In this document: in pieces, positions 1 to 35,788 of the stretch
Layout of the letters: the number at the start of each line of letters is the position of its first letter
Position numbering within the stretch: position 1 is the first letter of the stretch
Source: Candidatus Campbellbacteria bacterium CG22_combo_CG10-13_8_21_14_all_36_13
GTDB taxonomy: Bacteria > Patescibacteriota > Minisyncoccia > Phycocordibacterales > PCTT01
Direction: 5' to 3'
Length of the DNA stretch: 35,788 bases
NCBI GenBank assembly: GCA_002771585.1
Contig: PCTT01000027.1
Span: 1 to 35,788 of the forward strand
Made by a program: the position numbers and the translations under genes
Notes under the pieces: model-generated
What the model was told of the DNA's origin: nothing
The model's database searches: none
The model's input: the letters and a program-made list of their open reading frames with translations, nothing else

Positions 1-31
1 AAAAAGAACAGATTTTATATCGGTTCTTTTT
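1..31 (+). terminator. Hairpin AAAAAGAAC-N13-GTTCTTTTT, probable intrinsic terminator of a gene lying upstream of the window
   Basis: Perfect 9-bp inverted repeat (1-9 / 23-31) ending in a T-run. The gene it serves is outside the window. Confidence 0.4.
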
Positions 32-199
32 GTATATCAAGTGCTATCCTCGGCAGGAATCGAAAGCCGGAAGCGCGCCTCCTGTGGAGGATGAAGCGCT
101 GAGGCGGGGTCGCGAGCACTTAGTATTTTGGGAATGAAATGAACCAAAATACTTAGTGACTTGTGGCCAATTCCTTATAAAAATACCCCAAACCCAACC

Positions 200-1864
200 A
201 TGAACCAACAACCTCCACAAACAGAACAAATTAAAACTCCTAAAAAACCAAAAGACTGGAGCAATTTAATATTCTTTGGTATTTGCATAATAGTTGTGCT
301 TATTCTCTACGGCACAACAATCACGGGTGATTTTGTTTTTGATGATCGTGGAATTATTGAACATCAAGAAATGCTCTCAAACATTCAATCACTAGACGAA
401 GTAGCACTATACCCGTATTGGACAGAATCAGCTGGTTTATATAGACCGACAACACTAATTAGCTATGCATTAAATGCTATAGTTTTTGGCATATCACCAA
501 TAAGTTTTCATATTATTAATCTGCTTTTATATGCATTGACGGGATTCTTATTGTATTTGTTAATTAAAAAATTATCAAAAAACAAAAATTTAGCTGGTAT
601 CACAAGTATTATCTTCTTAATAATGCCAATACACAGCGAGGTTGTAGGAAACATAATAGGAAGAGCCGAAATATTTGCACTTTTATTTTCTTTATTAGTA
701 TTATTGTCTTTATTAAAAAAATATCATATATCAAAACAGATAAAAATTTTCCGTTATTGGCCAATGTTTTTCTGGATACTCCTTGCGATGGGATCCAAAG
801 AAGTTGCAATAGCAATAGCTCCAATAGCAATATTAATGGTCTACAGTGTAGAAAAAAACTTTTGGTCAAAAGAGACTTTAAAAAAATATTTGCCAGCTGG
901 TCTATGGACGGGTTTGGGGCTAGCAACATATTTCGTACTTAGACTTATTGTTTTGGGACCACAGCATTTTCTGGGAGTAGAAACTTCAATTGTAGAAAAC
1001 CCATTAAAATTTACTTCTGCTGGAAACAGAATAACAACTGCGCTAAGCATATTAACAAAATACTTCCAAAAAAGTTTTATCCCAACTAATCTATGTTCTG
1101 ACTATTCATATAACCAAATACCTATACTGCATAATTTTTTTAATATCGGAACAATACTTGGTGCAATAATAGTCATATCATCCGCAATACTTACTATTAT
1201 CTACATACGCAAAAAACCCATTATATCCATCGCATCATCTTTTTTCTTTTTTGGATTTCTACCAACATCAAACATAGTGTTTGGAACTGGCACAATCATG
1301 GGAGAAAGGTTGGCATATTTTCCATCTGTTGGTTTGTCTATTTTATTTGGATATATAATCTTCCGAGTCACAAGAAAGCTCAAAAGATCTCACTTTTTGT
1401 ATCTTGTATTAATACTAATCACAGTTTGTTCAATATGGTATAGCGCTATAAGCTATTCACGAGGTAAAGTCTGGAAAAGCGAGAGAACTTTATTTGAATC
1501 AGCTGCAGAGTGTTCTCCAAACAGTGTATTATCAGTATCAAATCTTGGATCAATATATTACATTGAAGGTAATATACCAAAAGCCAAAGAGACTCTCATA
1601 AGGGCGAGGTCAATTTATGACGGATATACTAAGGGTATAAATAATCTTGGTCTTGTATACTGGAAAGAAGGAGACAATAAAAAAGCTCGCGAATTGTTTT
1701 TGGGGGCATTGGATGGAGAATTCCCCTACCCTGGTGCTTATGAAAACTTAGCTCTAGTAAGTATACAAGAAGGAAAACTTGATGAGGCAAGAGGCTGGTT
1801 GCTAAAATTATATTATGGAGATCCTGTTGCTGTAGAAAAATATCTACAAAACATAATTAGATAA
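200..1864 (+). CDS. Polytopic membrane glycosyltransferase-like protein (TMTC/PMT-like, DUF1736-type motif) with C-terminal TPR repeats
   Basis: ORF 161..1864; first ATG at 200 (MNQQPPQ). Many TM segments. Motif MPIHSEVVGNIIGRAEIF resembles the DUF1736/TMTC signature. The C-terminal 120 aa look like TPR (NLGSIYYIEGNIPKAKE, NLGLVYWKEGDNKKARE). Confidence 0.6.
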   Translation: MNQQPPQTEQIKTPKKPKDWSNLIFFGICIIVVLILYGTTITGDFVFDDRGIIEHQEMLSNIQSLDEVALYPYWTESAGLYRPTTLISYALNAIVFGISPISFHIINLLLYALTGFLLYLLIKKLSKNKNLAGITSIIFLIMPIHSEVVGNIIGRAEIFALLFSLLVLLSLLKKYHISKQIKIFRYWPMFFWILLAMGSKEVAIAIAPIAILMVYSVEKNFWSKETLKKYLPAGLWTGLGLATYFVLRLIVLGPQHFLGVETSIVENPLKFTSAGNRITTALSILTKYFQKSFIPTNLCSDYSYNQIPILHNFFNIGTILGAIIVISSAILTIIYIRKKPIISIASSFFFFGFLPTSNIVFGTGTIMGERLAYFPSVGLSILFGYIIFRVTRKLKRSHFLYLVLILITVCSIWYSAISYSRGKVWKSERTLFESAAECSPNSVLSVSNLGSIYYIEGNIPKAKETLIRARSIYDGYTKGINNLGLVYWKEGDNKKARELFLGALDGEFPYPGAYENLALVSIQEGKLDEARGWLLKLYYGDPVAVEKYLQNIIR

Positions 1865-1877
1865 AGTTTCATTTAGT

Positions 1878-2110
1878 GCGGGATACGGAAATCCCTGCCT
1901 GTCGACAGAAAGGGAACTTCGTGATTATTGCTTGGTCCCAGAACATTTTTGCTATCTTGTGCGAGTACCGAGAATCGGTCAGCTTCGCTCGATATTTTAG
2001 TTCACTTCGCTCCTAAAATATCTGAGCTACCCGACCCGCGCTCGGCGATACCGTGCTTCGCACAGGCTTCGCATCGCCTCGGTTCGATTCTCGTACCGCA
2101 GTCATCCACA
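1878..2110 (-). pseudogene. Degenerate duplicate of the tRNA-Gly unit: tRNA fragments with palindromic hairpins in place of the T-arm and inside a D-arm
   Basis: 1931-1978 repeats 2184-2231 (47/48 nt). 1878-1888 repeats 2151-2161. No complete cloverleaf can be drawn. See findings. Confidence 0.4.
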
Positions 2111-2150
2111 ACAAAACCCATGCTTCCGCATGAGTTTTGTGTATATGATG

Positions 2151-2371
2151 TGCGGGATACGAGAATCGAACTCGTGTCTCAACCTTGGTCCCAGAACATT
2201 TTTGCTATTTTGTGCGAGTACCGAGAATCGGACTCGGGTTTCAAGCTTGGGAAGCTTGCGTCATACCACTAAACTACACTCGCAAAAACGTACGGGATTC
2301 TCAAAAAATATTGTCGCATAGCTCCTTATTTTTTGGAAGAAGGTCACGTCATACCACTAAACTAATCCCGC
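2151..2371 (-). tRNA. Interrupted tRNA-Gly-like gene: 5' half 2340-2371, 3' half 2151-2186, separated by 153 nt
   Basis: Minus strand 5' half: GCGGGAT TA GTTT AGTGGTA TGAC G TGACC TT. 3' half: AA GGTTG AGAC ACGAG TTCGATT CTCGT ATCCCGC A. Acceptor stem has 7 perfect bp, the T-loop is canonical, and the anticodon stem TGACC/GGTTG pairs with two G-U. The body is paralogous to the inner Gly gene. Confidence 0.45.
2213..2283 (-). tRNA. tRNA-Gly(CCC)-like, 71 nt, no encoded CCA, non-canonical T-loop
   Basis: Hand-folded cloverleaf: GCGAGTG TA GTTT AGTGGTA TGAC G CAAGC TTCCCAA GCTTG AAAC CCGAG TCCGATT CTCGG TACTCGC A. The T-loop reads TCC instead of the near-universal TTC (position 55 is C). Confidence 0.6.
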
Positions 2372-2745
2372 GTAAATATATTTTTTATCTTCTGCCAAAT
2401 ACCTTTTTTTTCGTTTACATTAATGTCCTCATCATTAGAAGTTTTTTCAACAACAACCATAACTCTCTCACCTTCTTTAGCAACATTAAACATATCGCGT
2501 ATCTCCATCTCTATCCCTTTTGGTGTAGCAAGTGATTTAAGTTTAGATTCAAGAAATTCTTTTCTATCCTGTATTTTATTAAACTCATTAGTTACAACCT
2601 CTAATGTTTCACTTGTGCTTTGTTCTTTTTCATAAAGATTAAGAACCGCCTTACCAGAAAAAAATATCATTATAATCAAAACAACCAAAGATGTCTTTGA
2701 GTATAAAAATTTTTCGTATGTTTTTCCACCCTTATCAAAAGACAT
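2362..2745 (-). CDS. FtsB/DivIC-like septum formation initiator (single N-terminal TM plus coiled coil)
   Basis: 127 aa with one TM (LVVLIIMIFFSG), then a coiled coil. The motif GIEMEIRDMFNVAKEGERVMVV is typical of the DivIC/FtsB family. The 3' end overlaps the tRNA 5' half by about 10 nt. Confidence 0.55.
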   Translation of the reverse strand: MSFDKGGKTYEKFLYSKTSLVVLIIMIFFSGKAVLNLYEKEQSTSETLEVVTNEFNKIQDRKEFLESKLKSLATPKGIEMEIRDMFNVAKEGERVMVVVEKTSNDEDINVNEKKGIWQKIKNIFTRD

Positions 2746-2883
2746 GATATAATATATTATATCGCATTAAAATCTTAAAAATATGTTTAACAAGAAAACA
2801 AGAAAATCCCTAGAAATGGTGTGGAAAGTAATAGTTGCTATCATAATATTAAGTATGATTCTTCTATATACACCTATTTTCCT

Positions 2884-4674
2884 CTAGTTTGAATCTCTCA
2901 TAACCTTCATAAAGACTTCCTGTGGAATATTTGCCTTGGCAAATTCTTGCATTTTCTTCTTACCCTTCTTTTGTTTCTCCCTAAGCTTCATCTTTCTTGT
3001 AATATCACCACCGTATAGATAATCAGTAACATCTTTTTTCATAGCAGATATAGTCTTTGATGACATTATTCTGCCTTGTGCCATTGCTTGTATTTTTGTT
3101 TTTGTTAATTGTTTTGGTAGAAGTGTAAATAATTTTTCAACAATTTTCTTTGCTTCTTCTTCAGCTCTTCTACGAGACACAACTCTAGAAAAAGCAGGTA
3201 TTACATCCTCCGCAACCAATACCTCAAGCAAAACCACATCAGCCAAAGACCACTCATCATTTATTTCATAGGATAGTGAAGCATACCCTGAAGAAACACG
3301 CTTTATATCATCAAAAAAATTCCTCATAAGCTCACGAAGGGGCATCAGTATTGTAAATTCTGTACGACCGTCACCAAAAAGATGCGTGTCGACGATAGAT
3401 CCTTCATGATCATAAAGTATCTGTATTAGAGAATCTATATACTCTGCTGGAGTAATAAGCCTTATAGAAGTCCAGCGCTCTCTTATACTAGATATTTCAC
3501 CATATGGTGGAAAAAGTGCTGGTGAATAAACAAGTTTTGTATTGTTTTTTTTGTCAGTTACCTCATACGTAATACTTGGGGTAGTAACAACTAAATCAAT
3601 ATTAAATTCCCTTCTTAATCTTTCTGTAATTATCTCTAGATGCAACATGCCAAGAAAACCACACCTAAAACCACGACCAAGCACACCACTAGACTCCTCC
3701 TCAAATGAAAGTGAACCATCAGAAAGCTTTAGTCTCTCCAATGACTGTCTTAATACCGTAAAATCATCCTGGCTCTCTGGGAAAACACTAGCCCATATAA
3801 CTGGTTTAGGGTCCTGATATCCTGGAAGAGCATCTGTATTTTTATTACTCAAAACAATAGTATCACCCACCCTTGCAATACCAGGCTCTTTTATACCAGT
3901 AACAATATATCCAATCTGGCCATTTGATAATAAATCAGTGGGGGTCTCCTCTGGCCTAAAAATACCCACTTCACTTGCAACGAATGATTTGCCAGCAATT
4001 TTAAATGAAAGGCTTGAGCCTTTTTTAACCTCACCCTCTACTATCCTTGTATAAACCACAACACCGCGGTGATTTGAATATTCAAAATCAAAAACAAGCG
4101 CCCTTAGATCTTCTTCTGGTTTTTGTTTTGGTGGCGGAACCTTATCTATAATAGAATCTATCAAAAGAGTAACTCCTTCTCCTGTTTTACCAGACGTACA
4201 AATGACATCATTTTTCTCACAACCCGTAACTTCTATTATTTCCTCTATAACATCATCAACCCTAGCTATAGGAGAATCTATCTTTGACAGAACTGGTATT
4301 ATCTTTAAACCAATTTTTTTTGCCATATCAAGCGTTGTGAATGTTTGGGCTTGAACCCCTTGTGTTGCATCAACAAGCAATATCGCACCCTCCACAGCCT
4401 TGAGCGCACGCGACACTTCATAAGAAAAATCTATATGGCCTGGCGTGTCAATAAGATTAAGTTTATATTTGATACCATCTTTCTGATAATCCATTGTAAC
4501 GGGCGCCATTTTTATTGTAATTCCCCTCTCTCGTTCAAGTTCCATCTTATCAAGAACCTGTGCTTTCATTTTTCTTTTTTCTATGGTGCCAGTAACCTCG
4601 AGCATTCTATCTGCTAGAGTAGATTTACCATGGTCAATATGTGCAATAATGCTAAAGTTTCTTATGTTGTTCAT
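2884..4674 (-). CDS. lepA: Translation elongation factor 4 (LepA)
   Basis: 596 aa. Has the G1 motif AHIDHGKST, DTPGH, and a conserved LepA C-terminal region (ISAMKKDVTDYLYGGDITRKMKL). Confidence 0.97.
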   Translation of the reverse strand: MNNIRNFSIIAHIDHGKSTLADRMLEVTGTIEKRKMKAQVLDKMELERERGITIKMAPVTMDYQKDGIKYKLNLIDTPGHIDFSYEVSRALKAVEGAILLVDATQGVQAQTFTTLDMAKKIGLKIIPVLSKIDSPIARVDDVIEEIIEVTGCEKNDVICTSGKTGEGVTLLIDSIIDKVPPPKQKPEEDLRALVFDFEYSNHRGVVVYTRIVEGEVKKGSSLSFKIAGKSFVASEVGIFRPEETPTDLLSNGQIGYIVTGIKEPGIARVGDTIVLSNKNTDALPGYQDPKPVIWASVFPESQDDFTVLRQSLERLKLSDGSLSFEEESSGVLGRGFRCGFLGMLHLEIITERLRREFNIDLVVTTPSITYEVTDKKNNTKLVYSPALFPPYGEISSIRERWTSIRLITPAEYIDSLIQILYDHEGSIVDTHLFGDGRTEFTILMPLRELMRNFFDDIKRVSSGYASLSYEINDEWSLADVVLLEVLVAEDVIPAFSRVVSRRRAEEEAKKIVEKLFTLLPKQLTKTKIQAMAQGRIMSSKTISAMKKDVTDYLYGGDITRKMKLREKQKKGKKKMQEFAKANIPQEVFMKVMRDSN

Positions 4675-4798
4675 AAAATAATCTCAATCTATATTGTAAT
4701 GAGTCTCGCCCCGTAGTGAACCGAGCTTGTCGAGGTTCTACTACCGGGGTGGTCAATATGGGCAATAATGCTAAAGTTTCTGATGTTGTTCATAAAAT
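4631..4798. repeat. 49-nt direct duplication of the lepA start region (4631-4679 and 4750-4798, 47/49 identical) flanking a 70-nt insert with a GC-rich hairpin
   Basis: Direct comparison of the two copies. Hairpin arms are 4709-4722 and 4734-4749. Confidence 0.9.
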
Positions 4799-4855
4799 TT
4801 TATTCTATTAAGCATTACAGAATCATACCAGAATTAAAATATCACACAAAGAAAA

Positions 4856-6538
4856 TTAGAGCTCGGACTGTTCTGGTAAAAATATTGCTGGTTTTGTATA
4901 TTTTTTCCTAAATGCGCCTATCACTTCTATAACTTCAGTATTCCTTAATAAGATTAATAACAAAACCCCAAAAACAATACCAAAGAGACCGGCAAAAAGA
5001 CCTTGTGAAAATATACCAATCACTGTCCTTATATCAAATAGATCGTCAAAAATGCCCAATGCTTTATATGTAGCAAAACCGACTATGATAGATGTATACA
5101 ATGATTGCCTTGCAGAAACCCAAAAACCATAAGAAAATTTGCCAAAATCCTTAAAGAAATATCTTGATATAAGTATCATATTTAATATTGTTCCTATAGA
5201 AAAAGATAGTGGCAAAAACAACATATTACTACCATAAATACCTTCTACCTTTAAGAGCGACTCTATAAAAAATAGTAACGGCTGTACAGTGGTATCAAAT
5301 GCTAAAAGCATCATGGCCAAAACTACCGTTGTAGAACCAGATATTACAGCAAAAATCAAAGGTTTCTTTGTATCACCTGTTGCATAATATCCTCTTACAA
5401 ATAAAAGTATTAGTGACTGTGCAAAAACAGAAATAGAAAATATTGCGACGGTTGCAGCAGTGAGTCTTGTGGCAGACCAAGTAAATTCACCGCTCCCTAG
5501 TATTGTCCTTACTATTTGAGCACGTAATACAATAAAAAGAGTTAAAACTGGCAAAGACCAAAATACTATATGTCTTGCCGCCGCCTCAATCTTTTCGATA
5601 AACTCATTTTTTTCACCTTTAACAAATAATTCAGAAAGCATTGGAAAAGCGGCAAGAGAATAGCTCACACCTATTATCCCGAGGGGAACTGATTGAAGGT
5701 TAAATGCTAAGTTAAATATTGTTATTGTTCCTTCTCTAAGTAAAGAAGCAAAGCCGAGCAAAAACAAAATTACAATACTTGTTATAGACAAGGTAAAAGA
5801 TCGTGGAATAGATGGTAATATAACATTTTTAACAGATTTCCAATCAATAGATGTTGTTATTTTGGGCAGCATTTTCTTTTCAGAAACAGCAAAGGACTGT
5901 ATGAACATATGCAAAAATGCACCGAATACAACCCCAACCCCGAGACCTAAAATACCCAACATCGGATACAATAGAGTAATTCCCATGATTATTCCAACAT
6001 TATAAAGAATAGGGGCCATTGCATACACAAAAAACCTTTTATACGCCTGCACAATACCAGCAAACAGACTGGATATGCCTAGCAAAAGCGGAGACAATAA
6101 AAACACTCTGGTGAGTAAGACAAGGTCAGAGAAAGACTCTAAACCAACAAACCCCGGGAAAAGTATTTTCAATATATACGGACTTACAAAAAAGGCTATA
6201 ATACAAACAGCTACTATAGATATGAGGAAAAAAGTAAATATAGAATCAATAAACTTTTTGGATTTTTCATAACCAATATTCATTTGCTGAATCAGAATTG
6301 GAACAATAACTGATATCGATACAATTGAACCGGCAATAATCAAAATCAAGTCTGGTAATCTAAAGGCGGCATAATACAGATCAAGAGTCTCTCCTGCCCC
6401 AAAAGAGTGTGCCAAAAGTCTATCTCTAACCAAACCAAGAATCTGAGAAATGAGCGTGAACAACGCCAAGACATAGGCGGCCTTATGCAAGCCGCCAGTC
6501 TCTTTGTTGATAAATGAAAATATTTTTCGAGCAATCAT
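4856..6538 (-). CDS. murJ: Lipid II flippase MurJ (MviN family)
   Basis: 560 aa polytopic membrane protein. The N-terminus (LALFTLISQILGLVRDRLLAHSFGAGETLDLYYAAFRLPD) is the characteristic MurJ signature. Confidence 0.9.
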   Translation of the reverse strand: MIARKIFSFINKETGGLHKAAYVLALFTLISQILGLVRDRLLAHSFGAGETLDLYYAAFRLPDLILIIAGSIVSISVIVPILIQQMNIGYEKSKKFIDSIFTFFLISIVAVCIIAFFVSPYILKILFPGFVGLESFSDLVLLTRVFLLSPLLLGISSLFAGIVQAYKRFFVYAMAPILYNVGIIMGITLLYPMLGILGLGVGVVFGAFLHMFIQSFAVSEKKMLPKITTSIDWKSVKNVILPSIPRSFTLSITSIVILFLLGFASLLREGTITIFNLAFNLQSVPLGIIGVSYSLAAFPMLSELFVKGEKNEFIEKIEAAARHIVFWSLPVLTLFIVLRAQIVRTILGSGEFTWSATRLTAATVAIFSISVFAQSLILLFVRGYYATGDTKKPLIFAVISGSTTVVLAMMLLAFDTTVQPLLFFIESLLKVEGIYGSNMLFLPLSFSIGTILNMILISRYFFKDFGKFSYGFWVSARQSLYTSIIVGFATYKALGIFDDLFDIRTVIGIFSQGLFAGLFGIVFGVLLLILLRNTEVIEVIGAFRKKYTKPAIFLPEQSEL

Positions 6539-6550
6539 GCCAAGAAAATA

Positions 6551-8956
6551 TTATTCAGTTGGTGTTTTTACTGTCTCAGAAATAGGTAAAGTATCCCTTG
6601 ATTCAGGACTTTCATCTATTGGTGGTTTAGCACCATCAAATGGATCCTTACCTGCTTTTAGATTATCTAGAATAAGTTTAACTTCTGTGTTGTCTGGGTT
6701 TAGAGCAGCAACTTCCTCAAATTGCTTTATCGATTCTGTAACTTTATTTTCATAATAATAACTCAAACCAAGGAAATATTTTGCATTCGAGTAATTAGGA
6801 GAAAGTTCAACAGCTCTTTCGAATGAAGGAATAGCTTCTGCATATTTTTTCTCGTTATAGTGCAACAAACCAAGCTGGAAAAATACAGTAGGGTCATTTG
6901 GTGCAATAGTTGCGGCTGCTTGTGTGGATTTGATTGCAGCTTCTATGTTGCCTTCAGCTATTTCTATTTGTGACAAAAAGAATACTGCCTCTGTATAATT
7001 ACTCTTCTCTTCTAATGCTTTTATAACATACCCACGAGCCGCCTCATTATCCTCATGTGCTGCCTCTACCCTAGCAAGAGTTAGATAAAGAAGCGGACTA
7101 TGTGGATTAAGTTCAATAGCTTTTGAATACGCAGAAATCGCACTGTCATACGCGCCGTCAACCTTTAGAGAAACTAGTGAACCATATATGTCTCCTAGGG
7201 TTGACCAGTTTTCATAATTTCTATTATCGTAACTTGTTGCAGCGGTTGCGTTTGTTATTGCATCTGCTAAAACACTTTGAAACTGTGCACGAGCCTCGTC
7301 TTGAGGAAGCTCTGTGTTTGATAGAATCTCATTCAATCTAGCCACATTAAGTCGCGCCATTGATCTATAGTAAAGATCGCTTTCATTCCACCTTATAGCA
7401 TTTTGTAATTTCTTCTCCGCCAAATCAGCATCATTGTTTGTATTAAAGGCAAAAAGCGCTTTTTGGAAGTTTATAAATGAAATATATTTCTTTGTATAAA
7501 CATAACCAAGTGTAGTCGTTCCTATAATTGCCACAACAATCAAGAATACAGATACAAATCCCATTTTGGGGTTTTGTATAAAACTAACACGAATTGTCTT
7601 AATTTTGCCAGAGATGATTTGTGACGCCACAAACACACCAGAAAACAGAAAAGCTAAAACTAATATCGTAACGTTTGGTAAATATATAACAGCAAAAACC
7701 CACAGGAAGAGTGCGGAAAGGAAAGAAGATAAAGAAATATACCTACTTACCAAATCTTCTGTACCAGATGACAAAATACCCCTAATTCCATAAAACAAAA
7801 GCAACCCAAGAAATGCTAGCCATGACAAAAATCCTACGATTCCAGTGGTTGTTAGTGTTGATGGAATAAACCCAATACCAGAGTTAAAGTTTGTATTCCA
7901 GAAAACGGTACTATTAATTCCTGCTGGTTTATTTTGTAGCCACTCTATCCCAAACCTGTTTGGCCCTGCACCAAATAATAGATCACTCTTTATTGCGCTA
8001 CTACCAATATCGAATGTAGCACCCCAAGATGGACGAACCTCTACTTGAGATATGTTTAATTTAGTGTTAACAAATGTACCAATTGTTCCGCTAAATAGGA
8101 CAAAAACTATTGCCAAAACAAATACAATGGAAGATGGTACTGATAAAAATTTTTTAATTGACCATTCAGAAGAATTTTCTGCCGTATCGCCCATGTTTCT
8201 AAATAAAACCTTATAGACGAAGAAAAACATTCCCGATATACCAAGCATCACCCAAATTGCTGTGAAGTTTATAACTGCTGTAAATACTAACGATAAAACA
8301 AGACCAATGTATAAGAATATTCTTATCATTCCCTTTGGCTTTAAAAGCTCTAAAGTTGAAAGGAATAAAAGAGAAAACAATCCAAAAAATACACCAAGGT
8401 CGTTCCACTTACCAACCAGATTTGATGTTGAGTCTGAAAGCAATCCTCCAAAAGAGAGAAACCCGGGTCCAAAAATAAGTCTTAGTAATTGAAATAGAGA
8501 AACTATTACAAATGAAGCGAACAATGCGAAATATATTTTTATTAGCTTTGTGTTCTCTCTAAAGAAAACAGGAACTAAGAAAAATAATAAAAAGAGCATT
8601 AATATACCCACAAACGTATCAATTTCATAGCCCTGGCCGATTATGGATATCTTTGTTACGCCAGAAAACAATGACGCTAGAAGATATGAAATTGGCACAG
8701 CTATTGCAGAAAAAAATAAATATCCTTTCGGAATTTCTAACTTACCTTCTTTTAGTCTAGAAATAAGCCAGAGCAAAAGAGGCACCACTGACGCGATTGC
8801 AAGCAACATTACCTTTGTAAAGGTAAATGAGAAAACTTTCGAAGGAATAAAAAAGAACGGCAAAAAAGCCACCACAAAGAGTATTACCCATGTGGAAATT
8901 GTGCTAAGCACAGAACGAGAGCTTGTTGAAACGCTCGTGGTATTTATATTTTCCAT
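6551..8956 (-). CDS. O-antigen ligase/polymerase-like (Wzy_C-type) polytopic membrane protein with C-terminal TPR repeats
   Basis: 801 aa with more than 10 TM segments, followed by about 250 aa of TPR-like repeats (AISAYSKAIELNPHSP, AIPSFERAVELSPNYSNAKYFLG). Confidence 0.55.
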   Translation of the reverse strand: MENINTTSVSTSSRSVLSTISTWVILFVVAFLPFFFIPSKVFSFTFTKVMLLAIASVVPLLLWLISRLKEGKLEIPKGYLFFSAIAVPISYLLASLFSGVTKISIIGQGYEIDTFVGILMLFLLFFLVPVFFRENTKLIKIYFALFASFVIVSLFQLLRLIFGPGFLSFGGLLSDSTSNLVGKWNDLGVFFGLFSLLFLSTLELLKPKGMIRIFLYIGLVLSLVFTAVINFTAIWVMLGISGMFFFVYKVLFRNMGDTAENSSEWSIKKFLSVPSSIVFVLAIVFVLFSGTIGTFVNTKLNISQVEVRPSWGATFDIGSSAIKSDLLFGAGPNRFGIEWLQNKPAGINSTVFWNTNFNSGIGFIPSTLTTTGIVGFLSWLAFLGLLLFYGIRGILSSGTEDLVSRYISLSSFLSALFLWVFAVIYLPNVTILVLAFLFSGVFVASQIISGKIKTIRVSFIQNPKMGFVSVFLIVVAIIGTTTLGYVYTKKYISFINFQKALFAFNTNNDADLAEKKLQNAIRWNESDLYYRSMARLNVARLNEILSNTELPQDEARAQFQSVLADAITNATAATSYDNRNYENWSTLGDIYGSLVSLKVDGAYDSAISAYSKAIELNPHSPLLYLTLARVEAAHEDNEAARGYVIKALEEKSNYTEAVFFLSQIEIAEGNIEAAIKSTQAAATIAPNDPTVFFQLGLLHYNEKKYAEAIPSFERAVELSPNYSNAKYFLGLSYYYENKVTESIKQFEEVAALNPDNTEVKLILDNLKAGKDPFDGAKPPIDESPESRDTLPISETVKTPTE

Positions 8957-9067
8957 ATTAATTAATTAATAACCTCGGGAGATTCATCCCACTTTTAATG
9001 CTTATATTATAGATAAATTAAACTCATACATCAAACGTGTATATCTATTGTTTTTTCACGTTTTCAT

Positions 9068-9094
9068 AGACAAAAGAATAAAATGTGGTAAAAT
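9068..9094 (+). promoter_or_regulatory. Candidate promoter of rnpB: TAGACA (-35-like) and extended -10 TGgTAAAAT
   Basis: TGGTAAAAT at 9086-9094 lies 7 nt before the first G of the P1 helix (9101). TAGACA is at 9068-9073, giving a short 15-nt spacer. Confidence 0.45.
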
Positions 9095-9100
9095 ATTTGT

Positions 9101-10244
9101 GGTTTTGGTATCGGACAATCGCGATGTCATCGCTTCGCGCTGACGCGCGGACTAACGCAGATATAGACGCAGACCTACGCAGAAATCGAATATCAGTTTT
9201 CCGCGTTAGTCCGCGTTTAGTCCGCAAGATCAGCGCGCCAATGCGAAGCAGTGACGTTGAGGAAAGTCCGGACACACGCCCGTCGTACCTCACTGCGTTC
9301 GGTACTAAGTCAAAAGTCTATAAAGCCCATAATGTCAAAAGTCACAAACTTTCGACTTTATAGACATTCGACTTTGAACTAAAGTGCCGAGCTTAGCGAG
9401 GTGCGACGGACAGCATGGTGGTGCCCTACATTTTCACTTTGTGAAAATCGGGTCCGAACAATCTGTTTAAGGATTGTTTTAGGAGGTAATACCCATCGAC
9501 CAGTGCAGCGCACTGGAAATTCGAAATCCGAAATTCTAAATTCGAAACTTTTTAAGTTTTAATATTTTAAATATTAGGCTAAAACCACACGGGATTATTT
9601 TATATTAAAATAATCCCGTGTGGTTCGCCCGACAAAAATCTCGAAGGATTTTTGTTTAGGGACTTAAATATTGCCCGCCCGGACGAATGTCCCCCGCCAG
9701 AATCCAGCCCGAAAGATTCATTCTGGCGGGGACTCTGTCGGGCTGGATTCGGACAGGTTTCATATTTAGATATTCGTGCTTCGTGCTTCCAATGCGTTGC
9801 ATTGGTTAGAGGTGCGAGCAGAGACGCCCAAATCGAAAGAAGAGGGATTCCCTAGTGGAATAGTTCCATGGCAACATGGGTGCTAAAACAAAATGTTTTT
9901 AACATTTTGTTCGCACGAACATTTTGTTTACAAAATGTTCTAGTGAAACGGCAAAATCCTCACTTGTGTGCAAGACCGCGCCCCAGTGCAGCGCACTGGT
10001 GGAGAGTCGCTTGAGCATGTTGGTAACAACATGCCTAGATAAATGATTGTCGTCTGTCGTACCTCACTGCGTTCGATACGATAATTCTAAATTTAAAGTT
10101 TTGAATTTTGAATGAATTTTAAATGAATTAATTTAAAATTAAAACATTCGAAATTGAATGGAAATTTTAAATTAGAAATTTTAAATTCATCCGAGCTTAG
10201 CGAGGTGCGACAGATACAGAATCCGGCTTATAGGTACCAAAACC
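9101..10244 (+). ncRNA. rnpB: RNase P RNA (bacterial type A-like core) expanded to about 1144 nt by multiple insertions
   Basis: GAGGAAAGTCCGG at 9259-9271. ACAGAATCCGGCTTA at 10216-10230. P1 pairing GGTTTTGGTATC (9101-9112) with GGTACCAAAACC (10233-10244). GCTTGAG-CATGTTGGTAACAACATG-CCTAGATAAATGATTGTC (about 10009-10052) aligns with the E. coli M1 P15/P18/P2 region. Confidence 0.8.
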
Positions 10245-10276
10245 TTGTCCCGCATACTGCGGAGACAATTTATATG

Positions 10277-10304
10277 AAAAAACTCGCTTAATTGCGAGTT
10301 TTTT
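10277..10304. terminator. Bidirectional intrinsic terminator between rnpB (+) and the RNR gene (-)
   Basis: AAAAAACTCGC-ttaatt-GCGAGTTTTTT: stem flanked by an A-run and a T-run. Confidence 0.7.
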
Positions 10305-10356
10305 CATTGTTTTTAAACTTTATAGACTTTCGACTTTTTTGACTTTATAGATTAAT

Positions 10357-12660
10357 CTAAATTTCACATGCTCCACCAACACAAGCAAGCTCTTTTGCCC
10401 CTATTGTTTGATCATCAAGCTCATATATAACAAGCTTAGAAAAATCTAGCTTACTAAGCTCTGCGCTCCTTCTTTCAAATTCTTCTTTTGTTATCTCCTC
10501 ATAAGGCGCTAGTTGATAAACATGCTCATTCCTTGGTAAAAATGACAAACCACCAACAATATCCCAGTTTTCATAAACAAAATTTGCAACAGCAAGCCAC
10601 TCATCTGGCCCAACATAAACAGTTGCAGAAGGATTATGTTCTGTAAAGTGCACTTTTAGTCTTTTCCACTCATTTAAGAAATCAATTGCTGATACTTGAT
10701 CTTTAAAAACAGCCCCCTTTGGTGCTTTTATTGGGAATTCAAGTACCATTGTGGTCGCATTCGAAGTAGAGTAACCAACCTCTGGATGAATTGGCACACC
10801 TTGTTCACGTGCTAGTTTTAGAAGAGGGTCGTTAACACTGATCCTAACCCTTCTAATAAAGTACGGAGCATACCATGGATGCATACCAGACCCAACACCA
10901 AGTAATTGCCCTGAATTTCCATGTGGTTTTACACAAGTTACAGCGGTTGATACATTAATTCCTATTTTTTTGGCATACTTACGGTTTACTATAAGAGCTT
11001 CGTTTCTTAACGACTCCAAGACTTTATCATCTCTAACAATCTTGTTGTCAAAATAACCAGTTAAAGAAACCCCCAACAAAGCTTCTTCATCACAATTCTT
11101 TTTCCAGTCTTTTGAAATATATTTAAAATCTGTAAGAGAAGCCTGATATGTACCCAGCATTGTAGCAAGTCGCATTTTCCTTTTTAAGCTTTTTTCTGTG
11201 TCTTCGGGACGAATCACAATACTTGTAAGATTACAAAACTGTCTAGATTTTAGATAAATCTCACCACAAGGATTCATGCCTGGTTGTTTTTCATACTTTA
11301 GATTCTCCCACCGGCGAGCTGGTAACTGTTTCTCCAAACCTCCCCTGTTGTATATTCCGCGCTCCCCAGACCCAGAGCTTACCAGTGCCGACCACTCCTC
11401 CAAAAACTCTGTAGCGGTCGGTTTTGCCTCATATACAGCAGAGTTATTGGCCATACTACGTTGTCCATTTGTTTGCCAAAAGGCACCCTTCTTTGCATCT
11501 CTCAAATCTACATCATCAAGAGCAGAAAGTGATATTAATGCACTTCTTCTTACCCCACCGGCAACCACAATAAGGCCAATTTGACAAATTATATCGTGCA
11601 TATCAAGTGTTGAAAGACGACGCCCTTGCTTTGTAAGCATCTTCTTTTTTGTAAATTTCATCAACTCCTGAAGCGGTGCTGGTCCAGACGCCCTTCCTCC
11701 CATAGTTAGAAGTCTATCTCCGGCGGGTCTGATTTTTGAATAATCAATTTCAACATCCTTACCAGAAGACCATGCCTCACAAGCACCAACAAAAGCATCA
11801 CACCAGCCCTCCTTGCTATCCTCTACTACAATAGTTGGAGCTTTCTCTCCGGTTTGCTTTTGTATTTGTGGAAATTGCTCTACATTCTCTGGCTCAACCG
11901 AATAACCACATCCAGCACCACACATAGACACATACATTATATCTGCAAGATCTTTCCATCTTGTTGGTGCAATATAGGCGCAGTTGTATGCACACACATT
12001 TGTTGCCCTACAAGCCTTTCCAGCAGACCACAAAAGTCTCATTGATGGGCAAACTTCTTGTTTTAATATTCCCTCCCTAACCTCATCATATTCTTTTGCA
12101 GAAAACTTATTACCAAGATTCTCTTTCATAAAGTCCATAAACCTATCTATAGACTCAATCCATGTCTCTCTCCTACCCAAATCATCCCTCCATCTTGAAT
12201 AAAATTGATAGAATATAAATTCCTGATAAGGGGTCTTGAAATACTTACTTGCCTCTTCTATCTTCTGAACAACCTCTGGTTTTACCCTTAATTCGTTTCC
12301 ACGGACCTTTGCTCTTTCGTTTCTATACAAAATAAATGCTTTTGCCGCTTTAACATAATTACCAAGAATAAGCTCCTTCTCTACAGCGTCCTGTATACCC
12401 TCAACTGAAGGAACGAAGTTTTTAAATCTTTTACTTATACGTACCAAGTCTGAAAGCACCCTATTAGCCACAAGCTCCGCCTCTTCTATTGAGCCCTCTT
12501 CTGCCGCATTCATCGCTTTATATGTAGCGTTTGTAACTTTACTAAGATCAAAAGGAACTATAGAACCATCACGTTTTAGTATTCTCTTAACAAAGCTATT
12601 TTCAATCTTTTTTTTACCTTTTTTTGTGTTTTTAGGCGACTTTTGAGCTGTTTTTGGCAT
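10357..12660 (-). CDS. nrdJ: Adenosylcobalamin-dependent (class II) ribonucleotide reductase, monomeric RTPR-like, with N-terminal ATP-cone
   Basis: 767 aa. ATP-cone-like N-terminus (VKRILKRDGSIVPFDLSKVTNATYKA). C-terminal redox pair CVGGACEI resembles the CEGGAC tail of the Lactobacillus leichmannii enzyme. Internal NPCGEI active-site motif. Confidence 0.8.
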   Translation of the reverse strand: MPKTAQKSPKNTKKGKKKIENSFVKRILKRDGSIVPFDLSKVTNATYKAMNAAEEGSIEEAELVANRVLSDLVRISKRFKNFVPSVEGIQDAVEKELILGNYVKAAKAFILYRNERAKVRGNELRVKPEVVQKIEEASKYFKTPYQEFIFYQFYSRWRDDLGRRETWIESIDRFMDFMKENLGNKFSAKEYDEVREGILKQEVCPSMRLLWSAGKACRATNVCAYNCAYIAPTRWKDLADIMYVSMCGAGCGYSVEPENVEQFPQIQKQTGEKAPTIVVEDSKEGWCDAFVGACEAWSSGKDVEIDYSKIRPAGDRLLTMGGRASGPAPLQELMKFTKKKMLTKQGRRLSTLDMHDIICQIGLIVVAGGVRRSALISLSALDDVDLRDAKKGAFWQTNGQRSMANNSAVYEAKPTATEFLEEWSALVSSGSGERGIYNRGGLEKQLPARRWENLKYEKQPGMNPCGEIYLKSRQFCNLTSIVIRPEDTEKSLKRKMRLATMLGTYQASLTDFKYISKDWKKNCDEEALLGVSLTGYFDNKIVRDDKVLESLRNEALIVNRKYAKKIGINVSTAVTCVKPHGNSGQLLGVGSGMHPWYAPYFIRRVRISVNDPLLKLAREQGVPIHPEVGYSTSNATTMVLEFPIKAPKGAVFKDQVSAIDFLNEWKRLKVHFTEHNPSATVYVGPDEWLAVANFVYENWDIVGGLSFLPRNEHVYQLAPYEEITKEEFERRSAELSKLDFSKLVIYELDDQTIGAKELACVGGACEI

Positions 12661-12732
12661 TTTTTTATAAAAATTAACTAATAAATGTCCAAACTTGGAT
12701 ATTCATTTTAACTGTCAAAAAACCAAAAATCT

Positions 12733-12741
12733 TGTGGATAA
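12733..12741. promoter_or_regulatory. Perfect DnaA-box 9-mer TGTGGATAA, 73 nt upstream of the RNR start
   Basis: Exact match to the complement of the TTATCCACA consensus. It is a single site. Confidence 0.3.
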
Positions 12742-12820
12742 GAAATTAAATTAACACAAAGAAACAAAAAGTCGTGGGTGTAAAACACTGACCCAGAATC
12801 GCCTTTGTTTTTGGTGTATT

Positions 12821-13333
12821 TTAGTTAAGATTTTCTATAAACAGAGATTGTCCAACAACGAAATTGTGTGCTTTGGCAAATCCTGAATGAAGCTCAATGA
12901 CATATCTTGATTTTCGCTCTGGAATGTAGCTATTAGGATAAGTATCTGGTGAAATATTATTTTCTATATGAACAATTCTATAATCTTTATCAATCCATAT
13001 GATATCTAATGGAAATTTCATATCTTTCATCCAAAAACCATAAATTCCATCAACCGGAAAAACAAAAATCATACCTTGATAATAAGATAGCTCTCCTCTA
13101 TCAGAAAGACCTTTAATCCTAGCACCTTCGGTGTTGGCTATATCGAGATAAACTCTTGTGTTGTCTAGAACAAGAATTGCAGTTTTTTTAATATTTTCGG
13201 CACCCGGCAACAAACCGCTGTCAAAATTATTATCTACCAATAAACCCCCCTTATTCCTCAACTTCCCCATAACACTAGTAAGAGAGAAAATAAAAATTAT
13301 AATTAATATAGATATAAAAATTCTTCTATTCAT
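12821..13333 (-). CDS. DUF192 domain protein (COG1430) with N-terminal signal/anchor
   Basis: 170 aa. KGLSDRGELSYYQGMIFVFP...FWMKDMKFPLDIIWID...YVIELHSGFA matches the DUF192 pattern. Confidence 0.75.
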   Translation of the reverse strand: MNRRIFISILIIIFIFSLTSVMGKLRNKGGLLVDNNFDSGLLPGAENIKKTAILVLDNTRVYLDIANTEGARIKGLSDRGELSYYQGMIFVFPVDGIYGFWMKDMKFPLDIIWIDKDYRIVHIENNISPDTYPNSYIPERKSRYVIELHSGFAKAHNFVVGQSLFIENLN

Positions 13334-13456
13334 CCCGTTAGAGATAGGACGCGGACCGGATTAGTCTATATCCTACCTAGATTAAATTATGTATAAATTC
13401 GACCAATGAATTGATAATACCTATACATGCCCGTTATCTCTAACGAGACTCATCCC
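13334..13456 (-). promoter_or_regulatory. Structured 5' leader with a 10-codon uORF (13421-13453) whose codons 3-7 pair with the -13..-3 region of the DUF192 start
   Basis: Perfect 11-bp inverted repeat CGTTAGAGATA (13336-13346) / TATCTCTAACG (13435-13445). Direct repeat TCATCCC at both ends. A paralogous element lies at 32602-32732. Confidence 0.45.
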
Positions 13457-13560
13457 AGTAATTATATCAGAATACAAAAAAATCACTTTGTGTGTGTTTT
13501 GTTTAAAAAATAGATACTCTGTGGTAGTCTATGTACAGAACAAACAAATGAGGTATGTAA

Positions 13561-13950
13561 TTGAACTCACAAGAGCTTAAGAAGGACGTTTTTAATTTTC
13601 TAGTGGGTGGAGTACCAGGACTATTGGTACACCTTGGGGTGTTGTTATTGCTTACAAAATTATTTCATGTTGGGGTAGTCACATCATCAATGGTCGGTGT
13701 AATTCCATCTTTTTTTGTAAACTTTTGTGTATATAAATTTTGGAGCTTTAAGAACGATAAGCCTAGTAATACTTTAGTGCAACTCATCCTTGCATTCATC
13801 GTCACATTATCTTACATCGTACTTGGTGGTGGATTGATGTATCTCATACACGTCGACTTGGGTATGGGAAAAATATGGGCCCAGATAGTTGTAAAAATAG
13901 GACTCGGACCACTTAGTTTTTTTGCAACACGCTCAGTTTTCAAGCAATAA
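13561..13950 (+). CDS. GtrA-like family membrane protein
   Basis: 129 aa with 4 TM segments. FLVGGVPGLLVHLGVL...SFFVNFCVYKFWSFKN is a GtrA signature. TTG start preceded by GAGG at 13551-13554. Confidence 0.65.
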   Translation: MNSQELKKDVFNFLVGGVPGLLVHLGVLLLLTKLFHVGVVTSSMVGVIPSFFVNFCVYKFWSFKNDKPSNTLVQLILAFIVTLSYIVLGGGLMYLIHVDLGMGKIWAQIVVKIGLGPLSFFATRSVFKQ

Positions 13951-13995
13951 CCCGACATATCCATAAAAGTGGTGTGTCGAGTTATTGTTTTTTTT
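13946..13995 (+). terminator. Intrinsic terminator of the GtrA-like gene
   Basis: CAATAACCCGACA / TGTCGAGTTATTG pair at 12 of 13 positions, followed by T8. The stem includes the stop codon. Confidence 0.6.
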
Positions 13996-14002
13996 AAAAA
14001 AA

Positions 14003-14040
14003 CAAAAAATCACCCAGGCTTAAGAAGTGATTTTTTGTTT
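14003..14040 (-). terminator. Intrinsic terminator of the PG-binding protein gene (usable in both directions)
   Basis: AAAAAATCAC-N13-GTGATTTTTT with flanking A/T runs. Confidence 0.55.
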
Positions 14041-14058
14041 TATGACCCAAACCAATGA

Positions 14059-14739
14059 TTATTGGTTTGTTCTAAAAAAACTTGGCCATATCATACCCAT
14101 GTTTCCAACACTATCAACACTTCGTACTAAGTAATAATACGTAGTATTTGGTTGAAGGTTTGAAACTGTGACTGAATGAGAAGTCTGAAAACCACCAGCG
14201 TCAGTTGCTAAAGTACCGCTAACATATGGTAATTGACGAGGTCCTGTTGCTTCATTAAATTGTAGTGGTGAAGCACTCCAATATAAATGACCATTGGTAA
14301 TCTCATTTGTTACCCACGTGAAAGTTGCTGTGGTGTTTGTGTATTGAACAACTGGAATACTAAGTTGTGGTGATGCATCCACAGAAACTGGAGGTGTATA
14401 AACAGAACCTAGAAGACTGTTTATTCTTGCCATCGTTTGTGGACCAACTCTTCCATACCCAGTAGTTGCTGGAGTACCGGATGATACTATCCCTTGATCT
14501 GTTTGAAATCTTTCTACTCCGGCTTTTGTAAGCTGGCCAAAATATCCAGTAACAAGACCTGATGGATATATGTCTGAATTTGTAGATAGATACGTTTGAA
14601 GTTCAGTAACCTCTGATCCACGATCACCAATATCTAATTGACTTGTAATTGTGGCATAAGCACTTTGAATTCCAAAAAATGCGAAGACAAACATTGCTGT
14701 AATTATTATATTTTTTTGCATTTTTAATGTTTTTTTCAT
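14059..14739 (-). CDS. Secreted protein with a peptidoglycan-binding (PG_binding_1) domain and a fibronectin type III-like domain
   Basis: Signal peptide present. GDRGSEVTELQTYL...GYFGQLTKAGVERFQ is PG_binding_1-like. The C-terminal SHSVTVSNLQPNTTYYYLVRSVDSVGN is Fn3-like. Confidence 0.65.
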   Translation of the reverse strand: MKKTLKMQKNIIITAMFVFAFFGIQSAYATITSQLDIGDRGSEVTELQTYLSTNSDIYPSGLVTGYFGQLTKAGVERFQTDQGIVSSGTPATTGYGRVGPQTMARINSLLGSVYTPPVSVDASPQLSIPVVQYTNTTATFTWVTNEITNGHLYWSASPLQFNEATGPRQLPYVSGTLATDAGGFQTSHSVTVSNLQPNTTYYYLVRSVDSVGNMGMIWPSFFRTNQ

Positions 14740-14927
14740 GTTTTTGTATTTAGATTAATAAGTATTTCTATTTGTAAAGACTCGAGATGTTTGTGGAATT
14801 CTTTTCGTTTATTAAGACAAAAAGCACAAACTTTATAATATTAAGCCTAATAATCGACTCTTTACGCTCAATAATCTCTATACATATGATGCCGACTCAG
14901 AGTTGTTTATATTACAAATATTTAAAA

Positions 14928-15179
14928 TTATGCCCGTCGCAATGCCTTGACCAAAGCAATAGATACTATCGCTCCCAAAAGTGCCACAATAAAGCTGTAA
15001 AGATTGAAACCACTTATTCCGCTCCCTCCAATCACAGTCATAATCCAACCACCCACAACTGCACCAACAACACCAACGATAATATTTAATAATATTCCCT
15101 GTTGTTCATCAGTTTTCATAATAAGTGAAGCTACCCAACCAACAAGCGCTCCAAATATAACCCATAAAATAATTCCCAT
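14928..15179 (-). CDS. GlsB/YeaQ/YmgE family stress-response membrane protein
   Basis: 83 aa. [21 protein letters not shown]...[15 protein letters not shown] is the typical family pattern. Confidence 0.85.
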
Positions 15180-15256
15180 ATATTTTTATTATTTAATAAT
15201 TTACTTTGTCACTCCGCGTCTTTTCTTTTTCCTTATACACACTTAACTTTTTTATA

Positions 15257-15616
15257 TTAATTATCTTGATCCTCTAATTTAACAGCTGCTTCCGAAGTAG
15301 AAACCGTCTTGCTCATAACAAATAATTTAATAATGCCTATTGCAATAACCCAAAATACAAACATTGTGAGCAGTGTAGTCCACTCAATAATACTACCCTC
15401 AACATACGTAATACTAAAAACACTAATAAACGGCTGTGTAAAGACATATGTTATTCCATAAACAAAGTTGGAAAAACCTGCATCTGGATTTGCCCCAAGC
15501 AGTTTCAATACAAATCTAAACGCTAATAATATTTCTAAAAAGCCAAAAACATACCAAACTGCTTGCGTGCCTCTATAAAGTGGTTTTGTTGTTGAAGAAT
15601 TAAATGATGAATCCAT
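15257..15616 (-). CDS. YggT-like family membrane protein
   Basis: 119 aa. LLAFRFVLKLLGANPDAGFSNFVYGITYVFTQPF resembles YGGT repeat proteins. Confidence 0.5.
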   Translation of the reverse strand: MDSSFNSSTTKPLYRGTQAVWYVFGFLEILLAFRFVLKLLGANPDAGFSNFVYGITYVFTQPFISVFSITYVEGSIIEWTTLLTMFVFWVIAIGIIKLFVMSKTVSTSEAAVKLEDQDN

Positions 15617-15641
15617 AAATTTATACTTATTATTGATAATA

Positions 15642-16244
15642 CTATTTTTTAAGTGATGATATTTTTTTCAATTTATTAATTTCTTTTTCCAAGTTTTTAA
15701 TATTTATCTCCAATTTATTAGTTTTTGTTATAAGTTTAGATTCTATATTCTTGGAGTGGCTCGCCAGAGTTTCTGCCACAACCATGATTTCAGTCACGTC
15801 TTCCATGGCAAGAAGTATAATTGGAGGAAAAGAACTATCCTCTACATGAATCTGGCGAGCATTTAAGATCATTATTTTTTGACCTATAATTGGAAACTCA
15901 TGAGAGACTTCAAAACCCTTAAAAAAAGTATTTTTAGGTAAAATATCTTCAAGAAGTTTTCGTAAAGCTGGAATATTCCATTGACCATTCCCTAATTCAT
16001 ACACAATTTTATTCTCTGTCTTTTTGGGCTCAACTTGAAACATATCATAAAAAGATTCGTTGGCCGCCATTACACGAAGATTTTTATCAAGAATTAAAAC
16101 AGGTTCTCTAACAACATCTACAACAGTTCTAATATATGTCCAACTTTTTTCCCAAAAATTATCTATAAAATTTGAGTCCTTTAGAGCATTATTATTTTTA
16201 TTACTAGAGTTATTACTAGAGTCTGTAGTATTTATATTTTTCAT
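15642..16244 (-). CDS. Stand-alone PAS (PAS_10-like) domain protein with C-terminal coiled coil
   Basis: 200 aa. LILDKNLRVMAANESFYDMFQV...YELGNGQWNIPALRKLLEDILP...MILNARQI matches the PAS_10 pattern seen in CheR/CheB-PAS proteins. Confidence 0.55.
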   Translation of the reverse strand: MKNINTTDSSNNSSNKNNNALKDSNFIDNFWEKSWTYIRTVVDVVREPVLILDKNLRVMAANESFYDMFQVEPKKTENKIVYELGNGQWNIPALRKLLEDILPKNTFFKGFEVSHEFPIIGQKIMILNARQIHVEDSSFPPIILLAMEDVTEIMVVAETLASHSKNIESKLITKTNKLEINIKNLEKEINKLKKISSLKK

Positions 16245-16480
16245 ACTAATAATGCCGTTATACTGTGTCTAATATTACAACTAGATATAATATTAAAAAT
16301 TTGCTATACTAAACGTATAAACATTCTCATTTTAATACAATATTTTTTGTAATTACTTTGTAATAATATAAAAACAACCGCAAATAGATTTACGTTGCAA
16401 AATATACACATTTCCCAAATATTATAGTCTAACTGTAATATCTATGTAATAAAAGACCGTTATAAACGGCATAATTAATA

Positions 16481-16993
16481 ATGGTAACAAAAAAAAACAT
16501 TAGACAACAAGAAACATTGACTGCCGCATATAAAGACTATGCTAAGGGTATGAATTCGTATTCTTTTTATAAAATCAATAACCATGCCACGAGCGACGAC
16601 CTTGTTCAGAATACTTTTTTAAAGACGTGGAAGTATCTTATAAAAGATGGAAAAATTGAAATAATGAAAGCATTTCTTTATCACATACTTAATCAACTTA
16701 TCATAGATGAGTATAGAAAACGTAAAACCGTTTCATTAGATGTATTACTTGAAAAAGGATATACGCAAAGTACCGACCCAACTAAACGTATTTTTAATGT
16801 TTTTGATGGTAAGGCGGCTGTTCTCTTGATAAAACAGTTGCCTAAAAAATATCAGATAATTATCAAAATGCGTTATATACAAGATTTATCAATTAAAGAA
16901 ATATCCGTAATAACCGGACAATCAAAAAATACAGTTACGGTACAAGCGCACAGAGGATTAGAGAAACTTAAAATCTTGTATCATAATAGATAA
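16481..16993 (+). CDS. ECF-type sigma-70 family RNA polymerase sigma factor
   Basis: 170 aa. Region 2 is DDLVQNTFLKTWKYL. Region 4 HTH is MRYIQDLSIKEISVITGQSKNTVTVQAHRGLEKLK. Confidence 0.85.
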   Translation: MVTKKNIRQQETLTAAYKDYAKGMNSYSFYKINNHATSDDLVQNTFLKTWKYLIKDGKIEIMKAFLYHILNQLIIDEYRKRKTVSLDVLLEKGYTQSTDPTKRIFNVFDGKAAVLLIKQLPKKYQIIIKMRYIQDLSIKEISVITGQSKNTVTVQAHRGLEKLKILYHNR

Positions 16994-17044
16994 ATATACA
17001 TTCTTCACCACGCGGAGCACGGCTCGGGCAGAATGGGGTGTCGC

Positions 17045-17212
17045 TTATAATTTTTTATTCCCACTCTTTACAATTTTCACGACACCAGTGATTGCCAGTA
17101 TAAGCCCTAGTCCCTGTGCTCCGGGGCTATCATCAAATTCACCAAAAACCACCATAAAAATACCAAACAATATTGTCAAAATATATAATGTTATTTTGAT
17201 TTTTTTATTCAT
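17045..17212 (-). CDS. Possible 55-aa small membrane protein (MNKKIKITLYILTILFGIFMVVFGEFDDSPGAQGLGLILAITGVVKIVKSGNKKL)
   Basis: Hand-translated ORF below the track cutoff. Two hydrophobic segments with a basic N-terminus. No other support. Confidence 0.3.
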   Translation of the reverse strand: MNKKIKITLYILTILFGIFMVVFGEFDDSPGAQGLGLILAITGVVKIVKSGNKKL

Positions 17213-17346
17213 AAAAAATATTATTTAGTCTTGTGTACTAAAAAATTCAAAACCTACCTACCTTTTCCCGCCTTAATGATGTGTGTTAGATAGAGTTCAA
17301 ACGTATTGCGGACAAAAACCGTTCTCATAAATCAGTGCGGTGTTTT

Positions 17347-17397
17347 TGGAGACGAGGTTCGAACTCGTGGTGATTTGACTCACACACACTTTCTCCC
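17347..17397 (-). other. tRNA-like remnant: canonical T-arm (ACGAG TTCGAAC CTCGT) and short acceptor-like pairing, no D-arm
   Basis: Minus strand: GGGAGAAAGTGTGTGTGAGTCAAATCACCACGAGTTCGAACCTCGTCTCCA. An outer GTGCGG/CCGCAC pairing (17335-17340 / 17396-17401) is possible. No full cloverleaf can be drawn. Confidence 0.3.
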
Positions 17398-17405
17398 GCA
17401 CAAAG

Positions 17406-17490
17406 CGGAGGCGGCGAGATTCGAACTCGCGATACCTTGCGGTATGCCACCTTTCCAAGGTGGTGGAATAAACCACTATCCGACGCCTCC
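17406..17490 (-). tRNA. tRNA-Ser(GGA), 85 nt, class II with long variable arm, no encoded CCA
   Basis: Hand fold: GGAGGCG TC GGAT AGTGGTTTA TTCC A CCACC TTGGAAA GGTGG C-ATACC-GCAA-GGTAT-C GCGAG TTCGAAT CTCGC CGCCTCC G. Confidence 0.85.
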
Positions 17491-17598
17491 GCTTTGTGAA
17501 GGGATTACAATTTACAAACAATCGCTTCGATCCTTGTGTAAATTAGGAACAATATCGCGCCTTAAAGCGCTCAGTCACTCTTTCGTATTTATAAAAAT

Positions 17599-18480
17599 CT
17601 ACTCAATACCTCTTAATTTTGCAATTCTATCTTCTATTGGAGGGTGTGTCATAAATAATTTAGAAAACCCTTTTTTAACTTTTGGACCAAATGGGTTGGA
17701 GATAAAGAGATGTGCGGTTGCTTTATTTGCGTGTCTCATCTGACCCTTATATGAACCAAGCTTCTCCAGAGCACTTGCTAGACCTTCTGGATATCGTGTA
17801 AGAAGTGCTCCCGTGGCATCTGCTAAAAACTCACGTTTCCTGGATACCGCAAGTTGAATAATTTGAGAGAATATTGGAGAAAGGATGATCAGTACAATAC
17901 CCACAATCATCAACGCTCCTCCACCCTTGTTATTATCGCCACCACGCAATCCTCCATGAATCAAAATATCAGCTAAAATAGAAAGAAATCCAACCAAAAT
18001 AACAATAATAGTCATAAGAAGAATATCTCTATTACCTATGTGTGCAAGTTCATGAGCAATTACCCCATCAAGCTCATTTCTATCCATCATATCAAGTAAT
18101 CCACTAGATACTGCAATCGCAGCATGGTCTTTATCTCTACCTGTAGCAAAAGCATTGGGTGCAGGATCGGGAATAATGAAAACCTTTGGCATTGGTAGTC
18201 CTGCCGTAATAGAAAGATTTTCAACACTATTCCAAAGCTCTCTATGACTCTCTCTTGTTATTTGATGTCCCCTATACATCTTCAAGACTATTTTGTCTGA
18301 ATTGTAGTAGCTAAAAATATTCATTCCTACGCTAAATATAATTGCAAAAATGAAAATGCCTGGCGAATTAAAATAATAACTCACAAACCACCCAATACCC
18401 ACCACAACCACCAAAAACACGGACATTAGTAGCCATGTTTTTCGAACATTACTATCTTGATGAGTATAAAGATTAGTCAT
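17599..18480 (-). CDS. htpX: Zinc metalloprotease HtpX (peptidase M48)
   Basis: 293 aa with HELAHIGNRD (HExxH), 4 TM segments, and the C-terminal motif THPPIEDRI. Confidence 0.9.
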   Translation of the reverse strand: MTNLYTHQDSNVRKTWLLMSVFLVVVVGIGWFVSYYFNSPGIFIFAIIFSVGMNIFSYYNSDKIVLKMYRGHQITRESHRELWNSVENLSITAGLPMPKVFIIPDPAPNAFATGRDKDHAAIAVSSGLLDMMDRNELDGVIAHELAHIGNRDILLMTIIVILVGFLSILADILIHGGLRGGDNNKGGGALMIVGIVLIILSPIFSQIIQLAVSRKREFLADATGALLTRYPEGLASALEKLGSYKGQMRHANKATAHLFISNPFGPKVKKGFSKLFMTHPPIEDRIAKLRGIE

Positions 18481-18483
18481 TGT

Positions 18484-19041
18484 TTAGAATTTAACTTCTG
18501 TGTTTTCCTTTTGTTCACTTCCCGCCTCAAGCTCAAAAAACTCTTTCTTGGTAAAACCAAACATTCCAGCAAACACATTTGAAGGGAATGTTTCTACCGC
18601 AATATTGAGATCGCGGACATTGGTATTGTAAAACCTGCGTGATGCTTGAATTTTGTTTTCTGTATCAGAAAGCTCTCTTTGTAATTCAAGAAAGTTTTGG
18701 TTTGCTTTTAGCTCTGGATAAGCTTCTGATATAGCAAATATTGATTTAAGAGCTCCTGCAAGCATATTTTCAGCCTGTCCCTTCTCTGCTACAGACCCAG
18801 CACCCATTGCTTTTGCCCTTGCTTCTGAAACATTTTCAAATGCAGCACTCTCGTGTGTAGTATATCCCTTCACGGTATTTACCAAGTTTGGGATAAGGTC
18901 ATAACGTCTTTTCAACTGAACATCTATGTCTGCCCACGCTTCACTAGTGCGAGTTCTTAATCTTACTAATTTATTGTATATACCAACAGCAAAAAGTACC
19001 AAAAGTACAACTGCCCCCAAAATTATGTATGTTAAGTTCAT
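18484..19041 (-). CDS. lemA: LemA family protein
   Basis: 185 aa with an N-terminal TM. RRYDLIPNLVNTVKGY...RRFYNTNVRDLN is the LemA signature. It sits immediately upstream of htpX, a common pairing. Confidence 0.9.
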   Translation of the reverse strand: MNLTYIILGAVVLLVLFAVGIYNKLVRLRTRTSEAWADIDVQLKRRYDLIPNLVNTVKGYTTHESAAFENVSEARAKAMGAGSVAEKGQAENMLAGALKSIFAISEAYPELKANQNFLELQRELSDTENKIQASRRFYNTNVRDLNIAVETFPSNVFAGMFGFTKKEFFELEAGSEQKENTEVKF

Positions 19042-19119
19042 ATTAATGTTGTTAATTTTATAAATTGTCTTAGAAAGCCTTTAACAATAACATTATTATA
19101 TTGCTAAAATGCGAAAATG

Positions 19120-19152
19120 AAAAGCCCGGCGCCTAGAGGCGCCGGGCTTTTC
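19120..19152 (-). terminator. Intrinsic terminator of groEL
   Basis: GCCCGGCGCC-taga-GGCGCCGGGC is a perfect 10-bp GC stem. It is followed on the minus strand by TTTTCATTTT. Confidence 0.85.
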
Positions 19153-19184
19153 TATTTTACTATGTGACTAATTTTCTAATATGA

Positions 19185-20994
<1,810 letters not shown>

Positions 20995-21300
20995 TTAATT
21001 AACGACTCCCAATATATTCCCCTCACTCACCAAGTGATATTCTTCACCATCAATCACTATATCGTCTCCCCAACTAAAAAGGACAGACTGCCCTACTTTA
21101 ACTGATAGTGGCACTAATTTACCGTCAATATATTTCCCCTCACCAACGGCAATCACTTTGCCTTCTTTTGCCCCGCGGTCTTCCTTAACTGTTTCTGGAA
21201 TTATAATTCCACTTTTAGTCTTTTTTTCTGAGGTTTTAAGACTATTTTGTATCAACACCCTATCTCCTAAAGGTGTTATCTTTGTGTTTTTTGTCGCCAT
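20995..21300 (-). CDS. groS: Co-chaperonin GroES (Cpn10)
   Basis: 101 aa. ITPLGDRVLIQ...KTKSGIIIPETVKE...GKVIAVGEG. Confidence 0.95.
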   Translation of the reverse strand: MATKNTKITPLGDRVLIQNSLKTSEKKTKSGIIIPETVKEDRGAKEGKVIAVGEGKYIDGKLVPLSVKVGQSVLFSWGDDIVIDGEEYHLVSEGNILGVVN

Positions 21301-21369
21301 AATTAATAAATAATTAAGCTTATAATGTAATATAAAGCGCTGATATTATAGATATACGATAAAAAAGTG

Positions 21370-22386
21370 TCAACGATTTTTTCTTTTTTCTACTATATTT
21401 TGTGGAGTGCCTTTTGAAAAAGCATTTATATTTTCCACAGTGGTCTCAAGTATACGCTCTATTGCCTCATTTGTGTTAAATGCATTATGCGGAGTAATAA
21501 TGACATTTGGATGATCTATTAGATAATGGTTCTCAAGCAATGTTTTTAACACAGTTTCGTTTGGATGAGATTCACCAAAAGCAAGCATGTGATCAAACAT
21601 TGGACCTTCTTCCTCTAGAACATCCAAACCCGCGCCAGCAATAATACCCTCCTTTAGTCCATACACAAGCGCATCTGTCTCTACTACAGCACCTCTTGAT
21701 GTATTTATGATATATGAACCTTTTTTGAAGTTCTTTATATTATCTTTATTTATTAAATGATGTGTGTGTGGATTATAAGGAACATGAAACGTCACAATGT
21801 CAGAAGACGCAAAAAGTTCTTCTAATTCAACATATTCAAATCCATATTCTTTTTTAAACTCTTCATCTTTATTTATATCAAAAGAAAGTATTTTCATTCC
21901 AAAACCGTGCGCCATCTTTATTACGTATCTACCAATATGCCCGGTGCCGACAACACCAATGGTCTTGCCCATTAGATCAAAACCTCTTAGCCCAACCTGA
22001 GAAAAAGACCCTTCACTTCTAACGCGATCATATGATTCATACATCTTTCTAGATAAATTCAGTATCAAAGCAAATGCAAGCTCTGCAACAGTATTTTCTC
22101 CATATGTAGGAATATTAGACACGATAATGCCACGCTTCTTTGCCTCATCAAGATCTATGTGGTCAAAACCAGTAGATCTGGTTGCGATAAATTTTAGGTT
22201 TGGCATCAAGTCCATCTCTTTCGCCCCAACATTAGACTTAACAAAAACAGACAAAACTTCTGCATCAGACTTCCACCCAGAGTGGTCATTCATTGGCTCT
22301 GGTAAAAATTCTATATTATTGTCTTTTAGATTTTTCTCTAAATAATCTTTTTCAACCAAGTCGTTATAAAAGCATGCAATTTTCAT
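21370..22386 (-). CDS. D-isomer-specific 2-hydroxyacid dehydrogenase (D-lactate dehydrogenase-like), NAD-binding
   Basis: 338 aa. GVVGTGHIGRYV Rossmann motif, SRGAVVETDAL, and the catalytic-region motif ITPHNAF. Confidence 0.8.
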   Translation of the reverse strand: MKIACFYNDLVEKDYLEKNLKDNNIEFLPEPMNDHSGWKSDAEVLSVFVKSNVGAKEMDLMPNLKFIATRSTGFDHIDLDEAKKRGIIVSNIPTYGENTVAELAFALILNLSRKMYESYDRVRSEGSFSQVGLRGFDLMGKTIGVVGTGHIGRYVIKMAHGFGMKILSFDINKDEEFKKEYGFEYVELEELFASSDIVTFHVPYNPHTHHLINKDNIKNFKKGSYIINTSRGAVVETDALVYGLKEGIIAGAGLDVLEEEGPMFDHMLAFGESHPNETVLKTLLENHYLIDHPNVIITPHNAFNTNEAIERILETTVENINAFSKGTPQNIVEKRKNR

Positions 22387-22454
22387 ATAAATAAGTTCGT
22401 AAAGTTTATAAAGTCAAAAGTCCCTAAAGTAAAAATTTTTCCATGTATCAAATA

Positions 22455-22478
22455 AATATTACGATATATCGTAATATT
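22455..22478. repeat. Perfect 24-bp palindrome AATATTACGATATATCGTAATATT in a divergent promoter region (candidate operator)
   Basis: Self-complementary by inspection. The 18-bp core recurs at 35604-35621. Confidence 0.9.
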
Positions 22479-22485
22479 ATAGAAT

Positions 22486-22520
22486 TAGTAATTCTTAATT
22501 CTTAATTCTTAATTCTTAAA
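22486..22520. repeat. Tandem heptamer repeat (TTCTTAA) x4-5
   Basis: Direct reading. Related ATTC(C/T)TAATTCATAATTC arrays lie at 27050-27106 and 29489-29526. Confidence 0.9.
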
Positions 22521-22621
22521 CCAATTATATCAACAAAAGCCGATTTATACCAAAAACTCGTCCATTCTGTTTCAACTTTATGGGCTTTTAACTTTGTACT
22601 TTATAGACTTTATGGACTTTA

Positions 22622-22677
22622 CCTGTCTGCCGCCTGCCTGCCCTGCCTACCGGCAGGCAGGCGGCAGGCGGGACAGG
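22622..22677. repeat. GC-rich 21-bp-stem hairpin inserted in a GACTTTAT repeat array, flanked by the direct repeat GGACTTTA
   Basis: CCTGTC+TGCCGCCTGCCTGCC / GGCAGGCAGGCGGCA+(GGCGG bulge)+GACAGG. Direct repeats at 22614-22621 and 22683-22690. Confidence 0.85.
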
Positions 22678-22719
22678 CATGTGGACTTTATGGACTACTT
22701 TTGCTATACTGTTTGTCAC

Positions 22720-22953
22720 ATGGAATTCTTGAAAGAGATATTGCCCTATGTGCAGCTAGCCCTTGGGTTTCTGGTCGTTGTAGGTGTTTTATTACAACAA
22801 TCAGACGCCTCAATCGGTTCAGTTTTTGGCGGAGGAAATGATGCCGGAGGTATAGCACACACAAGGAGGGGTGCAGAAAAAATAATATTTAATGGAACCG
22901 TTGTGGTTTCAATTCTTTTTGTGTTTTCAGTGATCTTTGGGTTATTAGCATAA
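22720..22953 (+). CDS. secG: Preprotein translocase subunit SecG
   Basis: 77 aa from the internal ATG at 22720, with two TM segments. VGVLLQQSDASIGSVFGGG is the SecG signature. The upstream part of the tracked ORF runs through the repeat and hairpin region. Confidence 0.8.
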   Translation: MEFLKEILPYVQLALGFLVVVGVLLQQSDASIGSVFGGGNDAGGIAHTRRGAEKIIFNGTVVVSILFVFSVIFGLLA

Positions 22954-22977
22954 CGCTCACTGTAACACCTTAATTTT

Positions 22978-24762
22978 GTGAACTTCTCAAAAGAAACATT
23001 TTTGAAGCGTTTTGAAATAAAAGGCGCAAATACATTAGAGGAAACTCTACACAAGATGACTATGGGAGAAAAAGTTTTGTTCTTTTTCTTTGTTTTTTTG
23101 CTTATGTTTTCTGTAATCTCAATGATGGGCAAAATAAACAAATATATTACAGCCGAGGTTCCAACAGAAGGAGGAGAAATGAATGAGGGTGTTATAGGTT
23201 TTCCAAGGTTTATTAACCCCCTACTTGTAAGTTCTGATGCAGACAGAGACCTAGTAGCACTTGTTTATTCTGGTCTAATGAAAGCAGATTCTTCTGGCAA
23301 TTTGATTCCTGATTTAGCGGAAAACTATTATGTATCAGATGATGGACTAGAATATAGATTCATTATAAAAAGCACTGCGCAATTCCACGATGGCACCCCT
23401 GTTACAGCAGATGACGTAATATTTACTATAAACAAAACCAGAGATCCTTTAATAAAAAGTACAAAACGTCCAAATTGGGAGGGTGTTAATGTTGAAAAAA
23501 TAAGCGACAAAGAAATACTTTTCACTCTTAAACATGCGTATTCACCATTTTTAGAAAACACAACAATAGGAATACTACCAAAACATATCTGGGGAAACAT
23601 AGACTCTGAACAATTTGCCTTTTCAAGTTTTAATATAGACGCAATAGGGTCTGGTCCATATATGATAGAAGCTGTAAAAAGAAATTCATCTGGAATACCA
23701 GAGTCTTACAAACTAAAAAGTTTTAAATATTATACTTTGGGCAAACCGCACATAACCAATATAACCTTAAATTTCTTTTCAAATGAAGATTCATTGATTA
23801 GTGCATTCAGAAGCGGAAAGATTAACGCAGTAAACGGCATATCAACAGACACAGCAAAAACATTGAGCAATAATGGTTACCGGGTTGAACAATCTCCGTT
23901 GCCAAGAATTTTTGGTGTATTTCTAAATCAAAATCAAGCAACTATATTTACAGACATAAGCGTAAGAAAAGCGCTTGCAACGGCTATAGACAGAAAATTG
24001 ATTATCAATGAAATACTTAATGGATACGGCACACCAATTACAAGCCCTATTCCAGGATATGCACTCAACCAATCTCTGGCCGGTGAAGGTGTTTATGTTA
24101 AAATTAATGATAATTCTATAAAGTCTGGACCAATACAAAAAGCAGAAGAAATACTAGAAAACGCCGGCTGGAAATTAAATGCAGACACAGGTATAAGAGA
24201 GAAAAAAATAAAAGGCGGTAGCCAAGAGTTAGTTTTCACCGTTGCAACATCAAACGCTGCAGAGCTCAAGGCCGTAGCAGAAATGATTAAGCGTTCGTGG
24301 GAATCTATTGGGGCAAAAGTAAATATAGAGCTATATGAAATTGGAACCCTAAATCAAGAGGTTATAAGACCAAGAAAATATGATGCTCTGCTTTTTGGAG
24401 AAATAATTGGTAGAGAGATGGATTTGTTTGCGTTTTGGCATTCTTCCCAAAGAAATGATCCTGGATTAAATGTGGCGCTTTATGCAAACATAACCGCAGA
24501 CAAGATGTTGGAAAAGATAAGATTGACTGATGATAAGGAGACAAGAGCAGAAAGTTTTGAAATATTTGAAGAAGAAATACAAAAAGACATACCTGCAATA
24601 TTTTTGTATTCACCAGATTTTATATACGCAATACCAAAACACATAAAAGGAGTTATGCTTGGAACAATAACAACTCCTTCTGAGAGATTTCTTGAGGTGC
24701 ATAATTGGTATATAAACACAGAGCGTGTGTGGAAATTTCTAACAAAAGATAACTCTCTGTAA
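22978..24762 (+). CDS. ABC transporter substrate-binding protein, family 5 (peptide/nickel type), membrane-anchored
   Basis: 594 aa with an N-terminal TM anchor. The SBP_bac_5-like core includes YRFIIKSTAQFHDGTPVTADDVIFT. The start is uncertain (GTG 22978 or ATG 23056). Confidence 0.75.
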   Translation: MNFSKETFLKRFEIKGANTLEETLHKMTMGEKVLFFFFVFLLMFSVISMMGKINKYITAEVPTEGGEMNEGVIGFPRFINPLLVSSDADRDLVALVYSGLMKADSSGNLIPDLAENYYVSDDGLEYRFIIKSTAQFHDGTPVTADDVIFTINKTRDPLIKSTKRPNWEGVNVEKISDKEILFTLKHAYSPFLENTTIGILPKHIWGNIDSEQFAFSSFNIDAIGSGPYMIEAVKRNSSGIPESYKLKSFKYYTLGKPHITNITLNFFSNEDSLISAFRSGKINAVNGISTDTAKTLSNNGYRVEQSPLPRIFGVFLNQNQATIFTDISVRKALATAIDRKLIINEILNGYGTPITSPIPGYALNQSLAGEGVYVKINDNSIKSGPIQKAEEILENAGWKLNADTGIREKKIKGGSQELVFTVATSNAAELKAVAEMIKRSWESIGAKVNIELYEIGTLNQEVIRPRKYDALLFGEIIGREMDLFAFWHSSQRNDPGLNVALYANITADKMLEKIRLTDDKETRAESFEIFEEEIQKDIPAIFLYSPDFIYAIPKHIKGVMLGTITTPSERFLEVHNWYINTERVWKFLTKDNSL

Positions 24763-24900
24763 AAAACAAAATTAATTAAAAAACATATAAACCTAAAAAT
24801 ATTACAACATTGCTAATAAAACACGAAAGTCTAATAAAAAACCACTTTCGTAATAAAAAAGCTTTTTGTAATAAAAATTAATAATTACAAATAAACAATC

Positions 24901-26883
24901 ATGGTAGTAAATAAAAAAACCTCCTCCTTTTCTAGTTCAAATAATCAAAACCACAGAAGAAGGCGCAGACCTGTAATACAAACATATATGAGTGATTCTA
25001 TAAAAAAACCAGAATCTAGAGTTGATTCTTTCAAATCAACAGCGCCAACACAACAGATAAAAAAGGTTGGTTCTGTTTCTAGACGAGGTAATACAAAAAA
25101 CAAAACACACAGCAATTCATCCAAAAGAAAAACAAATACAAGAACTGTTCAAAAGCGAAACGGTGAGCAGGTTAATAAAAAAAGGGAAATACCGATTCAT
25201 CCAGCTGGTGACAATATAAGAATCATACCTCTCGGCGGTGTAGAGGAAATTGGTAAAAATATGTACATAATGGAGTACCAAGATGACATAATCGTAATGG
25301 ACTGTGGTTTTGCATTCAAGAGTGAGGAGACACCGGGAGTAGACTACATACTGCCAAACACCGAATACCTAGAGAAAAGAAAAGAAAAAATAAAAGGTGT
25401 AATAATTACACACGGACACCTAGACCACATAGGAGGCCTTCCCTATGTGATGCACAGAATTGGTAATCCTCCTGTTTACTCTAGAAATCTCACCACAATA
25501 ATGATACAGAAAAAGTATGAGGAATTTAAAGATCTGGAACCCCTAGACCTAAGGGTCGTCGAAAATGATAGCCGTATAAGTCTAGGAAAACTTAAAGTAA
25601 AATTCTTTGGTGTTACACACACAATACCAGATTCTATGGGTGTAATAATAGAAACCCCTTTTGGAAGCATAGTAAACCCAGGAGATTTTAAATTATCACA
25701 CGTAGACGGCAAACCAATTGATGAAGAGGAAGATGCTTACAAAGTATTTGATACTGAAAAAGTATTGTTCTTAATGAGCGACTCTACAAACGTAGAAAAC
25801 CCAGGATTTTCTACACCAGAACACGTTGTAAAAGAAGGTCTAGATAAAGTAATAAAAGAAACCAAAACACGACTAATTATTGGCACCTTCGCGTCTCAAA
25901 TGGAACGAATGATAGGTATTATAAATTCGATAGAAAAATACAACAAAAAACTTGCTGTGGAAGGAAGGAGTATGAAAATCAATATAGAGATAGCAAAACT
26001 GGCCGGTATACTTTCTATGAAACCAGACACACTAATTCCATCAGAAGACATAGAGAAATATCCACCAGACAGAGTTGTAGTACTTGCCACTGGCGCACAA
26101 GGTGAAGAATTTGCAGCTCTTATGCGAATGGCAAGCAAAAATCACAAGTATATAAAAATGAGTGAGAGAGATACGGTTTTACTTTCCTCGTCTGTAATAC
26201 CAGGAAACGAGAATTCTGTACAAAAACTAAAAGACAACATAGCACGCAACGGCGCAAAAATAATTCATTATAGAACTTCAGAAATATTCATACACGGAAG
26301 TGGTCATGGCAACAGAGAAGAAATCAAATGGCTACATAAAAAAATAAAACCAAAATTCTTTATGCCAATCCACGGAACACATTATATGCTACGAATGCAT
26401 GCACAATTGGCAGAAGAGCTGGGTATGCCAAAAGAAAACATCGTGGTGCCAGACAATGGAACCATAGTAGAAATTCAAGACGGCGGTAATAAGCTAGTAA
26501 GACTTGATCTCCAGGCTCCGTCAGACATAGTTGCTGTAGATGGTTTCTCTATTGGAAACATGCAAGATGTTGTTATAAGAGATAGACAGCTATTGTCTGA
26601 GGATGGAATATTCATCATAGTTGTTGCACTAAATACAAGAACTGGAAAACTAAGAAAATCTCCAGATATTATCTCTCGAGGTTTTGTTTATCTACGAGAA
26701 TCACAAAACTTATTACAAGAATCGAGGGTGTTGATAAAGAAAACAGTAGAAGATGCAACAAGATCAATGAATCCTGTCAACTTTGATATCATAAAAGCAG
26801 AAATTACTGACCAAGTGAGAAAATTCTTATTACAAAAAACAGACAAGAAGCCTGTCGTAATTCCTGTTATACTGGGGATATAA
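24901..26883 (+). CDS. rnj: Ribonuclease J (metallo-beta-lactamase/beta-CASP) with a ~100-aa basic low-complexity N-terminal extension
   Basis: 660 aa. IITHGHLDHIGG (HxHxDH), beta-CASP region, and the C-terminal domain typical of RNase J. Confidence 0.9.
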   Translation: MVVNKKTSSFSSSNNQNHRRRRRPVIQTYMSDSIKKPESRVDSFKSTAPTQQIKKVGSVSRRGNTKNKTHSNSSKRKTNTRTVQKRNGEQVNKKREIPIHPAGDNIRIIPLGGVEEIGKNMYIMEYQDDIIVMDCGFAFKSEETPGVDYILPNTEYLEKRKEKIKGVIITHGHLDHIGGLPYVMHRIGNPPVYSRNLTTIMIQKKYEEFKDLEPLDLRVVENDSRISLGKLKVKFFGVTHTIPDSMGVIIETPFGSIVNPGDFKLSHVDGKPIDEEEDAYKVFDTEKVLFLMSDSTNVENPGFSTPEHVVKEGLDKVIKETKTRLIIGTFASQMERMIGIINSIEKYNKKLAVEGRSMKINIEIAKLAGILSMKPDTLIPSEDIEKYPPDRVVVLATGAQGEEFAALMRMASKNHKYIKMSERDTVLLSSSVIPGNENSVQKLKDNIARNGAKIIHYRTSEIFIHGSGHGNREEIKWLHKKIKPKFFMPIHGTHYMLRMHAQLAEELGMPKENIVVPDNGTIVEIQDGGNKLVRLDLQAPSDIVAVDGFSIGNMQDVVIRDRQLLSEDGIFIIVVALNTRTGKLRKSPDIISRGFVYLRESQNLLQESRVLIKKTVEDATRSMNPVNFDIIKAEITDQVRKFLLQKTDKKPVVIPVILGI

Positions 26884-26917
26884 CTTAAGGTATAGGGTTT
26901 AGGGTATAGGACGCTAT

Positions 26918-27106
26918 GAATTTTCAATTTTCAAACAATTTCCAATGAAATAATTTTTAATGTAGTTTAAGATTTAGATATTTGTTCGCCGGCTGGCGAA
27001 TTTGATATTGTTTAGGGTTTCGTGCTTCGGATTTCGAATTTCGTTGATATTCCTAATTCATAATTCTAAACAAAATATTCTTAATTCTTAATTCATAATT
27101 CAGAAC
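26918..27106. repeat. Composite intergenic repeat, copy A: AATTTTC heptads, TTTAGATATT, GC palindrome TTCGCCGGCTGGCGAA, core TTTGATATTG..GTGCTTCGGATTTC, ATTCNTA heptads
   Basis: Collinear with copy B at 29372-29526 in the same orientation. Confidence 0.85.
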
Positions 27107-27107
27107 A

Positions 27108-28277
27108 ATGGATAGTTATTCTAATATTAAAAAAACAATACGGTGGATATATACATCAAACTTTTTTCTTGTTTTTGTGTATGGAATACCTCTATTCATA
27201 GGGTCCTCTTATCTTGCAACATTTACTGATGATAAAACTGTCGGACTTATATACACAATAGCATCAATAATAACCATCTTTGCATTATTTGGTGTCCTTA
27301 AAATACTTCCAATAATTGGCAACTACAAGACAACCCTTGGTCTGTTGTTTTTGGAGGCTATATCAATCTGTATTCTGGCTCTATCTGGTAATTTTGCATG
27401 GATATTACCTGCATTTATAGTTCACTTTATACTCACCACTGTTTTATCTTTTAATATAGACATATTTCTAGAAAACTATACAAAAGACTCAACAACCGGT
27501 GATGTTAGAGGATTTACGTATGCTTTTGCAAGCATCGCCTGGCTACTTGCACCATTGATTGCCGGATTTGTTCTTGGTCAAACAGAATTATATTGGAAAG
27601 TGTTTGCGGTCGCACTTTTATTTACAATACCTTTTGGGCTGATTATCGCCGTAGCGATGAAAGATTTTAGAGATCCAGTTTACAGAGCAGGAGCTTTTAC
27701 AAAAGATATAAGAAATGTTTTAAAAAATAAAGATGAAAGAAATATATTTTTCTCTGGATTTCTTCTAAAAATATTTTTTGCATGGATGGCAATATATACA
27801 CCAATATATTTGCACAAATATATTGGTTTTAATTTCGAACAAATAGGAATAATTTTTACAGTTATGATGGTGCCGTATATATTACTAGAATGGCCAATAG
27901 GAAGGTTGGAGGATAAGTATTATGGAGAAAAAGAGATATTAATTAGCGGTTTTTTTATAATAGCGATTTCTACTGTATTCTTGTTTTTAATAACAATACC
28001 AAACTTAATAATATGGTCAATTACTCTACTATTAACAAGAGTTGGTGCTGCATTGGTAGAAATATCAACAGAAACATATTTCTTTAAAAAAGTCTCAAGC
28101 TCAGATACAGATGATATAAGTTTCTGGAGAATGCTTGCACCATTTGGCTATGTAGTAGCGCCACTATTTGCATACTTATTTATAACTTTCTTTGGTATGA
28201 AATACATATTCCTATGCATGGGGATATTCATGTTGCTTGGTATGATTTCATCATCAAAAATAAAAGACACTCTATAG
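27108..28277 (+). CDS. MFS-type transporter (about 12 TM)
   Basis: 389 aa polytopic protein with a two-halves topology and a central basic loop. No specific subfamily recognised. Confidence 0.55.
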   Translation: MDSYSNIKKTIRWIYTSNFFLVFVYGIPLFIGSSYLATFTDDKTVGLIYTIASIITIFALFGVLKILPIIGNYKTTLGLLFLEAISICILALSGNFAWILPAFIVHFILTTVLSFNIDIFLENYTKDSTTGDVRGFTYAFASIAWLLAPLIAGFVLGQTELYWKVFAVALLFTIPFGLIIAVAMKDFRDPVYRAGAFTKDIRNVLKNKDERNIFFSGFLLKIFFAWMAIYTPIYLHKYIGFNFEQIGIIFTVMMVPYILLEWPIGRLEDKYYGEKEILISGFFIIAISTVFLFLITIPNLIIWSITLLLTRVGAALVEISTETYFFKKVSSSDTDDISFWRMLAPFGYVVAPLFAYLFITFFGMKYIFLCMGIFMLLGMISSSKIKDTL

Positions 28278-28295
28278 AGTGTCTTTTATTTTAAT
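28262..28295. terminator. Bidirectional intrinsic terminator between convergent genes
   Basis: AAAAGACACTC-tata-GAGTGTCTTTT is a perfect 11-bp stem followed by ATTTTAATTTTTT. It overlaps the MFS stop codon. Confidence 0.75.
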
Positions 28296-28308
28296 TTTTT
28301 ATATTAAC

Positions 28309-29244
28309 CTAATTACTTATGTCTTCTTTTATTGATTTAAAGGCGCTTTGTACTGCACCGATCATATAGTCTCCAATATTCTTGTCTGTGTTTCTTTTTG
28401 CAAATTCTTTTGGTGCATTTCTTAGAAATTCACCAGCTTTCATGTATCCATAAAATGATGTTGCGATAGCGTCTCTCGCAGCCATTTCTGTATGTTGTAG
28501 AGAATCAAATACAGTATTAAACCAGCCATCAGAATCTGTTTTTTGATATAGTGCCATAGCAACATTTTCTGTCTCAAATATAAAAGATTCATATGCAACA
28601 GAAGAAACATCTTTTATATATGCCCAAGCACCAGTTTCTCTAGCTATATAAGGTCCAAATACAATCATAAGAGCAACTAAAAGTGCGCCCGCCTTACTTG
28701 TGACAACAGAAATATCCCATGGTTTTTCTATATCCTGAACAGAAACATGCACCAACTCCTCCTGTGTGTTTGGTATTTTTTCTTCAACCTCTTCTTGTTC
28801 TTCTTGTTCTTTTTGCTGGTCTTCATCAGGTAAGTCCTCCTCAACTCGAGCATCAGACTCGGTGGGAGTTGGATTTACTTCTTCTGATGGGACTTCTTGT
28901 TCTTGTACTTTCTCGGGTTCCACCTCTTGAGATTCACCATCAACAGCAACCTCCAAAACGCCCTCTGCAATTCCAACAGGAGCAATTACCGGGGATTCCT
29001 TTGGTGTTGATTCTACGTTAATCTTGGACAATTTATTTATGGCATTCTTTTTTCTATCACTTTCTATTGTATATTCTTTTAGTTCTCCTTCCTCAACAAA
29101 ACGAATCCTGCCAATCTTTTTTGATCGAACTTTGCCTTCTCTGGCTATTTGGCCAATATAGTCACTGGTATAGCCAGTTATTTCTGCAGCTTTTTTTGCA
29201 GATATATACCTATTCCCCTCTACAAATATGTAGTCATCTTCCAT
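28309..29244 (-). CDS. Hypothetical protein: N-terminal HTH (excisionase/MerR-like), acidic low-complexity linker, one TM segment, C-terminal domain of unknown function
   Basis: 311 aa. ISAKKAAEITGYTSDYIGQIAREGKVRSKKIGRIRFV is HTH-like. It has an E/Q/D-rich linker and the TM segment AGALLVALMIVFGPYI. Confidence 0.45.
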   Translation of the reverse strand: MEDDYIFVEGNRYISAKKAAEITGYTSDYIGQIAREGKVRSKKIGRIRFVEEGELKEYTIESDRKKNAINKLSKINVESTPKESPVIAPVGIAEGVLEVAVDGESQEVEPEKVQEQEVPSEEVNPTPTESDARVEEDLPDEDQQKEQEEQEEVEEKIPNTQEELVHVSVQDIEKPWDISVVTSKAGALLVALMIVFGPYIARETGAWAYIKDVSSVAYESFIFETENVAMALYQKTDSDGWFNTVFDSLQHTEMAARDAIATSFYGYMKAGEFLRNAPKEFAKRNTDKNIGDYMIGAVQSAFKSIKEDISN

Positions 29245-29371
29245 ATATAGATATATTGTATGTTAAAAAGCATATTTTTCCATTACATCTGTGTGGATAA
29301 CGAGCCGAGATATGCTTTAGTTTCAAGGACTTAAGAGCTTAACAGTCTGTAGTCAGAAGTCAGTAGTATAC

Positions 29372-29526
29372 GAATTTTCAATTTACAATTTTCAATGTCC
29401 TAATTTTCAAACGTCGTTTTTGAATTTAGATATTCGAGTTTTGATATTGTTTCGGATTTAGTGCTTCGTATATCGGATTTCATTTATATTCTTAATTCCT
29501 AATTCATAATTCTTAATTCTGAAGCC
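29372..29526. repeat. Composite intergenic repeat, copy B (overlaps the last codons of gatB)
   Basis: Same module order as 26918-27106. Core at 29440-29481. Confidence 0.85.
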
Positions 29527-30925
29527 TCTCTCTTATCATCTTCTCAAGCATTGCTGGATCTGCTGAACCTTTTGACAACTTCATACCCTGTCCAACCAAA
29601 AAACGAAGAGATGCCTCTTTACCAGACCTATAATCATCTACAGCATCCTTATTTTCATCAATTATAATCCCCACAATCTTGCCCAATGAGTCAATATCAC
29701 TTACCTGTATAAGAGAATTTTCTTCTGCAATATCCTGAGGAATACCACCTTTTTCATACATAATTCTCAAAACTTCTTTTGCGCCACGAGAAGAAAGCTT
29801 GCCGTCTATTATCATTCTCACAAGCTCCACAAATCTCTCATAATCAATTTCTATTTTATTTGGGACTTCACCATCTTTAAAAAGTCCAACCAAATCAGAC
29901 GATATATAGTTTGATGCAATTTTTATTTCATTTTCATTATTTGTAAACAATAAAACACCGTCCATGAAATCTCCAATCGAGGTCTGGTTTGTATACATGT
30001 TTGCATCATCTTTTTTCAACCCAAGTGATATATATTTTGCTCTTCGTTCTGGTGGAAGTTCTGGCAATTCAGACTTTATAAGCTCAACATCAAATTCCGG
30101 AACTTCGTCTAGTTTCAATTTTGGTAAATCCGGATCTGGAAAGTATCTATAATCATCAGATGTCTCTTTTATTCTTTGCGAAAAAGTTACTTGTCTCATC
30201 TCATCCCATCCTCGTGTCTCCTGTATCACCTTTTGTCCAAGCTCTAGAAGCTCTGTCTGTCTTTTAATTTCATATTCAATGCCTCTCTCTGCAGATCTGA
30301 AAGAATTTATATTTTTTATCTCAACTTTAGTTCCAAAAACATCATTTTTACTTACGGATATGTTCACCTCCACCCTCATCTCCCCCTTTTCCATATTTGC
30401 CTCGGACACACCCAGATATCTCAAAAGTAGTTGTAATTCACGAGCAAAAGCGCCAGCCTCTTCTGCAGAGTGTATTACAGGCTCTGTGACAAGCTCCATT
30501 AGCGGTACACCAGCCCTGTTGAAGTCTACAAGAGAATATTCGCTATCATGACTAGATTTGGCTGTATCTTCCTCAAGATGAATTCTAGTAATAGAAACAC
30601 CATTAAGGGCGCCTCCGCTAACTATAGGATATGCATACTGACTAATTTGATAACCTTTTGGTATGTCTGGATAAAAATAGTTCTTTCTATCAAATTCTGT
30701 AAATGAGGCGATTTTACCACCAAGAGCAACGCCAACCTTTATGACGCTTTTAACGGCTTCTTTATTTATTACAGGAAGGGTGCCTGGGTGAGCCATACAA
30801 ACAGGACAAACATTTACATTTGGCTCCACTTCGTCGGGATCATTTATAGAGTTACAAAACATTTTTGTTTTTGTTTTCAACTCTGCATGTATTTCAAGTC
30901 CTATTGTTGGTTTGTATTTGGTCAT
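29513..30925 (-). CDS. gatB: Asp/Glu-tRNA(Asn/Gln) amidotransferase subunit B
   Basis: 470 aa. IGLEIHAEL, NVCPVCMAHPGTLP, DRKNYFYPDIPKGYQISQ. Confidence 0.95.
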   Translation of the reverse strand: MTKYKPTIGLEIHAELKTKTKMFCNSINDPDEVEPNVNVCPVCMAHPGTLPVINKEAVKSVIKVGVALGGKIASFTEFDRKNYFYPDIPKGYQISQYAYPIVSGGALNGVSITRIHLEEDTAKSSHDSEYSLVDFNRAGVPLMELVTEPVIHSAEEAGAFARELQLLLRYLGVSEANMEKGEMRVEVNISVSKNDVFGTKVEIKNINSFRSAERGIEYEIKRQTELLELGQKVIQETRGWDEMRQVTFSQRIKETSDDYRYFPDPDLPKLKLDEVPEFDVELIKSELPELPPERRAKYISLGLKKDDANMYTNQTSIGDFMDGVLLFTNNENEIKIASNYISSDLVGLFKDGEVPNKIEIDYERFVELVRMIIDGKLSSRGAKEVLRIMYEKGGIPQDIAEENSLIQVSDIDSLGKIVGIIIDENKDAVDDYRSGKEASLRFLVGQGMKLSKGSADPAMLEKMIRERLQN

Positions 30926-31041
30926 GGTTAATTTTTAATTTTGAATTTTTAATTTTAATTCAATTTTGAATTTTTTAATATTTTAAAATTTGTTCATTTT
31001 AAATTCATTCAAAATTTTAAATTTAAAATTCATACTTATTT
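30926..31041. repeat. AT-rich short-period repeat spacer (AATTTTA/AATTTTGA family)
   Basis: Direct reading. The same family fills the rnpB insertion at 10083-10190. Confidence 0.8.
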
Positions 31042-32013
31042 TTATATGCTTTTAAATTTTTTAATCAAAGAATCTCTAAGATTTTTTATAGAATCATCAT
31101 CGTATACAGATGTCACATATACCTCTTTGCCCATTGCCTTAAACTTTTTTTCAATATTTTCTACCTCACCTTTATCCACCATGTCACTTTTTGTTAATAT
31201 TACTATCTCTGGCCTATTTTCAAGTTCTTTATTGTAGCCCGATACCTCTTTTCGTATTGATTCATATGCATCCATTACGTCTTCATTTTCCATAGAAACA
31301 CAATGTAGTAACATTTTTGTTCTTAAAATGTGTCTTAAAAATTTGTGCCCCAAACCCTTACCCTCTGATGCTCCTTCTATAAGACCGGGTATATCGGCCA
31401 ATATATATCCATACATCGCACCAAGATGTGGCGACAAGGTTGTAAACTCATATTCCCCAACCTTTGAATGAGCATTTGTTAGCTCATTCAACAAACTAGA
31501 CTTACCGGCATTAGGAAGACCTATAAATCCAGCATCAGCAATAATCCGAAGTTCTATATTAAACCTACCACTTTCTCCAATTTTCCCTTTTGTAAATTCT
31601 TGTGGAGTACGATTTATCGAGCTTTTAAAATGCTCATTACCCAAACCACCGTGCCCACCCTTTAATATTAGAATTGATTCCCCGTCATTTACCAAATCAA
31701 AAGTATCTCCTGTTTCAATATTTGTCACAAAAGATCCTAGTGGTAGATCTATTATCAAATCTTCTCCGTTTCTGCCATGCATACTGTTTTTACCTCCAGG
31801 AATACCGTTTTCTGCCGCAAACTCTTGATTGTGAGCATACTTAGCAAGTAAACTTGAGTCTCTAACAGCCCTCACAAAAACATTCCCGCCATTACCACCA
31901 TTTCCACCAGAAGGCCCACCTTTTGGCTTAAATTTTTCACGATGAAACTGCACGACCCCGTCGCCTCCTCTTCCTGCTCTTATATTAAATTTTAGCTCGT
32001 CTACAAATTTCAT
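31042..32013 (-). CDS. obg: GTPase Obg (short form lacking a long C-terminal domain)
   Basis: 323 aa. MKFVDELKFNIRAGRGGDG, glycine-rich Obg fold, GLPNAGKSSL, DIPGLIEGA. Confidence 0.95.
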   Translation of the reverse strand: MKFVDELKFNIRAGRGGDGVVQFHREKFKPKGGPSGGNGGNGGNVFVRAVRDSSLLAKYAHNQEFAAENGIPGGKNSMHGRNGEDLIIDLPLGSFVTNIETGDTFDLVNDGESILILKGGHGGLGNEHFKSSINRTPQEFTKGKIGESGRFNIELRIIADAGFIGLPNAGKSSLLNELTNAHSKVGEYEFTTLSPHLGAMYGYILADIPGLIEGASEGKGLGHKFLRHILRTKMLLHCVSMENEDVMDAYESIRKEVSGYNKELENRPEIVILTKSDMVDKGEVENIEKKFKAMGKEVYVTSVYDDDSIKNLRDSLIKKFKSI

Positions 32014-32120
32014 ATGATTTAAGTTAAAAGTCCATAATGTCCATAAGGTCTATAAAGTCTTGATCAAGCCTGATAATAATTTTGAAATTTCGATAGATAA
32101 ATCATTATGTTTATTATATC

Positions 32121-32228
32121 GTTTTAAATTTTGAATTTTATTCATTATGATTTGTTTCGTATTCTTGCCCTGTACCGAAACTTGTTTCTGGTTCTGGGGT
32201 CGTACTTCGAATTTCGAGTTTTAAATCT
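32121..32228. repeat. Divergent copy of the intergenic repeat module (AATTTTGA heptads, GC-richer insert 32166-32203, CGTACTTCGAATTTCGAG)
   Basis: Shares TTTGTTTCG..., CTTCGAATTTCG motifs with copies A, B and C. Confidence 0.6.
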
Positions 32229-32256
32229 ATATATACTTTTGACTTTAAGGACTTTA

Positions 32257-32601
32257 TCAACTTTTTGACTCTATCAATTTGTTTCCAATAAAACTAAGCA
32301 CAGCGAGCACAAGTGCGCCGATTAGCGCGATAGTGAAAGATTCAATAGCAAAACCTGTAACAAAAGATGAAATAAACCAAAGCATCAGCGCATTAATCAC
32401 AAAAGAGAATAATCCAAGGGTTAAAAGATGTATCGGTAGTGTAAGAATGGTAATTATTGGCTTTATTGTGATATTTATCACACCAAAAATAAGAGCGACT
32501 ATTACAGCTATGTAAAAGCTCTCTACAAAAAATCCGGGTATTAACTCCGTCACCACAAGCAGTGCTAATGCTGTGACCAATAACTTACTTAAAATTTTCA
32601 T
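32257..32601 (-). CDS. DUF360 / phage holin family 4-like (YvlD-type) membrane protein
   Basis: 114 aa with 4 TM segments. LLVTALALLVVTELIPGF...NITIKPIITILTLPIHLLTLGLFSFVINALML is the typical pattern. Confidence 0.75.
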   Translation of the reverse strand: MKILSKLLVTALALLVVTELIPGFFVESFYIAVIVALIFGVINITIKPIITILTLPIHLLTLGLFSFVINALMLWFISSFVTGFAIESFTIALIGALVLAVLSFIGNKLIESKS

Positions 32602-32732
32602 CCCATTAGAGCCAGACCACGACCAGCGTGTTCTGGACTTTTATTATTATTTATAATTGTTTTTAACATATCAGTTTTTTAAGATGTCGCTATTATCTGT
32701 TGTGGTCGTAGGTCTCTAACGGGATTCATCCC
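32602..32732 (-). promoter_or_regulatory. Structured 5' leader with a 16-codon uORF (32679-32729) that pairs with the region just upstream of the DUF360 start; paralogue of 13334-13456
   Basis: Interrupted inverted repeat CCCATTAGAGCCAGACCACGACC (32602-32624) / GGTCGTAGGTCTCTAACGGG (32704-32723). Direct repeat TTCATCCC at 32597-32604 and 32725-32732. Confidence 0.45.
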
Positions 32733-32771
32733 GTTAGTTAAAAATTAATTTAATTAATTACAAAGATTGAT

Positions 32772-32835
32772 TTCGACTTTTTACTTTATAAACTTTCGAC
32801 TTTATGGACTTTATAGACTTTATGACTTTACGACT
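32772..32835. repeat. Array of GACTTTAT-family repeats (about 9-10 nt period) running into the secA stop region
   Basis: TTCGACTTTTTACTTTATAAACTTTCGACTTTATGGACTTTATAGACTTTATGACTTTACGACTC. The same family occurs at 9305-9378, 10317-10350, 22397-22430, 22574-22621, 32021-32060 and 32235-32275. Confidence 0.85.
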
Positions 32836-35360
32836 CTTGTCACTTTCCACACACCTTCTTCTACAAGCTCTTCTGCCTTCTTGTATTTCATAACTCTTGT
32901 TTCTTTTCCATTACTTATCTCCACTTTATCATTTCTACCAATCTTATCATCCCGATTTACAACAGTTTGAACTTTTCCATCACCAAAGCTTGTTTTTTCT
33001 GCAACTTCAGCTTCTTTTTTTATTGTCTGCAGACGATTTGATTCTTGCGCAAAAGAACCTTCTCCTATTCCTGAAATTACCTTAAATATTTGATCATCAA
33101 TAGATGCTTCCAGATCCTTAAACAACACAAGTCCTTCTCTTCTATATTCCACCAAAGGATCCCTCTGCCCAACAGAGCGCAAACTTACAGAAGATTTTAG
33201 ATAATCCATTGCCTCCAAGTGTTCCACCCAAAGCATATCCAAAGACTGAAGACTCACAGCACGAAATACTTCATAAAATTTATCTTCACCTAGTAGTTTT
33301 ATTTTTTCTTCAATTAAAGAAAGGTTTTCATCGCCAAGAATACTTTCCGCCATTTCTTTTAATTCGTCTCTATCACCCATCAATATACTCCTTCTCTTTG
33401 TATATATCGTGCGTCTTTGATGATTCATCACATCATCAAAATCCAAAACGTGTTTTCTTCTATCAAAGTTTAAGCCCTCTATTTTTTCTTGCGCAGACTC
33501 TAGTGACCTTGTTATAAGTTTATTTTGTATTGGTTGATCTTCTGGTATACCAAATCTACCCATCATACTTTTTACAGAATCCCCTGAAAATACTCTCATC
33601 AAATCATCTTCAAGAGAAACAAAAAACTGAGTCTCGCCAGGATCCCCTTGTCTTCCAGATCGTCCTCTTAGCTGATTATCAATTCTTCTTGCCTCATGTC
33701 GCTCTGTTCCTATTACAAAAAGCCCACCAGCATCAATCACCTTTTGTTTTGCTATAGCATCATTGTCTTCACCACCAAGCTTTATATCAACACCTCTTCC
33801 AGCCATGTTTGTAGCAATAGTTACAGCACCAACTTCTCCAGCACGAGCGATGATACTTGCCTCGTTTTCATGGTTTTTTGCGTTAAGAATATTATGTTTT
33901 ACACCCTCTTTGTCCAAAAAATCAGACAAAAGCTCATTTTTTTCTATTGAAACAGTACCAATTAGAACTGGCTGTCCTGCTTCATTTAATTCTTTTACTT
34001 TCTTTGCCAGAGCTCTAAATTTGCCAGACTCTGTTTGAAAAATTAAATCGTCCCTATCAATACGAGCAATTGGCTTATTTGTAGGAACTGCAATTGTGAT
34101 TAATCCATACACGCGATAAAACTCCTCCTGTGATGTCATTGCTGTACCCGTCATTCCTGCGAGTTTTTTATACATTCTGAAATAGTTTTGATAAGTAATT
34201 GAAGCAAATGTGCGAGATTCTTTTTCGAGCTTCACTCCTTCTTTTGCCTCTATTGCTTGATGAAGACCTTCTGAATATCTTCGTCCGTTCAATATCCTTC
34301 CGGTAAACTCATCCACAATCATCACCTTTCCATCTCTCACAACATATTCTTTTTCTTTTTTGTATAAAGCTTTTGCCTTTACAGCAAGCTCGAGGTGGTG
34401 GACATATCTAATTCCACCATCTGTATAAATATTTTCTATTCCAAGTTTTTTCTCTGCTTTTTCTATTCCTGAATCAGTAAGAGTGAGTGCCTTTGCTTTT
34501 TCATCTACCTCATAATCTTCTCCTTCTACAAGAATGTTTGCAATAGATGCAAATGTGCCATAAAGACTCTCAGACTCCGATGTGGGCGATGAAATAATAA
34601 GCGGTGTTCGCGCTTCGTCGATCAAAATTGAGTCTATCTCATCGATTATTGCAAAGTTTAAATCTCTTTGCCTCAAATCTTCTTCTTTATATGAAATATT
34701 GTCGCGCAAGTAGTCAAAACCAAACTCAGAGTTAGTTCCATAAGTAATATCTGCTGCATATGATTCTCTTCTTGAACATGGCTTCAAAAACTCATGCACA
34801 ACCTTGAAATACCCTTGCTCATCCCTTTCAACATCTTTTTCTTCTCCTTCTTTTGCAAAAGTCTTATCATACAAAAAAGAATCTTGTGAATTTATTACAC
34901 CAACAGAAAGACCAAGAAAGGCATAAATTTCACCCATCCATACAGCATCCCTTCGTGCCAAATAATCATTCACCGTGACAACATGCACACCCTTGCCCGA
35001 GAGAGCATTCAAGTATACGGGAAGTGTGGCAACCAAAGTCTTTCCCTCACCTGTTCTCATCTCAGAAATATTCCCATCATGCATCACAAGACCACCGATC
35101 ATTTGCACATCATAGTGTCTTTGTTTAAGTGTTCGCTTTGATGCCTCTCTCACGACAGCAAACGCCTCTGTTGATATGTCATCAAGTGTTTCTCCGGCCT
35201 CTAATCTTGCCTTAAATGCCAGTGTTTTGTTTCGAAGCTCTTCGTCAGTAAGGGCAGAGATTTCAACCTCAAAATCATTTATGACAGGAATAAGCGCCTC
35301 ATATTTAGCGAGGGCTTTTTTGTTTTGATCTCCAAATAAGTTACTAAATTTAAAAGCCAT
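32820..35360 (-). CDS. secA: Preprotein translocase ATPase SecA
   Basis: 846 aa. MRTGEGKTLVATLP Walker A, DEIDSILIDEARTPLIIS, TNMAGRGVDIKLGG. The C-terminus lacks the usual cysteine-rich zinc tail. Confidence 0.97.
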   Translation of the reverse strand: MAFKFSNLFGDQNKKALAKYEALIPVINDFEVEISALTDEELRNKTLAFKARLEAGETLDDISTEAFAVVREASKRTLKQRHYDVQMIGGLVMHDGNISEMRTGEGKTLVATLPVYLNALSGKGVHVVTVNDYLARRDAVWMGEIYAFLGLSVGVINSQDSFLYDKTFAKEGEEKDVERDEQGYFKVVHEFLKPCSRRESYAADITYGTNSEFGFDYLRDNISYKEEDLRQRDLNFAIIDEIDSILIDEARTPLIISSPTSESESLYGTFASIANILVEGEDYEVDEKAKALTLTDSGIEKAEKKLGIENIYTDGGIRYVHHLELAVKAKALYKKEKEYVVRDGKVMIVDEFTGRILNGRRYSEGLHQAIEAKEGVKLEKESRTFASITYQNYFRMYKKLAGMTGTAMTSQEEFYRVYGLITIAVPTNKPIARIDRDDLIFQTESGKFRALAKKVKELNEAGQPVLIGTVSIEKNELLSDFLDKEGVKHNILNAKNHENEASIIARAGEVGAVTIATNMAGRGVDIKLGGEDNDAIAKQKVIDAGGLFVIGTERHEARRIDNQLRGRSGRQGDPGETQFFVSLEDDLMRVFSGDSVKSMMGRFGIPEDQPIQNKLITRSLESAQEKIEGLNFDRRKHVLDFDDVMNHQRRTIYTKRRSILMGDRDELKEMAESILGDENLSLIEEKIKLLGEDKFYEVFRAVSLQSLDMLWVEHLEAMDYLKSSVSLRSVGQRDPLVEYRREGLVLFKDLEASIDDQIFKVISGIGEGSFAQESNRLQTIKKEAEVAEKTSFGDGKVQTVVNRDDKIGRNDKVEISNGKETRVMKYKKAEELVEEGVWKVTRVVKS

Positions 35361-35602
35361 AAATTAACCACATAATCTCTTATATGTCGGGTGATTATAG
35401 CATATATTAAGGCTTTTTTTAAGGAAAAATTTTTATCTAATCAATAAACTATATGTTCTTACCAAAAATTACTTTATGCGTGTGATGCAACCAAAACAAG
35501 CGCAAACATCGCAACACTTGTCCAACCTCTGGCGGATATCGTAATAATTTTTGGTATATCAATAATAACAATAGAAACTCCTACAAAATAAATTCTATTT
35601 AT

Positions 35603-35622
35603 TATTACGATATATCGTAATA
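35603..35622. repeat. Second copy of the palindrome (TATTACGATATATCGTAATA, 20 bp perfect)
   Basis: The 18-bp core is identical to 22458-22475. Confidence 0.9.
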
Positions 35623-35675
35623 TTTTCCTTAATAAAAACTAAAACAAAATTTATTATAGAAGGAGGTATAAAAAA

Positions 35676-35715
35676 CATTACGATACCTGTCCGACCTCTG
35701 GCGGATATCGTAATG
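35676..35715. repeat. Split palindrome CATTACGATA-N20-TATCGTAATG using the same half-site; the spacer carries a 21-nt direct repeat of 35525-35545
   Basis: ACCTCTGGCGGATATCGTAAT occurs at 35525-35545 and 35694-35714. Confidence 0.85.
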
Positions 35716-35788
35716 TTTTTCGGTGGTCCAACCAACGAATTAAAGTCCGAAGTTAGAAGAAACAATAACAACGACAACAATTCAAACA

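Follow-up and report, generated by a model that had tools for sequence, protein, structure and literature searches.

How does a whole tRNA gene come to lie inside another with the same anticodon, and which of the two is then active? This question is raised by a locus on the minus strand of the 35.8-kb stretch of DNA, from an ultrasmall bacterium of the Patescibacteria, that we analyzed (the window), in which the two halves of a tRNA-Gly gene enclose a second, complete tRNA-Gly(CCC) gene, an arrangement for which we found no published description. The initial annotation had drawn attention to this locus, and its coordinates and sequences hold on re-reading. With profile HMMs for each tRNA half, derived from 117 tRNA-Gly genes of Patescibacteria, we detected both outer parts, the 5' part at 2339..2371 (32.9 bits, E=5e-8) and the 3' part at 2151..2188 (47.8 bits, E=9e-13), with matches spanning 2339-2371 and 2150-2186, respectively, neither of which lies within any called tRNA. 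The 5' part corresponds to tRNA positions 1-34 (acceptor 5' strand, D-arm, anticodon stem 5' strand and loop TTC), and the 3' part to positions 35-73 (CCAA, anticodon stem 3' strand, variable loop, T-arm, acceptor 3' strand and discriminator A). Both parts are undamaged, permit a perfect cloverleaf and, when 2371-2339 is joined to 2188-2151, yield a canonical tRNA-Gly(CCC), as had been proposed; the spliced construct 2371-2339 + 2188-2150 is called by ARAGORN as a 72-nt tRNA-Gly(CCC). Since one junction alone, with TTC before the insert and CCAAG after it, between anticodon positions 34 and 35, restores the loop TTCCCAA, the insert measures 150 nt (2338-2189) rather than the 153 nt first reported. 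The intron mode of ARAGORN, which had been suggested as a check, reports in the native sequence the inner gene alone and not the outer one, which is therefore demonstrated through spliced constructs.

The arrangement is real. Over 531 nt, the contigs of at least six independent assemblies and samples agree at 100% identity, which rules out an assembly artefact, and the E-values of the half-tRNA HMMs (5e-8 and 9e-13) rule out chance resemblance. Some contigs stop within a 48-nt repeat described below, as is normal for assemblers, and none of the 13 contigs of this population carries an empty-site allele. As for the origin of the outer gene, the last 23 nt of its 3' part recur unchanged at the tRNA-Gly 3' end of 116 loci from Patescibacteria, almost all of which are Gly(CCC), and its 3' end exactly matches intact tRNA-Gly(CCC) in ~100 Patescibacteria genomes. 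Immediately upstream, and also on the minus strand, lies a divIC/ftsB-like ORF of 127 aa (2362..2745; Pfam PF04977, E=3e-7), the stop codon of which falls within the outer 5' part, and synteny places the end of this ORF at or in tRNA-Gly(CCC) in dozens of Patescibacteria genomes. The shared 3' end and this synteny identify the outer gene as the ancestral resident, the tRNA-Gly(CCC) that in dozens of Patescibacteria comes next after divIC/ftsB. Transcripts of the nested unit probably originate from the divIC/ftsB-like ORF, and a promoter scan found no promoter-like site for the inner tRNA within the insert.

The inner gene (2213..2283, minus strand) is called by ARAGORN and matches the Rfam tRNA family (RF00005, 60.4 bits, E=8e-11), the two programs placing its boundaries at 2212/2213-2283, which bears out the complete cloverleaf reported earlier. 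The inner tRNA has the sequence features of a functional bacterial tRNA, with a cloverleaf, conserved tertiary positions and Gly identity elements (G1-C72, C2-G71, G3-C70 and, in the anticodon CCC, C35 and C36). It has the acceptor stem GCGAGTG/TACTCGC, T-loop TCCGATT and discriminator A, and it deviates by C55 in place of U55, by a G7-T66 pair and by its discriminator; the T-loop and the G7-T66 pair had been read correctly before. Its activity is uncertain because of the C at the nearly invariant position 55. A73 is shared with the outer gene and with the intact Patescibacteria Gly(CCC) genes sampled, the latter having been retrieved with a pattern that ends in CCCGCA. As had been noticed, the inner and outer D-arms are indeed identical, over 18 nt. 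The GCGAGTG acceptor type is rare among solo tRNA-Gly genes and is that of the outer, split gene in loci of Giovannonibacteria and Harrisonbacteria that encode a GIY-YIG nuclease (see below).

The 150-nt insert is itself structured, its plan consisting of a hairpin followed by two complementary arms around the inner tRNA, a hairpin and a leader/trailer helix that the initial annotation had not described. The hairpin (2298..2338, minus strand), predicted in both MFE and centroid folds, begins right after anticodon position 34 and reads TTCCAAAAAATA, loop AGGAGCTATGCGACAA, TATTTTTTGAGAA. The sequence and position of its loop are common to a Taylorbacteria locus (L113), in which the stem differs and is still complementary. 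It is followed by the left arm, TCCCGTACGTTTTT (2284..2297, minus strand), which in the predicted fold pairs with the right arm, AAAAATGTTCTGGGA (2189..2203, minus strand), to enclose the inner tRNA, with an unpaired linker, CAAAATAGC (2204..2212, minus strand), between the inner tRNA and the right arm. The leader/trailer duplex formed by these complementary arms has a predicted energy of -12.1 kcal/mol in the window, and homologs of the left arm (CCCCG...) occur in three other loci (L115, L103 and L113). In this fold, both exon ends would meet at a three-way junction of the anticodon stem, the hairpin and the arm helix, with TTC and CCAA as single-stranded linkers. When the window is compared with a sister strain, all three substitutions in the non-tRNA insert sit at predicted unpaired positions, two of them in the linker 2204..2212.

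Such pairing is systematic, the leader/trailer energy having a median of -14.75 kcal/mol for nested versus -7.0 kcal/mol for solo tRNAs (p=2.5e-6). In one related class, the hairpin and arms covary, with double changes in 20 of 26 pairs in an alignment of 10 rows from 8 loci (one row containing N), and 97.7% of cells are paired, a value reached by none of 500 shuffles and to be compared with 35-45% in slid controls. This covariation indicates that the helices flanking the inner tRNA are under selection in that class, where a long hairpin takes the place of the outer anticodon-stem 5' strand. Known intron structures were not recognized. No bulge-helix-bulge can be drawn, as had been anticipated, since the predicted fold has no 4-bp helix between bulges, and the tRNA is the sole Rfam match in the insert at gathering and permissive thresholds. 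The earlier exclusion of group I and group II introns likewise stands, with no Rfam match to Intron_gpI in 1700-2600 at E up to 10 and none to group II introns, the ORF-less forms of which measure at least 400 nt versus the 150 nt of the insert.

Further tRNA-derived pieces lie downstream of the outer gene. A terminator-like hairpin, AAAACTCATGC GGAA GCATGGGTTTT (2112..2138), apparent in the sequence and in a plus-strand terminator scan, lies just downstream of the outer 3' end. It is followed by a block of debris (1979..2106, minus strand, recognized in part through an inverted repeat) that comprises an antisense copy of a tRNA T-arm and 3' end (2100-2078) and then hairpins with GCGAAG-type loops. 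Next comes a 48-nt direct repeat (1931..1978, minus strand), 98% identical to the first copy, which begins in the T-loop of the inner tRNA and corresponds to the last 19 nt of that tRNA, the linker, the right arm and CCAAG. It runs into a degenerate outer 3' half (1876..1930, minus strand), delineated by direct and inverted repeats and by alignment to the sister strain, which reads CAATAATC ACGAAGTTC, a palindrome, then ATTTCCGT ATCCCGCAC, its T-loop having been enlarged to a near-palindrome. The sister strain has only one outer 3' half, which is orthologous to this degenerate one, and the same variant (CAAGCAATAATC...ATTTCCGTATCCCGCAC) also occurs in one of the GIY-YIG loci (L135). The whole downstream copy of inner 3' end, linker and outer 3' half (1978-1876) had previously gone unnoticed. 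The order tRNA, terminator, antisense T-arm, hairpins and sense 3' end is also seen, in other Patescibacteria, behind tRNA genes for Arg, Cys and Gly(UCC).

The locus is not an isolated case. Orphan Gly halves lie within 450 nt of 32 of the 117 tRNA-Gly genes (27%, a frequency biased by the sampling of loci with a pattern from the outer 3' end), and, with one exception, every orphan 5' piece precedes a whole tRNA-Gly and every orphan 3' piece comes after one. The plan 5' piece, arm, whole tRNA-Gly, arm, CAAG and 3' piece recurs across lineages including Taylorbacteria, Sungbacteria, Nomurabacteria, Giovannonibacteria and Paceibacteria. In other genomes, the acceptor stems of matched outer halves are still complementary and their T-arms intact, and one outer half is absent altogether in four loci (L079, L139, L108 and L103). 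The divIC-proximal site holds an intact tRNA-Gly(CCC) in most genomes, is nested or fragment-flanked in about one-quarter and is occupied by a tRNA-Arg in a 52%-identity relative, so that occupied and empty sites are distributed patchily among relatives, as expected of a homing cassette. In the sister strain (L015/L018), the nested unit is 97-98% identical to that of the window versus 80-86% for the coding flanks, and its outer halves contain extra palindromes in the D- and T-loops, the latter a zero-loop palindrome, together with a mismatched T-stem, which shows that this strain tolerates a broken outer gene. A metagenome scan with the linker sequence returned one contig only, that of the sister strain, and scans of viral contigs returned no double-hairpin motif and a single match to the tRNA 3' end, which gives no sign of a phage origin. 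Elsewhere in the window, the tRNA-Ser(GGA) gene (17405-17490) has complementary arms and an orphan T-arm; it was rejected as a second nested case, no outer tRNA having appeared in 8175 deletion constructs.

A link to mobility comes from six related loci (L079, L100, L135, L137, L139 and L141), in which a 90-aa GIY-YIG ORF (Pfam E ~1e-13) lies directly upstream of the intact inner tRNA-Gly. All six have a split tRNA-Gly piece with hairpins upstream, and several also have one downstream. The protein is predicted to consist of the catalytic domain, a DNA-binding domain not being evident. Its close homologues number more than 230; all those with a name are from Patescibacteria, and most lie on short contigs. 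The hairpin in the window resembles, in position and shape, the first hairpin of the double-hairpin module in these loci, and the proposed homology of its hairpin and arms to that module rests on position and shape more than on sequence. The window contains no GIY-YIG ORF (tblastn with two family members; Pfam) and no integrase, transposase or nuclease gene, so that the mobility of its copy is inferred from relatives and this copy is at most a nuclease-less derivative of a homing-endonuclease cassette. A stretch in the spacer with AAGGAG...ATG and a TTACGTTTT-like sequence was considered as a remnant of a GIY-YIG gene start and discarded, the similarity being too short. Neither the spread of the phenomenon nor the structure of the insert nor the GIY-YIG gene of the relatives had been foreseen by the initial annotation.

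Our preferred reading, to which we give a probability of roughly 60%, is that the window harbors a nuclease-less member of a family of mobile cassettes that split tRNA-Gly genes and supply a replacement, the outer halves being relics. That the plan recurs in many related genomes, in some of them together with the gene of a homing nuclease, speaks for a selfish element not described before, one that carries a spare copy of whatever gene it disrupts. The anatomy, the recurrence, the orphan polarity, the nuclease association, the tolerance of a broken outer gene in the sister strain and, in the related class, the helix covariation are observed; the mode of spread, the role of the helices and which tRNA is active we infer, as follows. 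In this Campbellbacteria genome, a structured cassette of 150 nt would have split the resident tRNA-Gly(CCC) between anticodon positions 34 and 35, as one of a family that would target tRNA-Gly genes across Patescibacteria, each carrying a whole replacement tRNA-Gly, with fuller members encoding the putative 90-aa GIY-YIG nuclease directly upstream of the inner tRNA. The upstream operon would transcribe the entire nested unit, and the arm helix may present the inner tRNA to ordinary tRNA-processing enzymes for release; GGG would then be decoded by the inner tRNA, while the outer pieces would stay unjoined. Spread could proceed via nuclease-triggered break repair or homologous recombination, with the outer halves as homology arms, and the split would shield the locus from renewed cutting; indirect evidence for such cutting is that insertions occupy conserved loops of tRNA-Gly fragments. 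The second copy (1978-1876) and the antisense fragment would be by-products of recombination between similar 3' halves. Of the three explanations first offered for the locus, a disrupted copy and a relic of insertion into the anticodon loop thus survive, as what is really one event, favored by the conserved resident gene, the recurrent cassette family and the D- and T-loop palindromes of the sister strain. Several observations speak against the cassette and its relics: intact outer halves are not what long neutral decay predicts, selection on structure, as seen in the covarying helices, is not explained by relics alone, and the 13 contigs of this population show no empty-site allele.

An unlikely alternative is a local rearrangement with no dedicated mobile element, in which recombination between two tRNA-Gly genes, neighboring or duplicated, for instance through template switching, a tandem-inversion duplication or slippage at the tRNA arms that form hairpins, left a whole gene between the halves of another together with sense and antisense debris. 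The sense-antisense-sense tRNA 3' ends joined at hairpins and the 48-nt direct repeat are what such events would leave, similar debris lies behind unrelated tRNA genes of other Patescibacteria with no nested gene, and the identity of the inner and outer D-arms suggests gene conversion within the locus. However, this scenario explains neither the ordered plan, covarying arms and hairpin at one anticodon-loop site in distant lineages nor the conserved GIY-YIG family at that site. The inner acceptor differs from that of the outer gene, and its GCGAGTG type, found in the split outer gene elsewhere and rarely in solo genes, points to import rather than local duplication.

We consider it distinctly improbable that the insert is a true intervening sequence and the nested unit one precursor yielding two tRNAs, the third of the original explanations. 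RNase P and RNase Z would free the inner tRNA while the arm helix holds the outer pieces together, a further nuclease, possibly RNase III-like, would trim the arms and hairpin, and an RtcB-type ligase would join the exons. The embedded tRNA would thus act as the splicing signal in a new kind of bacterial intervening sequence, itself a doubtful prospect, by which one transcript gives two tRNA-Gly(CCC) without splicing endonuclease or ribozyme. What lends this idea some appeal is that the outer halves are intact, with a perfect cloverleaf and a unique junction, that the exon ends meet at a three-way junction in the predicted fold, and that all three sister-strain substitutions of the non-tRNA insert fall at predicted unpaired sites. 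The helices around the inner tRNA are moreover systematic in nested loci and kept by compensatory change in the related class, and matched outer halves elsewhere retain complementary acceptor stems and intact T-arms. Patescibacteria rRNA genes also carry many insertions other than group I or II introns (PMC11270868). However, our computations lend splicing and ligation no support: a bulge-helix-bulge is lacking, searches at E up to 10 give no sign of a group I or II intron, and a scan of 27 ORFs in the 35.8-kb window gave no match to EndA or RtcB. No tRNA splicing endonuclease is known from bacteria, and nothing would be gained by splicing because both tRNAs share the anticodon. One exon is missing in several relatives, the outer tRNA of the sister strain has the zero-loop T-loop palindrome and a broken T-stem, and the covarying class can restore no functional outer tRNA because its hairpin replaces the outer anticodon-stem 5' strand. 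Were it true, tRNA splicing that depends on protein enzymes would be on record in bacteria for the first time.

Least probable are the scars of a phage or integrative element that used tRNA-Gly as its attachment site and was later mostly deleted, so that copies of fragments of the att core remained. Tyrosine-integrase attachment sites are classically recognized by duplicates of part of the tRNA 3' end behind the tRNA gene, and the 48-nt repeat begins in the T-loop of the inner tRNA; however, integration produces the complete gene, then the element and then an orphan 3' fragment, with no orphan 5' half upstream, no integrase is present in the window or in the relatives examined, and the inserts are only 100-500 nt. 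As to a duplication of the target, in many relatives CAAG stands at both junctions (TTCCCAAG before the insert, CAAG after it), whereas the window has TTC before and CCAAG after with no duplication. A transposon or MITE is disfavored by arms that are complementary within a locus, differ between loci and covary, unlike transposase-binding ends, and an IS200/IS605-like single-strand transposon with CAAG as target and end is ruled out by arms that pair with each other and by the lack of subterminal hairpins and TnpA.

The cassette that we favor has partial counterparts among known systems. The free-standing phage GIY-YIG nuclease SegB has its cleavage sites within tRNA genes, at a motif of the T-loop. 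It drives the rearrangement of tRNA arrays, its own gene and the tRNAs next to it being copied or amplified when the break is repaired (PMC13096335 and its reference 26). As with SegB of T4/T6, where a small GIY-YIG gene adjoins tRNA genes, relatives of the window have a GIY-YIG ORF upstream of the inner tRNA. However, SegB sits between intact phage tRNA genes, whereas the cassette interrupts a tRNA gene of the chromosome, dividing it in two and bringing a full isoacceptor copy; the CPR protein has just 90 aa and its cleavage activity is putative, and the window copy lacks the nuclease gene. Integrative elements that target tRNA genes similarly invade a conserved tRNA gene, bring replacement sequence and leave orphan fragments, but they restore the 3' segment alone, use an integrase, extend over kilobases and leave one orphan only, a 3' one, in contrast to the whole tRNA, the 5' and 3' orphans and the 150-nt insert with no integrase seen here. 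Disrupted archaeal tRNAs (multi-intron, split, tri-split and permuted) are also broken at the anticodon and other loops, with complementary sequences that bring the halves together, but are processed by a splicing endonuclease at a bulge-helix-bulge, which the window lacks, and the host here is a bacterium. An intervening sequence that is itself a complete tRNA with the same anticodon is not known from archaea. Group I introns likewise interrupt bacterial tRNAs in the anticodon loop, some with homing endonuclease genes, but they usually measure at least 200 nt, and the 150-nt insert has no catalytic core and no Intron_gpI match. In Caldiarchaeum, a tRNA-Thr is disrupted by a mobile element with tRNA gene fragments beside it (PMC3293823). 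Within the same phylum, Patescibacteria rRNA genes are interrupted at loops by insertions, some of which, other than group I or II, encode GIY-YIG proteins and many of which are short and ORF-less, but none is reported to carry a copy of the interrupted gene (PMC11270868); that study covers rRNA genes only, and the word tRNA is absent from its main text.

Programs that search for tRNAs pass over the outer gene and the fragments without notice, which is a warning for annotation. The family of ~90-aa GIY-YIG nucleases gains a testable target, and the strongly covarying helices around inner tRNAs represent a defined RNA or single-stranded-DNA structure that is directly testable. If our main reading holds, the cassette would represent a third way for a selfish element to live in an essential-type gene, by providing a whole spare copy of it rather than by self-splicing, as introns and inteins do, or by partial restoration, as integrative elements do, and this would explain the half-genes that litter the tRNA-Gly loci of Patescibacteria.

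The 497-nt gap that separates a divIC/ftsB-like ORF (2362-2745) from a convergent TPR gene, as read from the sequence, holds a nested tRNA unit. On the minus strand, the 5' part of an outer tRNA (2371-2339) is followed by a hairpin that we call hp1 (2338-2298), a left arm (2297-2284), a complete inner tRNA-Gly(CCC) (2283-2213), a 9-nt linker, a right arm (2203-2189) complementary to the left one, and the 3' part of the outer tRNA (2188-2151). The inner gene, a complete Gly(CCC) cloverleaf as the initial annotation had it, is the sole call made at this locus by ARAGORN and Rfam (60.4 bits), and the outer pieces are matched by half-tRNA profile HMMs for Gly (E=5e-8 and E=9e-13). Once 2339 is joined to 2188, ARAGORN calls a 72-nt tRNA-Gly(CCC), which confirms that the outer halves make up a Gly tRNA; a Gly anticodon can indeed be reconstituted across the break, the loop TTCCCAA being restored by junction 34|35 only. 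Since the nested region is moreover 100% identical across contigs of at least six independent assemblies, the observation of a tRNA within a tRNA stands. Chance resemblance as its source is ruled out by the HMM E values, and misassembly by the identity among assemblies.

Past the outer 3' part lie a terminator-like hairpin (near 2138-2112), then a tRNA 3' fragment in antisense and hairpins that have GCGAAG loops. A second copy of the inner 3' end, linker and right arm follows on the minus strand (1978-1931; 48 nt, 98% identical), and then a second, degenerate outer 3' half (1930-1876, minus strand), whose T-loop is enlarged to a near-palindrome. Positions 2106-1958 are an instance of a pattern common in Patescibacteria: behind a tRNA come a terminator hairpin, the T-arm copied in antisense, hairpins whose loops are of the GCGAAG type and, in sense orientation, an exact repeat of the tRNA's final 16-19 nt. 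We saw this pattern after tRNA-Arg, tRNA-Gly(UCC) and tRNA-Cys (L035, L036, L048, L098, L111, L090, L087); it may have originated by tandem-inversion duplication, or it may be att-like or a hairpin with a function.

The window belongs to a Patescibacteria genome: its divIC-like protein is listed under Candidatus Campbellbacteria bacterium CG22_combo_CG10-13_8_21, and both the gene content and a G+C of 35% agree with that. When one genome per species was scanned with the 23 nt that end the outer gene, 116 loci matched, nearly all with Patescibacteria names. In ~100/116, the pattern falls on the 3' end of an intact gene for tRNA-Gly(CCC), and in dozens of these intact-gene loci a divIC-like ORF terminates at or inside the tRNA gene, an arrangement shared by the window. 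It follows that the outer gene is the resident, conserved tRNA-Gly(CCC), and that the insert is the derived state. As known from Escherichia coli, tRNA-Gly(CCC) is dispensable where bacteria have tRNA-Gly(UCC), which would make it a tolerant target. The acceptor stem of the inner gene (GCGAGTG/TACTCGC) is unlike that of the outer gene and of a type that is rare among the solo tRNA-Gly genes of our sample, that is, those without flanking pieces; the same type is found in the split outer gene of GIY-YIG nuclease loci from Giovannonibacteria and Harrisonbacteria. In a relative (L011, divIC 52% identical), a tRNA-Arg(CCT) occupies the place of the nested tRNA-Gly (6410-6560), followed by a terminator and a T-arm fragment in antisense orientation, CAGGAATCGAACCGAG, resembling the debris block of the window.

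A sister strain from the same aquifer (L015/L018), whose divIC product and coding DNA are 76% and 80-86% identical, respectively, to those of the window, has a nested unit that is 97-98% identical, as well as a lone outer 3' half, orthologous to the second copy in the window. Outside its tRNA, the insert is conserved above the neighboring genes, which either constraint or recent exchange would explain. The sister-strain outer gene contains a near-perfect 31-nt palindrome in its D-loop, a perfect 21-nt palindrome in its T-loop and a mismatched T-stem, so a broken outer gene is tolerated in this strain.

Fourteen of the matches to the 23-nt pattern fall outside any called tRNA. Several of these, in distant genomes, display the same order: a 5' piece that stops within the anticodon loop, then an arm, a whole tRNA-Gly, the complementary arm, and CAAG plus a 3' piece. 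A census with the half-tRNA HMMs found orphan Gly halves within 450 nt of 32/117 tRNA-Gly genes (both sides in 16, downstream only in 11, upstream only in 5), a frequency that is biased because the loci were selected with the outer 3'-end pattern. With one exception in this census, every orphan 5' piece lies upstream and every orphan 3' piece downstream. Insertion points are in the anticodon loop, as in the window, directly after the D-arm, or in the D-loop, and several loci show stacked 5' pieces or tandem units of inner 3' end, linker and outer 3' half that resemble the window's second copy (L023, L111). By a cruder test, flanking fragments are rarer for other isoacceptors (3/60 for Arg(CCT), 2/49 for Phe). 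A locus in a MAG labelled Ancylobacter novellus (L070, 5665-5780) has a tRNA-like gene of 113 nt that shares its T-arm and acceptor 3' end with Patescibacteria tRNA-Gly(CCC), and that has a CCA end, a long variable arm and, within the anticodon loop, a 26-nt hairpin. ARAGORN calls this gene in intron mode only, as tRNA-Pyl(cta), and there is no intact tRNA-Gly nearby.

At two loci (L079, L100), a 90-aa ORF with a Pfam GIY-YIG match (E ~1e-13) ends within the 5' end of the inner tRNA. It has >230 homologues (63-74% identity among the 120 matches listed); those that are named are all from Patescibacteria, and most come from short contigs. At four further loci (L135, L137, L139, L141), two of which have divIC upstream, the ORF lies directly 5' of a tRNA-Gly and 3' of a tRNA-Gly 5' piece in which a conserved double hairpin (TCCGCC...GGCGGA, CCCGCC...GGCGGG) breaks the anticodon loop. 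In L137, the outer 5' piece, double hairpin, CAAGC, GIY-YIG ORF and tRNA-Gly(UCC) are followed by CTGCCTTC, an identical double hairpin, and CAAGCA with the outer 3' piece. GC-clamped hairpins of this kind also occur in the D- and T-loops of orphan pieces (L100, L135, L018, L098, L076 and the window's second 3' half). In the window, hp1 has the position of the first hairpin, and the arms start like the second (TCCCG vs CCCG), with a tRNA in the would-be loop. On the basis of position and shape, it is plausible that hp1 and the arms are homologous to the double hairpin. Local rearrangement without a dedicated element would account for the debris; however, it leaves both the recurrent ordered plan and the nuclease family unexplained, and we consider it unlikely.

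In the RNAfold prediction for 2371-2150 (-65.1 kcal/mol, z = -2.7), the acceptor and anticodon stems of the outer tRNA form, as does hp1, and the two flanks of the inner tRNA pair in a helix. Leader/trailer duplexes are far more stable for nested than for solo tRNAs (median -14.75 vs -7.0 kcal/mol; Mann-Whitney p=2.5e-6). In a related but distinct class (L055, L029, L062, L083, L134, L111, L023, L108), we aligned the hairpin ahead of TTCCCAAG and both arms. Both sides have changed in 20/26 pairs, and 97.7% of cells are paired, a value matched by 0/500 shuffles, with slid controls 35-45% paired. Selection, acting on RNA or on single-stranded DNA, therefore maintains the helices of this covarying class; the direct evidence is for this class, not for that of the window, whose members at hand are the window, the sister strain and looser relatives (L113, L115, L103). 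Between window and sister strain, the 79 non-tRNA insert bases differ by three substitutions, all at predicted unpaired positions (chance ~0.05 given 29/79 unpaired by our own count, in a small sample). Selected helices, together with outer halves that are perfect in the window, count in favor of a true intron yielding two tRNAs. Yet, as the initial annotation had said, the locus has no clean bulge-helix-bulge; it also has no ribozyme signal, and no splicing endonuclease is known from bacteria. Moreover, the inner and outer anticodons are identical, some relatives are missing one exon or a strand of the outer anticodon stem, and the outer gene is broken in the sister strain, which makes an intron very unlikely. 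Integrase scars, which would not produce the upstream 5' orphan, are highly improbable.

Other features of the window are recorded here in their own right. The tRNA-Ser(GGA) gene (17405-17490, minus strand; region 17340-17530) has complementary flanks, CACAAAGC / GCTTTGTG plus CCC/GGG, and an orphan T-arm plus a partial acceptor strand, ACGAGTTCGAACCTCGTCTCC, ~40 nt downstream (17369-17348); none of 8175 deletion constructs reconstituted an outer tRNA around it. A 1-kb non-coding stretch (9364-10356), with G+C raised to 43% in a window of 35% G+C, has a 24-nt repeat (at 9387 and 10191), a GC-rich palindrome (9693-9757) and a partial match to bacterial RNase P RNA class A (9911-10046; 32.7 bits vs a gathering score of 100) in which 20 nt stand in for 172 model positions; the stretch could represent an RNase P RNA gene that is reduced or laden with insertions. 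The adjoining ribonucleotide reductase ORF (10357-12660, 767 aa), with a good ATP-cone match and a faint catalytic barrel (Ribonuc_red_lgC E=2.7e-4, 24 residues), encodes either a divergent class II-like enzyme or a poorly modeled one. Arrays of a ~9-nt unit (GACTTTATA / GACTTTCGA / GACTTTATG), intergenic, in both orientations and mostly upstream of genes (9313-9383, 10312-10361, 22390-22435, 22577-22625, 32221-32266, 32778-32851), may be a repeated regulatory or binding motif. A 49-nt direct repeat (4631-4679 and 4750-4798; 96% identical, 119 nt apart) duplicates the lepA start region just 5' of lepA, where L018 also aligns twice. A 26-nt palindromic motif, AAATATTACGATATATCGTAATATTA, occurs at the distant sites 22454-22479 and 35600-35625, the latter flanked by a 52-nt repeat (35504-35555 and 35673-35724; 83% identical); a similar motif, attacgatatgtcgtaatatt, is found in a related contig (L016).

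The reading that best fits is that a resident tRNA-Gly(CCC) was split by a member of a cassette family that carries a replacement tRNA-Gly. The window has no GIY-YIG, integrase, transposase or RtcB gene, and its copy of the cassette is a nuclease-less form. Since the insert contains no promoter-like site, the nested unit is probably transcribed from upstream, and would terminate at the hairpin near 2138-2112. The inner tRNA would then be freed by RNase P and RNase Z, with the outer pieces as by-products. The GIY-YIG association, the patchy distribution and a phage precedent suggest that the cassette may spread via break repair: SegB, a phage GIY-YIG nuclease, cleaves within tRNA genes, at a T-loop motif, and causes tRNA and segB to be amplified together in tandem (PMC13096335). 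The outer halves might also serve as homology arms, which would explain their persisting tRNA-like form. We speculate that the loop-interrupting hairpins, and perhaps the T-loop TCCGATT of the inner gene, guard against cutting.

Full-text literature searches found no published account of Patescibacteria tRNA genes that are nested or flanked by fragments. The paper on Patescibacteria insertions closest in topic, whose main text does not contain the word tRNA, covers rRNA genes only and notes GIY-YIG ORFs in rRNA insertions that belong to neither the group I nor the group II introns (PMC11270868). Disrupted tRNAs of archaea, and a mobile-element model for them, are already known (PMC3293823). 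The nested unit is alike in kind to homing or mobile cassettes at tRNA genes, but it is new in that it carries a whole copy of the gene that it splits, framed by helices under selection.

Follow-up and report, generated by a model that had tools for sequence, protein, structure and literature searches.

A giant RNase P RNA gene with a class A-type core and six peripheral hairpin expansions in an uncultured Candidatus Campbellbacteria bacterium

RNase P RNA is the RNA enzyme that trims tRNA precursors. The reported size range of this molecule is 250-550 nt, with a mean of 374 nt for class A (PMC7191817), and departures from the standard architecture have been described in several bacteria. In 10 of 35 circular CPR genomes, Lui et al. 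(2021) found rnpB below the Rfam thresholds, with helices that were either considerably extended (P15 being the case shown) or missing (PMC8172020). Repeats inside RNase P RNA genes have been described as well, namely, the Rickettsia palindromic elements (RPE), which have inserted into the genes for tmRNA and for RNase P (M1) RNA (Ogata et al. 2002, as summarized in Delihas 2007, PMC2229807), and the STRR repeats that heterocyst-forming cyanobacteria carry in rnpB (Vioque 1997, as it appears in the reference list of PMC2858038). Helix extension in CPR and insertion of repeats into the rnpB of Rickettsia are thus already published; the scale and the module shuffling described here are not.

The gene analyzed here belongs to a member of Candidatus Campbellbacteria (CPR), an uncultured ultra-small bacterium, and occupies positions 9101-10244 (+ strand) of the window, by which we mean the whole stretch of DNA analyzed, a 35.8-kb contig (35,788 nt) that is the portion of the genome examined. 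From P1 to P1', this class A-type RNase P RNA gene comprises 1144 nt, which lies outside the 250-550 nt range (PMC7191817) and is about twice the largest size range that we found in the literature. Compared with the 339-nt compact ortholog from a related genome (L008), the gene is approximately three times the normal length, with a surplus of about 805 nt (70% of the gene) distributed over six sites: P3, the J5/7 hairpin, the 5' strand of P8, P9, the region after P14, and J2/4. The P4-to-P4 span is 972 nt in the window and approximately 1130 nt in a sister strain (L137), compared to 262-731 nt in 79 sampled GTDB CPR loci, for which such spans are preferable to whole-gene lengths that are unreliable at the 5' end (a fixed 250-nt flank). 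We consider it likely, with a rough probability of 85%, that this is the functional RNase P RNA gene of the organism, in which a normal core carries six peripheral hairpin domains. A first-pass annotation of this DNA had described the locus as an RNase P RNA gene enlarged about threefold around a normal core, and orthology, synteny and covariation bear this out. Its estimate of some 700 extra nt in at least five places captured the large inserts but fell short of the actual surplus and number of sites, the 61 nt (9424-9484) that split the 5' strand of P8 having been missed. Similarly, the enlarged P3 and the twin hairpins that it described are present, but with spans different from those assigned (about 135 nt at 9113-9250 and 9886-9939, respectively). 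The features of the locus are as follows.

9067-9094, + strand: promoter-like site with a -35 element TAGACA (9067-9072), a 16-nt spacer and an extended -10 element TGgTAAAAT (9086-9094)
9101-9120, + strand: 5' strands of P1 (9101-9112) and P2 (9114-9120), pairing with 10233-10244 (12/12) and 10045-10051 (7/7), respectively
9122-9259, + strand: P3, an irregular hairpin of 138 nt (29 nt in L008), its base pairing in register with the P3 of L008
9259-9276, + strand: J3/4 and the 5' strand of P4, GAGGAAAGUCCGG (P4 pairs 9264-9271), followed by the 5' strand of P5 (9273-9276)
9279-9411, + strand: J5/7 hairpin, 133 nt (a 15-nt hairpin in L008), GC-rich in the basal stem and AT-rich in the interior
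9417-9496, + strand: 5' strand of P7 (9417-9420) and P8, in which G9421-G9423 and G9485-G9486 pair with 9492-9496 around the loop UAAUA
9424-9484, + strand: insertion of 61 nt in the 5' strand of P8, forming two hairpins
9497-9809, + strand: P9 extended to 313 nt, base in register, closed by a helix of about 20 bp that joins 9497-9516 to 9789-9809 and topped by a branched distal domain of 272 nt (9517-9788)
9810-9879, + strand: core of the specificity domain, comprising the 5' strands of P10/P11, J11/12, P12 (CCC 9827-9829 with GGG 9844-9846), P13 (9847-9861) and P14 (9866-9879, GCAA loop)
9880-9916 and 9917-9940, + strand: twin hairpins after P14
9941-10051, + strand: 3' half of the core, comprising J14/11, the 3' strands of P11/P10/P7/P5 (9951-9968), P15 (9974-9976 with 10006-10008), the P16/17 hairpin (9983-9999), P18 (10015-10034, GUAA loop), J18/2 and the 3' strand of P2 (10045-10051)
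10052-10215, + strand: hairpin insert of 164 nt in J2/4, where some RNase P RNAs have P19
10216-10244, + strand: remainder of J2/4 and the 3' strand of P4, ACAGAAUCCGGCUUA (P4 pairs 10223-10229), followed by the 3' strand of P1 (10233-10244)
10246-10317, + strand: 3' trailer hairpin (10246-10270) and predicted intrinsic terminator (stem 10274-10307 and a T-run)

Scanning of the whole window with Rfam at the gathering thresholds detected two tRNAs only and no match to RNase P RNA. In a permissive scan, the class A model RF00010, for which the gathering score is 100 bits, produced a local match at 9911-10046 (32.7 bits, E = 3.7e-8) that covers P15-P18 only, and the 5' part of the locus scanned separately (9095-9430) gave no Rfam match. 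The failure of the model on P1-P4 is due to the insertions themselves (805 nt), and with a score this low, annotation would miss the gene. Because the permissive scans reach only P15-P18, the full-length placement rests on alignment with orthologs, and it is the alignment with L008 that assigns every helix, including P1-P4, which the covariance-model check suggested by the first-pass annotation left unplaced. The comparison with related genomes, proposed at the same time, yielded a syntenic compact rnpB well above the Rfam threshold (L008:3711-4049(-), 339 nt, 124.9 bits over the full RF00010 model). The window gene aligns with positions 1-334 of this ortholog, end to end, in ordered blocks of high identity, a correspondence well above what chance would give, and shares with it both position and orientation within the conserved gene order reductase-[rnpB]-TPR-MurJ-LepA. 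Another compact rnpB, in L011, is located in the same gap and scores 119.8 bits with RF00010. The sizes of the genes in syntenic relatives are 337, 339, approximately 457, 484, 584, 692, 1144 and approximately 1290 nt, and the sites that are filled differ among them.

Outside of the expansions, the molecule is that of a class A RNase P RNA (RF00010; E. coli M1 type): P1-P5, P7-P15 and P18 come in the canonical order, neither the P4 strands nor the J-regions deviate from the consensus, and P14 and P18 are capped by GNRA loops. It departs from this class in having a replaced L9, an interrupted P8 strand and a local hairpin in J5/7. Both P4-forming strands that were reported initially, GAGGAAAGTCCGG at 9259-9271 and ACAGAATCCGGCTTA at 10216-10230 of the plus strand, are indeed present, and the P4 strands GAGGAAAGUCCGG ... 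ACAGAAnCCGGCUUA retain the universally conserved nucleotides and the bulged U; P4 (9264-9271) does not differ from the consensus, its partner strand is 10223-10229, and all 7 pairs are the same as in L008 and 13 other homologs. The closing P1 pairing of the initial description also stands, with 12 of 12 pairs canonical and recovered in the unconstrained MFE fold, and so does the noted resemblance of the P15/P18/P2 stretch to M1, given that P15, P18 and J18/2 match the RF00010 consensus nearly base for base. P1-P3, P5, P7-P12, P13/P14, P15 and P18 follow in the canonical order, with all listed pairs canonical. P4 and P10/11 are identical to those of L008, and among the other canonical helices (P1, P2, P5, P7, P8, P12, P13 and P18) there are 7 double compensatory changes relative to L008, located in P1, P2, P5, P12 and P18, including changes in both of the first two helices and one in P5 (9273-9276 with 9965-9968). 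The specificity core (9810-9879) matches L008 in identity blocks of 42/48 and 13/15, with all pairs canonical, and the 3' half of the core is placed by the local RF00010 match, identity blocks shared with L008 and canonical pairs. In the unconstrained fold of the 1144 nt, the inserts fold apart, and P1, P3, P9, P14, P16/17 and P18 are recovered; P2, P5, P7, P8, P10/11, P13 and P15, which are short and long-range, are absent from the MFE structure, and the assignment of these helices comes from homology.

In an alignment of 14 sequences that included the trimmed, 323-nt core of the window gene, 95.3% of the cells pair, compared to 83.3% in shuffles and approximately 40% with slid partners, and both sides have changed in 30 of the 54 pairs, a count that was reached by none of 500 shuffles. 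The core is 97.8% identical between the window and L137, the corresponding value for third codon positions in the neighboring gene being 61%, and 80-84% identical between the window and L008, L009 and L138, versus 47-53% at third positions. Judging from these comparisons, the core is under strong purifying selection. That the locus falls under the Rfam threshold and that 70% of it is extra sequence are features that one might expect of a decaying pseudogene, inactivated by repeats, its role in tRNA 5' processing taken over by another rnpB or by a protein-only RNase P encoded elsewhere in the genome. However, purifying selection on the core, complete with compensatory changes, the consensus-identical P4 and J-regions, and the syntenic orthology with compact genes that appear functional make this very unlikely; the sole interruption of a core strand, the bulge in P8, is itself conserved in L044, and both giant variants, those of the window and of L137, have an intact core. 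No rnpA gene was found in the 35.8-kb window, and a metagenome scan with a core motif specific for the subclade retrieved no additional contigs.

A gene with internal repeats assembled from a metagenome also raises the concern that the assembler joined repeats into a normal rnpB, the more so as contigs of the sister variant break within the repeated modules. Such an artefact is, nevertheless, extremely improbable: four independent assemblies, from four samples and two pipelines, agree over the 1271 nt of the locus (100% identity), two partial contigs are in accord with them, and the rearranged sister variant (L137 type) is reproduced at 99.95% identity in a JGI and an ENA assembly. Moreover, homologous expansions are present in the unrelated MAGs L009, L026 and L044.

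Each of the inserts folds into a closed structure, with z-scores between -7 and -12 (dG -62.8, z = -8.1 for P3; -60.5, z = -12 for the J5/7 hairpin; -58.3, z = -8.4 for the J2/4 insert), and the closing stems of P3, J5/7, P9 and J2/4 are approximately 20-26 bp or longer. Three of the expansions are conserved in distant genomes. The P8 insertion, which can be compared with the uninterrupted P8 of L011 (GUGGG-UAAUC-CCCAU), is also present in L044, with 4 compensatory and no broken pairs. The closing helix of P9 has 19 of 20 canonical pairs, 18 of them in the MFE structure, and the ends of P9 show conservation with covariation in L044 and L009, a single pair in total being broken. The layout of the twin hairpins is shared with the Wolfebacteria locus L026, where 2 pairs are compensatory and none is broken. 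From these patterns, the P8 insert, the P9 extension and the twin hairpins can be recognized as conserved, lineage-specific domains. Among the tertiary elements of RNase P RNA, the L14 loop docks on P8. L18 docks on the same helix (PMC8457005), so with the P8 strand interrupted and L9 replaced by about 300 nt, some of the tertiary contacts may be altered.

The remaining expansions show relationships to each other and to intergenic DNA. The basal stem of the J5/7 hairpin recurs at J2/4 within the same gene, the two stems being paralogous. The AT-rich interior of the J2/4 insert matches a spacer of the window (30926-31041) in 87 of 107 positions (z = 15.9) and also matches the groES-groEL spacer of L009, a genome whose own J2/4 carries the same stem around a shorter interior; the interior of the J5/7 hairpin matches the spacers 32014-32256 and 32602-32819. 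The GC-rich stems of the modules are found in rnpB only, so that the dispersed-repeat character is confined to the AT-rich interiors. In the approximately 1290-nt (about 1.3-kb) rnpB of L137, the same hairpin modules occupy other sites: a 97.7% identical copy of the window P3 sits at J2/4, and an element homologous to the P9 extension of the window is found at P16/17, with 55 of 64 positions of its interior matching the spacer 20820-20994, while the J5/7 hairpin is shared (131/133 identical). Thus, the J2/4 and P16/17 modules differ between the sister strains, and both giant variants keep the same intact core. No clear case of a target-site duplication was detected for the dispersed repeats, only a GTCAT microhomology at the J2/4 junction of L137. 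A candidate motif, AAATYCGAAAT with its variants, occurred 8 times in 38.9 kb of rnpB sequences and 9 times in 614 kb and was dropped, the genes concerned being few and related. Scans of viral contigs for the two GC-rich module stems yielded nothing beyond chance matches of seed length, in GC-rich DNA that is unrelated, and give no sign that phages carry the modules. The rnpB genes of the window and L137 are 97-100% identical, compared to 70-85% for the protein genes, and all three markers make the two strains sister lineages; lateral transfer of a giant allele between these strains was considered, and vertical descent with constraint would also fit.

Given that group I introns are present within rRNA and tRNA genes of CPR (PMC8172020; PMC9698310), one could imagine that the inserts are self-splicing group I or group II introns, whose removal would ligate the exons into an RNase P RNA of normal size. 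We regard this as highly improbable: permissive Rfam scans of 8900-10500 and 9095-9430, taken to an E value of 10, detected no intron family, the inserts (61-313 nt) are simple hairpins without a recognizable catalytic core, and most of them lengthen existing helices in register, unlike introns. There is also no homing-endonuclease or reverse-transcriptase ORF; the only ORFs of at least 80 aa in the locus are those of 82-92 aa that overlap P3.

What happens to the inserts in the RNA is a separate question, and here we lean, on balance, towards retention of most of the additions in the mature molecule. Cleavage of the insert stems by an RNase III-like enzyme, after which the inserts would be discarded without religation, in the manner of the intervening sequences of 23S rRNA, and the core helices would hold the pieces of a fragmented RNase P RNA together, seems the less probable outcome but is by no means far-fetched. 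Four inserts (P3, J5/7, P9 and J2/4) close with stems of at least 20-26 bp; the J2/4 and P16/17 modules vary between the sister strains as dispensable elements would; and the rRNA genes of CPR are rich in insertions, for which metatranscriptomics has been reported to support removal by self-splicing (reviewed in PMC9698310). On the other hand, six cuts would leave about 7 pieces, several of which would measure 20-35 nt and depend on helices of 4-7 bp to stay in place, an arrangement that would probably be unstable with one small protein, and the three conserved expansions keep both sequence and structure across distant genomes, beyond what a discarded stem would need. The literature that we searched contains no fragmented RNase P RNA. 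More tentative still, and in our judgment rather doubtful, is the proposal that the mature RNA acts as a ribozyme at its full 1.1-1.3 kb, with the expansions as selected parts and with modules that actively copy themselves between permissive sites in structured RNAs. The inserts are long hairpins in which both strands fold equally well, and as a test of selection at the RNA level, strand asymmetry gave a negative result (-465.6 kcal/mol for the sense strand versus -463.8 kcal/mol for the antisense strand overall, with single inserts going either way), as did G-U pairs, examined as a sign of such selection on the inserts. Substitution mapping in the younger inserts (window versus L137, L009 and internal paralogs) gave too few or mixed changes to indicate constraint.

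Under the reading we favor, that of a functional gene with peripheral additions, transcription of the gene and catalytic activity of its product are inferred from the sequence. The promoter-like site at 9067-9094 is the best in the region, with 10 of 12 consensus matches and an upstream TG, as judged by consensus match only; the region contains 5 such sites versus 4.0 expected from shuffles, that is, no excess. The extended -10 element that the first-pass annotation placed exactly 7 nt before 9101 is there, as a promoter predicted by consensus, and puts the predicted transcription start at about 9101, seven nt past the -10 hexamer; a similar sequence, TGtTGTAAAAT, immediately precedes P1 in L044. 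The stem at 10274-10307 is the sole terminator-like site in the region. On this account, rnpB would be transcribed from its own promoter, antisense to both neighbors, and stop at this intrinsic terminator; the core would then fold like that of any class A RNase P RNA, through the P4 pseudoknot, L8 and the GNRA loops L14 and L18, and would cleave the 5' leaders of pre-tRNAs, with the additions projecting away from it. An older, lineage-specific set of additions (the P8 insert, the long P9 helix and the twin hairpins) would be kept by selection, and a younger set would consist of AT-rich palindromic repeats of intergenic spacers together with hairpin modules copied between sites within rnpB.

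Insertions of comparable character are not without parallel. The RNase P RNAs of other CPR come from the same group of organisms and show the same symptom of extended helices and sub-threshold scores, but the study of them by Lui et al. reports no kilobase-sized genes, expansion at six sites, repeat-derived interiors or movement of modules within the gene (PMC8172020). In their AT-rich interiors, the J2/4 and J5/7 inserts behave like RPE, which, as described by Delihas, are dispersed palindromes of approximately 100-150 nt that form a long stem-loop in an essential structured-RNA gene, apparently without destroying it (PMC2229807); the Rickettsia cases in that account are, however, single insertions, whereas the window gene has nested layers, GC-rich stems restricted to rnpB, and duplication between sites, and some of its expansions are old and conserved rather than recent insertions. 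The intervening sequences (IVS) of bacterial 23S rRNA, which are excised, and the expansion segments of rRNA, which are retained, are likewise stem-closed domains at helix tips of an essential catalytic RNA, vary among relatives and leave the core intact, although the host RNA is rRNA rather than RNase P RNA; the reference IVS stem is 28 bp, and P3, J5/7, P9 and J2/4 of the window close with about 20 bp or more. In cyanobacteria, the STRR repeats reportedly lie in a single helix (P12), with a modest gain in size. As cited in the secondary source, they resemble the present case in being genome-wide repeats inside an RNase P RNA gene and differ in being short tandem repeats.

The locus is an essential gene that is invisible to the standard covariance model, and the same holds for relatives of 457-584 nt; hence, a 'missing RNase P RNA' in CPR can be an artefact, and rnpB serves as a check of genome completeness (PMC8172020). 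It also shows how heavily a bacterial ribozyme can be loaded while the core remains untouched, with the sites that tolerate additions, namely, P3, J5/7, P8, P9, P12-P14, P15-17 and J2/4, reused across CPR lineages. To our knowledge, no natural split RNase P RNA has been known previously, so if the RNA proved to be fragmented in vivo, it would be the first. If, instead, the 1.1-1.3-kb RNA is the mature ribozyme, it would be by far the largest bacterial RNase P RNA, its expansions might, for example, substitute for lost tertiary contacts or provide binding platforms, and rnpB in these bacteria would amount to an ongoing natural experiment in the gain of expansion segments by a ribozyme. Because close strains share modules at differing sites, and the interiors of these modules are shared with intergenic repeats, the genes of 339, 584, 1144 and approximately 1290 nt provide a stepwise series for the origin of expansion segments, a process that otherwise has been inferred mainly for rRNA.

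The RNase P RNA gene (rnpB) occupies 1,144 nt, from P1 to P1', of a 1.4-kb ORF-free gap in a window with about 35% G+C and with housekeeping genes for LepA, MurJ, GroES/EL, GatB, Obg, SecA and RNase J; the flanking genes, which encode a TPR protein and an adenosylcobalamin-dependent ribonucleotide reductase, both lie on the opposite strand. The signals reported in the first-pass annotation are in place: both P4-forming strands lie on the plus strand (GAGGAAAGTCCGG at 9259-9271 and ACAGAATCCGGCTTA at 10216-10230), the P1 closure (9101-9112 with 10233-10244) pairs at 12 of 12 positions, and the extended -10 found exactly 7 nt before 9101 belongs to the best promoter-like site of the region (TAGACA-16 nt-TGgTAAAAT, 9067-9094). 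The sole terminator-like site is at 10274-10307; this 34-nt hairpin (ATGAAAAAACTCGCTTAATTGCGAGTTTTTTCAT) has one copy in the window and two (about 8366-8400 and 8930-8963) in L007, one of the two contigs of a sister strain, where one lies on each side of an acetyltransferase gene that has been inserted between rnpB and the reductase gene. Two ORFs that overlap the GC-rich P3 hairpin, of 82 aa (9045-9293, minus strand) and 92 aa (9085-9363, plus strand), are probably spurious and could be miscalled as genes by automated annotation. The helices, with positions assigned by homology, are as follows.

Helices and insertions of the window rnpB gene (all on the plus strand)
9101-9112 with 10233-10244, +: P1
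9114-9120 with 10045-10051, +: P2
9122-9259, +: P3, expanded from 29 to 138 nt
9264-9271 with 10223-10229, +: P4
9273-9276 with 9965-9968, +: P5
9279-9411, +: J5/7 hairpin, expanded from 15 to 133 nt
9417-9420 with 9961-9964, +: P7
9421-9423 plus 9485-9486, with 9492-9496, +: P8
9424-9484, +: inserted hairpin pair, 61 nt, inside the 5' strand of P8 (GUG^GG)
9497-9809, +: P9, extended in register by a helix of about 20 bp with a 272-nt branched domain at its tip
9810-9815 with 9951-9960, +: P10/11
Within 9827-9879, +: P12, P13, P14
9880-9940, +: inserted twin hairpins after P14
9974-9976 with 10006-10008, +: P15
9983-9999, +: P16/17 hairpin
10015-10034, +: P18
10052-10215, +: inserted J2/4 hairpin, 164 nt

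The extra sequence claimed at first, some 700 nt in at least five places, is real, but its amount and coordinates needed refinement: the excess is about 805 nt, making up 70% of the gene and spread over six places, the hairpin pair in P8 having been missed. Every addition is a closed fold, with z-scores from -7 to -12, and in an unconstrained fold of all 1,144 nt the additions remain separate and P1, P3, P9, P14, P16/17 and P18 form as expected; the short long-range helices are absent from this thermodynamic fold.

At the Rfam gathering threshold, no RNase P match is obtained at the locus. A permissive scan with RF00010, the family of bacterial class A RNase P RNA, matches locally at 9911-10046 (32.7 bits, E = 3.7e-8); in this match P15, P18 and J18/2 follow the family consensus nearly base for base, as the initial comparison with E. 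coli M1 had for P15/P18/P2. This generic covariance model places that part but not P1-P4; the 5' part scanned alone gave no match. Three variants of 457-584 nt from relatives (L013, L012 and L009) are also missed at the gathering threshold.

The window's reductase protein is 100% identical to one at NCBI from 'Candidatus Campbellbacteria bacterium CG22_combo...', which assigns the window to a CPR/Patescibacteria bacterium. The gene order reductase-gap-TPR-MurJ-LepA is kept in contigs with progressively more distant reductase homologs, with gaps of about 530 to about 1,400 nt. In L008, where the reductase is 87% identical, the gap contains an RNA of 339 nt that has a full-length RF00010 match (124.9 bits) and is oriented relative to its neighbours as in the window; the L011 gene, of 337 nt, scores 119.8 bits. 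In a gap-tolerant alignment, window positions 9103-10241 correspond to positions 1-334 of the L008 RNA; the aligned blocks keep their order, are 75-100% identical and have long insertions between them. By synteny, compact genes and ordered blocks, the window locus is the ortholog of a normal class A rnpB. The compact L011 gene (7570-7906) is inverted relative to its neighbours, with an extra 157-aa ORF alongside, and CYTH, SIR2_2 and DUF87 genes upstream of the reductase gene (L011:231-3856) may form a defence island. Near the syntenic locus of L013 (2204-3605), a bAvd-like gene adjoins a reverse transcriptase gene (RVT_1), the hallmark of a diversity-generating retroelement.

Four contigs, each from a different sample (three from ENA, one from JGI), carry the 1271-nt locus at 100% identity, and two partial contigs agree with it. 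P4 and P10/11 are identical in the window gene and in L008; seven double compensatory changes separate the two genes in P1, P2, P5, P12 and P18, and no core pair is broken. When the window gene, trimmed to its 323-nt core, is aligned with 13 homologs, standard pairs fill 95.3% of the alignment cells, against 83.3% in shuffled alignments and about 40% with slid partners, and both-sided change affects 30 of the 54 pairs, a level reached by none of 500 shuffles. Also present are L14 (GCAA), L18 (GUAA) and L8 (UAAUA); in class A RNAs, L8-P4 and L18-P8 are the chief contacts between domains (PMC8457005). Core identity to relatives is 80-98%, compared with 47-61% for the third codon positions in the neighbouring reductase gene. 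The intact pairs, the covariation, the loops and this conservation argue strongly against a pseudogene. The locus is an RNase P RNA gene about three times the normal length, as first proposed, now supported by orthology and core structure, and its core is intact; we infer that it is transcribed into a catalytically active RNA, with the mature state discussed below. The analysis covered 35.8 kb of this genome, beyond which another rnpB or a protein-only RNase P may be encoded. Despite the lack of an encoded 3' CCA in the window's tRNA-Gly(CCC) (2212-2283, minus strand) and tRNA-Ser(GGA) (17405-17490, minus strand) genes, the RNase P RNA retains the GG-containing 3' side of the L15 loop (CUGGUGGAGAG).

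Among syntenic relatives, rnpB measures 337-339 nt (L011, L008), about 457 (L013), 484 (L012), 584 (L009), 692 (L138), 1,144 (window) and about 1,290 nt (the sister strain, L137/L007), and the filled insertion sites differ from genome to genome. The distance from P4 to P4 is 262-731 nt across at least 79 CPR loci of GTDB representative genomes, at least seven of them above 500, and reaches 972 nt in the window and about 1,130 nt in L137; insertions of 25 nt or more concentrate at J5/7, P9, P12-P14, P15-17 and J2/4. Spans of 519-731 nt occur in L111, L050, L084, L085, L089, L026 and L028, Saccharibacteria and one Parcubacteria MAG among them, so enlargement of rnpB is widespread in CPR.

The sister strain, assembled twice independently with 99.95% agreement, carries the same modules at other positions. 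Besides its own P3, it has at J2/4 a hairpin sharing 97.7% identity with the P3 extension of the window, and its P16/17 holds an additional homolog of the P9 extension, with ends common to both (CCAGTGCAGCGCACTGG-AAATTCGAAAT ... GTGCTTCC-AATRCGTTGCATTGG). The basal stems of the window's J5/7 and J2/4 hairpins are alike over about 26 nt (90-96% identity). The displaced modules and the similar stems indicate that modules are copied between sites of one gene. The sister gene (L137:3072-4246, minus strand; L007:8979-9806, minus strand) is larger still, by estimate about 1.29 kb; both contigs stop inside repeated modules, so its 5' end is unassembled. Inserts included, the two rnpB genes are 97-100% identical, whereas the adjoining protein genes are 70-85% identical in DNA and 50-62% at third positions, which points either to strong constraint acting on the RNA as a whole or to a recent exchange of rnpB alleles.

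The AT-rich interiors of the inserts are dispersed repeats. The J2/4 interior matches the window's gatB-obg spacer at 87 of 107 positions (z = 15.9) and also a relative's groES-groEL spacer, two other spacers are matched by the J5/7 interior, and the interior of the P9 element in L137 matches the window's groES-groEL spacer at 55 of 64 positions. In L009 the same J2/4 stem encloses a far shorter interior, consistent with nested growth. Spacers at 30926-31041, 20820-20994, 26884-27107, 32602-32819 and 10310-10356 are made up mostly of AT-rich repeats, palindromic or of short period (such as GACTTTATAGA/TTCGACTTT and GATATTGTTTCGAATTTCGTGCTTCGG), of families common to the rnpB interiors, and suggest that a small CPR genome harbours a REP- or MITE-like repeat system. 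A short palindromic motif type (GAAAUCCGAAAU/AUUUCGGAUUUC) is found in L058 (rnpB J5/7 region), at L084:2648-2686 and at window 9514-9545, that is, at differing sites of rnpB expansions in the window clade and two Saccharibacteria; 8 copies inside rnpB and 9 in 614 kb outside are too few for statistics. STRR repeats reportedly occur within cyanobacterial rnpB (Vioque 1997), and Rickettsia palindromic elements are described as inserted in tmRNA and M1 RNA genes (Ogata 2002, as cited in PMC2229807).

Other expansions are apparently older. Against 0.94 Mb of other CPR loci, all insert matches fall inside another rnpB gene. A Wolfebacteria MAG (L026) repeats the window's arrangement, in which P14 is followed by the two hairpins (two compensatory, no broken pairs), and a Nomurabacteria MAG (L044), in a different gene neighbourhood, has the two-hairpin insertion in the P8 strand (four compensatory, no broken pairs). 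L044 and the window also have the P9 closing helix in common, with covarying central triplets (AGC/GUU in the window, UAC/GUA in L044, AAA/UCU in L009). The P8 insertion and P9 extension of L044 lie at 7600-8000, in a locus cut off at 8000. The syntenic relatives L008, L138 and L011 lack both expansions, and this patchiness therefore implies repeated loss or lateral transfer. Between window and sister, identity is 61/61 in the P8 insert, 131/133 in J5/7 and 64/65 in the twin hairpins, at least as high as the 64/67 of the P10-P14 core. By sequence comparison, the P8 insert, the P9 closing helix and the twin hairpins are conserved structural parts of the predicted transcript. For the younger inserts, sense and antisense folding are equal, so that G-U pairs give no evidence of RNA-level selection, and substitution mapping was underpowered.

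On the evidence, the locus is best read as a class A ribozyme core of normal type with peripheral, independently folding domains. Some of these domains would be kept by selection, whereas others could arise where repeats insert, or modules duplicate within the gene, at permissive sites. Introns are unlikely because permissive Rfam scans of the locus matched no intron family at E up to 10 and the locus has no suitable ORF. RNase III-type trimming of long stems, with a precedent in 23S rRNA intervening sequences (PMC4990558), is a serious alternative for the younger modules. Nevertheless, we favour retention of most additions in the mature RNA because three of them are conserved well beyond the need of a discarded stem, and because six cuts would presumably leave about seven pieces, several of only 20-35 nt, held by helices of 4-7 bp.

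By core structure and orthology the locus belongs to class A, but it scores below the family threshold and lies outside the size range, surveyed at 250-550 nt (PMC7191817). In 10 of 35 circular CPR genomes, RNase P RNA scored under the Rfam thresholds and either lacked helices or had 'large extensions of helices' (Lui et al. 2021, PMC8172020). As a general phenomenon, enlarged CPR RNase P RNAs are already known; the literature searched yielded no kilobase-sized bacterial RNase P RNA, multi-site modular expansion or fragmented RNase P RNA. For an RNase P specialist, the size and modular dynamics of this gene would come as a surprise, and through them the origin of ribozyme expansion segments can be tested directly.

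Follow-up and report, generated by a model that had tools for sequence, protein, structure and literature searches.

A conserved 21-bp stem module present twice in the RNase P RNA gene of a Patescibacteria genome and shared with 16S and 23S rRNA genes

Introduction

Bacterial rRNAs can carry intervening sequences (IVSs) that are removed by RNase III without religation. They occur in helices 25 and 45 of 23S rRNA in Salmonella, Yersinia, Campylobacter, Leptospira and others, and more rarely in 16S rRNA. The RNase P RNA gene, rnpB, can also take up repeats. In heterocystous cyanobacteria, as Vioque reportedly observed in 1997, STRR repeats of about 7 nt, which are found genome-wide, lie inside helix P12 of rnpB and do not destroy its function.

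For the CPR, Tsurumaki et al. (2024) already suspected that short ORF-less rRNA insertions at h25 and h45 are IVSs (PMC11270868). Metatranscriptomics supported self-splicing of the large (>500 bp) CPR 16S insertions that bear introns or ORFs, according to a review in which the short insertions are not addressed (PMC9698310). The RNase P RNAs of CPR bacteria fall below Rfam thresholds, have extended helices and required manual refolding (Lui et al. 2021; PMC8172020). Among the double-strand RNases, Mini-III (MrnC) cuts at ACC^U, and GACCUCG is common to its best substrates (PMC4357697; PMC5141509). Here we describe a hairpin insert, module A, that occurs twice in one rnpB gene. Our literature search found no precedent for IVS-like inserts in bacterial rnpB and no earlier description of this stem family.

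Results

An oversized rnpB gene

The window, by which we mean the whole stretch of 35,788 nt that was analysed, contains rnpB at 9101-10244; this gene and its parts given below are on the forward strand. The gene has a bacterial type A core and is expanded about 3.4-fold, to 1,144 nt. P1 (9101-9112/10233-10244) and P2 (9114-9120/10045-10051), both read from the sequence, close the molecule, and the conserved type A P4 strands (GAGGAAAGUCCGG ... ACAGAAYCCGGCUUA) are present. The 5' strand of P4, GAGGAAAGTCCGG at 9259-9271, is a universal RNase P motif and was aligned to the RF00010 consensus via the rnpB of a relative (contig L004); the 3' strand, ACAGAATCCGGCTTA at 10216-10230, was read from the sequence and aligned via the same gene. 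The L004 gene is 339 nt long and scores 124.9 bits against RF00010, and that of a second relative, L005, is 337 nt long and scores 119.8 bits. The window core is 81.4% identical to L004 over 322 columns and synteny is kept, which bears out the initial annotation of this locus as rnpB. In gathering mode (gathering score 100 bits), Rfam gave no RNase P match for the window. At E<=10, RF00010 matched at 32.7 bits over 9911-10046 only, the other matches were microRNA noise over hairpins, and no curated family covers module A. The high scores of the two short orthologues indicate that the inserts are the cause of the low score in the window.

In all, about seven expansions make the gene a mosaic, a point that the initial annotation had missed. 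Besides module A, it contains an expanded P3 hairpin (module C, 9122-9257) with ACGCAGA/TCCGCGTTTAG repeats; a P8 insertion (9424-9484) similar to one in the rnpB of L022; module B at the P9 site (9500-9805), whose end hairpins can form pairs between them (CCAGTGCAGCGCACTGG at 9500-9516, CCAATGCGTTGCATTGG at 9789-9805); and a solo CCAGTGCAGCGCACTGG hairpin at the P15-17 site (9983-9999), where contig L012 has a full module B. Module C has a second copy at the P19 site in L012 and L001. These other modules are likewise duplicated between sites in relatives, and among the 0.5 Mb of DNA examined modules B and C were seen only in the window's own lineage. Downstream, a perfect inverted repeat of 14 bp with runs of A and T on its flanks (10274-10307, no strand assigned) forms an intrinsic terminator hairpin in the spacer between rnpB and the convergent RNR gene.

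Two copies of module A

Copy 1 of module A (9280-9409) consists of a 21-nt 5' arm (9282-9302, with ACCU at 9287-9290), an 84-nt payload (9303-9386) and a 21-nt 3' arm (9387-9407, with AGGU at 9399-9402). Copy 2 (10053-10214) has its 5' arm at 10056-10076 (ACCU at 10061-10064), a 114-nt payload of 14% G+C at 10077-10190, and its 3' arm at 10191-10211 (AGGU at 10203-10206). The arms recur identically, as had been claimed, with GTCGTACCTCACTGCGTTCG at 9282-9301 and 10056-10075 and CCGAGCTTAGCGAGGTGCGAC at 9387-9407 and 10191-10211. No further arm matches with up to 3 mismatches were found in the 35.8-kb window, where 0 are expected from 100 shuffles. Counting G.U, 19 of 21 positions are paired in copy 1 and 18 of 21 in copy 2, in line with the complementarity with wobbles and mismatches noted at the outset. 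The stem of about 23 bp first proposed is made up of these 21 positions and the host closing pairs, CC/GG in copy 1 (9280-9281 with 9408-9409) and TCT/AGA in copy 2 (10053-10055 with 10212-10214). Folding gave -60.5 kcal/mol (z -9.8) for 9277-9412 and -57.4 kcal/mol (z -8.65) for 10051-10216, and both copies are still local hairpins when the entire 1,144-nt RNA is folded.

The placement of copy 1 was refined. The initial annotation put it just 3' of the P4 5' strand; it is indeed near that strand, and more exactly it follows the P5 5' strand, at a P5.1-like site, where it stands in place of a 13-nt hairpin of relatives (CTAAC-TTCG-TTAG in L004). Copy 2 was correctly placed just 5' of the P4 3' strand, since it lies between the P2 3' strand (10045-10051) and 10216-10230, the P19 position. 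The payloads differ between the two copies, as reported. That of copy 1 is an imperfect hairpin of AAGTC/GACTTT repeats of about 8 nt, and its GACTTTAT-type repeats, which had been said to fill intergenic DNA as well, do recur in the spacers 10317-10351, 22598-22621 and 32775-32847. That of copy 2 has AATTTTA/TGAATTTTAAA tandem repeats and is related to the spacer 30958-31030, and both of its ends are related to the 54-nt payload of L002. Taken together, the payload repeats GACTTTAT, AATTTTA and GAAATTC also occur in the spacers 10317-10351, 22598-22621, 26889-27107, 30928-31030 and 32775-32847.

The duplicated stem in rnpB is real. Contigs L006 and L007, assembled from different samples, match the window at 1161 of 1161 positions, which rules out misassembly, and three shorter contigs agree with the window sequence of the rnpB region. 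We therefore find it scarcely credible that the two copies are an assembly artefact, or an RNase P helix duplicated internally in this lineage alone, without wider significance. Several contigs of this population (L008-L011) end inside rnpB, which speaks for such a reading and indicates that the region is hard to assemble. Against it stand the identity of two independent assemblies over 1,161 nt and the recovery of the same stem from 16S, 23S and rnpB genes in other lineages that were sampled and assembled independently.

Presence and absence in related rnpB genes

Neither copy of module A is present in the rnpB genes of L004 and L005. The rnpB of L002 has module A at P19 only, and that of L012 at the post-P5 site only, with a payload 99% identical to that of copy 1. 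The arms are thus insertions and not conserved RNase P helices. An ordinary P19 helix was ruled out: this junction carries no helix in L004 or L005 and is occupied by a different module in L012. Occupancy of the sites differs among L004, L005, L002, L012 and the window, so the module is sporadic among close relatives, and it can be present in one relative and absent from another when their neighbouring RNR proteins are 87-94% identical. In size the relatives' genes form a series from 339 through about 590-620 to 1,144 nt, and across this series different modules change places among five shared sites.

Module A in rRNA genes and other rnpB genes of Patescibacteria

Database scans with either arm recovered the same 21-bp stem, with the partner arm 54-140 nt away, in 16S and 23S genes, in rRNA leaders and trailers and in other rnpB genes. 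With the 3' arm fixed, the free 5' arm paired at 18-19 of 21 positions in 24 metagenome loci, compared to 12-15 in unrelated matches. With the 5' arm fixed, the canonical 3' arm was recovered in 7 MAG contigs. A relaxed two-arm scan gave 60 matches, and 0 in reversed sequence. Rfam confirmed 16S, 23S and rnpB as hosts. The search for other copies, proposed as a check on the initial annotation, thus showed that many Patescibacteria carry module A in their rRNA and rnpB genes, with 23S helices 25 and 45 among the sites. That annotation had named two outcomes as telling against it, arms that are ordinary RNase P helices in relatives, and uninterrupted RNA-seq coverage without processing combined with a lack of other genomic copies. 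Neither holds, because the arms are insertions in relatives and copies exist elsewhere.

The sites in E. coli numbering are h6, V2, ~593, leader and trailer for 16S, and h25, ~650-665, h45, ~1354-1373 and h63 for 23S; in rnpB they are post-P5, P9, P15-17 and P19. Copies lie in the 16S 5' leader of L020 and L062 and 17 nt beyond the 16S 3' end in L069. The L062 copy, at one point taken for an rnpB P12 insertion, was reassigned to the 16S leader. The module is always on a peripheral host helix or junction, where it is able to fold on its own without disturbing the catalytic core. The host labels are Parcubacteria, Microgenomates and Saccharibacteria. One 16S gene, in L058, is labelled 'Gammaproteobacteria'; it is 71% identical to that of E. 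coli and 74-79% to CPR 16S genes, and L058 is probably mis-binned.

Each arm scan held one arm fixed, and the sample is what the two arm patterns retrieved. Within this retrieval, every paired copy belongs to 16S, 23S, rnpB or an rRNA leader or trailer. Matches without a partner arm were set aside: GC-rich singletons lie inside long ORFs, those in non-CPR genomes are chance matches, and the GGTCCGAC group (flanks TAACGCCTCGAACAGCGG and TGCTTCGACTGGTTA) is an unrelated marine-sediment element. Two scans of viral contigs gave 0 matches and 1 chance match. A phage-borne element was ruled out, as the sole viral match falls within a GC-rich coding region and has no partner arm.

Several known types of element were also considered. 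No group I, group II or other intron family in Rfam matches the window region even at E<=10, and the introns in some rRNA loci of the family lie at coordinates other than the module. By eye, a bulge-helix-bulge intron was dropped in view of an unbroken helix whose mismatches are 1x1, and so was an integron attC site, as the base of the helix has no R'/R'' core boxes.

Conservation of the stem at the RNA level

The consensus of the basal duplex is 5' GUCGYRCCUCAYUGNRUUYGG paired with CCGAGCNUAGCGAGGUGCGAC 3' over 21 bp. An A.C mismatch is fixed at pair 11, wobbles are fixed at pairs 14 and 17, and pair 15 is variable; 2-4 host pairs extend the stem. In the alignment 89.3% of cells are paired, as against 28-44% when slid. 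Covariation was 0.239, a value reached by 0 of 500 shuffles, versus 0.132. The 5'-arm variants are transitions that retain the pair or a wobble. Compensatory changes distinguish the two L016 copies at pair 2 (U-A to C-G) and the two window copies at the closing pair (C-G to U-A). The pairs of the module are fixed in sequence, and those of the host helix covary freely, the host flank pairs being 79-100% paired. The 5' arm has ACCU in 17 of 24 copies, GCCU in 6 and AUCU in 1, the 3' arm has AGGU in 24 of 24, and pairs 7-10 are paired in all 24, part of which apparent invariance is ascertainment because every scan fixed one arm. By contrast the payloads are hypervariable, being distal hairpins of 54-140 nt with 7-11-nt tandem repeats.

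All 24 non-redundant copies lie on host helices in sense orientation, which places the module, as judged from sequence, within the host RNA transcript in the sense direction only. Of the 42 arm nucleotides, 0-2 differ between copies in one genome, compared with a mean of 4.1 between genomes. Pair 15 is specific to the genome, as the two window copies both have C.U, the two L016 copies C.A and the two L020 copies G.G. The module is gained and lost between close relatives and copied among permissive sites of one gene or operon.

These data bear on whether module A is a mobile hairpin at the DNA level, of the MITE, REP or organellar hairpin type. The arms would then be terminal inverted repeats for a transposase or recombinase, the RNA genes tolerated sites, and the RNA properties incidental. 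Imperfect inverted termini around a variable interior, a patchy distribution and the presence of multiple copies in a gene or operon all speak for such an element, and there is a reported precedent in the repetitive hairpin elements that invade organelle genomes (PMC2800124). The orientation bias could partly track replication direction if rRNA operons are co-oriented. Other features argue against it. Target-site duplications are absent, the flanks (CC...GG, TCT...AGA, CTG...TGG) being mutually complementary and not direct repeats, and the 24 of 24 sense orientation is not expected. No paired copy was retrieved outside a stable-RNA gene, leader or trailer despite plentiful repeat-rich intergenic DNA, no transposase was found in any flank examined, and the viral contigs scanned held no copies. 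Moreover, the arm variants keep G.U in the RNA sense, whereas the opposite strand would give A.C mismatches. We consider a DNA-level element quite improbable. The description of the insert as an insertion-prone hairpin element fits its distribution, but a DNA transposon is not favoured by the missing duplication, the single orientation and the confinement to stable-RNA transcripts.

Discussion

The presence of one hairpin-insert family in rnpB, 16S and 23S genes suggests that these ultra-small bacteria use one shared signal for insertions in all their essential structural RNAs. By analogy with rRNA IVSs, we propose, with a confidence that stands midway between doubt and belief, that module A is an IVS-type module whose basal duplex is a recognition and cleavage site of an RNase III-family double-strand RNase. 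As in bacterial rRNA IVSs, this endonuclease would recognise and cut the duplex and the payload would be removed from pre-rRNA and pre-RNase P RNA. Some 6-8 bp of the stem would be left as a stub, and the RNase P RNA would consist of fragments kept together by P1, P2, P4 and P5. Payloads would turn over by repeat slippage and new copies may arise by ectopic copying between helix tips. In agreement with the IVS pattern, the tip of a peripheral variable helix is replaced or extended (16S h6 and V2; 23S h25, h45 and h63; the rnpB sites), the basal duplex with its 21 bp and 2-4 host pairs exceeds the minimum of about 20 bp, and occurrence is sporadic among relatives and sites.

The invariant centre ACCUC/GAGGU fits the ACC^U preference of Mini-III, with ACCU (17 of 24) and AGGU (24 of 24) in the paired stem. 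Against this reading, GCCU or AUCU takes the place of ACCU in 7 of the 24 copies, and Mini-III enzymes cleave these two less efficiently (PMC5141509). No RNase III or Mini-III gene or signature was present in the 0.5 Mb examined, which is a fragment of any one genome, and our search found no paper tying Mini-III to Patescibacteria. In favour of it, the window encodes RNase J, which points to a Bacillus-like RNase set. The kept complementarity of the long payload hairpins also counts against cleavage, as it is not needed if payloads are just discarded.

Alternatively, the module may be retained in mature RNase P RNA and rRNAs, the duplex being the place where a lineage-specific RNA-binding protein docks or an RNA-RNA contact forms, without cleavage. 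We regard this as possible, though on balance unlikely. Sequence conservation does exceed the needs of pairing, including at non-Watson-Crick positions, and the payload hairpins preserve their complementarity. The P5.1-like, P19, h63 and h6 sites, at which other lineages have permanent extra helices, point the same way, as do the 'large extensions of helices' already described for CPR RNase P RNAs (PMC8172020). However, leader and trailer regions are removed from mature rRNA, so the copies in the 16S leaders and past the 16S 3' end indicate that a role in the mature particle is not general. Gain and loss at such high RNR protein identity would also be unusual for a functional docking site, and payload length and sequence are unconstrained.

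A bolder form of the cleavage proposal is that module A represents a new class of protein-dependent intervening elements of Patescibacteria stable RNAs. The stem would be a restriction-site-like ACC^U/AGG^U signal for a sequence-specific double-strand RNase of the Mini-III type, the payload would be excised from pre-16S, pre-23S and pre-RNase P RNA, and RNase P RNA would be left split or be religated over compatible 2-nt overhangs. The element would also move with its cargo from one helix tip to another, within an RNA or between different RNAs. Identical sticky ends, or in DNA the identical arms, would make this movement possible, which would explain the module shuffling in the window, L012, L014, L016 and L020. 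We think this extension unlikely as a whole.

With insertions of three different essential RNAs tied to one conserved signal, a common maturation enzyme is implied. Should the stem prove to be cleaved, the RNase P ribozyme described here would be the first in bacteria to be naturally fragmented, as our literature search found no precedent for one. The inserts explain why rnpB is 'missing' from CPR genomes, as the 1.1-kb gene scores 33 bits and its 339-nt orthologue 125 bits. The 21-bp signature offers a simple mask for rnpB and rRNA inserts and would help annotation, completeness checks, primer design and phylogeny. Together, the close relatives form a natural time series of how structured RNAs acquire expansion segments.

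Known systems share parts of this pattern. The window rnpB behaves exactly like the diverged CPR RNase P RNAs of Lui et al., but no conserved insertion module, duplication between helices or sharing with rRNA was reported there (PMC8172020), and the 1,144 nt here represent about seven separate inserts. Small elements, protein-dependent or passive, with a structural motif at the base that reach new positions in structural RNA genes are also known in the form of archaeal transposed tRNA and rRNA introns (PMC3978253) and organellar hairpin elements (PMC2800124). Unlike the archaeal introns, module A has bacterial hosts and no bulge-helix-bulge, only 1x1 mismatches in a continuous 21-bp helix; from the organellar elements it differs in orientation and host restriction. 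The cyanobacterial STRR repeats resemble the payload only, in that payload repeats occur both in an rnpB helix and in intergenic spacers, whereas STRR arrays lack a conserved basal stem, occur in P12 only and are not shared by rRNA genes. The ACCUC/GAGGU stem centre matches the ACC^U and GACCUCG core of the best Mini-III substrates, but the natural Mini-III site is the 23S terminal stem, in 23S maturation in Bacillus, and not an internal insert.

Closest are the rRNA IVSs. In both, the tip of a peripheral helix is replaced by a hairpin extension on a base duplex of about two helical turns, occurrence is sporadic among close relatives, and the same 23S helices, 25 and 45, are used. For module A cleavage is proposed by analogy, and conserved mismatch and wobble positions and tandem-repeat hairpin payloads set it apart. 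Unlike rRNA IVSs, it is one sequence-conserved stem at many sites, in 16S, 23S, leaders and trailers and RNase P RNA, over a phylum-level radiation.

Results

The RNase P RNA gene of the window (rnpB, 9101-10244) carries two copies of a hairpin insert, module A, which consists of a 21-bp basal stem and a variable payload. Copy 1 (9280-9409) lies after P5 and copy 2 (10053-10214) at the P19 site. The initial annotation had placed both arms twice in rnpB, and a pattern search allowing up to three mismatches found exactly those sites: 9282-9301 and 10056-10075 for the 20-nt 5' arm, 9387-9407 and 10191-10211 for the 21-nt 3' arm, and no further match in the window, none being expected by chance. 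Each 5' arm pairs with its downstream 3' arm over 21 positions. The 2-3 closing pairs added to these differ between the copies (CC/GG in copy 1, TCT/AGA in copy 2), and the change is compensatory. The proposed helices were upheld by folding, with long-hairpin z-scores of -9.8 and -8.65 for the copy 1 and copy 2 segments, and both hairpins stayed local in the whole-RNA fold. Misassembly was excluded because two independent assemblies from other samples (L006 and L007) reproduce the window sequence (1161/1161 positions) and three partial contigs are in agreement. Contigs L008-L011, from the same population, break inside rnpB; thus repeats there fragment short-read assemblies.

An Rfam search of the window at the gathering score gave no RNase P RNA, and the permissive mode gave only a fragment of it (32.7 bits). 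P1 (9101-9112/10233-10244), P2 (9114-9120/10045-10051) and the universal P4 strands (9259-9271 and 10216-10230) were read from the sequence. The gene is flanked by a B12-dependent ribonucleotide reductase (RNR), a TPR protein, murJ and lepA; the order RNR-rnpB-TPR-murJ-lepA is kept in most relatives examined, and the rnpB-bearing spacer varies among relatives from about 530 to 1,490 nt. The reductase sequence places the organism in Patescibacteria, near Paceibacteria. The window rnpB is 1,144 nt long, compared with 339 nt (124.9 bits) in L004 and 337 nt (119.8 bits) in L005, syntenic relatives whose RNR is 87% and 77% identical, respectively. Its core aligns with L004 at 81.4% identity over 322 columns, and the remaining ~800 nt form about seven insertions, at P3, post-P5, P8, P9, P12-14, P15-17 and the P19 position. 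A perfect 14-bp hairpin at 10274-10307, with A and T runs on either side, separates rnpB from the convergent RNR gene and is probably a bidirectional terminator.

L004 and L005 have an 11-13-nt hairpin at the post-P5 site and no helix at P19. L002 (RNR 89%) has a small unrelated hairpin at post-P5 and a homologous module A at P19; its arms differ at 4 positions, two of which improve pairing, and its 54-nt payload aligns at both ends to that of copy 2. L012 and L001 (RNR 94%) carry copy 1, with a payload 99% identical to that of the window and a 3' arm change turning U.G into U-A, and have the P3 hairpin once more, at P19. The window (RNR 100%) has both copies. The module A arms are therefore insertions rather than RNase P helices. 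By this occupancy pattern, the P19 copy is older and the post-P5 copy younger, and modules are replaced site by site.

The two window copies differ at 1 of 42 arm positions, and their payloads, first described as different, are unrelated. At two 23S sites of L016 the arms differ by 2 nt that together replace U-A by C-G, a compensatory change, and the payloads are 99% identical; in L020 the 16S leader and helix 6 copies have no arm differences and identical payloads. Between genomes the arms differ by 4.1 nt on average. Judged by these sequences, module A copies inside one genome derive from each other.

Other modules in rnpB also move. Module B, the P9-site insert (9500-9805), has a 17-nt palindromic hairpin on either flank, and the two can also pair with each other. 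The window has one module B plus a solo hairpin (9983-9999), the only part present at P15-17, and L012 has two (minus strand, 3972-3778 and 3600-3289), at P9 and P15-17. A payload block holding a perfect 20-bp palindrome (9583-9625) has changed site: in the window it is part of the P9 module, in L012 of the P15-17 module. Module C, the GC-rich expanded P3 hairpin (9122-9257), is made of ACGCAGA / TCCGCGTTTAG repeats, and L001 and L012 have a duplicate of it at P19 (minus strand, ~3232-3102 in L012). L014 (RNR 79%; minus strand) has an rnpB of ~620 nt between RNR and the next gene, with an unrelated ~125-nt module (CCAATTTTACCTGCCGCAGGCAG...GGGCAAGATTGG) at post-P5, P19 and, diverged, P15-17; the first hairpin of this module also forms P3. 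L014 thus shows the copying behaviour of module A in a different element. Module shuffling is general in the window clade, with the same five permissive rnpB sites reused by different modules.

Metagenomes scanned for the 3' arm, with two of its positions left free, gave 43 loci. In 24 of them a partner arm, not constrained by the query, is present 54-140 nt upstream and forms 18-19 of the 21 pairs. The others pair at 12-15 positions and were rejected as an unrelated marine-sediment element or chance matches in GC-rich ORFs. The unrelated element TAACGCCTCGAACAGCGG-CCGAGCGTAGCGAGGTCCGAC-TGCTTCGACTGGTTA, itself conserved and containing the 21-mer by chance, was seen in at least 11 marine-sediment contigs (L015, L018, L026, L027, L029, L031, L034, L037, L043, L044 and L053). 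Seven MAG contigs found in a scan of genomes for the 5' arm also have the canonical 3' arm; they are labelled Parcubacteria, Microgenomates, Saccharibacteria or Patescibacteria, plus one 'Gammaproteobacteria' contig with a CPR-like 16S. The latter (L058), whose 16S is 71% identical to that of E. coli and 74-79% to CPR 16S genes, is probably mis-binned.

The hosts of these further copies, confirmed by Rfam, are 16S rRNA, 23S rRNA and RNase P RNA. Projected onto an E. coli operon, the 16S sites are helix 6 (at least 5 lineages), V2 and ~593-596, and the 23S sites are helix 25, ~650-665, helix 45, ~1354-1373, and helix 63. Other copies occupy the 16S 5' leader (L020, L062) or lie 17 nt beyond the 3' end (L069). 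The rnpB sites are post-P5, P9 (a diverged copy, L022), P15-17 (L040/L065, L051, L022) and P19. In L020 the two copies (1002-1150 and 1282-1430), in the leader and helix 6, are identical; L046 and L056 also belong to the loci with module A in a leader. A relaxed two-arm scan of all DNA examined gave 60 matches, vs. none in reversed sequence, and no paired module A outside 16S, 23S and rnpB transcripts, leaders and trailers. The viral contigs scanned gave no genuine match. In L073, upstream of a 23S gene, two tRNA genes are separated by a 32-nt spacer that holds a lone 5' arm (150-170), with no partner within 420 nt. In L025 the 16S gene spans 2.4 kb (2474-4895) with an Rfam tRNA match inside (3876-3955, 51.5 bits), and a group II intron domain match (5206-5318) lies just downstream.

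Stem anatomy was derived from 24 non-redundant copies, every one of them sense to the host RNA. Most of the 21 stem pairs are formed in 24/24 copies; one arm was fixed in each scan, so that its invariance is partly by design and the free arm is the independent evidence. Pair 11 is mismatched, as A.C, in 23/24, and two wobbles recur, U.G at pair 17 (24/24) and G.U at pair 14 (22/24). Pairs 5, 6, 12 and 19 alternate between Watson-Crick and wobble through one-strand changes only, and pair 15 varies in a genome-specific manner. Beyond the stem, the four host pairs show free covariation, each with up to 6 pair types. Paired cells reach 89.3% overall, vs. 28-44% with the partner slid, and the covariation score is 0.239 vs. 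0.132 in shuffles (0/500 shuffles reach 0.239). In most copies 5'-YACG...CG(C)-3' follows inside the stem. Payloads have a G+C content of 7-55% and fold into imperfect hairpins built from 7-11-nt tandem repeats, whose family differs by genome (AATTTCT, GACTTTAT, CGCGGAA and others). The initial claim that payload repeats also fill intergenic DNA holds: the same families occur in seven window spacers (10317-10351, 22489-22679, 26889-27107, 29369-29520, 30928-31030, 32027-32059 and 32775-32847), as 7-9-nt tandem units (GACTTTAT, TAATTCT, AATTTTC, GGTATAG, TTCGTGC) with small GC hairpins. Payloads of distant CPR genomes (L025, L076, L016, L028) show similar repeat families.

Discussion

Module A is a transcribed, orientation-specific and sequence-conserved helix on peripheral host helices of stable-RNA precursors, and over short evolutionary times it has been gained, lost and copied. 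The rival explanation as a DNA-level hairpin transposon is weakened by the lack of target duplications, the uniform orientation of the copies and their restriction to stable-RNA transcripts. The hosts include precursor segments discarded in maturation: the leader and trailer copies of L020, L046, L056, L062 and L069 lie in regions cut away from rRNA. These copies count against a retained, protein-binding expansion, which is likewise weakened.

Module A may instead act as an intervening sequence (IVS) whose basal duplex is a dsRNase site. This is favoured by three features: 23S helices 25 and 45, two of its sites, are well-known positions of RNase III IVSs; the duplex extends over about two helical turns; and the invariant stem centre ACCUC/GAGGU fits the preference of Mini-III for ACC^U, with GACCUCG common to the best substrates of that enzyme (PMC4357697; PMC5141509). 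After a putative cut at ACC^U/AGG^U, 8 nt from the 5' arm and 6 nt from the 3' arm would stay on the host, and RNase P RNA would then consist of three pieces joined by P1, P2, P4 and P5. The RNase J gene in the window (24901-26883; beta-CASP, RNase_J_C) shows that the organism uses a Bacillus-type RNA-processing toolkit. No RNase III-family gene was found in the 0.5 Mb of DNA examined, which is a fragment of any one genome, and no literature linking Mini-III to Patescibacteria was found.

The RNase P RNAs of CPR bacteria have diverged, their helices are extended, and they fall below Rfam thresholds (PMC8172020). In the literature we found no description of a conserved stem common to 16S, 23S and rnpB insertions, of IVS-like inserts in bacterial rnpB, or of modules being shuffled between rnpB sites. 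Insertions abound in CPR rRNA genes, with uncharacterised short ones among them, and short ORF-less insertions at classic IVS sites have already been suspected to be IVSs (PMC11270868).
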